Assembly (NCBI GenBank): GCA_964600165.1
Contig: CAZRIP010000003.1
Coordinates: 4,683-68,682, forward strand
Source: an uncultured Elusimicrobia bacterium
GTDB taxonomy: Bacteria > Elusimicrobiota > Elusimicrobia > UBA1565 > UBA9628
Direction: 5' to 3'
Length of the DNA stretch: 64,000 bases
Positions within the stretch are counted from its first letter, which is position 1. Every line of letters starts with the position of its first letter. The notes beneath the pieces are model-generated. The model did no database searches. It saw only the letters and a program-made list of their open reading frames with translations, and was not told the origin of the DNA. Both the position numbers and the translations under genes were made by a program. Shown in pieces: positions 1 to 64,000 of the stretch.

Positions 1-542
1 ACGCCGAGTTTCTCGACGCCCTGTTTTCTCCCGAAGAGGCCTTCGCGCGCTATTGCGAGAAATACGGCGCGCGGCTCTACGTCCACACGGTCTACGAAGG
101 CTTGGACCTGACTTCGGACGGGCCGCTGTATCTTTCGGGCCGCGCCAAGCTCGAGGACGACGCGGCCGCCGTCTCCTTCCAGTTTCACCCCGAGCGGCTC
201 AAGAGATTCCGGCTCGTGTATCAAAACGACGGCTTCCGGATCTACGCCTTCGGGAACGGAGATTATCCGCCCGTTGAAGGCCCGGCGCCGGCGGTCTGGG
301 ACGAGTCGCAATTCGCTCCTCATATAACGGCGAACGGCGAATTGCTCTTGGACGTCTCCTCCGCGCTGCGTCGCCAGCAGGACGCCAAGCTCAAGGTCTT
401 CCTCGCGCGGGTTTATCAAGGAATGCACCGGTACGAAGAAGCCGTCGAGAACTACGACCTCGCGTTCAAGGAATGGCCGGCCGACGAGGCCTCAAGGAAG
501 GACTACGACGGCCTCAAGCGGCAGCTGCAAAGCCGCCGCTGA
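1..542 (+). CDS. Hypothetical protein, 5'-truncated at the window edge (C-terminal ~180 aa)
   Basis: The frame is open from nt 3 with no stop until the TAG at 540-542. The track's M at 102 is an internal TTG. No family is recognised. Confidence 0.4.
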   Translation, partial: AEFLDALFSPEEAFARYCEKYGARLYVHTVYEGLDLTSDGPLYLSGRAKLEDDAAAVSFQFHPERLKRFRLVYQNDGFRIYAFGNGDYPPVEGPAPAVWDESQFAPHITANGELLLDVSSALRRQQDAKLKVFLARVYQGMHRYEEAVENYDLAFKEWPADEASRKDYDGLKRQLQSRR

Positions 543-965
543 GGCCAGCCGCAGGCCGCGCGCGTCGATCAGGCGCATGAGCCGGTCCGCGCGCGCGCGC
601 CGGTAGTCCGCCAGCCCGTCTTCATCGGCCGACAGCACGGCCGGGTGGCCCTCGCTCGGCAGTCCCGAGCGCAGCGAGCCCTCGAGCGCGCGCTTGACCG
701 CCGCGGCCTCTTCCTTCGAGATCGAGAGCCCGGGAGCGAGGCTGTAGGTGAGTGTCACCGAGCGCGCGAAAACGGCGGTCTTGCCGCCGGAGCGCGCGCT
801 CTCGTCCCAGGCTATTCCAAGCGTCTTTTTGACGGGGGCGGCGGGCGTCCCATTGACGGCCCTACCCTCCTGACGCTCGAAAACGATTTTGACGTCGGCG
901 CCGGCGGCGCGCGCGCCCGCGGGAAGGGCGATCACGGCCACGGCAAGAAGCCACGCGCGCCGCAT
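492..965 (-). CDS. Hypothetical secreted protein (N-terminal signal peptide)
   Basis: 157-aa ORF. The N-terminus MRRAWLLAVAVIALPAGARA is a typical signal peptide. Its end overlaps the upstream plus-strand gene by 50 nt. Confidence 0.4.
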   Translation of the reverse strand: MRRAWLLAVAVIALPAGARAAGADVKIVFERQEGRAVNGTPAAPVKKTLGIAWDESARSGGKTAVFARSVTLTYSLAPGLSISKEEAAAVKRALEGSLRSGLPSEGHPAVLSADEDGLADYRRARADRLMRLIDARGLRLASAAALQLPLEAVVVLP

Positions 966-1031
966 ACGGGTAGTTTAACCCCGGAACCACGGGTGTCAAG
1001 GCCCAGGTTTTTGGTAGGATCGCGCGAAACC

Positions 1032-2078
1032 ATGGCCGATCAAACGCTTCCTCTTTTCAAGCTGCTGACCTCCGTGCCGACGGCGCCCTACCGCGAGCGC
1101 GCCGTGACGGCGCGCGCCTTGTCGTGGATCCGCGAAAACCTCGGCCGCGCGGCGTCGGTCGAGCAAAAGCGCGGCGGCGTGCTCGTCTCCTATCGCGGCG
1201 CCGGCGACGCGCCGGCGCTGGCCTTCGCCGCTCACTTGGACCACCCGGCCTTCGCCAAGGAAGGCGCGCTGTGGCGCCTGCGCGGCGGCCTGCCGCCGCA
1301 CCTCTTGCCGGGCGCCGCCGTCGAGGCTTTCGCGGCCGTTCCGAAAGGCAACGAACCTCTCGCTCGTGGACGGATCATCGAGGAAAAGAAGCCGGGGCTC
1401 TGGTCGATCCGATGGGACTCCCCGCCGCCCAAAAGCGCCGACTTCGCCGTGCTCGCGCTTTTGCCGTGCCAAGCCGCGAGAGGCTGGATCGCCTCGCGCT
1501 CGATCGACGACCTGATGGGCTGCGCGATGAGCTTGGAGGCGCTGCGCCGGATCGCCGATAAACGGCTGAAGGTCAACGTGACCGTCCTCCTTCATCGCGC
1601 GGAAGAAGTCGGCTTCATGGGCGCGCTCGACTTGATCGCCGAAGGCGCGGTCTCCAAGGACGACTCAGTGATCTCGGTCGAGACCTCGCGCGAGATGCCG
1701 GGCGCGCGGCCCGGCAAAGGGCCCGTCATCCGCTTGGGCGACAAGGCGACGCTCTTTGACGCGAACCTGACCGTCATCTTGGACGAGGCCGCGCGAGGAC
1801 TCAAAGTCCAGCGCTTGAGGCTCACCGGCGGCACCTGCGAGGCGACGGCTTACCTCGCCTTCGGCTACGAGGCGGGCGGCGTGGCGATCCCGCTCGTCAA
1901 CTATCACAACGGCTGGGGCGCGAAGGCGATCGCGGAGGAGCGCGTGCGCGCGTCCGACGTCAGGGGCGCGGTGCGGCTCTTGGTCGCGGCCGCTAAGGCG
2001 TTCTCGAAGGCGGTCCCGCGCGGGTCGCTGCGCCGGCGGCTTTCAGAACGCCACCGCCTCAACGAGCGGTTGCTTTAG
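1032..2078 (+). CDS. M42-family metallopeptidase-like protein (FrvX/endoglucanase-like)
   Basis: Start set at the ATG at 1032, because the 645 start would overlap the minus-strand gene. Motifs AHLDHPAF, SIDDLMGC and EEVGFMGA fit the M42 aminopeptidase fold. Confidence 0.55.
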   Translation: MADQTLPLFKLLTSVPTAPYRERAVTARALSWIRENLGRAASVEQKRGGVLVSYRGAGDAPALAFAAHLDHPAFAKEGALWRLRGGLPPHLLPGAAVEAFAAVPKGNEPLARGRIIEEKKPGLWSIRWDSPPPKSADFAVLALLPCQAARGWIASRSIDDLMGCAMSLEALRRIADKRLKVNVTVLLHRAEEVGFMGALDLIAEGAVSKDDSVISVETSREMPGARPGKGPVIRLGDKATLFDANLTVILDEAARGLKVQRLRLTGGTCEATAYLAFGYEAGGVAIPLVNYHNGWGAKAIAEERVRASDVRGAVRLLVAAAKAFSKAVPRGSLRRRLSERHRLNERLL

Positions 2079-2344
2079 CCGATCGCCAGCTCTTTTCGAG
2101 CTTGATAGAGATCGAACGCCGCCTGCGCGTTCATCCAAAACTCCGGGCTCATCTTGAAAAACCGCGCCAGGAGGAGGGCCGTCTCGGGTGAAATGCCGCG
2201 CTTGCCCCGGACGAGCGTGTTCACTCTCTGGATGGGAACATTCAGATCTTCCGCGAGCTTGGCCTGGGTGATTCCCATCGGCTCGAGAAACTCTTCGAGC
2301 AGTATCTCGCCCGGATGCGTCGGTTGTCTATGTTTCGGTATCAC
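2075..2344 (-). CDS. higA: HigA antitoxin (XRE-family HTH)
   Basis: 89 aa with ITQAKLAEDLNVPIQRVNTLVRGKRGISPETALLLARFF, the HigA/VapI helix-turn-helix. GTG start. Lies immediately downstream of higB. Confidence 0.8.
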   Translation of the reverse strand: MIPKHRQPTHPGEILLEEFLEPMGITQAKLAEDLNVPIQRVNTLVRGKRGISPETALLLARFFKMSPEFWMNAQAAFDLYQARKELAIG

Positions 2345-2350
2345 TTGTCA

Positions 2351-2626
2351 TCACCCCCGATGGTCATCGGTGATCTCCACATCGTGAGCGGCGCCTTCGT
2401 CCCACTTGAAAATGATCCGGTATTGACCGTTGATCCGGACGCTATGGTATTCCTTCAAGTCGCCTTTAAGCTTCTCCAATCGATTGCCTGGAGGAACCGC
2501 CAGGTCGCCGATCTCGTGCGCCGCGTGGATCATGTCGAGCTTTCTGCCCGCGATCTTCCTCGCCTGCGCCGAGTTGTCGCCGTTCCATACGTCCTCGGTC
2601 CCCTTATCCCGAAAGGTTCTGATCAC
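2351..2626 (-). CDS. higB: HigB toxin (RelE/ParE superfamily mRNA interferase)
   Basis: 91 aa (MIRTFRDKGTEDVWNG...RIIFKW...). This is the HigB 'plasmid maintenance system killer' signature. 6-nt gap to higA. GTG start. Confidence 0.8.
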   Translation of the reverse strand: MIRTFRDKGTEDVWNGDNSAQARKIAGRKLDMIHAAHEIGDLAVPPGNRLEKLKGDLKEYHSVRINGQYRIIFKWDEGAAHDVEITDDHRG

Positions 2627-2670
2627 CTATGCATATATTAACACATTCCGTTAATTTATCAATAGAGGAG

Positions 2671-3477
2671 CTAATCCTCGTGGATCGGCCGGAAGTTGAC
2701 GAGCGCGGCGCAGACGCGCGCCTGCCATGTGGCGAACGCGCGCAGCAGCGTCCGCAGTTCCTCTTCGTCGAAGGTCTTGCTCGACACGACGCGGGTCGCG
2801 CCGCCGTCCAGCTGGATCGCCACCTCGCGCTCGTCGCCGCGCAGCTCGAGGATCGTCGAGGCGAAGGCCAGCGTCGGCCGGTCGAGCAATAAGAGGCCGA
2901 AGTCGAAGGGCTCGGCCCGCGCGATCAACCAACTCGGCGCGCCCGACAGGTCGAGCGCCGGGGCTTTGGTGAGCTTGCCGGCGAGCGTCTCCGCGTCCTT
3001 ATGGTGGATCACGAGCGAGACCGGCCTAAACGGCCGCACCGGCGCCCATAACAGGACCTGATACTCGTCCTCGACCTCGCCCTGCAGCTCGAGTTTGACC
3101 AGAGGCAGGCCGGCCGGGGCGCCGGAGCCTTCCAACGGCGCGATCCGCCACGCCGCCGCGTGCGTGCCCGTGATGTCGTCGGCGAGGATCAGCCTGACGC
3201 CGTCCGCTTCGGCCTTGACGTCGTTGATCGCGCGCGCGGCGGCCGCCAGGCGGCTTTTGACCGAGCGGTGGTAGATGAACGGCGTCACGAGGATCGCGAT
3301 CAGGTACGACCACGTCGGCAGGTCGAAGACGTAGTCGACGCCGAAGATGAGGATCGCCGCGGCGACCGGGACGGCGTATTGGCGGTAGCCCCTGCCGCCG
3401 AACTGACGCAGCGCGGCCCACGAGGCGAGCGCGAGGAACGCCGTGACCGCGAGCGGCAGGGCTTGGGTCGCCGTCAT
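2671..3477 (-). CDS. Hypothetical membrane protein (two N-terminal TM helices plus a soluble domain, possibly bacterial-PH/DUF304-like)
   Basis: The real start is the ATG at 3477 (MTATQALPLAVTAFLALASW...). The longer ORF starting at 3753 is an Arg-rich read-through. Confidence 0.5.
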   Translation of the reverse strand: MTATQALPLAVTAFLALASWAALRQFGGRGYRQYAVPVAAAILIFGVDYVFDLPTWSYLIAILVTPFIYHRSVKSRLAAAARAINDVKAEADGVRLILADDITGTHAAAWRIAPLEGSGAPAGLPLVKLELQGEVEDEYQVLLWAPVRPFRPVSLVIHHKDAETLAGKLTKAPALDLSGAPSWLIARAEPFDFGLLLLDRPTLAFASTILELRGDEREVAIQLDGGATRVVSSKTFDEEELRTLLRAFATWQARVCAALVNFRPIHED

Positions 3478-3558
3478 CGAGGCATAGCTTAGCGGACGCT
3501 CGCGCGAGGCGCAAGCGGTGATCCGGACCGCGGGGTAATTTCCTAGAATGTTCGTCCG

Positions 3559-4137
3559 ATGAAGATCTACACCCGCACCGGCGACGCGGGCCAGACGGGC
3601 CTTTTCGGCGGCGACCGCCTGTCGAAAGACGCCCCGCGCGTGGCCGCCTACGGCGACGTCGACGAGCTCAACTGCGCGCTCGGCGCGGCGCTGGCCGTTT
3701 TTCCAAAAGAAGAGAAGCTCGCGCCGCTTAAGGGCGCGCTGGCGCGCGTGCAAGAGGAGCTCTTCGTCGTCGGCGCGCTGCTCGCCACGCTACCCGGGAA
3801 GCTCGGCCAGTTGAAGCCTCCTTTTTCCAGCGGCCTCCCCGAGGACTCCGCCGCGCGTTTGGAGACGGAAATAGACTCGTGGACCGCCGAGCTCCCCGAG
3901 ATGAAGCACTTCATCCTGCCCGGCGGCGGCCCGCTCGGGGCCGCGCTGCACCTCGCGCGCGCCGCCTGCCGCCGCGCCGAGCGCTCGGCGGTGACGTTGT
4001 CGCGCGAGGAGCCGCTTCCGGACGGCGTGCTCGTCTATCTCAACCGGCTCTCGGATCACTTGTTCGTCGACGCGCGCTGGGCCAACGCGAAGGAAGGCCG
4101 CCCGGAGACGCCGTGGCTGGGCCTCGCCAAGAAGTAG
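3559..4137 (+). CDS. pduO: ATP:cob(I)alamin adenosyltransferase, PduO-type
   Basis: MKIYTRTGDAGQTGL... is the canonical PduO/MMAB N-terminus. 192 aa. Confidence 0.85.
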   Translation: MKIYTRTGDAGQTGLFGGDRLSKDAPRVAAYGDVDELNCALGAALAVFPKEEKLAPLKGALARVQEELFVVGALLATLPGKLGQLKPPFSSGLPEDSAARLETEIDSWTAELPEMKHFILPGGGPLGAALHLARAACRRAERSAVTLSREEPLPDGVLVYLNRLSDHLFVDARWANAKEGRPETPWLGLAKK

Positions 4138-4138
4138 G

Positions 4139-5341
4139 ATGAGCAAGACCCGCAACGTCCTTCTCCCCATTTTCCTCATCGTCGTCGTCGACGTGCTCGG
4201 CATGACGATCATCCTGCCCCTGCTGCCGTTTTACGCCGAGCGCTACGGGGCCACGCCGCAGGTCGTGGGCCTTCTCGTGACGACTTACGCGCTCTGCCAG
4301 CTCGTCGCCGGACCGATCTTGGGCCAGCTCTCGGATCGCCACGGGCGCCGCCCGCTGTTGATCGTCAGCCAGCTCGGCACTTTCGCGGGGTTTCTCGTCC
4401 TCGGCTTCGCGCGCACGCTGTGGCTGATCTTTTTCTCGCGTTTCCTGGACGGCATCACGGCCGGCAATCTGTCGCTCGCTCAAGCCTACATCTCGGACGT
4501 CACGGAGCCCAAGGACCGCGCCAAGTCCTTCGGCCTGATCGGCATCGCCTTCGGCATCGGCTTCCTGATCGGGCCGGCGATCTCGGGCTTTCTGTCGCAG
4601 TACGATTACTCTTATCCCGCATGGGCCGCCGCGGCGCTGTCGTTTACGAGCGTCTGCTGCACGTACTTCCTGCTGCCGCGGGCGGCGCCGCACGCCGGAG
4701 AAGAATCAGGCCCCGGCGGCAAGCGCCTGGGCGTGCTCGACTGGGGCGCCTACGCGCAGTACTTCAAGCGCCCGGAACTTGGGCGTTTGTTGGGAACTTT
4801 CTTCATCTTCTCGCTGATGTTCGGCCTTTTCCTCTCGGGCTTCGCGCTGTTCGCCGAGCGGCGGTTTACGACGGGCGGGCATCCGTTCGGGCCCAAGGAA
4901 GTGGGCTATCTCTACGCCTACTCGGGGCTCTTGGGCGTCTTCATTCAAGGCGGGCTGCTGGGACGGCTCGTCAAGAAGTTCGGCGAGAGACGCCTCGCCC
5001 TGGTCGGGTACGCGAGCGCGTGCCTGGGCTTGCTCGGCCTCTCGATGGCGCGGCCGCTCGGCGCCCTGCTTCTCGTCTTTTCCTTCACGGCCTTCGGCAA
5101 CAGCGTGCTGCGGCCGTGCCTGACCGCGCTCGTCACGCACCACTCCGACCGCCGCGAGCAAGGGACGGTCCTGGGACTGACGCAGTCGCTTTACTCGATC
5201 GCGATGATCGTCTCGCCGCTCGTCTCGGGATGGCTGATCGGCGTCGGCCTGCTGGCGCCGTGGGCGCTCTTGGGCGCGGCGCTGGCCGCGTCGGGCTTCG
5301 CCGTCTCTTCGGGCGGCGGCGCCGCGCCGGCTACTGCTTGA
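4139..5341 (+). CDS. MFS transporter (TetA-like efflux family)
   Basis: 400 aa with about 12 TM helices. MFS motifs GPILGQLSDRHGRRPLL and LDGITAGN. ATG lies 2 nt after the pduO stop. Confidence 0.8.
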   Translation: MSKTRNVLLPIFLIVVVDVLGMTIILPLLPFYAERYGATPQVVGLLVTTYALCQLVAGPILGQLSDRHGRRPLLIVSQLGTFAGFLVLGFARTLWLIFFSRFLDGITAGNLSLAQAYISDVTEPKDRAKSFGLIGIAFGIGFLIGPAISGFLSQYDYSYPAWAAAALSFTSVCCTYFLLPRAAPHAGEESGPGGKRLGVLDWGAYAQYFKRPELGRLLGTFFIFSLMFGLFLSGFALFAERRFTTGGHPFGPKEVGYLYAYSGLLGVFIQGGLLGRLVKKFGERRLALVGYASACLGLLGLSMARPLGALLLVFSFTAFGNSVLRPCLTALVTHHSDRREQGTVLGLTQSLYSIAMIVSPLVSGWLIGVGLLAPWALLGAALAASGFAVSSGGGAAPATA

Positions 5342-5897
5342 CCGACTGCGTCGCCGCGCTCGTCGGGCTGATCCCCGACGCGCCGTAACCGGGCGCCGAG
5401 CCATAGGAGGACGGCGAAGCGGTCGTGCCCGTCGTCGCCGCGCTGGCCGTGGCGCCCGTCGAGCCCGCGCCCGCCGCCCCGGCCGGCGTCGCCGCCGCGC
5501 CTCCGGGAGCCGCCGCGGCCGCGGCTTGGCCCAAGGTCGGCGCCGGAGCCGCAGCATCGGCCACGCACTTGCCCGTGGCGTCCTTATGGAACGCGCTCGG
5601 ACAGCCGAGCGAGCTCTGGCCCAACGACGTGAATGAGCCTTTGGCGAAGGAGCCCGACCCGCCGGCTCCGGCGCCCGCGCCCGTGCTCGACGCGCTGCCG
5701 CCCGAAGAGCTCGCCGACGTGCCGAAAGGCTGCGTGACGATGTCTCCCGTCGCCGAACGCGGAGCGACGCGCCGGGACTGCTGCGCCGTCTTCTTCTTGG
5801 AGCGCTGCAGTTCGATGTTCGTATAGCTGCCGCCGTAGCCGAAGGCGCCGCCGGGCGCAAGCGAGGCTGCGAGATAAATCGCCAATAAAGCCTTCAT
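5331..5897 (-). CDS. Secreted low-complexity protein rich in Ala/Gly/Ser/Thr
   Basis: Start set at the ATG at 5897 (MKALLAIYLAASLAPGGAFG, a signal peptide). The 276 codons upstream of it in the same ORF are Arg/Asp-rich high-GC read-through. Confidence 0.45.
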   Translation of the reverse strand: MKALLAIYLAASLAPGGAFGYGGSYTNIELQRSKKKTAQQSRRVAPRSATGDIVTQPFGTSASSSGGSASSTGAGAGAGGSGSFAKGSFTSLGQSSLGCPSAFHKDATGKCVADAAAPAPTLGQAAAAAAPGGAAATPAGAAGAGSTGATASAATTGTTASPSSYGSAPGYGASGISPTSAATQSVKQ

Positions 5898-5957
5898 ATT
5901 CCAAGGATAACCCCTCGCCCTCGATCGCGCAAGACCCAGGTTTGATATACTGAGGTC

Positions 5958-6755
5958 ATGTTGCTTGACCCGATCAACGCGATCACGAGCGTGAATTTCT
6001 ACCGCCGGATCGTCGCCCAGAGCGCCGCCCGCACGTTCAGCTATCTGCTCTACGTCTCCCTGCTTTTCTCGATCGCCTCCACGGCGGCGCTCAAGGTGCG
6101 CGTCGGACCGGAGATCGACAAGACCTTCGCTTGGCTCGCCCAGTCGATGCCGACCGTGACGCTGCAGGCCGGCAAGGTCACTTCCTCGGCGGCGGGGCCG
6201 GTGACGGTGCGCCACCCGGACATCTCCGAGATCGCCGTGACCGTAGATACCGCGCGCGTCGAGCCCGTGAACGCCGACACGCTCGAGTCGAGCAAGGTCT
6301 TGGCGTATTTGACCGGAAGCGCGCTCTACGTGCGCGGGGCTCAGGGCCGCGTCGAAGTCTACGATCTCTCGAAGGCCGTGACTCCCAAGCCGGTCGTCAT
6401 CGACGCCGCGTTCTACCAAAGCGCCGCGCGGCTTCTGTCGCGATTCCTCTATCCGCTCGCTTTCGTCTTCGGCTTCTTCTTCGTGATGATGTGGAAAACG
6501 GGGGCGAGCCTGATCTACGCGCTGCTCGCGCTCATGATCAACGCGATGGCCGAGGGCGGCCAGCCGTTCAACTGTCTCTTCAACCTCGCGGTCTACGCGC
6601 AGACGCTCGTGATCGCGCTGCAGGCGGTCTTTCTGTTTACGCCCGTCAGCCCTCCCGCCTTTCCGGTCATCGCGCTGATCTCCACGGGGGTCTATCTTTG
6701 GCTCGCGCTCAAGCGGCTCAAGCAATCGCCCGCGGCCCCTCCCGCCGCCGCCTAG
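5958..6755 (+). CDS. Integral membrane protein (DUF1189-like)
   Basis: 265 aa with several TM helices. ATG at 5958, with TGAGG 3-7 nt upstream. Confidence 0.55.
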   Translation: MLLDPINAITSVNFYRRIVAQSAARTFSYLLYVSLLFSIASTAALKVRVGPEIDKTFAWLAQSMPTVTLQAGKVTSSAAGPVTVRHPDISEIAVTVDTARVEPVNADTLESSKVLAYLTGSALYVRGAQGRVEVYDLSKAVTPKPVVIDAAFYQSAARLLSRFLYPLAFVFGFFFVMMWKTGASLIYALLALMINAMAEGGQPFNCLFNLAVYAQTLVIALQAVFLFTPVSPPAFPVIALISTGVYLWLALKRLKQSPAAPPAAA

Positions 6756-7153
6756 CCGCGGCGCTGCTGCCGCTGGCTTTGGCGTCGCTGGCGGCCTCCA
6801 GCTGCTCCCGCGCGTTCCACGTCTCCGGCACCATCACGCTCGCCGCGCCGCTGCAAAGCCGCGCGCGGATGACCAATGGGGTCTTGTTCGTGATCGCCAA
6901 GAACCGCGGCGGCGTGCCGCTCGCCGTCAAACGCATCGTCAACCCGCAGTTTCCCGTCGACTTCTCGCTCGAGCCCGACGACCTCGTCGTGCCCGGCGCC
7001 CGCCTTTCCGACGCTTTGACGCTCGAAGTCGAGATGAACACGCACGGCAACGTCGGCAAGCCGGTCCGGGGCGATCTTGAGGGGGCGTCTCCCGATCTGG
7101 TCTACTCGGGGGACCGCGACGTCCACGTGGTGATCGACCGCGTGCGCAACTAG
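6698..7153 (+). CDS. Putative small lipoprotein or secreted protein (start uncertain)
   Basis: The frame encodes RRRLAAALLPLALASLAASSC, a signal peptide with a Cys, upstream of the first ATG at 6869. The only canonical in-frame start before it is the TTG at 6698. The ATG at 6869 is the conservative alternative. Confidence 0.4.
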   Translation: MARAQAAQAIARGPSRRRLAAALLPLALASLAASSCSRAFHVSGTITLAAPLQSRARMTNGVLFVIAKNRGGVPLAVKRIVNPQFPVDFSLEPDDLVVPGARLSDALTLEVEMNTHGNVGKPVRGDLEGASPDLVYSGDRDVHVVIDRVRN

Positions 7154-7293
7154 CGCGCGATCAGGTGAGGGATCCCGTCGACGACGGGATAGCTCTTCGC
7201 GCAGCGCGCGCAGTCGAGGGAAGAGGCGCCTTCCGTCAGATCTCCGTGGCAAACCGGGCAGGCGAGCAGCCGCAGCAGCTCGGCGTCGAACAC
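7150..7293 (-). CDS. Trm112-like small zinc-ribbon protein (UPF0434/YcaR family)
   Basis: Not in the ORF track. The minus strand encodes VFDAELLRLLACPVCHGDLTEGASSLDCARCAKSYPVVDGIPHLIAR (47 aa) with CPxC...CxxC and the DGIP motif. The GTG start lies 2 nt after the tldD stop. Confidence 0.6.
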   Translation of the reverse strand: MFDAELLRLLACPVCHGDLTEGASSLDCARCAKSYPVVDGIPHLIAR

Positions 7294-7295
7294 GA

Positions 7296-8651
7296 TCAGG
7301 CGACCGTAAGATCGGCGACGCGGAAGGTCGGCGCGCCCATCGCGCCGTAGAAGGTCAGGTCGTCGGCGACGCAGTCGACGCGGTCCAAGAGCTCGAGCAG
7401 GTTGCCGGAGATCATCGCGCCCTTGACCGCGTGCCCGACCTTCCCGTCCTTGACGGCGAGGCCCGAGACGCCGACCGAGAACTCGCCGGAGATGGGGTCC
7501 GCCATGTGCATGCCCATGACGTCCAACACGAGCACGCCGTCTTTCGTCGAGCTCATGAGCTCGTCGCGGCTCGTCTTTCCGGCCTCGAGATAAAAGTTGC
7601 TCGGGCCCGGGCCCGGCAGCCCGCGATAGGAGCCGCGGCCGGCGCTGGCGTTGCTCGCGCGGCCCTCGCGGGCGGCCGTGTAGGCGTCGTGGAAGAAATC
7701 CTTGACGACGCCGCTCTCGATCATGATCTTGCGCGCGGTCGGCGCGCCCTCGTCGTCGTAGAGCGCGCTCGCCATGCCCGCCTTCTTGCGCGGGTCGTCG
7801 ACGAACGTCAGCAACGACGAGCCCACCTTCTGGCCGATCTTGCCCGCCAAAAGCGACTTGCCGCGCTGCGCCTCGTCGGCGCAGAGCAGTCCGGAAATGA
7901 GCTCTAAAAATTCACCCGACACCCACGGGTCGAAGATCACCGAGCGGCGTCCGCCGGGGAGCTTCGTCGCGCCCAGGAGGGCCACCGTGCGCTCAGCCGC
8001 CTGCCGCGCCACGAGGTCGAAATCGAGGGCCGCGGCGATCCGGGAGGATTGGTAAGCCGAACCCACCTGCAGCTCGCCCCCGTCGTCGCAGAGCGCCGAC
8101 GCGCCGACGGAGCAGGAGCCTCCCCGCTCATGGGTCATCACGCCGCGCGTCGAGGCGATCGCCACTTCGCCGCGCGACTCAGAATAGCCCGCGCGCAGCA
8201 CGGAGGCGACGCGCTTGTCGGCCTTTCGGACCCGCGCGCTCAGCTCCTCGAGGCGCGGTCGGATGACGTCCCAGCTCGTCGTGAAAAGCTTCTCGTCCCA
8301 GAGCGAGCGCGAAAGCTCCGCGTCGTCGGCCGCTTTCGGCGGAACGGGCAGCGCGCGCTTGTCGTCGGCCTCGACGTGCGGCAGCTGCTCCAGCGCGCGA
8401 GGCAAGAGCGCCATGGCGGCGTCCACGCTCGCCTGCCCCGCCGCGGCGAAGGCCATGCGGCCCGCGCCGATCACGCGCAGCCCGGCGCCCTCGGAGGCCG
8501 CGCTCTGGACGCCATCCAAGCGCCCGTCGCGCAGGTCGATGGAGCGCTCTTCGCTTCGAGAAAGGTACAGCTCGAGCTCGACGTTTTTGGGAGCGGCCGC
8601 GCGCAGCCGGACGAGCGCCTCCTCGGCAGTCTTCGCCAGGGCCGCCGTCAC
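7296..8651 (-). CDS. tldD: TldD/PmbA-family metalloprotease (peptidase U62)
   Basis: Family-wide similarity (..GVVKDFFHDAYTAAREG..., ...GEFSVGVSGLAVKDGKVGHAVKGAMISGN...). Start set at the GTG at 8651, which forms a GTGA overlap with the upstream small gene. The track start at 8723 would overlap that gene by 76 nt. Confidence 0.8.
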   Translation of the reverse strand: MTAALAKTAEEALVRLRAAAPKNVELELYLSRSEERSIDLRDGRLDGVQSAASEGAGLRVIGAGRMAFAAAGQASVDAAMALLPRALEQLPHVEADDKRALPVPPKAADDAELSRSLWDEKLFTTSWDVIRPRLEELSARVRKADKRVASVLRAGYSESRGEVAIASTRGVMTHERGGSCSVGASALCDDGGELQVGSAYQSSRIAAALDFDLVARQAAERTVALLGATKLPGGRRSVIFDPWVSGEFLELISGLLCADEAQRGKSLLAGKIGQKVGSSLLTFVDDPRKKAGMASALYDDEGAPTARKIMIESGVVKDFFHDAYTAAREGRASNASAGRGSYRGLPGPGPSNFYLEAGKTSRDELMSSTKDGVLVLDVMGMHMADPISGEFSVGVSGLAVKDGKVGHAVKGAMISGNLLELLDRVDCVADDLTFYGAMGAPTFRVADLTVA

Positions 8652-8872
8652 GGCTTCCACCCGAGGGCGGTCAGCCCCATATAAAGGAACAGGAAGGCGG
8701 TCAAAAGAAAGAACGCTCCCCATTTCCGGCGCTCGAGGGCGATGTAAGAATCATTCAATATCGTTTCGCGTATCAGGGTGTTCATCCGGGAGATCAAGTC
8801 CGGCCGGTAGAGATAGCCGAAGCCGAGCAGGAAGCAGAGCGCGCTCAACGTCAGCTTTGCGATCGGGGTCAC
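8648..8872 (-). CDS. Small two-helix membrane protein (hypothetical)
   Basis: 74 aa with hydrophobic helices at both ends. 4-nt overlaps with pth upstream and tldD downstream. Confidence 0.5.
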   Translation of the reverse strand: MTPIAKLTLSALCFLLGFGYLYRPDLISRMNTLIRETILNDSYIALERRKWGAFFLLTAFLFLYMGLTALGWKP

Positions 8873-9435
8873 GCGGGTTCCGCGCTATTATAGCGGTTCA
8901 TGGCGAGCTCGACGCCCCGCTCGACGCAGTCGCGCACGGCGAGGTCGGCGCGCTCAAGCATGTCCTGAAGCTCTTTCTTTTCCGCGGGCTTAAAAGAGCT
9001 GAGCACGTGCACCGCCGAATCGACGCCCGGAGGCTGCCCGATGCCCAACCGCAGACGCGCGAAGGCCTCGGTTCCGAGGTGCCGGATGATCGATTTCATG
9101 CCGTTATGCCCTCCCGCCGAACCAGCCGGCTTGAGCTTCAGCCGGCCGAGGGGAAAAGCGACGTCATCGTAGCAGACGAGCAGCTCGTCGGCCTTGATCT
9201 TGTAGTAATGGCAGAGCGGCTGGAGGAACTCGCCCGAATCGTTCATGAACGTCATCGGCTTGGCCAGCATAAAAGCGGCGCCCCGGGCGAAATCGCCCGG
9301 GGCGCCTTTGAACTCTTCCCAACGCAGGCCCATCGCGTCGGCCAACCGGTCCACGAGCATGAACCCGACGTTGTGGCGGGTGCCCGCGTACTTGGTCCCG
9401 GGGTTGCCGAGACCGACGACCAGTCGAATAGCCAA
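8869..9435 (-). CDS. pth: Peptidyl-tRNA hydrolase
   Basis: MAIRLVVGLGNPG...HNVGFM... are the canonical Pth motifs. TTG start. Confidence 0.9.
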   Translation of the reverse strand: MAIRLVVGLGNPGTKYAGTRHNVGFMLVDRLADAMGLRWEEFKGAPGDFARGAAFMLAKPMTFMNDSGEFLQPLCHYYKIKADELLVCYDDVAFPLGRLKLKPAGSAGGHNGMKSIIRHLGTEAFARLRLGIGQPPGVDSAVHVLSSFKPAEKKELQDMLERADLAVRDCVERGVELAMNRYNSAEPA

Positions 9436-9444
9436 CGCCGAAGG

Positions 9445-10188
9445 CTACTTGCCTTCCTTCTTGGCCGGCTCCTTGCCCTTTTCCGCGGCGGGAGCGGCTT
9501 TGGCTTCCTTCGGGATGACCTTGCCTTCCTCGTCCTTCTTGCCCTTCGTCGAAGCGGACTCGGGCTCCGCGGGGGCGGCGGCGCCCTCGGCGCCGGGGAC
9601 TGCGGCGGCGGGAGCGACCTCGGCGACCTCCTCCTTGACGATGGTCACGGACAAGACCATGTGGTCGGCGGCGTCCAAGACCTCGACGTCCGTCGGGATG
9701 CGCAGGTCCTTGACCGCCAGATGCTGGTGCAGCTCGAGCGACGAGACGTCGACGTCGATCTTCTGCGGGATCTTCGTCGGCAGCGCGCGCACGCGGAGCT
9801 CGCGCAAGTCGTGGACCAGGGTACCACCGTTGTTGCGCACGCCCGGAGCCTCGCCCACGATGTGCAGGGGGACGCGAGCCTCGATCTTCTCGGTCAGCGA
9901 GATGCGCTGGAAGTCGGCGTGAACGGGGCGGTCCGTCACAGGATGGCGCTGGAGCGCCTTGACGATGACCGTCTCCGTCGTCTTGTCGACCTTAAGATGA
10001 AGGATCGCGTTGACGCCGCCCTTCTTGCGGGCGGCCAGGAGCTCCCGCTCCGAAAAAGCGATCTGCACGGCCGGCTTGTCGCCGCCGTAGATGACGCCCG
10101 GGACTCTATTGCCCGCGCGGATGGTCGAGAGCTCCTTTTTGGTGCCCGCGCCCTTTCTTGCTTCAACCGTCAACGTGATCTCTTCCAT
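9445..10188 (-). CDS. rplY: 50S ribosomal protein L25 / general stress protein Ctc
   Basis: L25/Ctc fold with a Lys/Ala/Pro/Glu-rich C-terminal tail. ATG at 10188, with AAGGAGA 12 nt upstream. The track start at 10197 is a GTG only 3 nt after that SD. Confidence 0.85.
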   Translation of the reverse strand: MEEITLTVEARKGAGTKKELSTIRAGNRVPGVIYGGDKPAVQIAFSERELLAARKKGGVNAILHLKVDKTTETVIVKALQRHPVTDRPVHADFQRISLTEKIEARVPLHIVGEAPGVRNNGGTLVHDLRELRVRALPTKIPQKIDVDVSSLELHQHLAVKDLRIPTDVEVLDAADHMVLSVTIVKEEVAEVAPAAAVPGAEGAAAPAEPESASTKGKKDEEGKVIPKEAKAAPAAEKGKEPAKKEGK

Positions 10189-10223
10189 GACTTGCACTGT
10201 TCTCCTTACGTTAAGCTAAATCT

Positions 10224-11252
10224 TCAAACGAAAAGCGCGCTGATCGACTTGCCTTGGTGATTGCGCGCGATCGCTTCTCCCATCAGCCCCGCGATGGACA
10301 AGACTTTGATCTTGCCGCCTTCGAGGTGCCTGACCGGGATCGAGTCCGTCAAAATCATCTCCTCGAGCATCGAAGCCTCGACGAGGTCGCGCGCGGCGCC
10401 GGAAAGGACGCCGTGCACGCAGGCGGCGTAGACCTTCGTCGCGCCGTTCTCGCGGATCTTGGCCGCGACCTTGGTCAGCGTGCCGCCGGTGTCCACCATG
10501 TCGTCCAAGATGATGCAGTTCTTGCCCGCCACGTCGCCGATGATGTTGTAGACCGAGGCTTCGTTCGGCCGCGGCCGCCGCTTGTCGATGATGACGAGCT
10601 GGGCGTTCAAGCGCTTGGCGAAGGCGCGCGCGCGCTCGACGCCGCCGACGTCGGGACTGACGACGCAGAGGTTCTTCAAATTCTTCTTGCGGACGTATTC
10701 GAGGATGATCGGGGCGGCGTAGAGGTGATCGACCGGGATGTCGAAGAAACCCTGGATTTGCGACGCGTGCAGGTCCATCGTGATCACGCGGTTGGCGCCG
10801 GCCGTCGTGATCAGATTCGCCATCAACTTCGAGCTGATGGGCATGCGCGGCGCGGCCTTGCGGTCGGCGCGCGCGTAGCCGAAATAGGGGATGACGGCCG
10901 TGATGCGGCCGGCCGAGGCGCGGCGCAGCGCGTCGATCATGATCAAGAGCTCGATCATGTTCTCGTTGACCGGGCGGCAGGTCGGCTGGATCACGTAGCA
11001 GTCCGAGCCGCGCACGTTCTCCTCAATCTGGACGTTGATCTCGCCGTCGGCGAAGCGGCCGACGTGCGCTTGGCCGAGCGGCATCTTGAGATAGCGCCCG
11101 ATGTCTTCGGCCAGCGGGCGGTTGGCGTTGCCCGTGAAGAGCTTGAGGTGCTGGAACAGTTTGATCCCGTCGACGTAGCGCGTCTCCGCGCTGGACCTCG
11201 AGGGCGTGCTCGACTCCGGAGGGGCGGTCTTCGTCGTGAGCGTTCGGGCCAT
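10224..11252 (-). CDS. prs: Ribose-phosphate pyrophosphokinase
   Basis: KLFTGNANRPLAEDIG...DLHASQIQGFF...VVSPDVGG are Prs motifs. The ATG lies 2 nt after the glmU stop. Confidence 0.9.
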   Translation of the reverse strand: MARTLTTKTAPPESSTPSRSSAETRYVDGIKLFQHLKLFTGNANRPLAEDIGRYLKMPLGQAHVGRFADGEINVQIEENVRGSDCYVIQPTCRPVNENMIELLIMIDALRRASAGRITAVIPYFGYARADRKAAPRMPISSKLMANLITTAGANRVITMDLHASQIQGFFDIPVDHLYAAPIILEYVRKKNLKNLCVVSPDVGGVERARAFAKRLNAQLVIIDKRRPRPNEASVYNIIGDVAGKNCIILDDMVDTGGTLTKVAAKIRENGATKVYAACVHGVLSGAARDLVEASMLEEMILTDSIPVRHLEGGKIKVLSIAGLMGEAIARNHQGKSISALFV

Positions 11253-11254
11253 GT

Positions 11255-12655
11255 TTATTTTTCTTTATTCACTTGGCGCGCGCGGGCGATCGCGAGCGCC
11301 TCGTCGGGAACGTCCTCGGTCACCGTCGAGCCGGCCGCGATCTTGGCGCCGCGGCCGATCTTGACGGGGGCGATGAGGTTGACGTTCGAGCCGACGAACG
11401 CCTTGGCGGCGATCGTCGTCTTGTGCTTGGCCTTGCCGTCGTAGTTGCACGTGATGGTTCCGGCGCCGATGTTGACGTCCTCGTGGATCTCGGCGTCGCC
11501 GATATAGCTCAAGTGGTTGATCTTCGTGCCGAAGCCGACGCGCGAGGCCTTGACCTCGGTGAAGTTGCCGATCTTGGCGCGCGGGCCGATCACGGACTCG
11601 GGCCGGATGTTCGCGAACGGCCCGATCGTCGTCTTCTCGAGGATGCGGCAGCTCTCGAGCTGCGACATGCGGACGTCGCACTCGTTGCCGATGACGACGT
11701 CCTGCATGTGCGTGAACGGCCCGATCTTGCACATCTTGCCGATCTTGGTCTTGCCGCGCAGGATGACGCCCGGCAGGATCGTCGAGTCCTGGCCGACCTC
11801 GACGTCGGCGTCGATGTGAGTGGATTGCGGGTCCAAGATCGTCACGCCCGAGAGCATCAAGCGCTCGAGCATGCGGCGGTTCATGATGCGCTCGGCGGTC
11901 GAAAGCTGGATGCGGGAATTAACGCCTAATACTTCCTCCGGGACCTGGCTCACGTAAGCGTTGACCTTGCCGCCCTTATGGCGGATGAGCTCGAGGATAT
12001 CGGTCAAGAAGTGCTCCTTCTTCGGACCTTTTTCTCCGATGTCCTTCAAGCCCGTCAGCAGGTTCTCGACCTCAAAGCAGTAGGCGCCCGAGTTGATCTC
12101 GTTGATCGAGAGCTCCTTGGACGTTCCGACCGATTCCTCGACGATGCGCAGCACCTCGCCCAGGGGCGAGCGGACGATGCGGCCGTAGCCCTTGGGGTTG
12201 GCGAGCTTGGCGGTCAAGAGCGTGACCTGGCCCTTCTGGTCCTCGTGGCTCTGCGCCAGCGCGTAGAGGCTTTCGTAGGTCAGCAGCGGCGTGTCGCCGC
12301 ACAAGACGACCGTCGTCTTGTGCTTCTTCATGAACGGCACGCTTTCCAAGACGGCGTTGCCCGAGCCGAGCTGCTTTTTCTGCTGGATGAAGGTGATGGG
12401 ACGGTTGATCTGGCACTCTTTGGCGATCTCTTGGATCTCCGCCTTGACGCGCTCGGCCTCGTGGCCGATGACGACGCCGATGGCCTGCGGCTTCAAGGCG
12501 TTGGCCAGGCGCAAGATGTAGAAGAGCATCGGCCGCCCGCCCACGTGGTGCAAGACCTTCGGGACGGCGGACTCCATGCGCGTGCCTTCGCCCGCCGCCA
12601 AGATCAGCACCGCCAGCGACTTCTGTCCTTTGTGATTGTTGTTCGAGTGGATCAT
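11255..12655 (-). CDS. glmU: Bifunctional UDP-N-acetylglucosamine pyrophosphorylase / glucosamine-1-phosphate N-acetyltransferase
   Basis: LAAGEGTRM (nucleotidyltransferase motif) plus a C-terminal left-handed beta-helix hexapeptide repeat region. 466 aa. Confidence 0.9.
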   Translation of the reverse strand: MIHSNNNHKGQKSLAVLILAAGEGTRMESAVPKVLHHVGGRPMLFYILRLANALKPQAIGVVIGHEAERVKAEIQEIAKECQINRPITFIQQKKQLGSGNAVLESVPFMKKHKTTVVLCGDTPLLTYESLYALAQSHEDQKGQVTLLTAKLANPKGYGRIVRSPLGEVLRIVEESVGTSKELSINEINSGAYCFEVENLLTGLKDIGEKGPKKEHFLTDILELIRHKGGKVNAYVSQVPEEVLGVNSRIQLSTAERIMNRRMLERLMLSGVTILDPQSTHIDADVEVGQDSTILPGVILRGKTKIGKMCKIGPFTHMQDVVIGNECDVRMSQLESCRILEKTTIGPFANIRPESVIGPRAKIGNFTEVKASRVGFGTKINHLSYIGDAEIHEDVNIGAGTITCNYDGKAKHKTTIAAKAFVGSNVNLIAPVKIGRGAKIAAGSTVTEDVPDEALAIARARQVNKEK

Positions 12656-12677
12656 GGTCGTTTGATCTAAATTTTCA

Positions 12678-12748
12678 TTCCCAGGCCTGGATTCGAACCA
12701 GGAATAACGGATTCAAAGTCCGCTGTGTTACCATTACACCACCTGGGA
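12678..12748 (-). tRNA. tRNA-Gln (anticodon UUG)
   Basis: The minus strand reads TCCCAGG-TG-GTGT-AATGGTA-ACAC-A-GCGGA-CTTTGAA-TCCGT-TATT-CCTGG-TTCGAAT-CCAGG-CCTGGGA-A. It has a 7-bp acceptor stem, D, anticodon and T arms, GTTCGAATC T-loop, anticodon TTG. 71 nt, no encoded CCA. Confidence 0.85.
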
Positions 12749-13036
12749 GTCAGAGCTGGGATCGGAGGACGGCACGCCGCCGCGCTTGACCTCCTCGTGG
12801 TAGCAGGCGATGACCCGGTCTTCCAAGACCTTGCGAAAATCCATGTTGATCGGATGGGCGATGTCCTTATACGTGCCGTCGGGCAGCTTGCGCGACGGCA
12901 TGCACAAGATGAGTCCTTTGTTGCTCGAGATGATCTTCATGTTCCGCACGACGAAGCAATTGTCGAAGGTCACGGTCGCGAAGGCCTTCAGCTTGTCTTC
13001 GTTGCGCAGATGAACGCGGATTTCCGTGATCTCCAT
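12734..13036 (-). CDS. spoVG: Septation protein SpoVG
   Basis: MEITEIRVHLRNEDKLKAFATVTFDNCFVVRNMKIISS is a near-canonical SpoVG. The ATG at 13036 overlaps the ispE stop (TAATG). The ORF runs ~15 nt into the tRNA-Gln before its first stop. Confidence 0.85.
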   Translation of the reverse strand: MEITEIRVHLRNEDKLKAFATVTFDNCFVVRNMKIISSNKGLILCMPSRKLPDGTYKDIAHPINMDFRKVLEDRVIACYHEEVKRGGVPSSDPSSDSQVV

Positions 13037-13935
13037 TACCCGTGGCAACTGGTCAGATAGACCTTCCAAGGATAGCCTCGAAGGCGTTTGACGCACTCCT
13101 CGCCTTCCTGATGCGAGGACACAAAACCGAAAACCGAAGACCCCGAGCCCGACATGCGGACAAATCGCGCGCCGGCGCGCTCGAGGATGGACCTGGCCTG
13201 GGCGACCCGCTCCAGTTCCGGCAGCTTGGCCTCTTCCAGGCGATTAAACAACAGACCGCCCCACTCGTCGACGGGGCGGCTTTTTTTAAGAGCGGCAAGC
13301 AGTTTATTAAGTTGGGAAAGCCTTGTCAACACGACGGGCCTGGAAGGCTTTTCGAGGGTCTTGTAGACGGACGGGGTGGCGACGTGAAGACCCGGATGGG
13401 CGAGGACCATATAAGGTAAAGACTTGCCGATCGCGACGCCCTTCAAGCGGTCGCCGATGCCGGTCCCCAAGCAGAACGCCTCAGGGCGCAGGAAGAACGG
13501 GACGTCGGCGCCGAGCGTGACCGCGATCTCGTGGAGCTTCTTTTTCTTCTTGGCGTCCAATTTGATGTCGAAGAGCTTCGCCAAGCCGAGCAGCGTCCCC
13601 GCGGCGTCGGAGGAGCCGCCGCCCAACCCCGCTCCCATCGGGATGCGTTTGGTGAGGACGATCTTGACGCCCTGCCCGACGCGGAACGCCTTGTAGAACG
13701 CGCGCGCCGCGCGCATGACGAGGTTGTCCTCGCCCGCGGACAGCGCGGGCGCGCCGGCTTCTTCCGAAGGAATCTCGAGCTGGATTTCGCCGGTCTGATC
13801 GGCGGTCATGTCGAGCACGTCGTAGAGGTTGATCTTCGCGAAGAGGGTGGCGAGCCGGTGATAGCCGTCGGGGCGCTTGCCGGTGATCTCGAGGAAAAGA
13901 TTGACCTTCGCCGGGCACTGCACCTTCAGACTCAT
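13036..13935 (-). CDS. ispE: 4-diphosphocytidyl-2-C-methyl-D-erythritol kinase
   Basis: GHMP-kinase motif PMGAGLGGGSSDAA. MSLKVQCPAKVNLFLEI is the IspE N-terminus. Confidence 0.9.
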   Translation of the reverse strand: MSLKVQCPAKVNLFLEITGKRPDGYHRLATLFAKINLYDVLDMTADQTGEIQLEIPSEEAGAPALSAGEDNLVMRAARAFYKAFRVGQGVKIVLTKRIPMGAGLGGGSSDAAGTLLGLAKLFDIKLDAKKKKKLHEIAVTLGADVPFFLRPEAFCLGTGIGDRLKGVAIGKSLPYMVLAHPGLHVATPSVYKTLEKPSRPVVLTRLSQLNKLLAALKKSRPVDEWGGLLFNRLEEAKLPELERVAQARSILERAGARFVRMSGSGSSVFGFVSSHQEGEECVKRLRGYPWKVYLTSCHG

Positions 13936-16133
13936 GGCTTGCTTCCCATCCCGTCGTTCGCGGCCGTCAGGGGCTCGAGGTCGAGCTTGACGTTGTCGAA
14001 CTCGATCGACATCGTGTAGCCTCGACCCGAGCCGACGAGGCGCTTGGGCACGAAGCGTCCCTCATAACGGGCGAAATCCTGGAGCTCGAGATTGAAATCG
14101 GGCCGCGCCGCCGGCGATACGTCCACGGCCAAACCGCCCTCGCGGGCGATCTTGATCTTCCAGCCGGGAACGTCGACGAAGCGGCTTCTCCAATGCTTCT
14201 CGTAGCGCGCGGGCCTGAGGGTCCAGAGCTCGCCGGAAAGATAGGCGCGCGCGGCGGTGAACAGCTGGGCGGCGGCGTCCGCGACGGCTTGGTCGTCGAG
14301 CCCCTCGACGTGGATCGGGTCCATTTGAAACCCTTGCGGGCCCGCGCGCACGCGAAAGAGCGGCGTAAACAGCGGCCCGAGCAGGTCGACGTCGAGCTCC
14401 TGGCCCTTGAACGTCAGCAGCCCGCGAAATTTCATCGAATGGCCGAGCACGGCGGCCTTGATGTCGCAAAGCCCGCTCACTTTCTTGAGCCCGCCCTGCG
14501 CCAGCCGGAAGAAATCGAGCGAAAGCTCGCCGAGCTTTTCCGACGAGAAGCGGCGCTCGAGCTTGCGCGACTTCTGCGGCAGCGGCGACTGCTCGGTGGC
14601 CAGCGACTCCGCGCGCCGCCAGAAAAGCCACGCCTTCTCGCGCTCGCCCAGCGCGTCGTAAGCGTCGCCGACGTGCTCCCAGACCGTCTCGTCTTCCGGG
14701 AGCCCTTTGAGCGCGGCGAGAAGGTCCGACAGCGCCTCCGTCGACCGGCCGAGCTTGAAGCGCGCCCAGCCGAGCGAATCCTGATAGGCCGCGTTTTGCG
14801 GATCGAGGGCCACGGCGCGCGCGATCATGTCCTCGGCCTCGCCGAGCTTGAGACCGCGGTCGGCCAGCGAGTAGCCGAGATAATTGAGGACGGCGGCGTC
14901 GTCGGGCTTATCGGCGAGCAGGTCTCGGAACTGGGCCTCGGCCCCCGTGATGTCGCCGGTCTTCTCGAGCAGCACGCCCAATTGATAGCGCGCGTCCCGG
15001 AAGTCGGGCTTGAGCGCCAGCGCCTTGCGCAGCACCTTGATCGCGTCGGCGTCGCGCTTGAGGTCGTCGTAGCCGAGCGCGAGGAAATAGGCGAGCTGGT
15101 CGTTGTTGGGCCAGCGCGCCAACCCCGCCTCGAGGACGGAGACGGCGTCGTTGAGCCGGCCGGCTTGCGTGAGGTAATAGCTCAAGCGCATGCTCAAGGC
15201 CGGCTCGTCTTTGAGCGCCGCGCTCGAGCGCAGATAGGTCGCCGCCTTCAGGTAGTCGCCCTCGCGTTCGGCGTCGAGCGCGAGCCAGTGATTGGCCGTC
15301 GGATCGTCAGGTTGGGCGTTCTTGGCCTCCTGGAACTGGGCTCGCGCCTTGTCGTACTCTCCATTCGCGAAATAAATCTGCCCGATGTGATTGAGAAGCG
15401 CGGCGTTCTGCGACTCGATCTTGGCGATCTGGAGGTACTCGTCGAGCGCGGCCTGCGTCGAGTGCTGCGTCTCGTAGGCCTGCGCGAGCGCGTAGCGCGC
15501 GGGAAGCGCGTCGCCCTCGGGATCGAGCTCGATCGACGCCTTGAGCTCCTTCTCGGACGACGGGAACCTTCCTTCCTGGAGATCGATCTTCGCGAGCTGG
15601 AAGTGGGCCTCCGCGGCCTCCTCGGGATTCTGCTCGAGGAAGCGCTGGAGCAGCTCGCGCGCCTTCTGCGGCGACTTGGCGGCGAGCAAGCTGCCGAGCG
15701 AGAAGATCGTCTCGGCCGACTTCGGATCGAGCTTGAGCGCGGTCTCGAAGGAAGCCTCGGCCTCGTCGAGGCGGCCGAGGGCCCAGCACACCCGTCCGAT
15801 GAGAAGATGCGACGACGCGCTCTTGGGCTCGAGCTCGACGACCTTGCGGGCCCAGCGCTCGGCCTTGTCCGGCTGGCCGATCTCGAGCGAGAGCTCGGCC
15901 GCTTGGCGGCAGATGAAAGCCGAGTTCGGATCGGCCGCGAGCGCCTGCTCATAAGCTTCGAGGGCCTCGGCGTAGGCCCCTCGGCGCTCGGCGAGCATCC
16001 CGCGGAGATAGGCCATCTCCGCGGTCTTCGCGATGACGCCAGACGGCGCCTCGGCCCGGGCGCTCGGCGCGAGGACGCCGAAGGCCGGGAAAGCGAAGAC
16101 AAAGACGGCGAGCAACGGGGCGGAGGCTTTCAA
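13932..16133 (-). CDS. Secreted TPR-repeat protein with a C-terminal LolB/LppX-like lipoprotein-fold domain
   Basis: 733 aa. Signal peptide MKASAPLLAVFVFAFPAFG. About 12 TPR-like helical repeats. The C-terminal ~200 aa resemble LolB/DUF4292 (inference). Confidence 0.7.
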   Translation of the reverse strand: MKASAPLLAVFVFAFPAFGVLAPSARAEAPSGVIAKTAEMAYLRGMLAERRGAYAEALEAYEQALAADPNSAFICRQAAELSLEIGQPDKAERWARKVVELEPKSASSHLLIGRVCWALGRLDEAEASFETALKLDPKSAETIFSLGSLLAAKSPQKARELLQRFLEQNPEEAAEAHFQLAKIDLQEGRFPSSEKELKASIELDPEGDALPARYALAQAYETQHSTQAALDEYLQIAKIESQNAALLNHIGQIYFANGEYDKARAQFQEAKNAQPDDPTANHWLALDAEREGDYLKAATYLRSSAALKDEPALSMRLSYYLTQAGRLNDAVSVLEAGLARWPNNDQLAYFLALGYDDLKRDADAIKVLRKALALKPDFRDARYQLGVLLEKTGDITGAEAQFRDLLADKPDDAAVLNYLGYSLADRGLKLGEAEDMIARAVALDPQNAAYQDSLGWARFKLGRSTEALSDLLAALKGLPEDETVWEHVGDAYDALGEREKAWLFWRRAESLATEQSPLPQKSRKLERRFSSEKLGELSLDFFRLAQGGLKKVSGLCDIKAAVLGHSMKFRGLLTFKGQELDVDLLGPLFTPLFRVRAGPQGFQMDPIHVEGLDDQAVADAAAQLFTAARAYLSGELWTLRPARYEKHWRSRFVDVPGWKIKIAREGGLAVDVSPAARPDFNLELQDFARYEGRFVPKRLVGSGRGYTMSIEFDNVKLDLEPLTAANDGMGSKP

Positions 16134-16573
16134 GGAAGATTCCGATCCATCAGGACGGCGTCGGAGCCGTCATTATAAAACTTTGGGCGGCGGCCGACAA
16201 CGCGAAAGCCCGCGGCCGTGTAAAAGTTTTGTGCGCGGACGTTGCGCGCGCCCACCTCGAGCGTCACGCGGGTAAGCCTCAGCGAGCGCGCCGTCTCGAA
16301 AAGCGCGTCGAGCAAGGCGCGGCCGGCCCCACGGCGGTCCTCGCGCGCGGCGATATCGACGATCTGCGCCTCATCGGGCGCGATACGCGCGATCAAATAG
16401 CCGAGGACTCCGGCGGCGCCCTCGGAGACGAAGAAGAGCGACCCATCGCGCTCTATTTCTTCTTCGAGCGCCGCGGGCGGCCAGCCGGCGGATTCAGTCC
16501 GCGCGCGAGCGACCGCGGCGACCGCCGCGACGTCAGCGCGCCGCGCCGGCCTGACGCTTGGCTTTTGCTTCAT
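16130..16573 (-). CDS. rimI: Ribosomal-protein-alanine N-acetyltransferase (GNAT)
   Basis: GNAT core ..IARIAPDEAQIVDIAAREDRRGAGRALL... Lies next to tsaB, the typical context. The start may be an internal GTG. Confidence 0.75.
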   Translation of the reverse strand: MKQKPSVRPARRADVAAVAAVARARTESAGWPPAALEEEIERDGSLFFVSEGAAGVLGYLIARIAPDEAQIVDIAAREDRRGAGRALLDALFETARSLRLTRVTLEVGARNVRAQNFYTAAGFRVVGRRPKFYNDGSDAVLMDRNLP

Positions 16574-17153
16574 AACCGGCCGGCTTGAGATAAAGCGGCT
16601 CGAATGCGGGCTTGCGGCCCGAGGCGATGATCGCGGCGGCGGCGGCGGCGAGGTCCTCGGCCGTCGGGTCGGCCTCGAGGAGCTCCGCGCCGCGATCGCG
16701 CAGGGCGGCCCGGACGCCGGGCCAGCCCGCGGCGTCCACCCAGACGGGAGGCTCGGCGGGCGCGAGCCCCTTGGGGCCTCGCGCGAAGAGCTGGCAGAAT
16801 TTCTCGTCGCGCCAGCCCGGCACGACGACGGCGATCAGCGCGCCGTTCGCGCGCGTGGCGGCGGCCTCGAGGCGCGAGACGGCGAGCGCGCGCTTCTTGA
16901 GCGCGCCGGCGGCGACGGCCGCGAAGGCCATGCCGATGCGGATGCCCGTGAAGCGCCCGGGGCCGCTGGCGGCGGCGAAGGCGTCGAGCTCATCGATGCG
17001 CAGGCCGGCCCGCTTGAGAAGCGCGTCGACCCGCTTGATGAGCGTCTCGTCGTGAGGCTTGGCCAAGACCTTGTGGAAACGATAGACCTTGCCGCCCGAG
17101 AGAAGCGCGAGGCTCAGAGGCTCGCCGGCCGTGTCGATCGCGAGGATGTTCAT
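16533..17153 (-). CDS. tsaB: tRNA threonylcarbamoyladenosine biosynthesis protein TsaB (YeaZ)
   Basis: MNILAIDTAGEPLSLALL is the YeaZ N-terminus. ATGA overlap with tsaE. Confidence 0.85.
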   Translation of the reverse strand: MNILAIDTAGEPLSLALLSGGKVYRFHKVLAKPHDETLIKRVDALLKRAGLRIDELDAFAAASGPGRFTGIRIGMAFAAVAAGALKKRALAVSRLEAAATRANGALIAVVVPGWRDEKFCQLFARGPKGLAPAEPPVWVDAAGWPGVRAALRDRGAELLEADPTAEDLAAAAAAIIASGRKPAFEPLYLKPAGYEAKAKRQAGAAR

Positions 17154-17602
17154 CGCGCGATGCCCGCGAGCAGCGCGCGCGAGCGCTTTCCGCGCGCCTT
17201 GAACGCGAGCCGCCGCGCGCCGGCCGCGTGCGCGAGCCGCACCTCGAGGCGGTCTTTGGGATAGAAGATCTCCCCCGCCTCAGGCCACTCGATCACGCAA
17301 GCCGCGCGCGGGTCGCGGACGAAGTCCTCGATGCCGATGTCGCCGGTCTGGTCCGCGTCGACGCGATAGAGATCGAGATGATGGAGCGTGAGCCTCTTGC
17401 CGCGGTACTCGCGGGCGAGCCCGAATGTGGGGCTCATCACGCGGCCGCGGCAGCCCGCGCCTTTGGCCAGGCCCTTCGTCAAAGTCGTCTTGCCGCTGCC
17501 GAGGTTGCCGTAAAGGCAGATGACATCAAGGGGCTTGAGAAGCTTGCCCAGCCGCAGGCCGACGGCGGTGGTCTCGTCGGGGGAATGGGTCGTGACGGTC
17601 AC
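17150..17602 (-). CDS. tsaE: tRNA threonylcarbamoyladenosine biosynthesis ATPase TsaE (YjeE)
   Basis: Walker A GNLGSGKTTLTKG. 150 aa. GTG start. Confidence 0.85.
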   Translation of the reverse strand: MTVTTHSPDETTAVGLRLGKLLKPLDVICLYGNLGSGKTTLTKGLAKGAGCRGRVMSPTFGLAREYRGKRLTLHHLDLYRVDADQTGDIGIEDFVRDPRAACVIEWPEAGEIFYPKDRLEVRLAHAAGARRLAFKARGKRSRALLAGIAR

Positions 17603-17656
17603 GCGGTCAGATTAGCAAATCGACCGCGCGGCACGCGCGCCAGCCCAAACCGCGGC

Positions 17657-17690
17657 GGCAACATACTGTGGCCGGCCACAATATGTTGCC
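17657..17690. repeat. 34-bp near-perfect inverted repeat GGCAACATACTGTGGCC|GGCCACAATATGTTGCC
   Basis: Read directly from the sequence. One mismatch. Lies in the 119-bp nnrD-tsaE intergenic region, immediately beside palindrome B. Confidence 0.5.
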
Positions 17691-17696
17691 GCATCG

Positions 17697-17718
17697 TCAT
17701 CCGCCACGTGGCGGATGA
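17697..17718. repeat. 22-bp perfect palindrome TCATCCGCCACGTGGCGGATGA (copy 1 of a repeated 21-bp motif, CACGTG core)
   Basis: Perfect dyad. The same 21-mer CATCCGCCACGTGGCGGATGA recurs at about 49679-49699. It lies 4 nt beyond the nnrD stop and ~95 nt upstream of the tsaE start. Confidence 0.6.
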
Positions 17719-17721
17719 CGG

Positions 17722-18630
17722 TCACAGCCGCGAGAAAGCTTCGCCGAGAGACTCGACGACGTCTTGGGCGGTCATCGCGTGCGGGCCGAGGCGCTTTTCG
17801 GCGGCGTCGCCCGCGAGGCCGTGCAGGTGCGCCCCGAGCGCGGCGGCCAAGAAGGCCGTCTTGCCTTCCACGCGGGAAGAAGCGAGCATCTGCGCCCACA
17901 GCCCGGCGATGAGGCCGGTCAACACGTCGCCCGTGCCTCCTTTGGCCAGACCCGCTCCGCCCGTGGCGTTGGCGAGGACGCGCTCGCCGTCGCTGACGAG
18001 CGAGCGGTGGCCCTTGAGCAGCGTCACCGCGCTCCAATCGCGCGCCAGACGCAGAGCCGCGGCCTCGCGGTCCGCCATCACGGCGCGCGTCGAAGTCTTC
18101 AAGCAGCGCGCTGCCTCGCCCGGATGAGGGGTCAGCACGCAGGGCTCCTTGCGCGCGCCCATGAGCTCGCGCACGCCCGGGTCGTCCTCGCCCGCCAGAA
18201 TGTTGAGCGCGTCGGCGTCGATGACGGCCGGGACCGGCAGCGAGGCGAGCGCGAGCAAGACGAAGCGCTGCGTGTCGGGGTTCTGCGAGAGGCCCGGACC
18301 GATCGCGAGGACCGAATACTGACGCTCTTTGTGGGCGGCCTTGAGGCGCCCCACGCCGTCGGGGCGCAGGCAGCCCGCCGAGTTCTCGGGCAGCCCGAGC
18401 GTGAGCGCCTCGGGAACGTGGCCCGCCACGGCGGCCTGAAGCGAGGCCGGCACGGCGAGAGTCACCAGGCCCGCGCCCGAGCGCAGCGCCGCGCGCGCGC
18501 ACAAGATCGAGGCCCCGGCCATGCCGCGCGAGCCCGCCGCGATCAGGACGTGGCCGAAGGTGCCCTTGTGGTCGTCGACGCGGCGCGCGACGAGCGCGGC
18601 GCGCAGCTCTCCTTTAGATAGGAACTTCAT
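17722..18630 (-). CDS. nnrD: ADP-dependent (S)-NAD(P)H-hydrate dehydratase (stand-alone YjeF C-terminal domain)
   Basis: Carbohydrate-kinase-like fold with GGTGDVLTGLIAG. There is no N-terminal epimerase half. Confidence 0.8.
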   Translation of the reverse strand: MKFLSKGELRAALVARRVDDHKGTFGHVLIAAGSRGMAGASILCARAALRSGAGLVTLAVPASLQAAVAGHVPEALTLGLPENSAGCLRPDGVGRLKAAHKERQYSVLAIGPGLSQNPDTQRFVLLALASLPVPAVIDADALNILAGEDDPGVRELMGARKEPCVLTPHPGEAARCLKTSTRAVMADREAAALRLARDWSAVTLLKGHRSLVSDGERVLANATGGAGLAKGGTGDVLTGLIAGLWAQMLASSRVEGKTAFLAAALGAHLHGLAGDAAEKRLGPHAMTAQDVVESLGEAFSRL

Positions 18631-18959
18631 TGGCGGATCGCCACGGCGACGGCGTAGCGGTCGCTGTGCGACAGCGAGAGCTTGAAGCCCTTGGCGGGCT
18701 TGCCTTTGATCAGCACGCTCGGCTTGCCGCGCTCGTCGTTGGCGACGGAGATGTCCTTCAAGCTAAGGCCCTCTTTATCGATCGCCTTCCAGACCGCTTC
18801 CTTCGCCGCGAAGCGCACGGCGTAGTGCTGCCATGGCAGCTTCTTCGCGCCGCAGTAGGCGATCTCCGCCTTCGAGAAGACCCGGTCCAAGAACTTGGGC
18901 GTCTTTTTGACGAGGTCGCGCACGCGATCGATCTCGACGATGTCGAGGCCTATCTCCAT
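18627..18959 (-). CDS. acpS: Holo-[acyl-carrier-protein] synthase
   Basis: Start at the ATG at 18959 (MEIGLDIVEIDRV...). The upstream poly-Arg stretch is read-through. 110 aa. Confidence 0.85.
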   Translation of the reverse strand: MEIGLDIVEIDRVRDLVKKTPKFLDRVFSKAEIAYCGAKKLPWQHYAVRFAAKEAVWKAIDKEGLSLKDISVANDERGKPSVLIKGKPAKGFKLSLSHSDRYAVAVAIRQ

Positions 18960-19358
18960 CAGAGCTGCTGCACGAAGCGCAGCTTGACGCCCTGCGGCAC
19001 GCGCCCCTCGACGACGGCGACGACGTCGGCGCACCAGCTGCTCGAGCCGCCGCCGTTGGTGATCGGCACCTGCGCGTCGTTAGACCAGACGAGCGGCTGC
19101 GATTGCCGGCCGGACAGATACGAGACGCCCTTGGCCGGGTGATCGACGCACCAGACGACGGGCTTGCCGGCTTCGGCCGTCTCGTAGGTCATCGGCCAGA
19201 GCTTGGCCTGCTCGACGAGCGGCGCGACGGCCCGCCGCGCCGTGTTTTTCTCGGATATCTGGGTCCCGAAAAAGCTCCACGGGAACTCGCAGAGCGCGAC
19301 GAAAACGATCGCGGCGAGCGAGGCGAACGCGGCGCGCCGGAGAGCGTCTTGCCGGCCG

Positions 19359-21224
<1,866 letters not shown>

Positions 21225-21245
21225 GTCTGTCTCTAGTCTATCCTT

Positions 21246-21977
21246 TTAATTGATCAGGCCTTTCATCTCCGTCACGGCCGATTTCAGGCCGACGAAGACC
21301 GAGCGCGCGACGATCGAGAAGCCGATGTTGAGCGCTTGGAGATGCGGGATGCGGGAGACGGCCTGGACGTTGTGATAATCGAGGCCGTGGCCGGCGTGAA
21401 GGTTCAAGCCCATCTCGTGGGCGAGATAGCCCGCGAGCTCGAGGCGCTCGAGTTCGGCCTTGGCCTTGTTCTTGCCCTCGGCGGTCGTATAAGCGGTCGT
21501 GCAGAGCTCGACCGTGTCGGCGCCCAAGGCCTTGGCCTGGCGAACGGCCGCCGCCTCGGGATCGACGAAGAGGCTCACCTCGATGCCGGCCGCTTTGAGC
21601 TTCTCGACCGTTTTGCCCAGGCTCTTCATAGAGCGCAGGTCGAGTCCGCCCTCCGTCGTGACTTCCTGGCGCTTCTCGGGGACGATGCAGATGGATCCCG
21701 GCTTGGCCTTGAGCGCGATCTGCACGATCTCCGGCACATCGGCCATCTCGAGATGCGTCTCGCCCTTGAGGCGGCAGAGCTTGAACAAATCATCGTCCTG
21801 AAGATGCCTTCGGTCCTCGCGTAGATGGCAGACGATCATGTCCGCCCCCGCGGAGCGCGCGACCTGCGCGGCCGCGATGGGGTCGGGGTCGATGTCGCGG
21901 CGGGCTTGGCGCAGCGTCGCGACGTGGTCGATGTTGACGCCGAGCTTGACGGGGCGGCCGAATTTCGAGGCGGTCAT
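21246..21977 (-). CDS. pdxJ: Pyridoxine 5'-phosphate synthase
   Basis: LGVNIDHVATLRQARR is the PdxJ signature. 243 aa. Confidence 0.9.
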   Translation of the reverse strand: MTASKFGRPVKLGVNIDHVATLRQARRDIDPDPIAAAQVARSAGADMIVCHLREDRRHLQDDDLFKLCRLKGETHLEMADVPEIVQIALKAKPGSICIVPEKRQEVTTEGGLDLRSMKSLGKTVEKLKAAGIEVSLFVDPEAAAVRQAKALGADTVELCTTAYTTAEGKNKAKAELERLELAGYLAHEMGLNLHAGHGLDYHNVQAVSRIPHLQALNIGFSIVARSVFVGLKSAVTEMKGLIN

Positions 21978-23347
21978 GGGCGGGCTCCTTGCATGGATGC
22001 TACTTCTTCTTCGAAGGCGTCGGCGAGTTGCTTGGCCAGCTCCTTGACGCGGGAGCGGCTCGGGCCTTCGATCATGATGCGTAAAAGCGGCTCGGTTCCG
22101 GAGTAGCGCAAGACGACGCGGCCATTGTCGCCGAGCTCGGACTCGATCTTCTTGACCAGCGCTTGGACGCTTCCGAGAGAATCCAGGCGCGGCTTGGCGG
22201 CGACGCGGAGATTGACGAGCACCTGAGGCACGGCGCGAAACGCCTTTCGCACGTTCGAGAGCGGCTTGCCGGAGTCGCGCAGCGCGGCGAGGGTCTGCAG
22301 CGCGGTGAGCATGCCGTCGCCGGTCGCGGCGAAGCGCCGGAAGATGACGTGCCCCGAGGCCTCGCCGCCGAGCGAGAGGCCGTCTTTCTCGATCGCCTCG
22401 GTCACGTTGCGATCGCCGACGGGGACGCTGACGACGCGGATGCCTTGCTCGTTGAGCGCGTTGACCAAGCCGACGTTCGACATGATCGTCAGCACGACGG
22501 CGTCCTTCTTGAGAAGCCCTTGGCGGCGCAGCCGCTGGGCCGAGAAGCAGATGATCGCGTCGCCGTCGAGCAGCGCGCCCGTTTCATCGGCGAAGATCGC
22601 GCGGTCGGCGTCGCCGTCGAAGCAGACGCCGCAATCCGCGCGCCGGCGGCGGACTTCCTTGCTCATCGCGGACGGATGCAGCGCGCCGCAGCCCGCGTTG
22701 ATGTTCTTGCCGTCGGGTGCGCAAGAAAGCGGGAACACCTCGGCGCCGAGGCTCTCGAAGAGCGCGGGCGCGAACGCGGACGCGGCGCCGTTGGCGCAAT
22801 CGACGATCAGGCGCAGGCCCGAGAGGTCCGTCGTCGCCGGGAAGGTGCTTTTTAGGAAATCGACATAGCCCCGCGACAGCTTGGCGCCGCTCTCCGCTTT
22901 CGCGCCGGTGCCGCCGAAGCGCGTCTTCTCGGTCTTCAAGATCGCCTCGATGCGGTCTTCGGTGTCGGGATCCATCTTGTAGCCCGCGGCGTCGAAGAAC
23001 TTGACGCCGTTGAACTCGGCCGGGTTGTGGCTCTCGGAGATGACCGCGCCGCCGATGGCGCCTTGCCGGGGGACGAGATAGGAGACGCCGGGAGTCGGGA
23101 TCACGCCGAGATCGATCGCCCGCACGCCGGAGTCCGCGAAGCCCGCGACGACGGCGCGCAAGAGGGACGGGCCCGAGCCGCGCGTGTCGCGACCGATGAG
23201 CATCGCGGGCGCCGTCCCGTTGCGCTTGACGCCCTGCTGCATGATCTTGGCCGCGATCGCGGCGATGCGCCGGACGTTGCTCTCCGTGAGGGGTTCTTGC
23301 CCGGGAATCCCGCGCACGCCGTCGGTGCCGAAGAGCCGCTCGCTCAT
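21974..23347 (-). CDS. glmM: Phosphoglucosamine mutase
   Basis: MSERLFGTDGVRG and the phosphoserine loop ISESHNPAEFNG. Start at an internal ATG (track coordinate about 23347). The upstream 32 codons are an Arg/Gly-rich TTG-initiated extension. Confidence 0.9.
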   Translation of the reverse strand: MSERLFGTDGVRGIPGQEPLTESNVRRIAAIAAKIMQQGVKRNGTAPAMLIGRDTRGSGPSLLRAVVAGFADSGVRAIDLGVIPTPGVSYLVPRQGAIGGAVISESHNPAEFNGVKFFDAAGYKMDPDTEDRIEAILKTEKTRFGGTGAKAESGAKLSRGYVDFLKSTFPATTDLSGLRLIVDCANGAASAFAPALFESLGAEVFPLSCAPDGKNINAGCGALHPSAMSKEVRRRRADCGVCFDGDADRAIFADETGALLDGDAIICFSAQRLRRQGLLKKDAVVLTIMSNVGLVNALNEQGIRVVSVPVGDRNVTEAIEKDGLSLGGEASGHVIFRRFAATGDGMLTALQTLAALRDSGKPLSNVRKAFRAVPQVLVNLRVAAKPRLDSLGSVQALVKKIESELGDNGRVVLRYSGTEPLLRIMIEGPSRSRVKELAKQLADAFEEEVASMQGARP

Positions 23348-24163
23348 GAGGCTCCCGAGACGCTCGCCCAAAAAGCGAATGCCTTTCGCGTCGCGCCCAC
23401 GTCGTGGACGCGCGCCACGCGCACGCCCCGTTGCGCGGCCCAAACGGCGGCGGCGAGCGACCCCGGCAGCCGATCTTCGGGGCCGGAATCCGGCGAGATC
23501 TTGCCGAGGAACGACTTGCGCGAGGCGCCGAGGACGACCGGCGCGAGTTTCGCCAGCTCGCCCAGGTGCTTGAGCAGCGAGAGATTGTGCTCGAGCTCCT
23601 TGCCGAAGCCGATGCCGGGGTCGATCAGGACCTTGGCGGCGTCTCCGCCGGCTTTGGCGAACGCGGCGACGCGCTCCTCCAGAAAATCGCGGACTTCGCG
23701 CACGACGTCGCGGTAGCGCGGCGCTTGCTGCATCGTCTTCGGGCTCTCGCCCAGCATGTGCATGACGATCACCGCGTCGAACTTCACGGCCTCGTCCATC
23801 ATTCGGCTGCTTCTAAGAGCCAGCACGTCGTTGAGGATCGAGGCCCCGGCCTCGCGCGCCGCGCGCGCGACGATCGCCTTATCGGTGTCGACCGAGAGCA
23901 AGACATCCGTCTTGCTCTTGATCTCCTCGATGACCGGCAGGACGCGCGCGAGCTCCTCGTCGATGGAAACCGGCTCGGAGCCGGGCCGCGTCGACTGGCC
24001 GCCCACGTCGAGGATGTCGGCCCCTTCCTCGATCATCTTCAGCGCGCGGGCGACGGAGGTTTCTTTCGAGGGCGTCCTGCTCCCCGGGAAAAAAGAGTCC
24101 GAAGTGACGTTGACGACGCCCATGATCAGCGGGACCGCGCGCCCGCCGAACAGCGGGGCGACG

Positions 24164-24192
<29 letters not shown>
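23344..24192 (-). CDS. folP: Dihydropteroate synthase
   Basis: GVVNVTSDSFFPGS...ILDVGGQSTRPG are the pterin-binding DHPS motifs. Confidence 0.9.
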
Positions 24193-25966
<1,774 letters not shown>

Positions 25967-25969
25967 TTT

Positions 25970-26515
25970 CTAGCCTTTGTACACGCCGACGTACGGAAGA
26001 TTCCGGTAGCGCTCGTTGTAATCGAGCCCGAAGCCGACGACGAACTCATTGGCGATCTTGAAGCCCACGTACTTCGCCTCGATCTTCGCCTTGCGGCACT
26101 CCGGCTTGTCGAGAAGCGCGCAGATCTCGACCGACCGGGGATGGTGAGCCTTCAGCGTTTCCTTAAGAGAGCTCAACGTCAGGCCCGTGTCGATGATGTC
26201 CTCGACGATCAGCAAATCTTTGCCTTCGGCGCTCTCGCGCAGATCGAGAAGCACGCGGATCATGCCGGTCGAGCTGCTTCCTGAATAAGAAGAGACGCAG
26301 ATGAAATCGACCGTGCAGTCCTCGTGCTCGATCGCGCGCATCAGATCGGCGAGGAACACGACGCTGCCCTTCAAAATGCCGACGAGCGTGAGCTTTCGCC
26401 CCGCGTAATCGCGCGAGATCTCCCGGCCCAGTTCCTTAATACGAGCCTTGATGCGGGACTCGTCGAGGAGGATACGAGAGATGTCGGGATGGGCCGGTGC
26501 GGCGTTGGTGGCCAT
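25970..26515 (-). CDS. hpt: Hypoxanthine phosphoribosyltransferase
   Basis: Start at the ATG at 26515 ([17 protein letters not shown]...). PRPP-binding [13 protein letters not shown]. The 78 upstream codons are low-complexity read-through. Confidence 0.9.
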
Positions 26516-26531
26516 CGACGAAATAGGATAA

Positions 26532-27746
26532 CTAAAACGTGTGCCCGAAGACAAGGTAAACCAGCCCGACGTCCTCGTTGCTGAAGCCGACGTCGAGGCG
26601 CGCGACGATGGCGTCGCCGATCTCGGCGCGCAGTCCGGTCCCATAGCTGTAGCGAAACTCGTCGACCTCGCGCGGAAGGTTCCGGGACGGCACGTTGAAA
26701 TCGCGGGAAACCTGCGCGTCGCTGATAAAGACCTCGCCGATGTCGCCAAAGAGGACGCCGTCGATCTGCACGTCCCAAAGATTCCGGAATGTAAACGTGG
26801 CCAGCCGGTTGCGATATTCCGTGTTGATCACGAGCTTGCCGCGCCCGAGGAACCTGTTCGGGAAGAAGCCTCGCATGTCGTTGGGCCCGCCGAGGGTGGC
26901 GAGCTCGAAAAACGGGATGTAGCGATTGCGTCCGACGACCTCCTCGCCGCCGACGTGCACGCCGAGAACGCGCTGCGGCCCGAGGATCGGATAGAGGTAG
27001 CTCGCGTCGAGCGTGTAGCGGAAGAAATGAAAATCGTTGGCGAGGTTTTGATTGACGTACTCGAAGGTGCCGATGGCGCTCCAGCCGCGGGTAGGGCGCG
27101 TGACGCTGCGGCGCTCGTTGTATACGAGCGAGACGATCATCGGGTTGGTGCGGCCGCCGTCGAGCCCGATGAGGTTCGGGAAGGCGTCGACCACCGAGGG
27201 GATCGCCTCAACGGAGCGCCCGCGGGAGATCTTCGTCTGCCTCGGGCCCGCGGAGAACGCGCCGACCAAGTCGTCGGTCAAATGCCAGCCGAAGGTCGCC
27301 AGCGCGCGCTGCCGTTCGATCTCATAGTAGGCGATCGGATTGCGCACGAGGTTGTTGCCGATGCCGAAGAAGAGCTCCTTGGGGCTCAAGTAGTAATGAT
27401 ACTCGTCGACGTTGAGCGTCCGGGGCCCGAACGGCCGCGGCACGACGATCGTCGCGTCGACGCCGCGCTGGCTCTTGAGCGCGGCGTTGAACTCGAGGTC
27501 CACGGTCGCTTGATGGCTCGTCAGATCGCGCCCCGTGAACTTGAAGCCCCCGTTGAAGCTCTGGTCGGGACTATAGCCGAACTCGGGAAGGACCGCCCAG
27601 TTGTTCGAGCTCGCCGTGGCCGACGACAGGTGCTGGCTCGGGATCATGTCGCTGATCTCGCGCTGCGTGCCGATGCCGTCTTCCGCGCGGGCGGACGGAG
27701 AGAGCGCCAGCAAGGCGAGCAGTAAAATCGGAGGCACCTGGAGCAT
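26532..27746 (-). CDS. Outer-membrane beta-barrel protein, Omp85/BamA-like (surface antigen D15 family)
   Basis: Start at the ATG at 27746 (MLQVPPILLLALLALSPSARA, a signal peptide). Amphipathic beta-strand pattern. Ends ...VFGHTF with a terminal Phe, as outer-membrane proteins do. Confidence 0.6.
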   Translation of the reverse strand: MLQVPPILLLALLALSPSARAEDGIGTQREISDMIPSQHLSSATASSNNWAVLPEFGYSPDQSFNGGFKFTGRDLTSHQATVDLEFNAALKSQRGVDATIVVPRPFGPRTLNVDEYHYYLSPKELFFGIGNNLVRNPIAYYEIERQRALATFGWHLTDDLVGAFSAGPRQTKISRGRSVEAIPSVVDAFPNLIGLDGGRTNPMIVSLVYNERRSVTRPTRGWSAIGTFEYVNQNLANDFHFFRYTLDASYLYPILGPQRVLGVHVGGEEVVGRNRYIPFFELATLGGPNDMRGFFPNRFLGRGKLVINTEYRNRLATFTFRNLWDVQIDGVLFGDIGEVFISDAQVSRDFNVPSRNLPREVDEFRYSYGTGLRAEIGDAIVARLDVGFSNEDVGLVYLVFGHTF

Positions 27747-28893
27747 GAGACGCGCGATGGCGGTGAAAGTGTCGCATTTTACAATCAAAAGCGAAAACTG
27801 GTACAAGCTCAGTGTGAATCGAAGAGTCTTGGTTCTTTGCGGCGGGCGCTCGGCCGAGCGCGACGTCTCGCTCGTCTCGGCGCGCACCGTCGTCGCCGCG
27901 CTGGGCCGGCGCTATCGAGTGGACGTCGTCGCGATCGACGCGCGGGGACGCTGGCGCCTCGCATCGCCCGAGCTCTTGAGCGCGCGCGTGAGCGAGACCG
28001 GCGGGCGCTTCGACCGCTGCCGAGTCCTCGAGGGACCGGCGCGCTTCGCGCCCAAGGGACGCCGCGCCGACGTCGTGTTTCCCGTTCTGCACGGCCCTCT
28101 CGGCGAGGACGGCACGATGCAGGGCCTTTTGGAGGTCGAGGGCATTCCCTACGTCGGCTGCGGCGTGCTCGGCTCCTCGGTCGGAATGGACAAGGAGTAC
28201 ACGAAGATCGCGGCCGAGCGCGCGGACCTGCCGATCCTGCCGTGGGGCGTGATCCGCGATCCGCGCGCGGCGGGCGCGCTCGCGCGGCGCTTGGGCTACC
28301 CGGTCTTCGCCAAGCCGGCGCGCATGGGCTCGTCGGTCGGGGTCTCGAAGGTCAAGAAGCCCGCGGAGCTCGCCGCGGCGATCAAGCTGGCGCTGCGCTA
28401 CGACGACAAGGCGATCCTCGAGAAAGGCGTCGCCGCGCGAGAGATCGAGACGGCGGTCCTCGGCGACCCCTGGGCCGGCGCTTCGGGCCCGCTCGCTCTC
28501 AGAGCCTCGATCTGCGGCGAGATCGTTCCCTCGTCGAACTACGAGTTCTACGATTACCGGTCGAAATACCTCGATCCGAACGGCTCGTCGCTGGCCATGC
28601 CCGCGCCGATCACGAAGGCGCAGTCGGACGAGGTTCGTTCCCTCGCCTCGCGCGCCTTTCGCGCGCTCGACTGCTACGGCATGGGCCGCGTCGACTTCTT
28701 GATGGACAAGAAGTCCGGCAAGATCTACTTCAACGAGATCAACACGATCCCGGGCTTCACGGCGATGAGCATGTACCCGTTGCTCTGGAAGGAGTCGGGC
28801 CTGCCGATCGAGAGGCTCGTCGACCGCCTGATCGTCCTCGCCCTGCGCCGCCAAAAGCTCCGCGCGCGCATCTCGATCGCGCCGGGCGCGTAG
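27745..28893 (+). CDS. ddl: D-alanine--D-alanine ligase
   Basis: VLCGGRSAERDVSLVS...HGPLGEDGTMQGLLE...NEINTIPGFT are Ddl motifs. First ATG at 27745, with GGAGG 11 nt upstream. The start is divergent from, and 2 nt overlapping, the Omp85-like gene. Confidence 0.85.
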   Translation: MRRAMAVKVSHFTIKSENWYKLSVNRRVLVLCGGRSAERDVSLVSARTVVAALGRRYRVDVVAIDARGRWRLASPELLSARVSETGGRFDRCRVLEGPARFAPKGRRADVVFPVLHGPLGEDGTMQGLLEVEGIPYVGCGVLGSSVGMDKEYTKIAAERADLPILPWGVIRDPRAAGALARRLGYPVFAKPARMGSSVGVSKVKKPAELAAAIKLALRYDDKAILEKGVAAREIETAVLGDPWAGASGPLALRASICGEIVPSSNYEFYDYRSKYLDPNGSSLAMPAPITKAQSDEVRSLASRAFRALDCYGMGRVDFLMDKKSGKIYFNEINTIPGFTAMSMYPLLWKESGLPIERLVDRLIVLALRRQKLRARISIAPGA

Positions 28894-28900
28894 GCGCCGG

Positions 28901-28956
28901 TCTGAACTATCGCCGGCGATAGTTCAGATCTCGACTCACCCCGGGGTAAGTCGAGA
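28901..28956. terminator. Two adjacent 28-bp palindromes between the convergent ddl and SDR genes (putative bidirectional terminator hairpins)
   Basis: TCTGAACTATCGCC|GGCGATAGTTCAGA (perfect) is followed immediately by TCTCGACTCACCCC|GGGGTAAGTCGAGA (one mismatch). There is no clear U-tract. Confidence 0.3.
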
Positions 28957-28964
28957 TTCCCCGA

Positions 28965-29756
28965 TCAGAACGGCGAGCGAGTACGTCCCCCATCCACCGC
29001 GAGCGCTTGGCCCGTGATGTAGGACGCCGACGTCGAGGATAAGAACGCCACGGCTTGGCCGAGCTCGCGCGGATCGGCGAGGCGCCGCAGCGGCACCGAC
29101 GCCGCCCAGATCTCGTAGACCTTGGCCGTCGACACGCCGCGCCGGGCGGCCGCGGACTTGGCCAGCTCTTCTAATCTTTCCGTCGTCGTGTAGCCCGGCA
29201 GCACGGAGTTGACGGTGATCCCGTCGGGGCCGAGCTCGTCGGACAAGGTCTTCGCGAGCGAGAGCATGCCCGTGCGCAGCACGTTCGAGATGGCGAGGTT
29301 CTCGATCGGCATCTTCGCGGAGGTCGAGCCGATCATCACGATCCGTCCCCAGCCCGCCTTCTTCATCGACGGCGCGACGAGCCGGCTCAAGCGCGCGAAA
29401 GAAAGAAGGTTGCGCTCGAAGCCCTCGCGCCACTCGGCGTCGGTCGCCTCCAGGGCCGGTCCTTCGGGCGGCCCGCCGGCGTTGCATACGAGGACGTCGA
29501 CGCGGCCGAAGCGCTTGAGCGTGCCGTCGATCCAGCGCTTGGATTGCTGCGTGTCCTCGACGTCGGCCGCGAAAGCCGCGACCTCGACGCGCGTCTTGCC
29601 GGCGATCTCGGCGGCCGCGGCCTTGGCGCGCGCCAGGCTGCGCGAGGCCACGCTCAGCTTCGCCCCCTCCTGCGCGAGGGCCAGCGCCGAGGCTTTGCCC
29701 AAGCCCGCGCTCGCGCCCGCGACGACCGCCACTCTTCCGGAAAGACCTAAATTCAT
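28965..29756 (-). CDS. SDR-family oxidoreductase (FabG-like)
   Basis: Cofactor-binding VVAGASAGLGKA, NAG motif CNAGG, and a Ser-Tyr-Lys catalytic region. Confidence 0.75.
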   Translation of the reverse strand: MNLGLSGRVAVVAGASAGLGKASALALAQEGAKLSVASRSLARAKAAAAEIAGKTRVEVAAFAADVEDTQQSKRWIDGTLKRFGRVDVLVCNAGGPPEGPALEATDAEWREGFERNLLSFARLSRLVAPSMKKAGWGRIVMIGSTSAKMPIENLAISNVLRTGMLSLAKTLSDELGPDGITVNSVLPGYTTTERLEELAKSAAARRGVSTAKVYEIWAASVPLRRLADPRELGQAVAFLSSTSASYITGQALAVDGGRTRSPF

Positions 29757-29802
29757 ATAATGTCCTCCTCTTTAGCCCAGCGCACATACTATGTTTTTTC
29801 CC

Positions 29803-29830
29803 CGAACCTTTTCGCGCGCCGGCCGTATTA
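29803..29830 (+). promoter_or_regulatory. Candidate ECF-type promoter for the sigma factor gene (CGAACC-N17-CGTATT)
   Basis: The -35-like GAACC and -10-like GTATT are spaced 17 nt apart, ~20 nt upstream of the GTG at 29850. The SD AAGGGA lies 7 nt upstream of that GTG. By eye only. Confidence 0.25.
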
Positions 29831-29849
29831 TTAGTGAAGGGACGGGTCG

Positions 29850-30431
29850 GTGGAGGCGCGGTTGAGCCCGAAGCAGTCTCGCGGACGCGCCGAGGCCTTC
29901 CCGGAGCTGATCCGGCTTTACGGCGAGAAGGCGTATAACTTCGCGTTCCGCCTGGCCGGCAACGAGCCCGACGCGCGGGACTTGACGTCAGAGGCCTTCG
30001 CGCGCGCGTTCGAGCATTTCAGCTCCTACGATCCGTCCAAGCCGTTCGATTCGTGGCTGCTGCGCATCTTGCGCAACATCTACCTCGACGGCGTGAGGCT
30101 TTACTCGCACGGTCACAGCGTCTCGCTCGACGCGGCGGCGCCGGTCGAGGGCTCGTCCTGGGAAGAGATACTTCCCGGCGATGATCCCGAGCTCGGCTCC
30201 GGCATCGAGCGGAAGCAAACCGACGAGCTGGTGCAGAAGGCGCTGGACGCTTTGCCGGTGCATTACAAGACGGCCGTGACTTTGTGCGACGTAGAGGGCC
30301 TTTCATACGAGCAGATCGGAGAGATCATGGCCTGCCCGGTCGGGACGGTCAGGTCCAGGATCCACGAGGGCCGCAAGATCATGAAAGAGACGTTTGAGAA
30401 GCTCGAAAAGAGCGGGGGACGAGCGCAATGA
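29850..30431 (+). CDS. RNA polymerase sigma-70 factor, ECF subfamily
   Basis: Region 2 (FPELIRLYGEKAYNFAFRL...DLTSEAFARAF) and region 4 (LPVHYKTAVTLCDVEGLSYEQIGEIMACPVGTVRSRIHEGRK). Confidence 0.85.
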   Translation: MEARLSPKQSRGRAEAFPELIRLYGEKAYNFAFRLAGNEPDARDLTSEAFARAFEHFSSYDPSKPFDSWLLRILRNIYLDGVRLYSHGHSVSLDAAAPVEGSSWEEILPGDDPELGSGIERKQTDELVQKALDALPVHYKTAVTLCDVEGLSYEQIGEIMACPVGTVRSRIHEGRKIMKETFEKLEKSGGRAQ

Positions 30432-30919
30432 ACGAGCACGATGAAGGCCAGCTGCTGTCGGCCTATCTCGACGGAGAGCTGTCCGCCGACGAGAACGCTC
30501 GCGTGAAGGTCCACCTCGACGGCTGCCCCGGCTGCCGCGTCGATCTCGAGGGCCTGCGCCACGCCAAGCACTTGCTCGCCGCCGCCCCGCGGCGCGCCAT
30601 GCCTCCCGAGCTCATCGCCGATTTGAACGAGCGCCTCGAGGCCCCGACCCTCGCCGACCGGTTGTTCGCCTGGCGCCGCTCGCCGCGCGTCATGGTCCCG
30701 GCGGGCGCGTTCGCGGCGCTCGCGCTGGCCGCCGCCTCTTGGTTCGTCTGGCAGAGCCGCGAGCCCGACCAATTCGTCCCGCTCGAGCCTCTTCTCGCCG
30801 CCCACTCCCGCTACGAAGCCGAGTCGCTCGTGCCGCAAGGAAGCCTCGTCGCGTCGAGCTACGCCTCGAATTTGACGGCCTTCTATGCGGATGGGCAGGA
30901 TCAAGACTCCGCTGAATAA
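30428..30919 (+). CDS. Transmembrane zinc-binding anti-sigma factor (HxxxCxxC 'ZAS' motif)
   Basis: LSAYLDGELSADENARVKVHLDGCPGCR is the HxxxCxxC zinc motif. One TM helix (AGAFAALALAAASWFVW) and a short C-terminal exo-domain. 4-nt overlap with the sigma gene. Confidence 0.7.
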   Translation: MNEHDEGQLLSAYLDGELSADENARVKVHLDGCPGCRVDLEGLRHAKHLLAAAPRRAMPPELIADLNERLEAPTLADRLFAWRRSPRVMVPAGAFAALALAAASWFVWQSREPDQFVPLEPLLAAHSRYEAESLVPQGSLVASSYASNLTAFYADGQDQDSAE

Positions 30920-31934
30920 GGCGCTCGCCGGCGCTCTGCTCGTCCTCGCGGCGACGCGCGGAGCGCGGGCCGAGGCGCCTCCGGACCCGCAGAAGCTCCT
31001 GTCCGCCGTCCTCGAGCCCTCCGCCGTGGCCTTCGAAGGGCGCATGATGGTCACGCATTGGTACGGAAAGCACCACAGCGAGGCGGAGGAAGTCCACGTC
31101 TACCATTTGCCGCCGAACCTGAGCCGGCGGGAGTTCACCGCGCCCGACGGCACGGTCACGAAGGTCGTCGTCAGCGACGGCGACCGCGAGGAAGTCCACC
31201 TCATCCGCCAGAAGAAGATCATCGAGGGCGACGCCGTCAAGTCGTTCGAGAAGCTCATGCCCGAGGACCGCGAGCTCGAGCTTTTGCTCAAGAACTACAA
31301 GCTCTCGGTGACGGGACCGGACCAGGTCGCCGGCCGCAAGGCCTGGGTCCTTCACATGGCGTCGGATCATCCCGGCAAGCCCTCGCAGGACTTCTGGGTC
31401 GATCAAGAGACGCACGCGATCCTCGAGAACCGCCGCTTTCTCCCGCACCGGCCCTTCGCCGCTTTGTCGCGCTACTCGCATTTCGAGACCAAGAAGACTC
31501 TCCCGGAAGATCTGTTCAAACTCGAGCTCTCGTCGAGCGCGATCCAGGGCAAGGGGCTCGAGCCCGATTTCATGAGCCTCGACGAGCTTTCCCAAACGAG
31601 CGGAAAGAAGGCGGCGTTCCCCGTGGCGCTCAACGACGGCTTCGTCTTCGAGAGCGCCGATTACTTGACGGTCGGCAAGCACACCGTCTTGCACGCGCGC
31701 TACACCGACGGGCTCGCCGTGATCTCGCTCTTTCAGACCGACCGTCCGGCGCGCAGCACGAGCAAGACGGACTCCCAGGTCGCCGCGCCGGCGTCCTCGG
31801 CCAAAGGCGCCGGGCAGCTGCGCCTGTCGGCCTCGGCGAAGGTCTTGAATTTCCGGCGCGGCCCGCGCTTTTACACGCTGATGGGCGACGTCTCGCGCGA
31901 GATGCTCCAAGAGATCGCCGCGCAAGTCAAGTAG
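30885..31934 (+). CDS. RseB/MucB-like anti-sigma-factor-binding periplasmic protein (LolA-like fold)
   Basis: Signal peptide. The N-terminal domain pattern FEGRMMVTHWYGK...EVHVYH...RREF.APDG fits RseB. Third gene of the sigma/anti-sigma cassette. Confidence 0.5.
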   Translation: MRMGRIKTPLNKALAGALLVLAATRGARAEAPPDPQKLLSAVLEPSAVAFEGRMMVTHWYGKHHSEAEEVHVYHLPPNLSRREFTAPDGTVTKVVVSDGDREEVHLIRQKKIIEGDAVKSFEKLMPEDRELELLLKNYKLSVTGPDQVAGRKAWVLHMASDHPGKPSQDFWVDQETHAILENRRFLPHRPFAALSRYSHFETKKTLPEDLFKLELSSSAIQGKGLEPDFMSLDELSQTSGKKAAFPVALNDGFVFESADYLTVGKHTVLHARYTDGLAVISLFQTDRPARSTSKTDSQVAAPASSAKGAGQLRLSASAKVLNFRRGPRFYTLMGDVSREMLQEIAAQVK

Positions 31935-32011
31935 CGGGTCCCCCACCGTCCACGCCGCTCTCCTTGAAAGCCCGCCGAGGGGCTGTTACACTTCCCGTGA
32001 TCGGCGCGGCC

Positions 32012-32635
32012 ATGGATGACATGCTCGAGCCTTCCGTAGGTGCGCCCGCCAAGCGTCGGCGGCGGACGGCGCTTTTGGCGGGCGCCGCGGCGTTGCTGCT
32101 GTCCGCGCCGCTCGGCATGGTGTTGCGCCGGCGAAAAGCCGCCGTGCCCGATCAAGACGAGGGCTTTAAGCCCATCGCCGAGATCAGCGGTCTCGCGCGC
32201 GACGCGACGCGCGTCCGGCTGGCGCAGCCCAAGCCCAAACCGGAGCTCGCGTCGACAATCTCGCTGCCCACTTTTTCCCCGCCGCCTCCTCGCGCGAGGA
32301 CGGAACCGGCCATGAAGAAAACACTCCCCGCTCCGAGAAGGCTGGCGGCGAAGACAAAGAAAAAACGCGCTCGTCCCGCGGCAGCCAAAACGCAGGCGAA
32401 AACCGCCGCGCCGCCGATCTTCGCGCGCTCGGAGGATTTCTTTGATCTGGATTTCCCGATGCCTGCTCGCGGCCCTGAAACCGCGGCCGCGCCGCTCAAG
32501 CAGCGCCCGCCATCGGCGCTCGAGCCCGTCGCCGTCCCGGACCCTCTCGAGCTGTCCGCGACCAAAGACGACGCGACCGCGCCGAGCCGCGCCGGATCGC
32601 CCGCCGTCATCGTCGAGCGCGTGCCGAGCAATTAG
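32012..32635 (+). CDS. Hypothetical single-pass membrane protein with a Pro/Ala/Lys-rich tail
   Basis: ATG at 32012 (MDDMLEPS...). TM helix TALLAGAAALLLSAPLGMVL. 207 aa. Forms the C-terminal part of a longer out-of-frame track ORF. Confidence 0.4.
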   Translation: MDDMLEPSVGAPAKRRRRTALLAGAAALLLSAPLGMVLRRRKAAVPDQDEGFKPIAEISGLARDATRVRLAQPKPKPELASTISLPTFSPPPPRARTEPAMKKTLPAPRRLAAKTKKKRARPAAAKTQAKTAAPPIFARSEDFFDLDFPMPARGPETAAAPLKQRPPSALEPVAVPDPLELSATKDDATAPSRAGSPAVIVERVPSN

Positions 32636-32649
32636 GTAGTATCGCTGCC

Positions 32650-34014
32650 GTGCTCGACGCGCTGATCGTCCTCGCCTACCTCGCCTGCGTCGTGTTCCTC
32701 GGCTTATGGGCCGCGCGCCGCGGGCACGATGGCCTTTCCGACTTCGTGCTCGCGGGGCGGCGCCTGACGCTGCCGCTGTTTGTCGCCACGCTCGTGCCGA
32801 GCTTCTACGGCGGCGTGCTCGGCGTCGGCGAGTTCACGTGGGAAAACGGCCTTTCCAATTGGCTCGTGATGGGCCTGCCTTATTACGTCTTCGCCGCGGT
32901 CTACGCCGTCGCGCTCGCGGGCCGCGTGCGCGCCGCCGAGGGGCTGACGATCCCCGATCACTTCGAGCGCGCCTATGGCCCGCGATTGGCCGCCTGGTCC
33001 GGACTGCTCGTCTTCCTGCTGGCCAATCCCGCCGACGAGCTGCTGATGATCGGGCTGCTGCTTTCGCGCGCGATCGGCGTGCCCGTGGCCGCGGCCATGG
33101 CGCTCGCCGGCGCGGCTTCTTTCGCGCTGCTGCGGCGCGGCGGGCTGCGCTCGGACGTCTGGGCCAACGCGCTCCAGTTCGTCGTGATGTTCGCGGGCTT
33201 CGCCGTCATCTTGCCGGGGGCTCTCTCGCGCGCGGGCGGATTGGGAGGCTTGAGCGCCGCGCTGCCGGCCGGCCACCTGTCTCTGAGGGGCGGCATGAGC
33301 GGATGGCGGATATTGAGCTGGTGGCTGATCGCCGTCTGGACGCTCGTCGACCCGTCTTTCCACCAGCGCTGCGCGTCCGCCGAGAGCGGCGCGACCGCGC
33401 GCGCCGGCATCTTGTGGTCGATCGCGTTCTGGTTTCTCTTCGACGCGATGACGACGACGGCGGGGCTGTGCTCGCGCGCGCTGATGCCGGGGCTGCGCGC
33501 CCCGCTGCTCGCCTACCCGTCGCTCGCCGACGCCCTGCTTCCGGCGGGGCTGCGAGGCCTCTTCTACGCGGCCCTGGCTTCCTCGATCCTCGCGGCGCTC
33601 CAGACCAAGACGCTCCTCGCCGGCGTGAGCCTGGGCAAGGACGCCGCCGCGCGGATACTTTCTCTGGGCGAGCGCGCGCAGCAGTCGCTCGCGCGGTGGG
33701 CGCTGCTCGCCGCGCTGGCGCTCGGCTGGGCGCTGGCGCTCTGGATCCCGTCGGTCGTCGATCTCTGGTACGCGGTCGGCACGACGATCATCCCCGCGCT
33801 GCTGCTGCCGCTGCTGGGGACGTATTTCCCCCGCATGCGGGTCTCCGCGCGGTTCGCCGCGCTCTCGTCGGCCGCGGGTCTCGCCCTTTCGGGCGGCTTC
33901 TGGCTCGCGGGACGTTTCCTCGGCGCCCCGCCGTGGGGCATCGAGCCGATGTTTCCCGGCTTGGCCGCGTCGGCGCTCGTCTGGGCGGTCGGCTTAAGTC
34001 GGGCTTTGGCGTAG
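32650..34014 (+). CDS. Sodium:solute symporter (SSS) family transporter
   Basis: 454 aa with ~12-13 TM helices. SSS-like N-terminal region. GTG start. Confidence 0.65.
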   Translation: MLDALIVLAYLACVVFLGLWAARRGHDGLSDFVLAGRRLTLPLFVATLVPSFYGGVLGVGEFTWENGLSNWLVMGLPYYVFAAVYAVALAGRVRAAEGLTIPDHFERAYGPRLAAWSGLLVFLLANPADELLMIGLLLSRAIGVPVAAAMALAGAASFALLRRGGLRSDVWANALQFVVMFAGFAVILPGALSRAGGLGGLSAALPAGHLSLRGGMSGWRILSWWLIAVWTLVDPSFHQRCASAESGATARAGILWSIAFWFLFDAMTTTAGLCSRALMPGLRAPLLAYPSLADALLPAGLRGLFYAALASSILAALQTKTLLAGVSLGKDAAARILSLGERAQQSLARWALLAALALGWALALWIPSVVDLWYAVGTTIIPALLLPLLGTYFPRMRVSARFAALSSAAGLALSGGFWLAGRFLGAPPWGIEPMFPGLAASALVWAVGLSRALA

Positions 34015-34124
34015 GCCGCTCGTCCCTTCCTTTATAGGACTATTGCCGCTGACAATGGGTCCCAATCGGACCTGAGTCGCGCGGACGTCATGTTATAAGC
34101 TTCTTCAACGGGAGAATTATCAAT

Positions 34125-37100
34125 ATGACCAAGCCACGCATCTCGACCAAGATCATCTCCGCCTCGCTGTCGACGGCGCTCGCGTTCCTTTCCTTCGCGC
34201 TGCCCGCGGCCCCGGCGCTCGGCGCCGAGCTGACCGCGGCGCCGACCATGGGCCTTCCGGCCGGCGGTTGGACGCCCGTCGTGGCCGGCCTCGCGACGCC
34301 CGCGAACCTCTCCCGGTTCTCGGGCGTCACGATGCAAGGCGTCGACGTCGCCGATCTTCTGACGCAAATCGGGCGCGTGAACTTAGCCGCTCCAGGCCAA
34401 TTCATTCCCGCGCAGGCTCTCGAAAAGCTCGCCGGTCTGCCGAAGAACGCCTCCGAGCGCGAGGTCGTGACGGCGCTGGCGCTCGCCGCCGCGCAGACGC
34501 GCGCCGACGCGACCGACGCGCTCGCGCAGCTGCGCTCGGGGGTCAAGGCCTCCGAGCTTCCGGCGCTCGCGGCTCGGCTCAACCGCGCCGACCTCGCCTT
34601 TACCCTGCTGACCTCCGAACAGCGCGCCGCGATCCCCGCCGCGTCGGCCGCCGTCTCGCGCGAAGTCGCGCAGACGCGCGGCGCGAACGCCGACCGCCTC
34701 GTGAAGATCGGCGTGACCGGCTGGAATAAGACGACGGACGCGACGGAAGTCTCCGGCTCCGAATCAACGACGCTCTCCCGGCTGTCTCCAGCGTCCGCCC
34801 AAGGCGAGAAGCGGACCGCCAACGCCATCGAGTATTCCCGCACCGTCGTCACGACGACGAAGACGACGACCAAGCTCGGCTGGAAGCAGGCGCTGCGCTA
34901 CGGCGCGCTGATCGCCGCCTTGCCCGTCGCCGTCTTCGCGCTGCCGCAGATGAGCCCGGTCGCGCTGATCGTCGCCGTCGGCGTGATGGGCTCGGTGGTC
35001 GCGCACGAGTACGCGCACCTCTTCATGCTCCGCCGGCTGGGCGACGACACGTCGACCAAGCAGAACGTCTCGGCCAACCCCTTCAAGCTCGTCGACCCCG
35101 TCGGCACCGTCGCCGTGCCGGTCATCACCTCGGCGCTCTCCGCGGCGTTAGGCGTCCCGGCGCTCTTCGGCTGGGCCAAGCCCGTGCCGGTCGACTTCAA
35201 CAAACTCGCCGACCCGCAGAAGGACGCGATGAAGGTCGCTCTCGCCGGGCCGGTCATGAACGCCGCTCTCGGCGCCGTCGCCTTCGGCGCCCTCGCGCTC
35301 TTCCACCCGGCCGGGGCCGCCGCGGCGTCGCTCTTGGCGCTCGGCAAGATCAACCTCGTGCTCGCCGTCTTCAACATGCTGCCGTTCTCGCCGCAGATGG
35401 ACGGCTTCAAGGTCGCCATCGGGATGCTGTCGCGCGAGCAGTACGCGAAATGGACCGAGAACAAGAGGCTGCCTGAAGCCTACCGCTCCACGTTCAACAA
35501 GCTCTTCGAGGGGCCGTCCGCGATCCTCAACTGGGTCGGCATGGACAGCCAGGGGCACGTCAACTTCGCCACGCGGGCGATCACCTTCGCCGCGTTCGGC
35601 GTCGTGGCCATCGCCGCGCACGCCTTCATCGGCGCGCCGTTCATCATCATGGCGCTCGTCTGCAGCTACGACTACTACTGCATCCGCGAGAAGATCCAAA
35701 ACGAGGAGGCGGTCAAGAAGCTGATCCCGATCATGCAGGGGATCGGCTCGGCGATCGCGCGCGTCGCGGAGGAAGACGAGTCCATCCAGTCGCAGATCAA
35801 CACGGAAGAGATCGAGCACGCGATGAAGAACGTGTTCGAGGACGTCCTCGATAAAGTCGTCGACTCGACGGGCTTCTCGAGCCTTTCGGACGATGAGAAG
35901 TGGTCGCGCTTCGAGGAGGCTTATCTCGACGCCGCCGTCGACTCGCTCTCGCGCAAGGGCATGTCGAAAGACTCCAAGGAAAAGATCCGCGAGACGCTGC
36001 GCCACCAATACGTGCGGGAGTACATCGACAAGCTGCGCGGCTGGGTGGAGGAGAACGACGTCTGGCGCAAGTGGCACAGCCCGAACCGCAAGAAGAAGAG
36101 CGGCATCAGCGAAGCGGTCAAGAAGAAGGCCGGCTCCCTCGGCTCCTCGGGCATGGCCGTCGTCGCGCTCGCGCTCGTGGGCGGCTCGATCCTCGCGCCG
36201 CACGGCGTCGGCGCGGCGCTGAGCCTGGCCGGCGCGGGGCTGATGATGGGCACGATCTCGGCCAAGAAGCCCAAGCCTTTCAAAGAAGCCCTCGAGGATT
36301 TGCGGCTCTCCGACAAGGAGCTCGCCGCGATGATCATGCTCCTGAAAGACATGACGCTCGACAACAAGCCGCCGCTGTCGGGCCGCATCGACGAGCTCTC
36401 GCGCGCGTATTCCGGCGTGACCGGACCGCGCGGCATCAAGGAGTCGGTCGCGCTCGTCGGCAAGCCCGGCACGGGCAAGACCGCGATCGTCGAGAAGCTC
36501 GCGCAGTCGGCCGTGATGGGACAGAGCCACGAGGGGACGCTTTCCCTTAAGAAGATGGAAGGCCGCTACGTCATCGAGGTCAACTCGACGCGCCTCATGC
36601 GCCAGGAAGACCCGGCCGGCACGCTCGAAGCCGTCATCGACATCCTCAACAAGCTCAACGAAGAAGACCCTCGCGCGGGCAACAAGGTGATCCTGTTCCT
36701 CGACGAGGCGCACGTCCTCTTCGACGGCGAGAAGGGCAAGCACGTCGCCAACACGTTGAAAAAGCCGGTCCGCGACGGCGCCGTCTCCATCATCCTCGCC
36801 ACGACGCTCGACGAGTACAAGAAGTACGTCGAGCCCGACGAAGCCCTCAAACGCCGCTTCCCGGCGATCTTCGTCGACGAGTCGACGACCGAGGAGACGC
36901 TGCGCGCGCTGGAAAACGCGAGCGCGTGGTACGAGAAGCGCTTCGGCGTGAAGGTCGACCCTTCCGCGCTCAAGGCCGCCGCCGAGTTGGCGCCCAAGTT
37001 CAACCACGAGGAGTATCTGCCCGGCAGCGCGTTCACCTACTTCGAGAACGCGGTCAAGTGGGCCGACTTCGACCTGCGCCGCGACTTGGTCGCGCTGTCG

Positions 37101-40100
37101 ATCGCGGATAAGATCAGCGATCTCCAGTACGCGATGAAGAAGCTCAAGGAGAACCTCCAGAAGACCGACCGGGTCACGGAGAATCTCAAGAAAGACGAGC
37201 CGACGACCGTCGGGTACTACAATCTCGCGATCAAGCTCAGCCAAGAGCTCGTCGAACTCTACAAGGAGCAGGCCGCGATCCCGGCCGAGGGCAAGCCCGT
37301 CGTCGACGGCGAGCTCGTCGGCATGGCGATCTCGCGCGAGACCGGCATCAAGTCCGGCCAGCTCACGCTCGGCAGCGAGCCGATAGAGAAATACCTCAAG
37401 ATGGAAGAAGAGGTCGGCAAGAAGGTCATCGGCCAGCCGGACGCGATCGCCGCGATCGCGCGCTCGGTGCGCCAGAACAAGGCCGGCCTCTCCGATCCCA
37501 AGCGGCCGCTCGGCGTCTATTATCTGACCGGCCCGACGGGCTCGGGCAAGACGCACCTCGCCAAGGAGCTCGCCCGCTTCCTCTTCGATGATCCGGAAGC
37601 CGTCGTGCGCGTCGACATGTCGGAGTACATGGAGAGCCACTCGGTCTCGAAGTTCATCGGCTCGCCCCCCGGCTACGTGGGCTTCGAGTCCGGCGGCCAG
37701 CTGACGGAGGCCGTCCGCAAGAAGCCGTACTCGGTCGTGCTCTTCGACGAGATCGAGAAGGCGCACCCGCAGGTCTGGCTGATGATGCTCCAGATCCTGG
37801 GCGAAGGGCGCCTGACCGACGGCCAGGGCAAGACGACGAGCTTCAAGAACACGATCATCCTCATGACGTCGAACCTCGGCATGCACGCCGTCGACGTCGA
37901 GCCTTACGTGAAGGCTTTCGAGGAGCTGCGCGCCAAGGAGCGGGCCGCCGCGGGCGACCGTATCGCCCTGCGCGAGCTCGAGCAGGAGAAATTAGAGCTC
38001 GCCGAGCGGCTCTCCGCGGAGACCAAGGCCGCGACGTCGGTGATCACGGCCCAGGCTTTCAAGGAGACTTACCCGCCGGAGTTCGAGGGCCGCTTATCGG
38101 CGCCTCCGATCGTCTTCAACCGCATCACGCCGGCGATGGCGCTGCAGATCGCGGAGTTGAATCTCAAGGAGCTGCGCGGCGTGCTCGGCTACGCCGGCCA
38201 CGAGTTCGCCTGGACGCCCGGCGTCGTCAAGAAGGTCGTCGACGAGGGCTTCTCGGTGCGGCTGGGCGCGCGCCCGCTGCAAAACGCCATCGACCGCCTG
38301 ATCACGCAGAACATCGCCACGGAGATCCTCCACACGGCGATGCGGAACGGCGGCAAAGTCGAGCCCTCGCGCATCGAGGCCGTGCTCGGCGAGGACGGCG
38401 AGGTCAAGCTCAACATCAAGTCGCTGCCTCCGAAGCAGGTCAAGAAGGGCGAGGCCCAGGGCGCGGCCAAGGAGCTCTTCACGACGGTGCTCGAGCAGAC
38501 GCTGACGGCGGCGGCCGACACCGCCGTGCCGGCGCCGACGCTCCAGATCATCGACGAGTGGGTCAAGGCCGCGCTCGCCGCCAACCCCGAGCAAACCTCG
38601 GTCGCTGACGCGGCTCAGCCCGAGACGGCGCAGCCTGCCGCTCCCGCGGACGAGGAGCAAGTCGCGCGCCCCGCGCCCGTCCAGGCTCCCGTCAGGCCCG
38701 GACTCCTGACGCTTGACGCGGCTTCGCCGCTCTCGGCGCAGGCGCGCAGCGTGGCCGCCGCCAACAACGACCCCGAGCTCAAGGACCCGGGCGTCCGACA
38801 GGCCGCCGCCGCGATCAAGGAAGCCATGGCCGGCTATCCCGAAGCCGCGCGCGAGGCCGTCCTGCGCACGATCGAAGATCAGAACGACCCCTACGTCGGC
38901 TGGCTCAAGATCTTCGTAGAGCAAGCCAAGCGCAACGGCGGAGGCAATCCGACCATCAAGTACGAGGTCAACGACGAAACGGCCCGCGTCGCCGTAGCTC
39001 GCACCGGCGCGCTGTCGAGCCGCGAGAAGGACTTGCTGACCCGGCACTTCACCGGCCTCGCGCCGTTGGACGCCTCGCAGGCGCGCACCCGCGTCGAGAC
39101 CTGGAACGTCCAGGACAGCGGCTCGGGCATGCGGCTGATGCTCGACCTCCATCGCATCCTCGCGAAGATCCCCGGCGCCAAGCTCGGCGTCGAGGTGGCG
39201 GGCGGCGGCGTCGAGTACTGGATCGAGATCCCGAAGCCCCAGACGCCCGCGGCGCCCGCGGCCGAACCGACTCCTCCGACCTCGGCGGAAGCGGCGCCTC
39301 CGGCGACGCAGCCGGCGGCCCCGCGCCCGCTCGTGGCGGCGGCCGAGGGCGCTCCCCAGTTCAACGAGGCGGGGAACGCCACGCCGCTCGCGGTGGCTAA
39401 GCGCGGGCTCTCGGACGATTCCATCAAGACCCACGCGACCCGCATCCGGAACGCGATGGCAGAGAAATCGTACGGCGGCGAGGCCAAAGGCGCCGCGGTG
39501 CTCTTTCTCGCTCGGGCCGCGGACTTCATGAAGTCCAACGCCGCCACAGGCGAAGGCGTCACCCTGATGTGGAGCGTCGACGAAAACGGCGCGCAGGTCC
39601 TGATCCACCGCGCGGGCCATCCTCTCAACGACGCCGAGATCGCGCGTCTCAACATCCTCATCGACAGCAGCACGGAGCTGAAGGCAAAGCTCGAAGCTGC
39701 GGGGGGTCGAGTGTTTTATGGCTCGGAAGAATTCTCGCAAGGGGGCAACGGCGCCTCCGTGTGGATCCAGCTCCCTCATCAAGCGCCGGCCGGCCAGGCC
39801 GACGGCAGCGCGGCGACGCCGCTCTCTTCCACGCAGGAAGGGACCGACGTCGCCGCGCTGCTGGCCAAGATCCACACGCCCTCGGAAGCCGGCAGCGATC
39901 CGCGGATCATGTGGGTCGCCTTCAGCGGAAGCGAAGAGGACGCGCTCGGGCAGCTCGAGGCGCGCGGCTTCGAGGTCCCGCTCGTGCGCCACGAGGACGG
40001 CTTCAAGCGCGCCCGGCTCATCGCTCCGACGGCCCAGGCCGCGGCGCGCGCCGCGCTGATGCTCGCCGTGAACCCGGATGTCCGGGAGATCGACCTGCAT

Positions 40101-42410
40101 CCCCAGGCGCGCTCGCTCATACGCGCCACGCCGGCGGCCGACATGTCTCACGCGCCCGAGGGCTTCACCTCCGTCGAGATCGACCGGGTTTCCCCGAACG
40201 CCGAGGACGCGGAGCTCGGCAACGCGAAGAATTCGATCCGGCGCGCCGCGCCTGAAGGCGACGCCCGCCGGCAGGCCGCGCTCGCCCGATTCGTGGACGA
40301 GACGGCGCGTAAAGCCAAGGAGTCCTCGCGCCCGGGCGACAAGATCTTCGTCGAATGGAAGGCGACGCCCGACGAGCTGCAGGTCTCGGTGCGCGTGCAA
40401 GGCGCCGCGGTCAACGCTCTCGAGTGGACCGGCTGGGCCGCGGGCTCCGTCTTCGCCGCCGAGCTCGCCGAGATGAACGGGATGGTGCACGTGGAGGGCG
40501 GCGCGGGCGGCGGACGCTTCACGCTTTCGCTGCCGGCTCCGCGCGCGGTCTCCGGGACCCGCCCGGGCTCCGGCGCGCCCGCGATGCGCGCGACGACCCA
40601 ATTCAAGGAGCAGCTCGTCACGCTGATGCGCGAGCTGATCCGCCAAAGAGAGCAGCGCGGCCTGGCGCTGCGCTACACGGCGGCGGAGATCGTCGCCGAA
40701 GCGTCGTCGCGCTCCGACATGGACTGGACGGCCGATTGGCTGCGCTTCGCCAGCGACCCCGAGGTCACCTCGGTCAATGAGGACAACGGCCCTCAAGTCG
40801 CCGCCGCCGGCATGGTCATCTCCAAGCACGGCAGCCGCTCGCAGGACGAGCGGCGCCTGATCGCCGCGATGAAGAAATTCCAATCGAGCGACAGCTGGGA
40901 CCATGCCCGTCCCGCGCGCACGCGCCTGATCCGTTCGCTCGCCAAGCTGCTGACGCCCGGAAACGACCGCCAGCTCGAGGAGCTCATCGCGCGCTACGAC
41001 CGCCAGAAGCAGCCGAACCTCCCGGCCTCCGAGAAGCTCCACGCCGACGTCGTGCTGGCGATCCAGACCGCGCTGCTGCGCAACGCCGGGCGCGACCAGT
41101 TCGACAAGCTCGTCACGCGCGACTGGAACAAGCGCCTTTTCGCCGAGACCTACGACTACGTCAAGCGCGTCAACCCCGATTATCTGCGCCGCGTCTACGA
41201 CGACTGGAAGGCCGGCAACACGCTCGACGGAGCGCGCCGCATGATGGCTCTCTGGGCCATCGCCGATTACGGCGACCGCGGCGACATGGCGACGCTCATG
41301 GCCTCCGTGCGCGAGGACCGCTGGATGGGCTCGTCGGTCAACCTCGAGGAGAAGAACTTCTTCGGCGAGGCGCTCGGCCGCATGGCGCAGCGCCTCGGCT
41401 ACGACGACGCCCTCAAGCACGACGCGCGGCTTTGGATGCGCGAGGGCATGGGCACCGGGGGCAGCTACCTGCGCATGGTGACGGCGGTCCAGATCGCCGG
41501 CGCGGTCGGCGACGCCGAGGACATGCCGTACTTGGAGCGGATCTTCCGCGTGAACCCGTCCGGCGGCGTCTCCTTCGAGCACGAGATGACGCAGATGGAA
41601 TCGACGGTCGCCTGGGGCAAGATCGCGCAGCGCGAGGGCTTGGTTCCCGAGTATTGGGGCACGCGCCAGGACCCGAGCGACCCCAATTCATTGCCGCTGC
41701 TGCAGGCCTGGCTCTCGGACACGAACTCCGGCGTCAACATGGCCGCCGCCCAAGCTCTCCTCGAGTTCGTCAAGCACGGCTCGCCCGCCCGCCCCGCCGC
41801 GGCCGCGGCGCGCCCGGCGCCACCCGTGGCCGACCACCCGTTCTTGCGCACCGGCGCGCCGTCGATGCCCGGCGGCGACTTGCGCACGTTCACCGAGACG
41901 CCGTCCGACGCGACCCTGCCCTACGCACGGTTGAGCGACGGCAATAAGGAGTTCGCCCGTCTTTGGCTCGACGCATTCGGCAGCATCGCGAGCGCCATTT
42001 TCGGCTTGGACTTCTCACGCCAGCTGCGCATGTCGCAGAACGCCTCGGCCGGCGCCGCCACGTTCGTGCTGTCTCAAGCCGGTGGGAGCGCGATCGAGGC
42101 CGCCCGCTTCGCCGAGTTCCGCCAGCTCGTGCTGCTTTTGCTCAACATCGCGCGCGACCCGCAGGACGTCCGCGCGCGCAAATGGACGGAACTCTCCGCG
42201 CGCTTCGTCGAGGTCCACACGGCTTACACGGTGCTCAACGGGCTGGTGAACCAAGCCGGCGTCTCGATGGGCGTCAATCATGACGCCTCGCTCCCGGGCG
42301 AGCCCGCGCGCGCCGAGATCTGGCTCAAGTTCGACGTCAGCGGCCGCCCGACGCCGCCCCGGCCGTCTAACCCGAGCTTGCGCGACGACGGCGACGACCT
42401 CCCGTTTTGA
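34125..42410 (+). CDS. Giant 2,761-aa multidomain membrane protein: signal peptide, M50/site-2-protease-like domain, ClpB-like double AAA+ module, three GHKL-like repeats, C-terminal alpha-helical repeats
   Basis: One uninterrupted ORF. GGGAGA SD lies 9 nt upstream of the ATG. M50 motifs: HEYAH (35004-35018) and NMLPFSPQMDG (35373-35405). NBD1: Walker A GKPGTGKT (36458-36481), Walker B ILFLDEAH, then ATTLDEYKKYVEPDEALKRRF. NBD2: GPTGSGKT (37530-37553), VVLFDEIEKAHPQVW, MTSNLG, sensor-2 GARPLQNAIDR. Three repeats ending GGGVEYWIEIP, GGNGASVWIQLP and GGAGGGRFTLSLP. Confidence 0.85.
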   Translation: MTKPRISTKIISASLSTALAFLSFALPAAPALGAELTAAPTMGLPAGGWTPVVAGLATPANLSRFSGVTMQGVDVADLLTQIGRVNLAAPGQFIPAQALEKLAGLPKNASEREVVTALALAAAQTRADATDALAQLRSGVKASELPALAARLNRADLAFTLLTSEQRAAIPAASAAVSREVAQTRGANADRLVKIGVTGWNKTTDATEVSGSESTTLSRLSPASAQGEKRTANAIEYSRTVVTTTKTTTKLGWKQALRYGALIAALPVAVFALPQMSPVALIVAVGVMGSVVAHEYAHLFMLRRLGDDTSTKQNVSANPFKLVDPVGTVAVPVITSALSAALGVPALFGWAKPVPVDFNKLADPQKDAMKVALAGPVMNAALGAVAFGALALFHPAGAAAASLLALGKINLVLAVFNMLPFSPQMDGFKVAIGMLSREQYAKWTENKRLPEAYRSTFNKLFEGPSAILNWVGMDSQGHVNFATRAITFAAFGVVAIAAHAFIGAPFIIMALVCSYDYYCIREKIQNEEAVKKLIPIMQGIGSAIARVAEEDESIQSQINTEEIEHAMKNVFEDVLDKVVDSTGFSSLSDDEKWSRFEEAYLDAAVDSLSRKGMSKDSKEKIRETLRHQYVREYIDKLRGWVEENDVWRKWHSPNRKKKSGISEAVKKKAGSLGSSGMAVVALALVGGSILAPHGVGAALSLAGAGLMMGTISAKKPKPFKEALEDLRLSDKELAAMIMLLKDMTLDNKPPLSGRIDELSRAYSGVTGPRGIKESVALVGKPGTGKTAIVEKLAQSAVMGQSHEGTLSLKKMEGRYVIEVNSTRLMRQEDPAGTLEAVIDILNKLNEEDPRAGNKVILFLDEAHVLFDGEKGKHVANTLKKPVRDGAVSIILATTLDEYKKYVEPDEALKRRFPAIFVDESTTEETLRALENASAWYEKRFGVKVDPSALKAAAELAPKFNHEEYLPGSAFTYFENAVKWADFDLRRDLVALSIADKISDLQYAMKKLKENLQKTDRVTENLKKDEPTTVGYYNLAIKLSQELVELYKEQAAIPAEGKPVVDGELVGMAISRETGIKSGQLTLGSEPIEKYLKMEEEVGKKVIGQPDAIAAIARSVRQNKAGLSDPKRPLGVYYLTGPTGSGKTHLAKELARFLFDDPEAVVRVDMSEYMESHSVSKFIGSPPGYVGFESGGQLTEAVRKKPYSVVLFDEIEKAHPQVWLMMLQILGEGRLTDGQGKTTSFKNTIILMTSNLGMHAVDVEPYVKAFEELRAKERAAAGDRIALRELEQEKLELAERLSAETKAATSVITAQAFKETYPPEFEGRLSAPPIVFNRITPAMALQIAELNLKELRGVLGYAGHEFAWTPGVVKKVVDEGFSVRLGARPLQNAIDRLITQNIATEILHTAMRNGGKVEPSRIEAVLGEDGEVKLNIKSLPPKQVKKGEAQGAAKELFTTVLEQTLTAAADTAVPAPTLQIIDEWVKAALAANPEQTSVADAAQPETAQPAAPADEEQVARPAPVQAPVRPGLLTLDAASPLSAQARSVAAANNDPELKDPGVRQAAAAIKEAMAGYPEAAREAVLRTIEDQNDPYVGWLKIFVEQAKRNGGGNPTIKYEVNDETARVAVARTGALSSREKDLLTRHFTGLAPLDASQARTRVETWNVQDSGSGMRLMLDLHRILAKIPGAKLGVEVAGGGVEYWIEIPKPQTPAAPAAEPTPPTSAEAAPPATQPAAPRPLVAAAEGAPQFNEAGNATPLAVAKRGLSDDSIKTHATRIRNAMAEKSYGGEAKGAAVLFLARAADFMKSNAATGEGVTLMWSVDENGAQVLIHRAGHPLNDAEIARLNILIDSSTELKAKLEAAGGRVFYGSEEFSQGGNGASVWIQLPHQAPAGQADGSAATPLSSTQEGTDVAALLAKIHTPSEAGSDPRIMWVAFSGSEEDALGQLEARGFEVPLVRHEDGFKRARLIAPTAQAAARAALMLAVNPDVREIDLHPQARSLIRATPAADMSHAPEGFTSVEIDRVSPNAEDAELGNAKNSIRRAAPEGDARRQAALARFVDETARKAKESSRPGDKIFVEWKATPDELQVSVRVQGAAVNALEWTGWAAGSVFAAELAEMNGMVHVEGGAGGGRFTLSLPAPRAVSGTRPGSGAPAMRATTQFKEQLVTLMRELIRQREQRGLALRYTAAEIVAEASSRSDMDWTADWLRFASDPEVTSVNEDNGPQVAAAGMVISKHGSRSQDERRLIAAMKKFQSSDSWDHARPARTRLIRSLAKLLTPGNDRQLEELIARYDRQKQPNLPASEKLHADVVLAIQTALLRNAGRDQFDKLVTRDWNKRLFAETYDYVKRVNPDYLRRVYDDWKAGNTLDGARRMMALWAIADYGDRGDMATLMASVREDRWMGSSVNLEEKNFFGEALGRMAQRLGYDDALKHDARLWMREGMGTGGSYLRMVTAVQIAGAVGDAEDMPYLERIFRVNPSGGVSFEHEMTQMESTVAWGKIAQREGLVPEYWGTRQDPSDPNSLPLLQAWLSDTNSGVNMAAAQALLEFVKHGSPARPAAAAARPAPPVADHPFLRTGAPSMPGGDLRTFTETPSDATLPYARLSDGNKEFARLWLDAFGSIASAIFGLDFSRQLRMSQNASAGAATFVLSQAGGSAIEAARFAEFRQLVLLLLNIARDPQDVRARKWTELSARFVEVHTAYTVLNGLVNQAGVSMGVNHDASLPGEPARAEIWLKFDVSGRPTPPRPSNPSLRDDGDDLPF

Positions 42411-43183
42411 CGCCGCTCGCCGAATTCGGACCCTATAAGCTCGCTGGCCTTGCCGCCCTGATCTTCTTTGGCGGCGTCGTCGACGCCCTGGCGGGCGGCG
42501 GCGGCCTAGTGACGATCCCCGCCTACCTCGCCTTCGGCCTCGATCCTCGGTTCCTGCTCGGGACCAACAAACTCAGTTCCTGCATCGGCACGGCGGCCGC
42601 CTCGCTCAACTATCAAAGGAACCAGCGCCTCGACTTGGCGGCGATGGCGCCCGGCTTCGCGGCGGCGCTGCTCGGGGCGGTCCTGGGAGCGACGGCGGCG
42701 AAGTCCCTCGGCGCGAGCGGCATCCGGATCCTCGTGCTCGTCGCGCTGCCGCTCGTCGGCTGGTTCATCTACTCGAAGCACGGGTTCGGGCGGGAGGACC
42801 GCAGCGCCTCGCTCGGCGGCGCGCTCAAGAGGCGCGAAACGGCCCTCGCGCTGCCGATCGGGGTTTACGACGGCTTTTTCGGTCCCGGGACAGGGCTTTT
42901 CTTCGCGCTAGCCCAGGTGCGCTGGTGCCGCCGCGACTTGCTCGGCGCGACCGTGCGCGCGAAGTTCTTGAATCTCACGACCAATCTCGCCGCCCTCGCC
43001 ACTTTTCTGCTCGCCGGTCGCGTCGACATCCCGCTCGGACTGCTGATGGCCGCGGCGAGCGTCGCGGGAAACTGGACAGGTTCGCATCTGGGCCTCAAGA
43101 ACGGCCCAAAGGCGATCCGCCCCGCCGTCCTTCTCGTCTGTTTCGGCCTTTTCGCGAAACTTTTGCTCGACTATCTGAAGTAA
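42407..43183 (+). CDS. Sulfite exporter TauE/SafE-family membrane protein (DUF81)
   Basis: GGVVDALAGGGGLVTIPAYL is the TauE signature. The TTG start overlaps the giant gene's stop (TTGA). Confidence 0.75.
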   Translation: MTPLAEFGPYKLAGLAALIFFGGVVDALAGGGGLVTIPAYLAFGLDPRFLLGTNKLSSCIGTAAASLNYQRNQRLDLAAMAPGFAAALLGAVLGATAAKSLGASGIRILVLVALPLVGWFIYSKHGFGREDRSASLGGALKRRETALALPIGVYDGFFGPGTGLFFALAQVRWCRRDLLGATVRAKFLNLTTNLAALATFLLAGRVDIPLGLLMAAASVAGNWTGSHLGLKNGPKAIRPAVLLVCFGLFAKLLLDYLK

Positions 43184-43267
43184 GACGATTCTTGACGCCC
43201 CCGACGGCAACTTGATATCATTGATCCTTCGCCGTTCATCCCGTCTTTCTCTATTTAAGGAGCCGGT

Positions 43268-43810
43268 ATAAACAAGTTCGGTAACAGCTACAACAACAGC
43301 AATCGCGACACAACTCGAGTCAACAACAGGATCAGCGCCAGCCAAGTCAGGCTCATCGACGCGGACGGCACTCAAGTCGGCGTAAAGCCTCTCTCGGAAG
43401 CTCTGGCGATGGCGCGCCAGCGCGGCCTCGACCTCATCGAGATCGCTCCGACGGCCAACCCGCCGGTCTGCAAGATCCTCGATTACTCGAAATACAAGTA
43501 CGAGCAGGAGCGCAAAGCCCGCGATCAGCGCAAGAAGCAGAAGGCGGGGCTCTTGAAGGAAGTCCGGTTCAAGCCGCACATCGGACAGCACGATTTAGAC
43601 GTCAAAATTAAGCACATCAGCGAATTCATCGCCGAGCACGACAAGGTGCGCATCACCGTCGTGTTTCGAGGCCGCGAGATGCAGCATCGCGACCTCGGCA
43701 TGAAGCTGCTGGACCAGATAAAGGAGCGGTTGATAGAGACGGCAGTGGTGGAGCAGGCTCCGGCGCCGGATCGGAACAGGCTCATCATGACGTTGATCCC
43801 GAAACACTAA
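43268..43810 (+). CDS. infC: Translation initiation factor IF-3, with a non-canonical ATA (AUA) start
   Basis: IF3 homology (RISASQVRLIDADGTQVGVKPLSEALAMARQRGLDLIEIAPTANPPVCKILDYSKYKYEQ) extends 47 codons upstream of the track ATG at 43409. The frame opens after a TAA at 43256. The only start-like codon is ATA at 43268, with AAGGAG 5 nt upstream. infC classically uses AUU or AUA. Confidence 0.75.
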   Translation: MNKFGNSYNNSNRDTTRVNNRISASQVRLIDADGTQVGVKPLSEALAMARQRGLDLIEIAPTANPPVCKILDYSKYKYEQERKARDQRKKQKAGLLKEVRFKPHIGQHDLDVKIKHISEFIAEHDKVRITVVFRGREMQHRDLGMKLLDQIKERLIETAVVEQAPAPDRNRLIMTLIPKH

Positions 43811-43811
43811 G

Positions 43812-44009
43812 ATGCCAAAGATGAAGTCGCACAGCGGCGCCAAAAAGCGCTTTTTCAAGACGGCCAAGGGCAAATGGCGCCATCAGCGCGCGGGCAAGCG
43901 GCACCTGCTCGCCCCCCTCTCGTCGAACCGCTCGATGTTCTTGAGCGGCAAGAACGAGCTCAACAAGACCGAGGGCAAGACGATGTCCAAGTACTTGCCT
44001 TACGCGTAA
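43812..44009 (+). CDS. rpmI: 50S ribosomal protein L35
   Basis: MPKMKSHSGAKKRF is the L35 signature. The ATG lies 2 nt after the infC stop. Confidence 0.9.
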   Translation: MPKMKSHSGAKKRFFKTAKGKWRHQRAGKRHLLAPLSSNRSMFLSGKNELNKTEGKTMSKYLPYA

Positions 44010-44019
44010 GGATTAACCC

Positions 44020-44367
44020 ATGAGGATCAAGTCCGGCGTCTCCACGCGTCGTCACAAGAAGAAGTTCTTCAAGCTCGCCAAGGGCAACTATTCCGCCAAG
44101 AGCACGCGCTGGCGGATGGTCAAGCAGCAGGTCGAGCAGTCGCTCAACCGCGCCTACACTGGCCGCAAGGACAAGAAAGGCGATTTCCGCTCGCTTTGGA
44201 TCGAGCGCATCAACGCCGCTTGCCGCGAGCAAGGCACGAGCTACAGCCGGTTCATGAACGGCCTCAAGAAGGCGGGCGTCACGCTCAATCGCAAGATGCT
44301 CTCCGAGATGGCCATCCGCGACGCGAGCTCGTTCAAGGAGCTCGTCGGCCTCGCCAAAGGCGCGTAA
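44020..44367 (+). CDS. rplT: 50S ribosomal protein L20
   Basis: MRIKSGVSTRRHKKKFFKLAKGNY...LWIERINAACREQG are canonical L20 motifs. Confidence 0.95.
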   Translation: MRIKSGVSTRRHKKKFFKLAKGNYSAKSTRWRMVKQQVEQSLNRAYTGRKDKKGDFRSLWIERINAACREQGTSYSRFMNGLKKAGVTLNRKMLSEMAIRDASSFKELVGLAKGA

Positions 44368-44374
44368 GCGAGCC

Positions 44375-45436
44375 ATGGCGGTCTCCCGCCAAGAGCTCGA
44401 AGCGGCCCTCCAAGAGCTGACGAAAGCTCTGGAGGGCTTCGCGTCTCAGGCCGGCGTCACCCCAGACCAGCTCGAGGCCTTCCGCGTCCAATACGTCGGG
44501 CGCAGCGGCAAGGTCACCGAACGGCTCAAGTCGCTCAAGGACTTGTCGATGGACGACAAGCGCGAGCTCGGCCCGAAGCTCCAGCAGCTCAAGGGCCTTT
44601 TCGACTCGGCGATCGGCGCCAAGCAGCGCGCGCTCGAGGCCGAGCAAGACGCGAAGACCTTGTCCGATTCCGGCATCGACCTCACGCTGCCGGGCTTTCC
44701 GTCCCCGCGCGGCCGCGTGCACCCTCTCACGCAAGTGCTCGACGAAATGGGCCGCATCCTCGGCCTCATGGGCTTCTCCTGGGCCGAGGGCCCGTTCGCC
44801 GAGACCGATTACCACAACTTCACCGCTTTGAACATCCCGGAGCATCACCCCGCGCGCGACATGCACGACACCTTCTATTTGAAGGAATTCCCGCTCGTGC
44901 TGCGCACGCACACCTCTCCGGTGCAGATCCGGACGATGGAGGCGCGCAAGCCGCCGCTGCGCATCATTTGCCCGGGCCGGGTGTTCCGCCACGAGGCCGT
45001 GGACGCCACGCACTCGGCCGTATTCCATCAAGTCGAGGGCCTCGCCGTCGACGAGAGCATCGGCTTCGCCGACTTGAAAGGCACTCTTTCCGACTTCATG
45101 AAGCGCCTCCTCGGGTCGGACACCAAGATCCGCTTCCGGCCGTCGTACTTCCCGTTCACCGAGCCCTCGACTGAAGTCGACGTGACGTGCTTTTTCTGCA
45201 AGCAGAAGGGCTGCCCGGCCTGCAAGCACACGGGCTGGATCGAGCTTCTGGGCGCCGGCGTCGTCAACCCGAACGTCTTGCGCGCCGTCGGCTACGATCC
45301 CGAGAAGTGGTCCGGCTTCGCGTTCGGCATCGGCGTGGAAAGGATCGCCATGCTGCGCCTGGGCGTGCGCGACATCCGCCTGTTTTACGAGAACGACCTC
45401 CGCTTCCTCGAGCAATTCGATGAAAATCTCGTTTAA
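44375..45436 (+). CDS. pheS: Phenylalanine--tRNA ligase alpha subunit
   Basis: Class II motifs PGRVFRHE...FHQVEGL...GFAFGIGVERIAML. Confidence 0.95.
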   Translation: MAVSRQELEAALQELTKALEGFASQAGVTPDQLEAFRVQYVGRSGKVTERLKSLKDLSMDDKRELGPKLQQLKGLFDSAIGAKQRALEAEQDAKTLSDSGIDLTLPGFPSPRGRVHPLTQVLDEMGRILGLMGFSWAEGPFAETDYHNFTALNIPEHHPARDMHDTFYLKEFPLVLRTHTSPVQIRTMEARKPPLRIICPGRVFRHEAVDATHSAVFHQVEGLAVDESIGFADLKGTLSDFMKRLLGSDTKIRFRPSYFPFTEPSTEVDVTCFFCKQKGCPACKHTGWIELLGAGVVNPNVLRAVGYDPEKWSGFAFGIGVERIAMLRLGVRDIRLFYENDLRFLEQFDENLV

Positions 45437-47795
45437 CTGGCTCAAGGAGCGCCTCCCGCTCTCGCTCTCCGCCGAGCAGCTCGCGGAGCGCATGCCGCAG
45501 CTCGGCTTCGAGGTGGCGTCCATCGAGAAACGCGGGCCCGCGTTCACGGGCGTCGTGACCGCGCAGATCCTCCAGATCGACAAGCACCCGAACGCGGACC
45601 GCCTCTCTCTGTGCGTCGTCGAAGACGGCACCGGCAAAGTATCTGTTGTTTGCGGCGCGAAGAACATAGCCGTCGGCCAAAAGATCCCTTTTGCCCGCGT
45701 CGGCGCCGTGCTTCCCGGCGACTTCAAGATCACGAAGTCCAAGATCCGCGGCGTGGAGTCGAACGGGATGATCTGCTCGGCGGAAGAGCTGGGCATCGGA
45801 AAAGCGAACGGCGGCATCCTCGTCCTCGATCCGAGTATCAGCATCGGCAAGGACTTCGCCTCCATGCTCGGTCCGGCCGACGACGTGCTCGAAGTCGAGA
45901 TCACGCCGAACCGGCCCGACTGCCTTTCGCACTTGGGCCTGGCGCGCGAGCTCGCCGTCTTCCTCAAGACGCCTCTCGTCCATAAGCCGCTGCCCGCGCT
46001 TTCGGAGTCCGGCGAGTGCCCCAGGATCACGATCAAGGACCCTCTTTCCTGCCCTCGCTACGTCGGCCGCTTGATCACGGGCGTGAAGGTCGCGGAGAGC
46101 CCGGCCTGGCTCAAGGCCAAGCTCGAGGCCGTCGGCCTGCGCCCGATCAACAACGTCGTCGACGTCACCAATCTCATCTTGATGGACATGGGGCAGCCGC
46201 TGCACGCCTTCGACCTTCAGAAGCTGAGCGGCCCGGAGATCGTCGTCCGAGCCGCTTCCAAAGGCGAAAGGATCAAGGCTCTCGACGGCAAGACCTACGA
46301 CCTGACCGACGCCAACCTCGTGATCGCCGACGCGCAAAAGCCGGTCGCCATCGCGGGCGTCATGGGAGGCGAGGAGACGGGCGTGACGGAAGCGACGACG
46401 TCGGTGCTGCTCGAGTCCGCGTACTTCGCGCCGCCGGCCGTGCGCAAGAGCGGCCAGAAGCTGCGCCTGCGCAGCGACTCGTCCTATCGCTTCGAGCGCG
46501 GCGTCGATCCCGGCGCCGTCGAGGAAGCGTCGGCGCGCGCGGCGGCGTTGATCGCCGAGCTCACCGGCGGCAAGGCGTCCACGGCGCGCGCCGCCGGCGA
46601 GGCGTATAAGCCCCGCCCCGCGATCTCTTTTACGAGCGCGCGCATCAACCGGATCCTCGGCTCCGAGTTCTCGGAGAAGGAGATCCTCGGCGTCCTTTCC
46701 GCGATCGGCGCGATCTCCCCGCACGAGTTCTCCGCGCCTTCGCACCGCGGCGACTTGGAGACCGTCTGGGACCTCGCGGAGGAGGTCGGCCGCCTGCTCG
46801 GCTACGACGCGATCCCCTCGCGCATCAAGCCTTTCACCGTCGAGCCGTCGGCGCAGACGCCGATGCAGACCCTCGGCGCTCGCCTGCGCCAGCGGCTCGT
46901 CGCGCAAGGATTCTTCGAGGCCTATAACTACGACCTCATCGCAAGGAAGGAGCTGACGAGCCTCGGCATGGCGGCCGAGGGCTTGGTCGAGCTCGCGAAC
47001 CCGCTTTCCGAGGACTGGGCGCTGCTGCGGCCGTCGCTGCTGCCGAGCCTCCTGCGCAACGCGGTCTTCAACAAGAACCGCGGCGCCAAGGCCGCGCGGC
47101 TCTTCGAGCTCGGCAAGATTTACGGCAAGGCGGAGGGGCAAGTCACGGAGCGCTGGCGCCTGGCCGGCGTCATGCTCGGCCCCGTCGCGCCGGCGTTCTG
47201 GAAAGCGGCGCGCACCCCCGACGCCGATTTCCACGATTTGAAGGGCGTGATCGAGGATCTGGTCGCCGGCCTCCCCGGCGTCAAACTCGAGCCGCGCGGC
47301 GTCGACCCTCACTGCCCGAACACGCCGCTCTATCATCCCGGCGCGGCGATGAAGCTCACGCTCGGGAAAGAGAAGCTCGGCGACTTCGGACTCCTGCATC
47401 CGCGCGTCGCGCGCGCGCTCGACCTCGACCGCCAGCCGGTCGGCGTCTTCAATCTCAAGCTCGACGTGCTTTTGTCGGCGAAAGCGCCCGCGACGCGTTT
47501 TACGCCGTTCTCGGTCTTCCCTTCCGTTGAGCGCGACCTCAGCTTCTTCGTCGACGCCAAGCGCCTCTACGCGGAGCTCGAGTCCGCTATCCGCGAAGCC
47601 GCCGGAGCCGAGTTGCGAGGGCTCTCGCTCATCGATCTGTTCGCGGGCAAGGGCGTTCCCGAAGGCAAGCGCAGCCTCACGGTCCGCCTGGTCTTTTCCA
47701 GAGAAGACCGCACGCTCACCGACCCCGAGGTCAACCAAGCGGTCGACGCGGCGATCAAGGCGCTGGAGGCCGCCGGCGCGATCTTGCGCAAATGA
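45420..47795 (+). CDS. pheT: Phenylalanine--tRNA ligase beta subunit
   Basis: MKISFNWLKE N-terminus. tRNA-binding, B3/B4, B5 and FDX-ACB domains. 791 aa. Overlaps pheS by 17 nt. Confidence 0.95.
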   Translation: MKISFNWLKERLPLSLSAEQLAERMPQLGFEVASIEKRGPAFTGVVTAQILQIDKHPNADRLSLCVVEDGTGKVSVVCGAKNIAVGQKIPFARVGAVLPGDFKITKSKIRGVESNGMICSAEELGIGKANGGILVLDPSISIGKDFASMLGPADDVLEVEITPNRPDCLSHLGLARELAVFLKTPLVHKPLPALSESGECPRITIKDPLSCPRYVGRLITGVKVAESPAWLKAKLEAVGLRPINNVVDVTNLILMDMGQPLHAFDLQKLSGPEIVVRAASKGERIKALDGKTYDLTDANLVIADAQKPVAIAGVMGGEETGVTEATTSVLLESAYFAPPAVRKSGQKLRLRSDSSYRFERGVDPGAVEEASARAAALIAELTGGKASTARAAGEAYKPRPAISFTSARINRILGSEFSEKEILGVLSAIGAISPHEFSAPSHRGDLETVWDLAEEVGRLLGYDAIPSRIKPFTVEPSAQTPMQTLGARLRQRLVAQGFFEAYNYDLIARKELTSLGMAAEGLVELANPLSEDWALLRPSLLPSLLRNAVFNKNRGAKAARLFELGKIYGKAEGQVTERWRLAGVMLGPVAPAFWKAARTPDADFHDLKGVIEDLVAGLPGVKLEPRGVDPHCPNTPLYHPGAAMKLTLGKEKLGDFGLLHPRVARALDLDRQPVGVFNLKLDVLLSAKAPATRFTPFSVFPSVERDLSFFVDAKRLYAELESAIREAAGAELRGLSLIDLFAGKGVPEGKRSLTVRLVFSREDRTLTDPEVNQAVDAAIKALEAAGAILRK

Positions 47796-48028
47796 TCGCC
47801 TCCAGCGGGCTCAAGCGCCTCGAGGCGCTCGTCGCGCAGGCCGCCCAGCAGCTCAAGGCCCTCGGCGACGAGAACTCGAGGCTGACCTCCATGAACGAGC
47901 GCCTCGACCGGGAGAACCGCCAGCTCAAAGAGGAGCTCAAGCGCCTCAGCCAGACCGCCGGCCGGCACGAGAGGCTCAGGCAGCGCCTGCTCAAGCTGTC
48001 GCAAAAACTCGACAAGATTTCTCCCTGA
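47792..48028 (+). CDS. ZapB-like coiled-coil protein
   Basis: 78 aa, entirely heptad-like coiled coil. ATGA overlap with pheT. Lies immediately upstream of zapA. Confidence 0.5.
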   Translation: MIASSGLKRLEALVAQAAQQLKALGDENSRLTSMNERLDRENRQLKEELKRLSQTAGRHERLRQRLLKLSQKLDKISP

Positions 48029-48038
48029 TAAAAAACTC

Positions 48039-48338
48039 ATGAACGACAAAGTCGAGATCACGATCTTCCGCCGCAACCTCACCGTCGAGATGGAAGGCTT
48101 CGCGCCGATGGAGATCGCCGCTCTCGCGCAAAAGGTCACCGAGAAGATGCAGGAGATGGCCGACCAAAACCAGAAGATCGCGGACTCGAGCAAGCTCGCG
48201 ATCTTGACGGCCTTGGACTTCGCCGCGCAGCTTTATCAGCTCTCGCAGAAGATCGACACCGAGCAGCGCGCCTCCGAGCACAAGCTGGAAGAGCTGACTC
48301 TGGCGCTTCAGAGCGCGCTCGCCGCCTCCAAACGGTGA
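48039..48338 (+). CDS. zapA: Cell division protein ZapA
   Basis: KVEITIFRRNLTVEMEGFAPMEIAALAQKV... followed by a C-terminal coiled coil. This is the ZapA fold pattern. Confidence 0.7.
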   Translation: MNDKVEITIFRRNLTVEMEGFAPMEIAALAQKVTEKMQEMADQNQKIADSSKLAILTALDFAAQLYQLSQKIDTEQRASEHKLEELTLALQSALAASKR

Positions 48339-49639
48339 CGGAGCTCTTTCCCACCGAGCCACCGCTGTCCGCCCAGCCGCTCGCCGCGCGGATGGCGCCG
48401 CGCGCGCTCGACGAGTTCGCGGGCCAGGAGGCGCTGCTCGGCCCAGGCAAGATGCTGCGCCGGCTCGTCGAGGCGAACAAGTTCTCCTCCGCGATCTTCT
48501 TCGGCCCTCCGGGCGTCGGCAAGACGGCCCTCGCGCGCTTCATCGCCAAGCAAGCGAGCGCCCACGTCGTGGAGCTCAACGCGGTGGCCGCGGGCGTCGC
48601 TGATTTAAAAAAAGCCCTGGAGCAGGCGCGTTTCGACCGCTCGAGCCGGAACCTGAAGACCTTGCTCCTGGTCGACGAGATCCATCACTTCAACCGCACC
48701 CAGCAAGACGTGCTGCTGCCCGCCGCCGAGCGCGGCGAGGTCTTCCTGATCGGCATGACGACGGAGAATCCTTCGTTCTACGTCAACGCGGCCCTCTTAT
48801 CCCGCGTGACGGCCTTCGAGTTCCAGCCGCTGCCGCAAGGCGAGCTCGAAAAGCTGCTCGATCGGGCCGTCGCCGACAAAGAGCGCGGCCTGGGGCGGAT
48901 GAAAGTCCAGCTCTCGCCCGAGGCGCGCAAGCACTTGGCGACGATGGCCGGCGGCGACGCTCGCAAGATGCTCAACGCCCTGGAGCTCGCCGCGCTCTCG
49001 ACCGCCGCGGACGCCAAGGACGTCAAGAGGATCACGCTGGAAGTCGCCGAGGAATCCATCCAGCGGCGCTCGATCCGCTACGACAAGAAATCCGACGACC
49101 ATTACGACCACATCTCCGCTTTCATCAAGTCGATGCGCGGCTCCGATCCCGACGCCGCGCTCTATTGGATGGCCAAGATGCTCGCCGCGGGCGAGGACGC
49201 GCGCTTCATCGCGCGCCGCGTGTTGATCTGCGCCTCCGAGGACGTCGGCAACGCCGACTTCCGCGCGCTGCTGGTCGCGCAGGCGGCGTTTCACGCGGTC
49301 GAAGTTCTGGGCATGCCCGAGGCCCGCATCACGCTCGCCCAAGCCGTCACGTTCGTCGCCAGCGCGCCTAAGTCGAACGCGGCCTATCTCGCCGTCGACG
49401 CGGCGATGAACGAAGCGCAGCGCGGCGAGACGCGCGAGGTCCCGCTCCATCTACGCGACGCGAGCATGGACCGCAAGACCCGCGGCCACGGCGAGGGCTA
49501 CAAGTACGCCCACGACTACCCCGGCCACTGGGTGGCGCAAGAGTACATGCCGAAGCCGGTCGTCTTCTACGAGCCGTCGGACCAAGGCGACGAGAAGCGC
49601 ATCGGTGAAAGGCTGCGCGAGCTTCGAAAGAAGCGCTAG
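48335..49639 (+). CDS. rarA: Replication-associated recombination protein A (AAA+ ATPase)
   Basis: Walker A GPPGVGKT, Walker B LLVDEIHHFN, and the MgsA C-terminal domain. GTGA overlap with zapA. Confidence 0.9.
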   Translation: MTELFPTEPPLSAQPLAARMAPRALDEFAGQEALLGPGKMLRRLVEANKFSSAIFFGPPGVGKTALARFIAKQASAHVVELNAVAAGVADLKKALEQARFDRSSRNLKTLLLVDEIHHFNRTQQDVLLPAAERGEVFLIGMTTENPSFYVNAALLSRVTAFEFQPLPQGELEKLLDRAVADKERGLGRMKVQLSPEARKHLATMAGGDARKMLNALELAALSTAADAKDVKRITLEVAEESIQRRSIRYDKKSDDHYDHISAFIKSMRGSDPDAALYWMAKMLAAGEDARFIARRVLICASEDVGNADFRALLVAQAAFHAVEVLGMPEARITLAQAVTFVASAPKSNAAYLAVDAAMNEAQRGETREVPLHLRDASMDRKTRGHGEGYKYAHDYPGHWVAQEYMPKPVVFYEPSDQGDEKRIGERLRELRKKR

Positions 49640-49642
49640 CCG

Positions 49643-49670
49643 CTGTCCCCGGGGACAGTCTTCTTCTCTC
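49643..49670 (+). terminator. Rho-independent terminator of rarA
   Basis: CTGTCCCCGGGGACAG is a perfect GC-rich dyad. It is followed by TCTTCTTCTCTC, 4 nt after the rarA stop. Confidence 0.5.
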
Positions 49671-49678
49671 GCGTTCAG

Positions 49679-49698
49679 CATCCGCCACGTGGCGGATG
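49679..49698. repeat. 20-bp perfect palindrome CATCCGCCACGTGGCGGATG (copy 2 of the repeated motif)
   Basis: Identical to the 21-nt core at 17697-17718. Lies between the rarA terminator and the xseA ATG (49718). Confidence 0.6.
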
Positions 49699-49717
49699 AT
49701 TGGTAGAATTGAACGGC

Positions 49718-50926
49718 ATGCCCGCCCCATCTACGGCGAAGGTCCTCTCGATCACCGAGCTCAACGAGCATATCCACGACCTGCTCGAAAGCTCCTTCTC
49801 GGAGCTCTGGGTCGAGGGCGAGATCTCGAACTGCAAGACCTACCCGTCGGGCCACACCTACCTCACGCTCAAAGACGAAAAATCGCAGATCCGCGCCGTG
49901 CTCTGGAAGGGCAACGCGTTCGGGCTCAAGTTCCGCCCCGAGGACGGCCTCAAGATACTCGCCCGCGGGCGAGTGACCTCTTATCCGGTCCGCGGCGACC
50001 TGCAGTTCGTGCTCTCGACGCTCGAGCCCAAGGAAAAAGGCGGCCTGCAGCTCGCCTTCGAGCAGCTCAAGGCCAAGCTCGAGGCCGAGGGGCTCTTCGC
50101 CGAGGAGCGCAAGCGGCCGCTGCCGGCTTACCCGCGCTCGATCGGCGTCGTCACGTCGCTTCAAGGCGCCGCGCTGCGCGACATCCTCTCCGTGCTGCGC
50201 CGCCGCTGGGAGGGGCTCGAAGTCCTCGTAGCGCCCGTCGCCGTCCAGGGCGAGGCCGCCAAAGACGAGATCGCGCGCGCCATCGCCGACCTCAATCGAC
50301 ACTTTCCCGATCTCGATATCCTGCTCGTCGGGCGCGGCGGCGGCTCTATCGAGGATCTATGGGCCTTCAACGAGGAGAAGGTCGCGCGCGCCATCGCGGC
50401 TTCCGACATCCCGGTCATCTCATGCGTCGGGCACGAGACCGATTTCACGATCGCCGACTTCGTCGCGGATCGCCGCGCGCCCACGCCGTCGGCCGCCGCC
50501 GAGCTGGCCGTCCCCGACAAGCGCGCCGCGCTCGAGGCCGTCTACGGCCTGGAAAAAGACCTCGTCGATTCCACGCTCGTCCTCATCGAGCGGCTCGAGC
50601 AGCGGCTCGATCACCTCGCGCGCCATCCAGCCCTGCTGAGTCCGACCCGCCTCTACGAAGAAAAGCTGCGCCGCGCCCAAGAGCTCGCGACACGTCTGCC
50701 CGAGGCCGCGCGTCAAATACTCAGGCACGCCGAGAAAGACTTGGCCCTCCAGGCCCAGCGCCTCGACGCGTTCTCGCCGCTCAAGGTGCTCGCGCGCGGC
50801 TACGCGATCGCGGAGAAGCGCCCGGGCGGCGAGATATTGAGGAAAGCGTCGCAGGTCAGGACCGGCGATAAAATTTTACTCCGTCTACACGAAGGCGCCG
50901 TCCCCTGCGAGGTCATCGATGAATAA
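49718..50926 (+). CDS. xseA: Exodeoxyribonuclease VII large subunit
   Basis: VLSITELNEHIHDLLESSFSELWVEGEISN (OB-fold N-terminus) aligns with E. coli XseA. ATG at 49718 preferred over the TTG at 49700. Confidence 0.9.
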   Translation: MPAPSTAKVLSITELNEHIHDLLESSFSELWVEGEISNCKTYPSGHTYLTLKDEKSQIRAVLWKGNAFGLKFRPEDGLKILARGRVTSYPVRGDLQFVLSTLEPKEKGGLQLAFEQLKAKLEAEGLFAEERKRPLPAYPRSIGVVTSLQGAALRDILSVLRRRWEGLEVLVAPVAVQGEAAKDEIARAIADLNRHFPDLDILLVGRGGGSIEDLWAFNEEKVARAIAASDIPVISCVGHETDFTIADFVADRRAPTPSAAAELAVPDKRAALEAVYGLEKDLVDSTLVLIERLEQRLDHLARHPALLSPTRLYEEKLRRAQELATRLPEAARQILRHAEKDLALQAQRLDAFSPLKVLARGYAIAEKRPGGEILRKASQVRTGDKILLRLHEGAVPCEVIDE

Positions 50927-51158
50927 GATCAATAGCGCGAAGAAGGAGTCGTTCGAGTCTTCGCTCAAATCCCTCGAAGAGCTCGTGCGCGCGCTCGAGG
51001 CCGGCGACACGGGCCTCGAGGAAAGCCTCGCGCTCTTCGAAAAGGGCGTGGCGCTGTCCAAGTCCTTGACCAAGCAGCTCGAGGAAGCCAAGCACAAGGT
51101 CGAAGTGTTGACCATGGAGAACGGCAAGCCCGGGAAAAAATCGCTCGCGGAGGACTGA
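50919..51158 (+). CDS. xseB: Exodeoxyribonuclease VII small subunit
   Basis: ESFESSLKSLEELVRALEAGDTGLEESLALFEKGVALSK is the XseB helical hairpin. Confidence 0.85.
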   Translation: MNKINSAKKESFESSLKSLEELVRALEAGDTGLEESLALFEKGVALSKSLTKQLEEAKHKVEVLTMENGKPGKKSLAED

Positions 51159-51204
51159 GATCGCCGATACGAAGCGCCTGCTTTCGCTGGATATCTTCCG
51201 AGGG

Positions 51205-52269
51205 TTGACGATCGCCGGCATGATCGTCGTGAACTCCTCGGGAAGCGACAACGTCTATCCCACCCTCGACCACGCGCCCTGGCACGGCTGCACGTTCGCC
51301 GACTTCGTCTTTCCGAGCTTTCTGGTGATCATGGGCGTATCCCTGTCTTTATCCCTGCGCGGGAGGCTCGAGCGCGGAGAGCATCGCGAGCGCATCTTCA
51401 AGCAAGCCCTCCAGCGCGCGGCGATCATCTTCGGGCTGGGCCTGCTGATGAACCTCGTCTATTACGCCTCGGGCTCGCAGCCGAATTTCCGCTACATGGG
51501 CGTGCTGCAACGCATCGCGCTCTGCTACTTGCTGTCCTCGACGCTCTTCTTGGTCTCGGGCTGGAAGAGGCAAGCGGCGGTCACCGCCGCGCTCATCGCG
51601 GGCTACTGGCTCCTCCTCACGCGCGTGCCGGTGCCCGGCTACGGCGCGCCGGACCTCACCGAGCAAGGAAATCTCGCGTCTTGGCTCGACCGCGCGCTCT
51701 TAGCCGGTCACCTCTACAAGCCGTACTTCGACCCCGAGGGCTTGCTCGGCACGATTCCTTCCGTCGCCACCACGCTGTTCGGCGTGCTCGCGGCGCGCTG
51801 GCTCGGCTCGCGAGCCGCGCCCGAGCGCAAGGCGCTCGGCATGATCGCGGCGGGGCTCGCGCTCGCCGCCGCCGGCTATTTGTGGAGCGCGACCTTTCCT
51901 TTCAACAAGCATCTCTGGACGAGCTCCTTCGCGCTTTGGACGGGCGGCGTCTCGCTCGCCCTCCTCGGCGCCTGCTACGGCGTGATCGAGCTGCGCGGCG
52001 CCTGGAAGTGGCTGCGCCCGCTCGAGTGGTTCGGGCGCAACTCGCTGCTGTCCTACTTCCTGTCGGGGCTTCTCTACGGCCTGCAGGAGTTCGTCTCGAT
52101 CCACGGCGCCGACGGGCGCATGAACGTCAAGCTTTGGATCACGAATATCCTTTTCGGCTCGTGGCTGCAGCCGCGCGCGGCCTCGCTCGCCTACGCGCTC
52201 GTTTTCACCGCGCTCTGCCTGCTCATGATGGCGGAGCTCCACCGCCGCAAGGTCTACCTCAAGATCTAG
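51205..52269 (+). CDS. Membrane acyltransferase, DUF5009/HGSNAT-like
   Basis: ~10 TM helices. The track start is the TTG at 51205. The conserved family N-terminal segment KRLLSLDIFRGLTIAGMIVVN begins upstream of that codon (see findings). Confidence 0.65.
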   Translation: MTIAGMIVVNSSGSDNVYPTLDHAPWHGCTFADFVFPSFLVIMGVSLSLSLRGRLERGEHRERIFKQALQRAAIIFGLGLLMNLVYYASGSQPNFRYMGVLQRIALCYLLSSTLFLVSGWKRQAAVTAALIAGYWLLLTRVPVPGYGAPDLTEQGNLASWLDRALLAGHLYKPYFDPEGLLGTIPSVATTLFGVLAARWLGSRAAPERKALGMIAAGLALAAAGYLWSATFPFNKHLWTSSFALWTGGVSLALLGACYGVIELRGAWKWLRPLEWFGRNSLLSYFLSGLLYGLQEFVSIHGADGRMNVKLWITNILFGSWLQPRAASLAYALVFTALCLLMMAELHRRKVYLKI

Positions 52270-53204
52270 TGAGCGAGCCGGCCGACGTCGAGGTCAAGGT
52301 GCCCTTCGAGGTCCAAGCGCCCCACGAAGGCTGGCGCGTCGACCGCTACCTGGCCCAGCGGCTTCACGGCTACTCGCGCGCGGCCGTGCAGAGGCTGATC
52401 GCCGACGGCAAGGTCTCGATCCGCGGACGCGCGGCGAAGGCGTCGACGACGGTCAAGGACGGGGACGTCGTCGTGATCCGCTACCTCAGGACGCCGGAGC
52501 CGCCTCCGGGCGTCGAGCGGCTCGACGTCCTCTACGAGGACGAGCAGCTGCTCGCCGTCGACAAGCCCGCGGGCGTGCTCTCGCACCCGACGGACAAGAT
52601 CGTGCGCAACGCGGCGACGTCGATCTTGAAGCTTCAGCTGCCGGGCCGCAAGCTCCACCTCGCCCATCGGCTCGACCGCGAGACGAGCGGCGTGCTGCTC
52701 TTTTCCAGATCGCCCGAGGCGGCGCGCGCGCTGGGCGAGGCGTTCCTCGAACGCCGCGTCGAGAAGGAGTACCTCGCCGCCGTCGCCGGCCGCGTGACGT
52801 GGGAGACGAAGACCGTCGACGCGCCGCTCGGCAGGGAGGGCGGCGAGATCAGGGTGCGGCAGAAGGCGGGCGAGGGCCGCCGCGCCGTGACGGAGTTTAC
52901 GCGTGTCGACGCCGGCGAAGAGGCTTCGCTCGTGCGCTGCGTGCCCAAGACCGGGCGGCTGCATCAGATCCGCGTCCACCTGGCCTTGCTCGGCCATCCG
53001 ATCCTCGGCGACAAGCTCTATAAAGGAGACGGCGCGGCCTACATGAAGGCCGTGCGGCGCGAGTTGGCGGAAGAGGACTTGGTCGCTCTCGGCGCGAGGC
53101 GCCAGATGCTCCACGCGGCTAAGCTCACCCTGGCGCATCCGATCACCGGCCGCATGCTCGTGATCGAGTCCCCTCTCCCCGCCGATTTCGTCCTGCCCGG
53201 CTAA
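52269..53204 (+). CDS. rluD: RluA-family 23S rRNA pseudouridine synthase (RluD-like)
   Basis: S4 domain plus catalytic HRLDRETSGVLL. GTG start with TAGTG overlap. Confidence 0.85.
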   Translation: MSEPADVEVKVPFEVQAPHEGWRVDRYLAQRLHGYSRAAVQRLIADGKVSIRGRAAKASTTVKDGDVVVIRYLRTPEPPPGVERLDVLYEDEQLLAVDKPAGVLSHPTDKIVRNAATSILKLQLPGRKLHLAHRLDRETSGVLLFSRSPEAARALGEAFLERRVEKEYLAAVAGRVTWETKTVDAPLGREGGEIRVRQKAGEGRRAVTEFTRVDAGEEASLVRCVPKTGRLHQIRVHLALLGHPILGDKLYKGDGAAYMKAVRRELAEEDLVALGARRQMLHAAKLTLAHPITGRMLVIESPLPADFVLPG

Positions 53205-53950
53205 AGATCTTCGGGAGTGGGCGGAGGCTTGCGGTGCTTCTTGTATTCTTTCGCGGGAATGATCCTCGTGACCGTGGCGGTCCGGCCGCGGATCTCGAAG
53301 TGGACGTCGCAGTCGTAGATGAAGAACCCGAGGTCCTTGCCCTCTTTCATCTGCGAGCGGTCGCGGTGGTTGCGCAAGTCGCGGGAAAGGATCTCGATGA
53401 TCAAGTCGCGCAGGCCCGCTTGGCCGATCGAAAGCCGCCGGTGCACCTCGGCCTCGGCCGCCGGAGAGAAGACGACCGCGAAGAGCTCCTCGGCCGCGCT
53501 CGTCCAGCCTTCCTTGGCGTCCGCGACGCGGTCGTAGCTCGGGATATAGGGCTTAACGTCCAAGATCGGCGTGCCGTCGACGAGGTCGACCTCGGCCAGA
53601 TGCAGCGTGTCTCCCTCGACGCGCAGGAGCCTCGCCGCCGAGAGGCCGATCGGCGACGGGCGGTGCGGCGAGCGCGACGCGAAAACGCCGACGGTCTTGC
53701 CCTTCAGGCGCGGCGGGTGCACGGTCGAGAGGAAGATCTTGTTCGTGTTGAGATTGAAATACGCGAGAAGCCAGACGTGAGAGAATTCGGCCAGACCCTT
53801 GAGGGATTGCTCCGGGATGAACTCGGCCTTGATCTTGAGCCGGGCCCGCGAGTGCGGGACGAGGCCAGGCTGGCGCGGCGCGCCGAATTTCTCCTTGAAG
53901 CAAGATTCGAGCACGCCGATCGCGCGCACGAGCCTTCGGGGAGCCGTCAC
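53201..53950 (-). CDS. trmO: tRNA (adenine37-N6)-methyltransferase TrmO/TsaA
   Basis: YaeB-like domain (IGVLES...FSHVWLLAYFN...RSPHRPSPIGLS). The GTG at 53950 forms a GTGA overlap with the eamA stop. The upstream Arg-rich 175 codons are rejected. Confidence 0.8.
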   Translation of the reverse strand: MTAPRRLVRAIGVLESCFKEKFGAPRQPGLVPHSRARLKIKAEFIPEQSLKGLAEFSHVWLLAYFNLNTNKIFLSTVHPPRLKGKTVGVFASRSPHRPSPIGLSAARLLRVEGDTLHLAEVDLVDGTPILDVKPYIPSYDRVADAKEGWTSAAEELFAVVFSPAAEAEVHRRLSIGQAGLRDLIIEILSRDLRNHRDRSQMKEGKDLGFFIYDCDVHFEIRGRTATVTRIIPAKEYKKHRKPPPTPEDL

Positions 53951-54840
53951 GCCGGAAGGACCTCCTTCTTGCGGCCCTTGAGCAGGGGCAGCTTCGACAG
54001 CTCCCCCGCCATCATAGCCGCGACGATGAGCCCGCCGCCAGCCGCGCGCGCCGGGACGAAAACCTCGCCGCCGAGCGTCCATGAAAAGAGCGCGGCGAAC
54101 ACCGGCTCGAGCGAGAAGATCAAGGAGACTTTCACCGGCGAGGTGGATTTCTGCGCGACCATCTGGATGTAGAAGGCCGACAGGGTGGGGATCAAGGCGA
54201 GGAACACGATCACCTCCGCGGCCCCGGGCTTCCCGACCGTCATCGGCCGGCCTCCCGCGAGCGCGAACGCGAACGAGATCAAGCCCGTCATCCAGAATTG
54301 GTGAAAGGCGAGCAGGATCGCGTCCGCGTCGGCGCGCACGTACACGTCCGTGGCCAGCAAGTGCGCGGCGTATGTGACCGCGGCGACGATCGTCAACAGG
54401 TCGCCGCGATTGCAGTTGGCGATCCCGCCCATAAGAAGCCACAATCCCCCGAGCGCGAGCAGGGAAGAGCCCCATTGAACCGTCGTCGGCGGCTTCTTGA
54501 AGAACAGGAGCAGGAAGATGGGCACGAAGATCACGAACAATCCCGTGATGAAGCCCGAATTAGACGCGGATGTGTATCTCAGGCCGATCGTCTGCGTCAG
54601 ATACAACGCGCCGAGGATGGCGGCGAGGATCGCCGCTTCCTTCATATGCGCGAGCGGATTCTTGCGCCGCAGCGCCCAGGGCGCCAGGCACGCGGCCGAG
54701 AGCAAGAAACGGTAGGCGACGAGCACGACCGGGTCGACCGCGGAGAGCGCGCCCTTGACCATCGGGAAGGTCGCGCCCCAGACGGCGGCGCAATAGACCA
54801 AGCCGACGTCGGCGACCCAAGGCGAAAACGCGTCCGGCAC
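53947..54840 (-). CDS. EamA/DMT-superfamily transporter
   Basis: 10 TM helices arranged as two EamA repeats. 297 aa. Confidence 0.8.
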   Translation of the reverse strand: MPDAFSPWVADVGLVYCAAVWGATFPMVKGALSAVDPVVLVAYRFLLSAACLAPWALRRKNPLAHMKEAAILAAILGALYLTQTIGLRYTSASNSGFITGLFVIFVPIFLLLFFKKPPTTVQWGSSLLALGGLWLLMGGIANCNRGDLLTIVAAVTYAAHLLATDVYVRADADAILLAFHQFWMTGLISFAFALAGGRPMTVGKPGAAEVIVFLALIPTLSAFYIQMVAQKSTSPVKVSLIFSLEPVFAALFSWTLGGEVFVPARAAGGGLIVAAMMAGELSKLPLLKGRKKEVLPA

Positions 54841-54865
54841 GGCGATTAATATATCATAAGCGCGT

Positions 54866-55459
54866 ATGGTCGTCTTTTTCGATATCGGGAACGTCTTGCT
54901 GCGCTACGACTCGCGCGAAGTGGCCAAACGCATCGCCTGGGCGCTGCGCAGCCACCCGCTCAAGGTCTTGCGCATCCTGTGGGCCAGCGATCTGGTCGAC
55001 GCCGTCGAGCGCGGCGCGCTGCCGCCGGACAAGCTCTTCGCCCTTTTTCGCGACGAGCTCGGCTTTGAAGGTGATTTCGAGAGCTTCCGTAAACTGTGGT
55101 GCGACCATTTCACCCTCGAGCGGCGCAACGCCGCGCTGCTCAAGTCGCTGGCCGCGCGCCACCGCGTCTTCCTTCTATCGAACACCAACGCCTTGCACTA
55201 CGAGTTCATCAAGGAGCGCTACGCGTTCGCGCGGCAGGCCCATGGAGCGGTGCTGTCTTACGAGCTCGGCCTGCGCAAGCCCGAGGCCGCGATCTACGAG
55301 GCCGCGCTCAAAACCGCGGGCGCCAAGGCGAGCGAGTCGGTCTTCATCGACGATCTCGAGGAGAACGTGCGCGGCGCGCGCAGGGTCGGCATGGCCGCGA
55401 TCCGCAACGCGCCGGGCGTCGATCTCAAGAGCGAGCTGGCGAAGCTCGGCGTGCGCTAG
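54866..55459 (+). CDS. HAD-superfamily hydrolase (subfamily IA)
   Basis: Motif I FFDIGNVL, motif II LLSNTN, motif IV FIDDLEENV. Confidence 0.75.
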   Translation: MVVFFDIGNVLLRYDSREVAKRIAWALRSHPLKVLRILWASDLVDAVERGALPPDKLFALFRDELGFEGDFESFRKLWCDHFTLERRNAALLKSLAARHRVFLLSNTNALHYEFIKERYAFARQAHGAVLSYELGLRKPEAAIYEAALKTAGAKASESVFIDDLEENVRGARRVGMAAIRNAPGVDLKSELAKLGVR

Positions 55460-57221
55460 GCTCGTCGGGGTACTTCTCGATCACGGCTCGCGCCGCGCGG
55501 CGCGTGAGGGCGTGATATGCGGGCGCCGCCTCCGCGAAGATTTCTCGCGCGACGGCGCGCCCCTTCGGCGTTCGGCCCAGGGCTTGATAGAGCGGCCGGA
55601 CGAATTTGACGCGGCCGACGCTCGAAAGCAGCGCTCTCGCCTGAGGAAAAGCTTCCTCTCGTCCGGCGGCCGCGGACAGGCACAGCCAGAGGCACAGTAC
55701 CTCGCAGTTGCCGCGCCCGTCGAGCCCGAGCAGGGCCTCGAGGCTCGCGCAGTCCGCGGCGTCGAGACCGTCCGGCAGCGCCTGCAGATAGACGAGCAGC
55801 TCGGCCGCGCTCCAGCGCGAGGCCTGCGCGGCGTCCGGGCGCCGTCCCTCGCGCCAGCCGGCGGCGAGCTCGGATAGAGCCCTGAGCCTCTCCGACACGA
55901 AGCAAGGCGCGCTCGCCGACAGACCCGCTCCGTCGAGCCATTCCCGGGCCCCGACGCGCGCGAGCAGGCCGGGAAAGGAGCTCTCGACGAAGGCGCAGAA
56001 CTCCTCGGTCGTGATGCTCGAGAAGCGATAGCGCCGCATGTACTCCTTGACGAAAAGCTCGAAGGGCTCTTTTCCCGCCGCGCGCTCGAGGACGACCAGG
56101 AAGCGCGCGCCCTTCTCGTAGGGCACGACGGAGTACGCGTCGTCGGGATCGACGCCCGTCAGACGCGTGCGCAGGCGCGTGAGCTCGGGCTTGTCCTTGA
56201 AGCGCTCGAGCGCGTCGTCCAAGTCCTTCTGTCCGATCGCCCAGGCGAGCGACTCGGCCCGCTCGCCGCGCAGAGCGCCGATGATGCGCCGCTCGGCCCA
56301 GACGGTCCAGCCCTCGTTGAGCCAGAAGTGCTCGGCCGTGGCGTTCGTGACGAGGTTTCCCGTCCAGCTGTGAGCGAGCTCGTGCGCGACGACGTCGACC
56401 AAGCTCCGGTCGCCCGCGAGGATCGTCGGCGTCAGGAAAGTCATCCGGGGATTTTCCATCCCTCCGTAAGGAAACGAAGGCGGCAGCACGAGCATGTCGT
56501 AGCGATCCCAGGGATAAGGCCCGAACATGGACTCAGCCCGCGCGAGCATCTCCTCGACGCCCGCGAACTCCCACGCGGCCTTGTCGACGACCTCCGGCTC
56601 GGCCCAGACGCGCGAGCGCGGCGAAAGGTCGCGCGACGAAAGCTCGCCCGCGGCCAGCGCCAAGAGATAGCTCGGGATCGGCTGCGGCATCGAAAAGCGA
56701 AAGGCGCGGCGTCCGGGACCCGCCGAGGCGTCGCCCGCGGGGCCGGCGCTCATCACGGCGGTCAGCCCTTCCGGCACGACAATCGCGGCCTCGTAGCTCA
56801 CTCGCGCCGCGGCGCTGTCTTGGCAAGGCGCGACGCTGCGCGCGTGAATCGGCTGGCACTGGCTGAACAAGAACGGCCGGCGCCGCGAGGACGTTTGTTC
56901 CGGAGACAACCACTGCAAGCCCTCGGCTTCCGGGCTCGTCTCGTAGCGGATCGTCACGCTGCCGGTCTTCTCGGGGAGGGTCAGCCGCAACCGCCGGCCG
57001 AGGATCGGCTCCTGCGCGCCGAGCTCATAGGGGACGCTCGCGCCCAGGATCGTCAGGCCCTTCGTGTCGAGGTCTAGCGGGCCCGCGCCCGGAGCGATGA
57101 GCGAGATCTCGATTTCTCCTTTTATAATCCGTCGGTCGAAGTCGAGGTCGAGCTTGAGCCGCCACGCTTTCGAGCGCGGCTGCGCGTCGTCGAAATAAGA
57201 ATGCGGGTCGACGCGCGACAC
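55425..57221 (-). CDS. M1-family zinc aminopeptidase (LTA4 hydrolase / cold-active aminopeptidase-like)
   Basis: GGMENPRMTF (GAMEN), HELAHSWTGNLVTN (HExxH), WLNEGWTVW. GTG start ~57221 (VSRVDPHSYF...). The Arg-rich 60 codons upstream are rejected. Confidence 0.85.
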   Translation of the reverse strand: MSRVDPHSYFDDAQPRSKAWRLKLDLDFDRRIIKGEIEISLIAPGAGPLDLDTKGLTILGASVPYELGAQEPILGRRLRLTLPEKTGSVTIRYETSPEAEGLQWLSPEQTSSRRRPFLFSQCQPIHARSVAPCQDSAAARVSYEAAIVVPEGLTAVMSAGPAGDASAGPGRRAFRFSMPQPIPSYLLALAAGELSSRDLSPRSRVWAEPEVVDKAAWEFAGVEEMLARAESMFGPYPWDRYDMLVLPPSFPYGGMENPRMTFLTPTILAGDRSLVDVVAHELAHSWTGNLVTNATAEHFWLNEGWTVWAERRIIGALRGERAESLAWAIGQKDLDDALERFKDKPELTRLRTRLTGVDPDDAYSVVPYEKGARFLVVLERAAGKEPFELFVKEYMRRYRFSSITTEEFCAFVESSFPGLLARVGAREWLDGAGLSASAPCFVSERLRALSELAAGWREGRRPDAAQASRWSAAELLVYLQALPDGLDAADCASLEALLGLDGRGNCEVLCLWLCLSAAAGREEAFPQARALLSSVGRVKFVRPLYQALGRTPKGRAVAREIFAEAAPAYHALTRRAARAVIEKYPDEPSARRASPARS

Positions 57222-58075
57222 TAGCCTCTCCGGGCGAGAGCCTGCGCGCAGTAGATGAGGTTGACGAACGTCATCGCGCGCGTGACTTGGCCTATGCGGT
57301 TGCCGGGCATCGTCGCGTGAGCGACGGCAGCGGGCAGCGACACGGCGTCGATGTTGCCTTGATAAGAAACGTCGACGACGCTGGCGCCCGGCCGGATCCA
57401 ATCCGTCGGGATGTTGAACTCGACGTCGGGAACCGCCGTCACGACGACGTCCGCGCGCCGGATGCAGTCTTCCATGTCCGATTGGCGCGTCTTATCGAAG
57501 CATTCGACGACCGTCGCGCCGAGGTTCTCGAGCATCAAACCCAGCGGCTTGCCCACGCGCATCGAGTGGTTGACGATCGTCACGAACCGCCGCTCGAGCG
57601 GCACGCCGTGGTGCTGGAGCGTCTTGACCACGGCCTTCGCCGTGGCGGGAACGACGCACTTGATGCCGCGCTCCTCGTCCATGTAGCGCTTGTACTTGAC
57701 CAAGTAGCCCAGGTTGAGCGAGTGCAGCCCCTCGACGTCCTTGTGCGGCGAAACGAGGTCCATCAGGTCCTTGTCGGCGACCTGGCCGCCGATCGGATAG
57801 AAGATCATGACGCCGGTGACTCTCGGATCGTCGTTGAGCGCGCCGATCGAAGACAGCAGCTCGCCCTCGTCTTTCGGCTCGAGCTTGCGCGCCTCGATGC
57901 CCAGGCGCGCCGCGTCCTTGAGCATCAAGTCGCGGTATTGCAGCGAGCCCGCGTTATGGCCCGGCGCGAAGAGCACCGTGGCCAAGGTCGGCGGCGTGGT
58001 CAGCTTGGCCTTAGCCTCGACGACCCAGTCGAAAAAGCGATGGGCGACGGCGCGGCAATCGAGCGTCTCGGGCAC
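57221..58075 (-). CDS. folD: Bifunctional methylenetetrahydrofolate dehydrogenase / methenyltetrahydrofolate cyclohydrolase
   Basis: FolD fold. NAD(P)-binding VVGRS-like region and a conserved C-terminal catalytic region. Confidence 0.9.
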   Translation of the reverse strand: MPETLDCRAVAHRFFDWVVEAKAKLTTPPTLATVLFAPGHNAGSLQYRDLMLKDAARLGIEARKLEPKDEGELLSSIGALNDDPRVTGVMIFYPIGGQVADKDLMDLVSPHKDVEGLHSLNLGYLVKYKRYMDEERGIKCVVPATAKAVVKTLQHHGVPLERRFVTIVNHSMRVGKPLGLMLENLGATVVECFDKTRQSDMEDCIRRADVVVTAVPDVEFNIPTDWIRPGASVVDVSYQGNIDAVSLPAAVAHATMPGNRIGQVTRAMTFVNLIYCAQALARRG

Positions 58076-58110
58076 GCGCCGATTCTACTACTTATCCCGC
58101 GATCGCCTCA

Positions 58111-59841
58111 TCAGCGCGCGGCGAGCTCATCGACGCGCCGGTCTTGAGACAGCATCGACGGACGCTTCGAGACGAGCCAAGCGTCGCCGTAGATCGCCGT
58201 CTTGCCGTCGGCCAGCAGAAAGACGGCTCCGTCTTGCAGCATCAGATCGTTGCCTCGAGCGTCGAAGTCGTGAACGCGCGTGATCTTCCCGCGCGAGAGC
58301 GCGATCGCCTTGACGCCGGCTTGGGCGAGCGAGATCGCGGGCTTGTTGAAACCCCCGACCTTCATCTTGAGGCCGTAGGCCTTCTCGAGCGCGGCGAGGT
58401 CGCCGGAGTTAAGACGTTGCTCTTCGAGCGCCCGCGGCGCGATCACTCCGGCGTCGACGGCTTTCTCGACGAGCGCGCGCAGGGCCTGAAACCCGTCCGC
58501 GAAGCTCTTGCCGTCTAGCTTGGTGCGGTCGCCGAAGAGCTCCGTCCCGTTCTCGCCCGGCTTGCCGTCGCCGTCGCCGTCGAAGACGAGCAGGCCCGTC
58601 CCAGGCGCCAGATCGTCGATCCACTGCAAGGAGTCCTTTCGGCCTTTGCCGTCGATGTCGTAGAGCACGCTGCCGGCCGCGGTTTGCGGCCCTCTTCCCG
58701 CGAGATCGAAGACCAGCGGCGAGGCTTGCCAGATTTGCTCGCCGACGATCTGGTCGCCGTTCAAAAATTCCAAACCGTATGTCCTTTTTGAGCCGAATGG
58801 TTTCGAATCGTCAAAGGCGATCACCTCGGCCTTGACGCTCGTGATGGGCCCGATAACCTGTCCATCTTGCGTGACAAGCGCCGGGCCGTATCCGCGAGAG
58901 CCCGGCACAACTTTATATTTCCGCTGCGGCCTCCGAGCCGATGGCTGGACCGCGGCCGTCGCCGCGAGCGGTTGGACCGCCACAGGCGCCGCGACTGCGG
59001 GTGACGCGATCACCGCAGACAAAACGACGGCCGGGATGCTCGGCGCGGCCGCTTGCGCCACCGTCGTCGTCGCCGCGTAATCGGCGCTCGAGCCCCCTCC
59101 TGTAAAACGCGTGCGTGCACGGCCCTTGGGCGTCGGGGCCGCGCCCTTGTGCTCGACGTTCGCGGCGATGCGCCGCTCGGGCTTCGGAGCGGCGACCGTC
59201 TGCGCCGCCGCGGCCACGAGATATTTGACCCCCTGGCCCACGTCGGCGGTGTACGCATCGAGCTTGCTCAAAGTCGTGGTCAGGGCCGTGGCGAGGCCGC
59301 CGGAAGATTTGGCGGCGACGGCAGGGGCGATGCCGGCCGCGTCGAGCTCGCTTGCGTAGACGAGCCTCTCGGATCCGTCCTCGCCCGCAGGCTCCCAGGA
59401 CGCGAGGCGGCGCGTCGCGGCGGCCGCGCGCCGGGCCTTCGCCTTGACGGTCGGCGTCTCGAATCGAATCGGGTCGATCGCGGCGACGCGCTCCGGCCAG
59501 GTCCAGGAGGCCGCGACCCGCGCGGCCGCCCAATCCTCGGCCGAGCACGGCCCGTGATCGGCGACCGGAAGCGGAGCGGCGACGGGTTCCGCGACGACCG
59601 CCGGCGGCGCGGTAAGCAAAGTCCGGGGCTCGAGAGCGGGAGCGGACCGATCCGGCGTCGCCGCGGCCGCGTCGGCCGGAATAGGCGGCTGAGCCGCGTC
59701 CTTCGGTTGATACGAAAACCAGCCCGCCGCCGCCGTCGCGGCGAGCACGCCGGCCCCCAGTAGCGCCTCGCGGCGCCCCAGCGCCCGCCGCCGCGACGGC
59801 CGCGGCGTGTAGGAGCTCTCTGAAATCGTTTGGGGGATCAT
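58111..59841 (-). CDS. Hypothetical membrane-anchored exported protein with Ca-binding-like DxDGDG motifs
   Basis: Start at the ATG at 59841 (MIPQTISESSY..., then a TM helix). Ala/Pro-rich linker. C-terminal domain with DIDGKGRKD, VFDGDGDGKPGENG and LADGKT. The 284 upstream codons are antisense to the divergent gene. Confidence 0.5.
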   Translation of the reverse strand: MIPQTISESSYTPRPSRRRALGRREALLGAGVLAATAAAGWFSYQPKDAAQPPIPADAAAATPDRSAPALEPRTLLTAPPAVVAEPVAAPLPVADHGPCSAEDWAAARVAASWTWPERVAAIDPIRFETPTVKAKARRAAAATRRLASWEPAGEDGSERLVYASELDAAGIAPAVAAKSSGGLATALTTTLSKLDAYTADVGQGVKYLVAAAAQTVAAPKPERRIAANVEHKGAAPTPKGRARTRFTGGGSSADYAATTTVAQAAAPSIPAVVLSAVIASPAVAAPVAVQPLAATAAVQPSARRPQRKYKVVPGSRGYGPALVTQDGQVIGPITSVKAEVIAFDDSKPFGSKRTYGLEFLNGDQIVGEQIWQASPLVFDLAGRGPQTAAGSVLYDIDGKGRKDSLQWIDDLAPGTGLLVFDGDGDGKPGENGTELFGDRTKLDGKSFADGFQALRALVEKAVDAGVIAPRALEEQRLNSGDLAALEKAYGLKMKVGGFNKPAISLAQAGVKAIALSRGKITRVHDFDARGNDLMLQDGAVFLLADGKTAIYGDAWLVSKRPSMLSQDRRVDELAAR

Positions 59842-59931
59842 GGCTCTAGTATAGGGTCCGCGCGCGCGCGCATCCACCGCGCCACGGCAAAAGGAACGCA
59901 AAAAAAGCGTAAATGGTACAATCGCTCCTCG

Positions 59932-61329
59932 ATGAGGGCTTCCCTGCGCGCCTTGGCCGTCCTGGCCTTCGTCGAGATCGCCGCGTTCGGCGTCTTCTCC
60001 TCGCGCATCGGCTTTTACCACGACGACTGGGTCGTGCTCGAGCAGCTCTCGTCGGGAGGCTTCGCGGATCAAGTCCGCGCCCTGCGCTGGCTGGCGCCGC
60101 GGCCGCTCGACATTCCGCTCAACCAAGCTTTTTTCGCGATCGGCGGGCTCAACCCGCTTCCTTATCATCTCCTGCGCCTGCTGCTGGACCTCGCCGCGGG
60201 CTGGCTGTTCTATCTGCTGCTCGAGCGGCTGACGGGCCGGCGCGCCCTGGCGCTGTGCGCCGCCGCGCTCGCCATGCTCGTCCCGAACCGCGACGTCCTG
60301 CATTTCTGGTTCGGGATCAGCAACGAGAGCGCGGCGACGGTGGCGATGTTCGGGGCGCTGCTCTGTTATTGGGACTGGCTCGAAAAGCGCCGCGCTCCCG
60401 CGTTGTGGGCCGGGCTTTTCCTTTATATGGCCAGCGTGCTGACCTACGAGGCGCTGGCGTTCTTCCCGCTCGTCCTCTTCGCCGCGCGCGCCAAGAACGT
60501 CTCGTCCGCCAAGCGCGAGTTTCGGCGGTTCTGGCCGTTCGGAGCCGTCCTCGCGGTCGCGCTTTTGTGGCAGCGCAAGGGCGCGGCCTTGTACGCGGGG
60601 ATCGAGAACAACAAGACGATGGGGTTCTCGGCCGCGCACGCGCTCAAGGTCTTCGGCGCGGGCTTCGAGTGCGTGTCGAACCGCGTCGTGCACATCGGCG
60701 CGCTGTCGTTAAGAAGCCTTTGGGAGAACCATCCGTTTTACTTCCTCCCCTGCGCGCTGCTCGCGGCCGCGATGACTTGGCCGCTTCTTAGAGATCGCGA
60801 CGAGAAACGCGGCGAGGCGAAACCTTGGCTCATCGCCGCCGCGCTTTTCTTCGCGGCCTATCTGCCCTACGCCGCCACCGCCGACTACACGCCCCAGATC
60901 TTCGGCGTCATGTCGCGCACGAACGCGGGCGGCGCTTGGGCTTGCGGCCTGCTTCTCGCCTTACTTCTTTCGCTCGCCAAAAAGCCCTATATGAAATCAG
61001 CGCTGCTCGGCCTTCTCGTCCTCGCGTTCACGGCGACCGACTGGCACCGCGCCTTGGCCTGGGGCAGCTCCTGGGACGCGCAGCGCGAGATCTTCGCCAA
61101 GCTCAAGGCGAAGGACCTCCCGCAAGGCGCGCGCGTCCTCTTGACCGGCGCGCCGTCAGACCTCGACCACGCCGTGGTGATCGAGGCCGAGTACGCCTTC
61201 GACGCCTCGCTGCGCCTGATGACCGGCCGCTCGGACCTCCACGGAAACCTCTTGAGCCTCGAGAAAGGCCCCAGTCCGGGCAGCCTCGTCTACGACGCCC
61301 GAACGGGCGTCTTGTCGTCGAGGAATTGA
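59932..61329 (+). CDS. Polytopic membrane protein (GT-C / mannosyltransferase-like fold suspected)
   Basis: Start at the ATG at 59932 (MRASLRALAVLAF). About 11 TM helices. Divergent from the 58111-59841 gene. Confidence 0.55.
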   Translation: MRASLRALAVLAFVEIAAFGVFSSRIGFYHDDWVVLEQLSSGGFADQVRALRWLAPRPLDIPLNQAFFAIGGLNPLPYHLLRLLLDLAAGWLFYLLLERLTGRRALALCAAALAMLVPNRDVLHFWFGISNESAATVAMFGALLCYWDWLEKRRAPALWAGLFLYMASVLTYEALAFFPLVLFAARAKNVSSAKREFRRFWPFGAVLAVALLWQRKGAALYAGIENNKTMGFSAAHALKVFGAGFECVSNRVVHIGALSLRSLWENHPFYFLPCALLAAAMTWPLLRDRDEKRGEAKPWLIAAALFFAAYLPYAATADYTPQIFGVMSRTNAGGAWACGLLLALLLSLAKKPYMKSALLGLLVLAFTATDWHRALAWGSSWDAQREIFAKLKAKDLPQGARVLLTGAPSDLDHAVVIEAEYAFDASLRLMTGRSDLHGNLLSLEKGPSPGSLVYDARTGVLSSRN

Positions 61330-61343
61330 TAGAATCTCCGTCG

Positions 61344-62141
61344 ATGAAGCTCGAACCCGCCCGGCTGCGCCGCAGCGTCCTGGAGATGGCGCACCGCGGC
61401 CAGACCGTCCACGTGCCGTGCGCGTTCTCGCTCATCGAGATCCTCTCCGTTTTGTACTCCGATTTCATACGCCGGCCGAGCGGCAGGCCCGACGATCCCG
61501 AGCGCGACGTGCTCGCGCTCTCGAAGGGCCACGGCGTGATGGCGCTCTACGCCGTCTTGGGCGAGCTCGGCTGGATCACGAAAGAATGTCTCGATAACTA
61601 CAACGCGGACGGCTCGCCCTTGCGCGGCCTCTCCGAGAACAACATCCCCGGCGTCGACGTGACCTCGGGCTCCATGGGCCACGGCCTGCCGATCGCCGCC
61701 GGCTGGGCGTTCGGCCTCAAGAAGATGAAGAGCGCTCGCCGCGTCTACTGCGTCGTCGGCGACGGCGAGATGAACGAAGGATCGATGTGGGAGGCGCTCG
61801 CCTTCGCGGGCCACCACAAGCTCGACAACCTGACCGTCATCGTCGACGCCAACGCGTTCCAGGCCATGGGCCGCACCAAGGACATCCTGGACCTCGAGCC
61901 CTTCGAGGCGAAGTTCGAGGCGTTCGGCTTTTTCGCCGCGGGCTGCGACGGCCACGACCGCAAGGCCATCGCCTCCAATCTCAAGAAGCTCCTGAAGGTC
62001 AAAGGCAAGCCGCAGGCCCTGGTCGCGCGCACCGTCAAGGGCAAGGGCGTCTCTTTCATGGAAGCCGACAACAAGTGGCACTACACGCGGCTGACGAAAG
62101 AGTCGCTCGAGAAGGCGCTCGCCGAGCTGCCTCTCGTATGA
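61344..62141 (+). CDS. Transketolase, N-terminal subunit (split transketolase)
   Basis: TPP-binding motifs SKGHG...GSMGHGLPIAAG...GDGEMNEG. 265 aa. Confidence 0.85.
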   Translation: MKLEPARLRRSVLEMAHRGQTVHVPCAFSLIEILSVLYSDFIRRPSGRPDDPERDVLALSKGHGVMALYAVLGELGWITKECLDNYNADGSPLRGLSENNIPGVDVTSGSMGHGLPIAAGWAFGLKKMKSARRVYCVVGDGEMNEGSMWEALAFAGHHKLDNLTVIVDANAFQAMGRTKDILDLEPFEAKFEAFGFFAAGCDGHDRKAIASNLKKLLKVKGKPQALVARTVKGKGVSFMEADNKWHYTRLTKESLEKALAELPLV

Positions 62142-63061
62142 GGACCGCGCTCTCGAACGTTCTGACCAAGTCCGCGGAGGCCGACGAGCGTTTCGTCGTC
62201 CTCTCGGGCGACCACGGCTACGCGCTTTTCGACGAGCTGCGCCGCGCGCGCCCCGAGCAGTTCGTCAACGTCGGCATCGCCGAGCAGGCGATGGTGGGCT
62301 TGGCCGCCGGCATGGCCCGCGCGGGCTACCTGCCGGTGATCTACGGCCTCGCCGCCTTCGTGCCGATGCGCGTGGCCGAGCAGATCAAGCTCGACTTTTG
62401 CTTTTCCAAGACCAAGGTCATCATCCTCGGCGACGGCGCCGGGCTCGTCTATTCGACGCTCGGGGCCTCTCACCAGTGCGGCGAGGACATCGCGTGCCTG
62501 CGGCCGATGCCGCACCTGCGCGTCTACGCGCCCTGCGACGCCGAGGAGCTCAAGGCCTGCTACAAAGAGGCGCTCGGCTACGACGGGCCCAGTTATCTTC
62601 GCATCGGCAAGAGCGACCGGCCGCCGGTGCACGTCAAGTCTCTTTCTTCCGCGTCGCCGCATCTCGTCAAAAAGGGAGCGCGCCCGGTCTGTCTCGTCTC
62701 TCTGGGCTCGATGACGGCGCCTTGCGTCAAGATCGCCGAAGACCTCGGGCTTTCCTGCCTGTCGGTCCCGCGCGTAAAACCCCTCGACGCCTCGCTGCTC
62801 AAGACGCTGTCCGCCTTCGAAAAGCTCATCGTCGTCGAGGAGCACAGCGCGGCCGGCGGCCTCGCCTCCGCGATCCTCGAGCTCGGCGCGACGGGCGCCG
62901 GTCCGTCGCTGCCGCCCCTGTTTTCGATCGCGCTCAAGGAGCGCTTCACGGAGCTTTGCGGCGGATATCAGTTCGCGCTGTCGGAGCACGACTTGTCCGA
63001 CGAGCAGCTGGAGAAGCGCGTGAAGGCCGCGCTTACAAGTAAGACAGCACGGTCCGCCTAA
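62138..63061 (+). CDS. Transketolase, C-terminal subunit (split transketolase)
   Basis: Pyrimidine-binding and C-terminal domains (GIAEQAMVGLAAG...). ATGA overlap with the N-terminal subunit gene. Confidence 0.85.
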   Translation: MRTALSNVLTKSAEADERFVVLSGDHGYALFDELRRARPEQFVNVGIAEQAMVGLAAGMARAGYLPVIYGLAAFVPMRVAEQIKLDFCFSKTKVIILGDGAGLVYSTLGASHQCGEDIACLRPMPHLRVYAPCDAEELKACYKEALGYDGPSYLRIGKSDRPPVHVKSLSSASPHLVKKGARPVCLVSLGSMTAPCVKIAEDLGLSCLSVPRVKPLDASLLKTLSAFEKLIVVEEHSAAGGLASAILELGATGAGPSLPPLFSIALKERFTELCGGYQFALSEHDLSDEQLEKRVKAALTSKTARSA

Positions 63062-64000
63062 AACCGTCGTCGATCCCGTGCGTGGGCCCCCAGCCCAGCG
63101 CGCGCAGCCGCGAGATGTCGGGGCAGAACCGCGGGAACGGGCTCGGCAAGTAATTGGTGCCCGGCTTCCACCCGTGGCGCACCACGCGCAGCTTTTTTTC
63201 GGGAAAGAGCTTCACGAGTCGCCGCGCCAACGCGAGGATCGAGACGTCGGTCTTGTCGTTGCCGATGTTATACGCCGTGCCCGGCGCGCCCTTGAGCATC
63301 GCCGTGAAGGTCGCCGTCGTCGTGTCCGCGAGATAGCAGTAAGCGCGCACGGCCTTGCCGTCGCCGCGCACGGTGATGTCCCGGTTGCTGACGATGTCGC
63401 CGACGAAATCCGAGAACGCGCGCCCGTCGCCCAGAGGCATGCCCGGGCCGTAGGTGTGGAAGATGCGGATGATGATCGTGTGCACGCCGTACTGGCGGTG
63501 CCAGGCCGCGCATAAGGTCTCTCCCATGCGCTTGCCTTCCGTGTAGCAGGCGCGCGGATGAAGCGGGTCGACCAGCCCGACGTCCTGCTCGCGCAGCTTG
63601 TGCAATGGCTTGACCGTCTCGCCGTAGACCTCGCAGCTCGAGAAATAGAGGACGGCGGCGCCCTTCTCGCGCGCGAGTTCCAACAAGCGGCTCGTGCCGA
63701 AGATATTGGGCCCGAGCGTACCGACGGGGTCGGTGCCGTAATACATCGGGCTCGCTTGGCTGGCCGCATGCAGGATCCAATGCACGGGGCCGGAGGGCCT
63801 CAAGGCCTCGGAGGCGTCGCCGACCAAGAGGCGCAAGTCCTTCCTTCCTCGATACGCCGCGAAGCGCAGGCGGCCTTTTTCTCCATTGCGGACGGCGCCG
63901 ATCACCCTGATGCCGAGCTTTTTTTTCTCATTGATATAAAGAAGCGCCTCGATGAAATAGGCCGGCAAAAAACCGTTGGCGCCCGTCACGAGGATCGTCT
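63033..64000 (-). CDS. NAD-dependent sugar-nucleotide epimerase/dehydratase (UDP-glucuronate decarboxylase-like), 5'-truncated at the window edge
   Basis: ...ILVTGANGF (Rossmann motif at the window edge), extended-SDR catalytic YxxxK region (ACYTEGKRMGE). Continues past nt 64000. Confidence 0.8.
   Translation of the reverse strand, partial: TILVTGANGFLPAYFIEALLYINEKKKLGIRVIGAVRNGEKGRLRFAAYRGRKDLRLLVGDASEALRPSGPVHWILHAASQASPMYYGTDPVGTLGPNIFGTSRLLELAREKGAAVLYFSSCEVYGETVKPLHKLREQDVGLVDPLHPRACYTEGKRMGETLCAAWHRQYGVHTIIIRIFHTYGPGMPLGDGRAFSDFVGDIVSNRDITVRGDGKAVRAYCYLADTTTATFTAMLKGAPGTAYNIGNDKTDVSILALARRLVKLFPEKKLRVVRHGWKPGTNYLPSPFPRFCPDISRLRALGWGPTHGIDDGFRRTVLSYL

Follow-up and report, generated by a model that had tools for sequence, protein, structure and literature searches.

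The window (the whole 64,000-nucleotide stretch of DNA analysed here) contains a very long ORF in which a sequence-only reading had placed three tandem repeats of about 150 aa with glycine boxes like those of GHKL ATPases. This raises the questions of whether the units are related to one another, whether they have the GHKL (Bergerat) fold, whether any of them would bind ATP, and what they may do in the protein that carries them. The best explanation, to which we give a probability of roughly 0.6, is that they are paralogous, SpoIIAB-sized GHKL-fold pseudo-ATPases that have lost the Mg-ATP residues and act as docking or regulatory modules of a protease-unfoldase.

Organisation of the host protein

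All three units (R1, R2, and R3) are encoded by a single ORF (34125-42410, + strand, 2761 aa). Its parts are as follows.

34974..35414, + strand: Peptidase M50 (site-2 protease) core (Pfam PF02163, 29.3 bits against a cut-off of 27.2)
36342..38360, + strand: ClpB-like double AAA+ unit, immediately upstream of R1 (Pfam and motifs)
38745..39242, + strand: R1 (aa 1541-1706), apparent pseudo-GHKL domain and family-defining copy (AF2 model, Foldseek, alignment A1)
39243..39377, + strand: Pro/Ala-rich linker between R1 and R2 (P+A 0.56, aa 1704-1751)
39378..39782, + strand: R2 (aa 1752-1886), shorter paralogue of R1 (R1-family match by hhalign; four-sequence alignment A2)
39837..40160, + strand: intervening domain (aa 1905-2012), between R2 and R3 (HMM from the window, P0003, and P0013 copies)
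40206..40541, + strand: R3 (aa 2028-2139), most reduced paralogue (R2-family match by hhalign; weak Pfam HATPase_c)
40602..41894, + strand: helical HEAT-like region, 3' of the repeats (weak Pfam HEAT_2)
41937..42359, + strand: C-terminal domain (aa 2605-2745), possible very diverged fourth copy (hhalign, Prob 55%)

A motif scan finds both M50 catalytic motifs intact (HEYAH at aa 294 and NMLPFSPQMDG at aa 417). The AAA+ unit is matched by the Pfam models AAA_2 (2.6e-53), AAA (1.8e-16), ClpB_D2-small (4e-11; aa 1338-1412), and AAA_lid_9. By motif scan, its D1 carries GKPGTGKT as Walker A and ILFLDE as Walker B, and its D2 has GPTGSGKT, VVLFDE, and the pore loop GYVG. The HEAT_2 match (E 3.3e-4, 21.3 bits) is under the 27.7 cut-off, and the HEAT-like region is kept in all longer homologues (P0002, P0003, P0006, P0008-13, P0016, L001, and L010). 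In the C-terminal domain a helix is followed by GVSMGV and AEIWLKF, an order that parallels PGAKLGV ... VEYWIEIP of R1. The R1 family aligns by hhalign with a four-sequence alignment of this domain (E 1.2e-4, 53 columns), and not significantly with an alignment of three sequences. That the domain may be a fourth R-type copy is a lead rather than a finding.

From its N-terminus, the protein would consist of a signal peptide, the M50 protease, the ClpB-like double AAA+ unfoldase, R1, and a variable set of further domains, either of the R type or small beta-alpha ones (R2, the intervening domain, and R3 in this protein), with the HEAT-like region and the C-terminal domain at the end. It would be a giant membrane-anchored protein whose C-terminal half, where the R units sit, is probably cytoplasmic because the AAA+ unit needs ATP. 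Literature searches found no account of a site-2 protease, a ClpB-like unfoldase, pseudo-GHKL modules, and a HEAT-like region joined in one protein, and the fusion appears to be undescribed.

Relationship of the units and their family

All nine peptides quoted in the sequence-only reading lie in frame with the ORF exactly where they had been placed. GGGVEYWIEIP (39201-39233) closes R1, and the terminal hairpin of R3 is GGAGGGRFTLSLP. The Pro/Ala-rich linkers are also real, with a P+A fraction of 0.56 at aa 1704-1751 and 0.43 at aa 1488-1540 compared with 0.20 in the whole protein. The unit lengths had to be revised from three times about 150 aa to about 165 (R1), 135 (R2), and 110 aa (R3). Of the proposed tandem repeats the paralogy holds but the strict tandem order does not, because an unrelated domain of about 110 aa (the intervening domain) parts R2 from R3. 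This domain has no significant Pfam match, and its beta-alpha pattern looks like that of a subtilisin-propeptide or ferredoxin-type domain. Its HMM finds more copies in L005 and L010. In L001, three domains of this type, read from the translation and not by HMM, replace R2/R3.

The glycine-rich turns that had been treated as equivalent are not. In R1, the stretch aligned with AAGGRVF (R2) and MNGMVHVEG (R3) is KIPGAKLGV and not QDSGSGM. The R2 and R3 turns precede the terminal glycine turn by 9 and 0 residues, respectively, instead of about 25. QDSGSGM itself (39111-39131) is common only to the window and P0001, a 69%-identical fragment, and is not conserved in the family.

The internal repeat signal is weak in single sequences and strong in profiles built from homologues. 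Smith-Waterman comparisons against 1000 shuffles give z 2.4 for R1-R2, 3.9 for R2-R3, and -0.3 for R1-R3. With hhalign, the R1 and R2 profiles align over the full domain (119 columns) at Prob 97.7% and E 1.8e-12, and R2 and R3 over 84 columns at Prob 95.9% and E 6e-9. The scores are 76.4 and 53.7, whereas those of column-shuffled controls do not exceed 17.5. The R2 HMM also matches R1 (i-E 2e-5) and R3 (i-E 4e-5) of the window, as well as an independent R-type domain in an ORF downstream of the L005 homologue (i-E 2e-6). Judged by these profiles, through which alone the relationship is visible, R1, R2, and R3 are true paralogues. Compared with R1, about 22 residues are missing from the lid/helix region of R2, a region that the alignment of R2 with R3 does not reach.

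The family is rare. An exhaustive HMMER search of 1.84 billion cluster representatives yielded 15 true homologues. Fourteen relatives, in all of which R1 comes after the ClpB-like D2 domain, are from soil and groundwater metagenomes, one of them labelled Elusimicrobia. In a word-indexed search, no homologue was among the matches listed for aa 1540-2180, and P0001 alone was among those listed for the R1 alignment. A metagenome scan with R2-R3 found nothing, and the assembly index has no exact match to the window protein or to P0001. P0004, P0014, and P0017 were dropped as Ig-like-repeat surface proteins with many matches to one short beta-strand segment. In every homologue long enough to show this part, R1 follows ClpB_D2-small. 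The R1 alignment (A1) holds 13 sequences, 12 homologues and the window, and H1641, G1644, P1683, G1684, G1688, W1699, and E1701 are invariant in it. Between orthologues, R2 (31-36% identity) is conserved as well as R1 (28-41%), which argues that R2 is maintained. An orthologous R3 copy is present in P0003 at aa 2188-2302. R1 would be the ancestral copy, always present, and R2 and R3 would be old lineage-specific duplications that have shed the lid segment.

The predicted GHKL fold and the ATP-binding positions

The AF2 model of R1 has a pLDDT of 86 and a pTM of 0.80, from an input alignment of just 13 sequences. It begins with beta1, two helices, a helix equivalent to that of the N box (aa 1593-1604), and a beta-hairpin (aa 1610-1627). 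Next come a helix with the invariant HFTG (aa 1641-1644) at its end, an extra lid helix, and helix 3, and the model closes with the PGAxxG ... GxxYWxExP hairpin. When this model is compared with the PDB by Foldseek, the top 50 matches are all GHKL kinases, among them CpxA, HK853, ThkA, EnvZ, VanS, PDK, BCKDK, ChpT (4FMT), RetS (6DK8), and the phytochrome kinase-related domain (phyA, 8ISI/8ISJ). The probability is about 1 and the core covers about 115 columns at an rmsd of 3.7-4.5 A; the E-values are modest (6e-4 at best) and the query-normalised TM is only 0.4-0.48. A single-sequence model of the whole region, the only one that includes R2 and R3, is of low confidence (mean pLDDT 56). It matches SpoIIAB, RsbW, and UsfX at a target TM of 0.59-0.69 over 127-141 columns including gaps, matches that belong to the region and are not assigned to a particular repeat.

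Similarity at the sequence level is faint. R3 of the window matches Pfam HATPase_c at E 0.071 (14.0 bits, profile positions 5-109 of 111) and R2 of P0003 at E 0.0056. The latter score, 17.5 bits, is the best obtained and is below the gathering threshold of HATPase_c (PF02518), 26.4. R1 and R2 of the window and all 13 R1 homologues have no HATPase_c match, and a PDB sequence search with the repeat region and profiles A1 and A2 gave nothing at E <=1. Against EnvZ, CpxA, SpoIIAB, and RsbW, whose reference sequences had been confirmed against PDB chains beforehand, the R1 and R2 profiles reach an hhalign Prob of at most 12%, in the expected register and above 100 of 100 column shuffles. No canonical histidine kinase was found in the window as an internal GHKL reference. 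The GHKL-type fold proposed from sequence gains support from the R1 model with its Foldseek matches, from the whole-region model, and from the two sub-threshold HATPase_c matches. GHKL/Bergerat membership is supported at the level of the predicted fold, a two-layer alpha/beta sandwich with the expected order of elements.

The glycine boxes had been assigned differently from what the alignments suggest. QDSGSGM falls at the G2/lid position and not at G1, which reads ARTG in R1, HRAG in R2, and VRVQG in R3. The mapping of residues uses low-probability profile alignments and topology, not superposition; by this mapping, D373 of EnvZ (the adenine-binding Asp) corresponds to R1626 in R1, R1829 in R2, and V2091 in R3, and N347 (the Mg-binding Asn) corresponds to Q1600 in R1 and Phe1801 in R2. 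The D-x-G-x-G of the G1 box is represented by R1626-T-G, R1829-A-G, and V2091-Q-G, in which the first Gly alone is kept. Arg1829 and Gly1831, at the D-x-G position, are invariant in all four A2 sequences, and R3 has Val2091 and Gly2093. A1 and A2 show that neither the N-box Asn nor the G1 Asp, whose conservation the sequence-only reading had proposed to check, is kept; there is no conserved Asn anywhere in either alignment and no Asn of any kind in the R3 helix. Nor is the GxxGxG of the G2 box/lid a family feature: apart from P0001, the sequence closest to the SGSG motif, that of P0005, has QDSSS, and others read DGRR, VWDH, and similar. The idea that repeats 2 and 3 are pseudo-ATPase or ligand-binding modules fits these two units, but R1, which had been set apart from them, is equally degenerate. 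All three look like pseudo-ATPases from their residues. Conceivably, however, a Gln or His at the Asn position coordinates a metal in its place, and R1 may then bind a nucleotide.

Could the likeness to GHKL proteins be convergent or an artefact, the repeats being an unrelated and undescribed family of two-layer alpha/beta sandwiches? The lack of a significant sequence-level tie, the low Foldseek TM, and the small AF2 alignment would agree with this. It is nevertheless improbable, since the 50 best PDB matches all belong to a single superfamily, the independent single-sequence model yields the same superfamily, HATPase_c is the sole recurrent weak match among 24,736 Pfam models and is collinear over nearly the whole profile, and the profile alignments keep the correct register above all shuffles. 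Given the fold, at least R1 might instead be a working nucleotide-binding module, a kinase or an ATP sensor, with QDSGSGM and GGG as lid and G box. In the model of R1 the lid region has its full length and an additional helix, the window has SGSG at the G2 position, and the Ala and Lys of the N-box helix (QAK) are conserved. Against these stand the Mg-binding Asn position, which is Q/H/L in the R1 family, the Asp position, which is R/A/T/G/S, a pocket without any conserved Asn or Asp, and the absence of SGSG from 11 of the 12 homologues in A1. Neither a HisKA/DHp domain nor a STAS partner is found nearby, and an R1 that works as a kinase or ATP sensor is very unlikely.

Proposed role and comparison with known systems

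As the units lack ATP-binding residues, they are most likely docking or regulatory modules and not enzymes. Flexible Pro/Ala linkers would hold R1-R3 about the AAA+ ring, where the modules would recruit or retain clients or partners for the unfoldase and the intramembrane protease, and the invariant HFTGxxP and PGAxxG...YWxExP of R1 would form a conserved functional surface. A docking function is inferred purely by analogy. It is suggested because SpoIIAB, RsbW, and UsfX hold sigma factors with the same fold and because the CA domains of ChpT, DivL, and RetS are interaction surfaces.

The gene neighbourhood and the altered pocket each offer a different role. Just upstream are genes for an ECF (group 4) sigma factor (29850-30431), a zf-HC2 anti-sigma factor (30428-30919), a MucB/RseB-like protein, and an SSF transporter, in the same order in the window and L001; TauE and pheST are also among the neighbours. 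The R modules might then be anti-sigma-like binders for the adjacent ECF sigma/zf-HC2 pair, in a protein that is a self-contained device for intramembrane proteolysis and extraction. This would agree with the shared gene order, with the site-2 cut that M50 proteases make in anti-sigma factors (RseP/RseA), and with the resemblance of the fold to SpoIIAB, RsbW, and UsfX. However, two other genes, the SSF transporter (32650-34014) and a small ORF (about 32000-32635, predicted from translation only), part the sigma cluster from the giant gene, and the cluster is absent beside the homologues in L005-L007 and L008 and kept only in the closest relative, L001. Because the neighbours that recur are housekeeping genes (pheST and infC-rpmI-rplT), close relatedness may be all that the shared order shows. 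Sigma coupling was downgraded as the main explanation because the synteny is not kept beyond L001, and this role for the modules is improbable. Slightly better placed, and still unlikely, is the possibility that the R modules are sensors of a small molecule or peptide, in which a remodelled GHKL pocket lined by HFTGxxP gates the ClpB-like motor allosterically. The invariant His and Gly of HFTG are located at the start of the ATP lid, R1 is always directly C-terminal to D2-small, and the pocket residues are altered rather than randomised, with an invariant Arg at the Asp position of the R2 family. On the other hand, the gene context suggests no ligand, R2 lacks the lid/helix residues that would form most of a pocket, the R3 alignment stops short of them, and nothing sets the sensor apart from simple protein docking.

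The preferred reading, docking or regulatory pseudo-ATPases, describes a GHKL-fold family that Pfam and PDB sequence searches miss and that was detected only through structure prediction. Although its domains uniformly lack ATP-binding residues, they have been maintained and duplicated and are always joined to a ClpB-like motor. They extend the bacterial repertoire of pseudo-kinase/pseudo-ATPase modules beyond two-component systems. The host protein comes from soil and groundwater lineages that have been little studied. If client docking proves to be what the modules do, they would offer a way to learn how an intramembrane protease and an unfoldase can be coupled and targeted. There is a slim chance that SpoIIAB-like pseudo-kinases capture clients such as the ECF sigma/zf-HC2 pair and pass them to the fused unfoldase and site-2 protease. 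If true, a single polypeptide would carry out site-2 cleavage, extraction, and sigma release. It would be an undescribed, self-contained membrane machine that controls sigma factors or membrane proteins of Elusimicrobia-like bacteria by a new logic.

Histidine-kinase CA domains (EnvZ 1BXD, CpxA 4BIU, HK853, and ThkA) are the best structural matches to the R1 model. Their C-terminal 'hgG ... GT-f-f-LP' hairpin signature is kept in R1 as PGAxxG ... GxxYWxExP, whereas R1 lacks conserved N, G1, and G2 boxes and has an extra N-terminal strand with two helices and an extra lid helix. Unlike histidine kinases, R1 has no phospho-acceptor domain, and no HisKA-type Pfam match is found anywhere in the protein. 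In the N-terminal AAHNxxxKD motif the His is conserved only in part, and the window has Asn there. In the R1 model this position comes just after a short N-terminal beta strand, not in a helical hairpin.

In SpoIIAB, RsbW, and UsfX (1TIL, 1TH8, 6M37, 8IH8, and 8JZT), the GHKL body itself is the protein-binding surface that holds the sigma factor. These proteins are similar in size to the R units (about 130-165 aa) and have the same order of elements: beta1, helix, N-box helix, beta-hairpin, helix, lid, helix, and beta-hairpin. There is no detectable sequence similarity, however, and the R units lack counterparts of Glu46/Asn50 and the G1 Asp. SpoIIAB, RsbW, and UsfX are free 15-kDa dimers, whereas an R unit is one of several copies in a 2761-aa protease-unfoldase. 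No STAS domain was found among the neighbouring genes, so the R units lack the nearby antagonist of SpoIIAB/RsbW partner switching, and the neighbouring sigma factor is of group 4, whereas the SpoIIAB/RsbW type goes with a cognate sigma of group 3.

Degenerate GHKL-fold domains are known in ChpT, RetS, and plant phytochromes, where they are interaction or regulatory surfaces and do not act through ATP-dependent autophosphorylation. ChpT, DivL, RetS, and the phytochrome kinase-related domain are still seen by HATPase_c models and are still on a DHp hairpin. In contrast, the R family is invisible to Pfam, has no DHp, is multiplied in one chain, and is attached to an AAA+ motor. PMC4211667 describes the catalytic domain of DivL as repurposed into an input sensor.

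The host protein is also comparable to RseP/ClpXP-type regulated proteolysis and to FtsH, a membrane AAA+ protease. Its M50 site-2 protease and its Clp-family AAA+ unfoldase stand for two activities that work in sequence on the anti-sigma factor RseA in E. coli. The protein described here differs in that a single polypeptide carries both, along with its pseudo-GHKL and HEAT-like regions.

Repeat units and their host protein

All repeat units are contained in one ORF, which encodes a giant protein of 2761 aa. The features are listed by window coordinates and strand.

Host protein, repeat units and upstream genes
29850-34014 (+), sigma cluster through the SSF transporter (counterpart in L001, the closest relative, at 795-4273)
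34125-42410 (+), host protein: a signal peptide and then an M50 site-2 protease at its start; AAA+ unit, repeat region, HEAT-like helical region and C-terminal domain in order to its end
38745-39242 (+), R1 as defined here, aa 1541-1706
39378-39782 (+), R2 as defined here, aa 1752-1886
40206-40541 (+), R3 as defined here, aa 2028-2139

The protease motifs are intact (HEYAH and NMLPFSPQMDG, i.e., NxxPxxxxDG). The ClpB-like double AAA+ that follows has both sets of Walker A and B motifs intact, and it also carries a D2-small domain and a pore loop (GYVG). The HEAT-like region matches Pfam HEAT_2 weakly (E 3.3e-4, below cut-off).

The sequence-only reading had described three tandem repeats of about 150 aa with equivalent Gly-rich turns, and this observation is partly confirmed. 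All of its quoted peptides (9/9) are found exactly where it placed them, and the linkers are indeed Pro/Ala-rich, with a P+A fraction of 0.56 (aa 1704-1751) and 0.43 (aa 1488-1540), compared with a protein-wide 0.20. The units, however, are about 165, 135, and 110 aa long, and the order is not strictly tandem, as an unrelated domain of ~110 aa separates R2 from R3. Nor are the turns equivalent: AAGGRVF and MNGMVHVEG align to KIPGAKLGV of R1 and not to QDSGSGM, which outside the window is found only in P0001, a 69%-identical fragment in the R1-family alignment (A1).

HMMER, run exhaustively against 1.84 billion cluster representatives, gave 18 matches. Three of these (P0004, P0014, and P0017) are Ig-like repeat proteins and were discarded because each matched a short beta-strand segment many times. 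Loci L001 and L010 were added from genome and metagenome scans. Soil and groundwater metagenomes are the source of the relatives, and L001, a MAG contig, is labelled 'uncultured Elusimicrobia sp.'

R1 directly follows D2-small in all homologues long enough to judge, and the stretch from R1 to the HEAT-like region is variable. It consists of R2, the intervening domain and R3 in the window; R2, R3a, the intervening domain and R4 in the orthologue P0003; R2 alone in P0002; one intervening domain in L010; three intervening-type domains with no R2 or R3 in L001 (by reading of the translation); and nothing in P0006. R2 identity between orthologues is 31-36%, about equal to that of R1 (28-41%), which argues that R2 is maintained.

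The intervening domain (39837-40160, aa 1905-2012) is also found in L001, L002, L004, L005, and L010. It has no Pfam match; its beta-alpha pattern resembles a putative subtilisin-propeptide or ferredoxin-type domain, and it appears to be interchangeable in number with R2/R3-type units across relatives. The C-terminal domain (41937-42359, aa 2605-2745) has a helix, GVSMGV, and AEIWLKF, and is conserved in P0003, L001, and L010. It is possibly a highly diverged fourth R module (hhalign against R1: Prob only 55%, E 1.2e-4, last 53 columns).

Some homologues are called as several consecutive ORFs. In L008 (CP096137.1, a complete 3.8-Mb genome, 5195-14871) the homologue is called as four consecutive ORFs: M50, AAA+ D1, D2 with R1 and HEAT, and the C-terminal part. 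In L005-L006 (10001-19688) it is broken directly after R1 and followed by an overlapping 1462-aa ORF; L007 has the same break, and its contig ends at 15611, 312 nt into the next ORF. Either true splits or frameshift errors in the assemblies could explain this.

Paralogy and fold of the units

The repeat signal is marginal in single sequences: Smith-Waterman scores against 1000 shuffles give z 2.4 for R1-R2, z 3.9 for R2-R3, and z -0.3 for R1-R3. With family profiles it is significant. The R1 family (13 sequences) matches the R2 family (4 sequences, A2) over the whole domain (hhalign Prob 97.7%, E 1.8e-12, 119 columns), and the R2 family matches the R3 family (Prob 95.9%, E 6e-9, 84 columns), with scores of 76.4 and 53.7, respectively, against 17.5 or less in column-shuffled controls. 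The R2 HMM matches R1 (i-E 2e-5) and R3 (i-E 4e-5) of the window, as well as an R-type domain outside its training set, in an ORF downstream of P0005 (i-E 2e-6). Direct hhalign comparison of R1 and R3 profiles is not significant, so their kinship is transitive, via R2. Judged by these profiles, the three units are clearly paralogues.

The identity of the domain is beyond the reach of sequence methods alone. Pfam gives no match for R1 or R2 of the window or for any R1 homologue, and PDB sequence searches with the region, A1, and A2 are empty. The sole recurrent weak Pfam match is HATPase_c, to R3 of the window (E 0.071, profile positions 5-109 of 111) and to R2 of P0003 (E 0.0056), both below the 26.4-bit cut-off. 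The AlphaFold2 model of R1 built on A1 is confident (pLDDT 86, pTM 0.80). It consists of a strand, two helices, helix 53-64, hairpin 70-87, helices 92-102, 110-121, and 128-141, and hairpin 146-163. Its best 50 Foldseek matches in PDB are all GHKL kinases (best E 6e-4, prob ~1.0), among them CpxA, bacteriophytochrome and plant phytochrome kinase modules, AdeS, HK853, EnvZ, ThkA, VanS, PDK, BCKDK, ChpT, and RetS; core alignments cover ~115 columns with an rmsd of 3.7-4.5 A, and TM normalised to the query is 0.4-0.48. The modelling thus shows a predicted GHKL-type fold for R1, as had been proposed.

Modelled from a single sequence, the whole region comes out poorly (mean pLDDT 56, about 60-80 within R2 and R3). 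This model also matches the GHKL superfamily, with UsfX, SpoIIAB, and RsbW at target-normalised TM 0.59-0.69, matches that the output lists for the region as a whole. R1 and R2 profiles aligned to EnvZ, CpxA, SpoIIAB, and RsbW (references confirmed against PDB chains beforehand) reach Prob <=12%, with scores of 21-25 that beat 100/100 column shuffles, and the register is as expected: N-box helix, hairpin, G1, helix 2.

ATP-binding residues

In the register of the low-probability (Prob <=12%) alignment to EnvZ, the Mg-ligating Asn (N347) corresponds to Q1600 in R1 (Q/H/L across the family) and to Phe1801 in R2 (F/F/F/I across A2); the equivalent helix of R3 has no Asn. The adenine-binding Asp (D373) corresponds to R1626 in R1 (R/A/T/G/S across the family), R1829 in R2 (invariant, n=4), and V2091 in R3. 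Of the D-x-G-x-G glycines, the first alone is kept (G1628, G1831, G2093). No Asn is conserved in A1 or A2 in any register, and no Asp in A2; the only near-invariant Asp of A1, D14, belongs to the N-terminal extension and not to the pocket. The G2/lid glycines of R1 are lineage-specific, R2 lacks about 22 residues of this region in its profile alignment to R1, and the R2-R3 alignment ends before it. The alignments show canonical ATP residues to be lost in all three copies. The degeneracy previously assigned to R2 and R3 therefore holds for them and extends to R1; the earlier interpretation is partly supported, with the fold right and the box mapping wrong.

Other features are conserved in the R1 family: HFTGxxP (aa 1641-1647), which closes helix 2; PGAxxG, which follows helix 3; and the terminal G...YWxExP hairpin, the counterpart of the kinase signature 'hgG ... 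GT-f-f-LP'. R1, R2, and R3 alike are best described as pseudo-ATPases.

The N-terminus of R1 (38745-38790, aa 1541-1555; A1 columns 4-14) has the motif [AE]-H-[NY]-x-x-x-x-K/A-D in 9 of 13 sequences. Its Asp is near-invariant, and the window has Asn in place of His. In the model it directly follows a short beta strand (residues 2-4).

Neighbourhood, proposed role and known systems

The giant gene overlaps at its stop codon with a TauE/SafE-type exporter gene (42407-43183), which is followed by pheS-pheT (44375-47795). TauE and pheST are also downstream of P0003 (L002), and pheST and infC-rpmI-rplT are near P0005 (L005); the giant gene is therefore in a conserved housekeeping neighbourhood. The sole Rfam/ARAGORN match in the 64-kb window is a tRNA-Gln (anticodon TTG, 12678-12748, minus strand).

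The R modules are constantly attached to an apparently functional AAA+ unit. They would be cytoplasmic, because this unit needs ATP, and would hang from flexible linkers around a presumed hexameric AAA+ ring. By analogy, they may serve for docking or regulation, as surfaces on which partner proteins for the unfoldase and protease are recruited or held. We give a probability of roughly 0.6 to the composite reading that they are diverged pseudo-ATPase paralogues of GHKL fold serving docking or regulation in a protease-unfoldase. Against the structural matches of R1, a non-GHKL fold is quite improbable. R1 keeps one glycine of its G1 box and neither canonical Asn nor Asp, and residual nucleotide binding by it is very doubtful; sensing of a small ligand via a remodelled pocket is unlikely.

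In both the window and L001, the giant gene is preceded by ECF sigma, zf-HC2 anti-sigma, MucB/RseB-like and SSF transporter genes in this order, which suggests that the M50 protease is tied to anti-sigma cleavage. The zf-HC2 anti-sigma is transmembrane and has HxxxCxxC. This order is absent beside the more distant homologues in L005-L007 and L008, and there is little chance that the R modules are dedicated to binding the adjacent ECF pair in the manner of an anti-sigma factor. The R family is real, rare, and moderately surprising, in an unusual giant host, with a role proposed by analogy; no description of such an architecture, including the M50 protease/ClpB fusion, was found in searches of the literature.

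The docking role is modelled on SpoIIAB, RsbW, and UsfX, in which the GHKL body binds sigma factors, and on the degenerate CA domains of ChpT and RetS, which are interaction surfaces. The degenerate CA domain of DivL is described in the same role (PMC4211667). The R family is GHKL at the level of fold but fails the HATPase_c threshold and every catalytic-motif test; unlike histidine kinases, its host protein has no DHp domain, and unlike SpoIIAB/RsbW systems, its locus has no STAS partner. The R family therefore probably resembles the degenerate CA/anti-sigma modules in function and is not a member of those families. It is a family of sequence-orphan pseudo-GHKL domains that are repeated within a single chain, in fusion with a site-2 protease/ClpB-like unfoldase.
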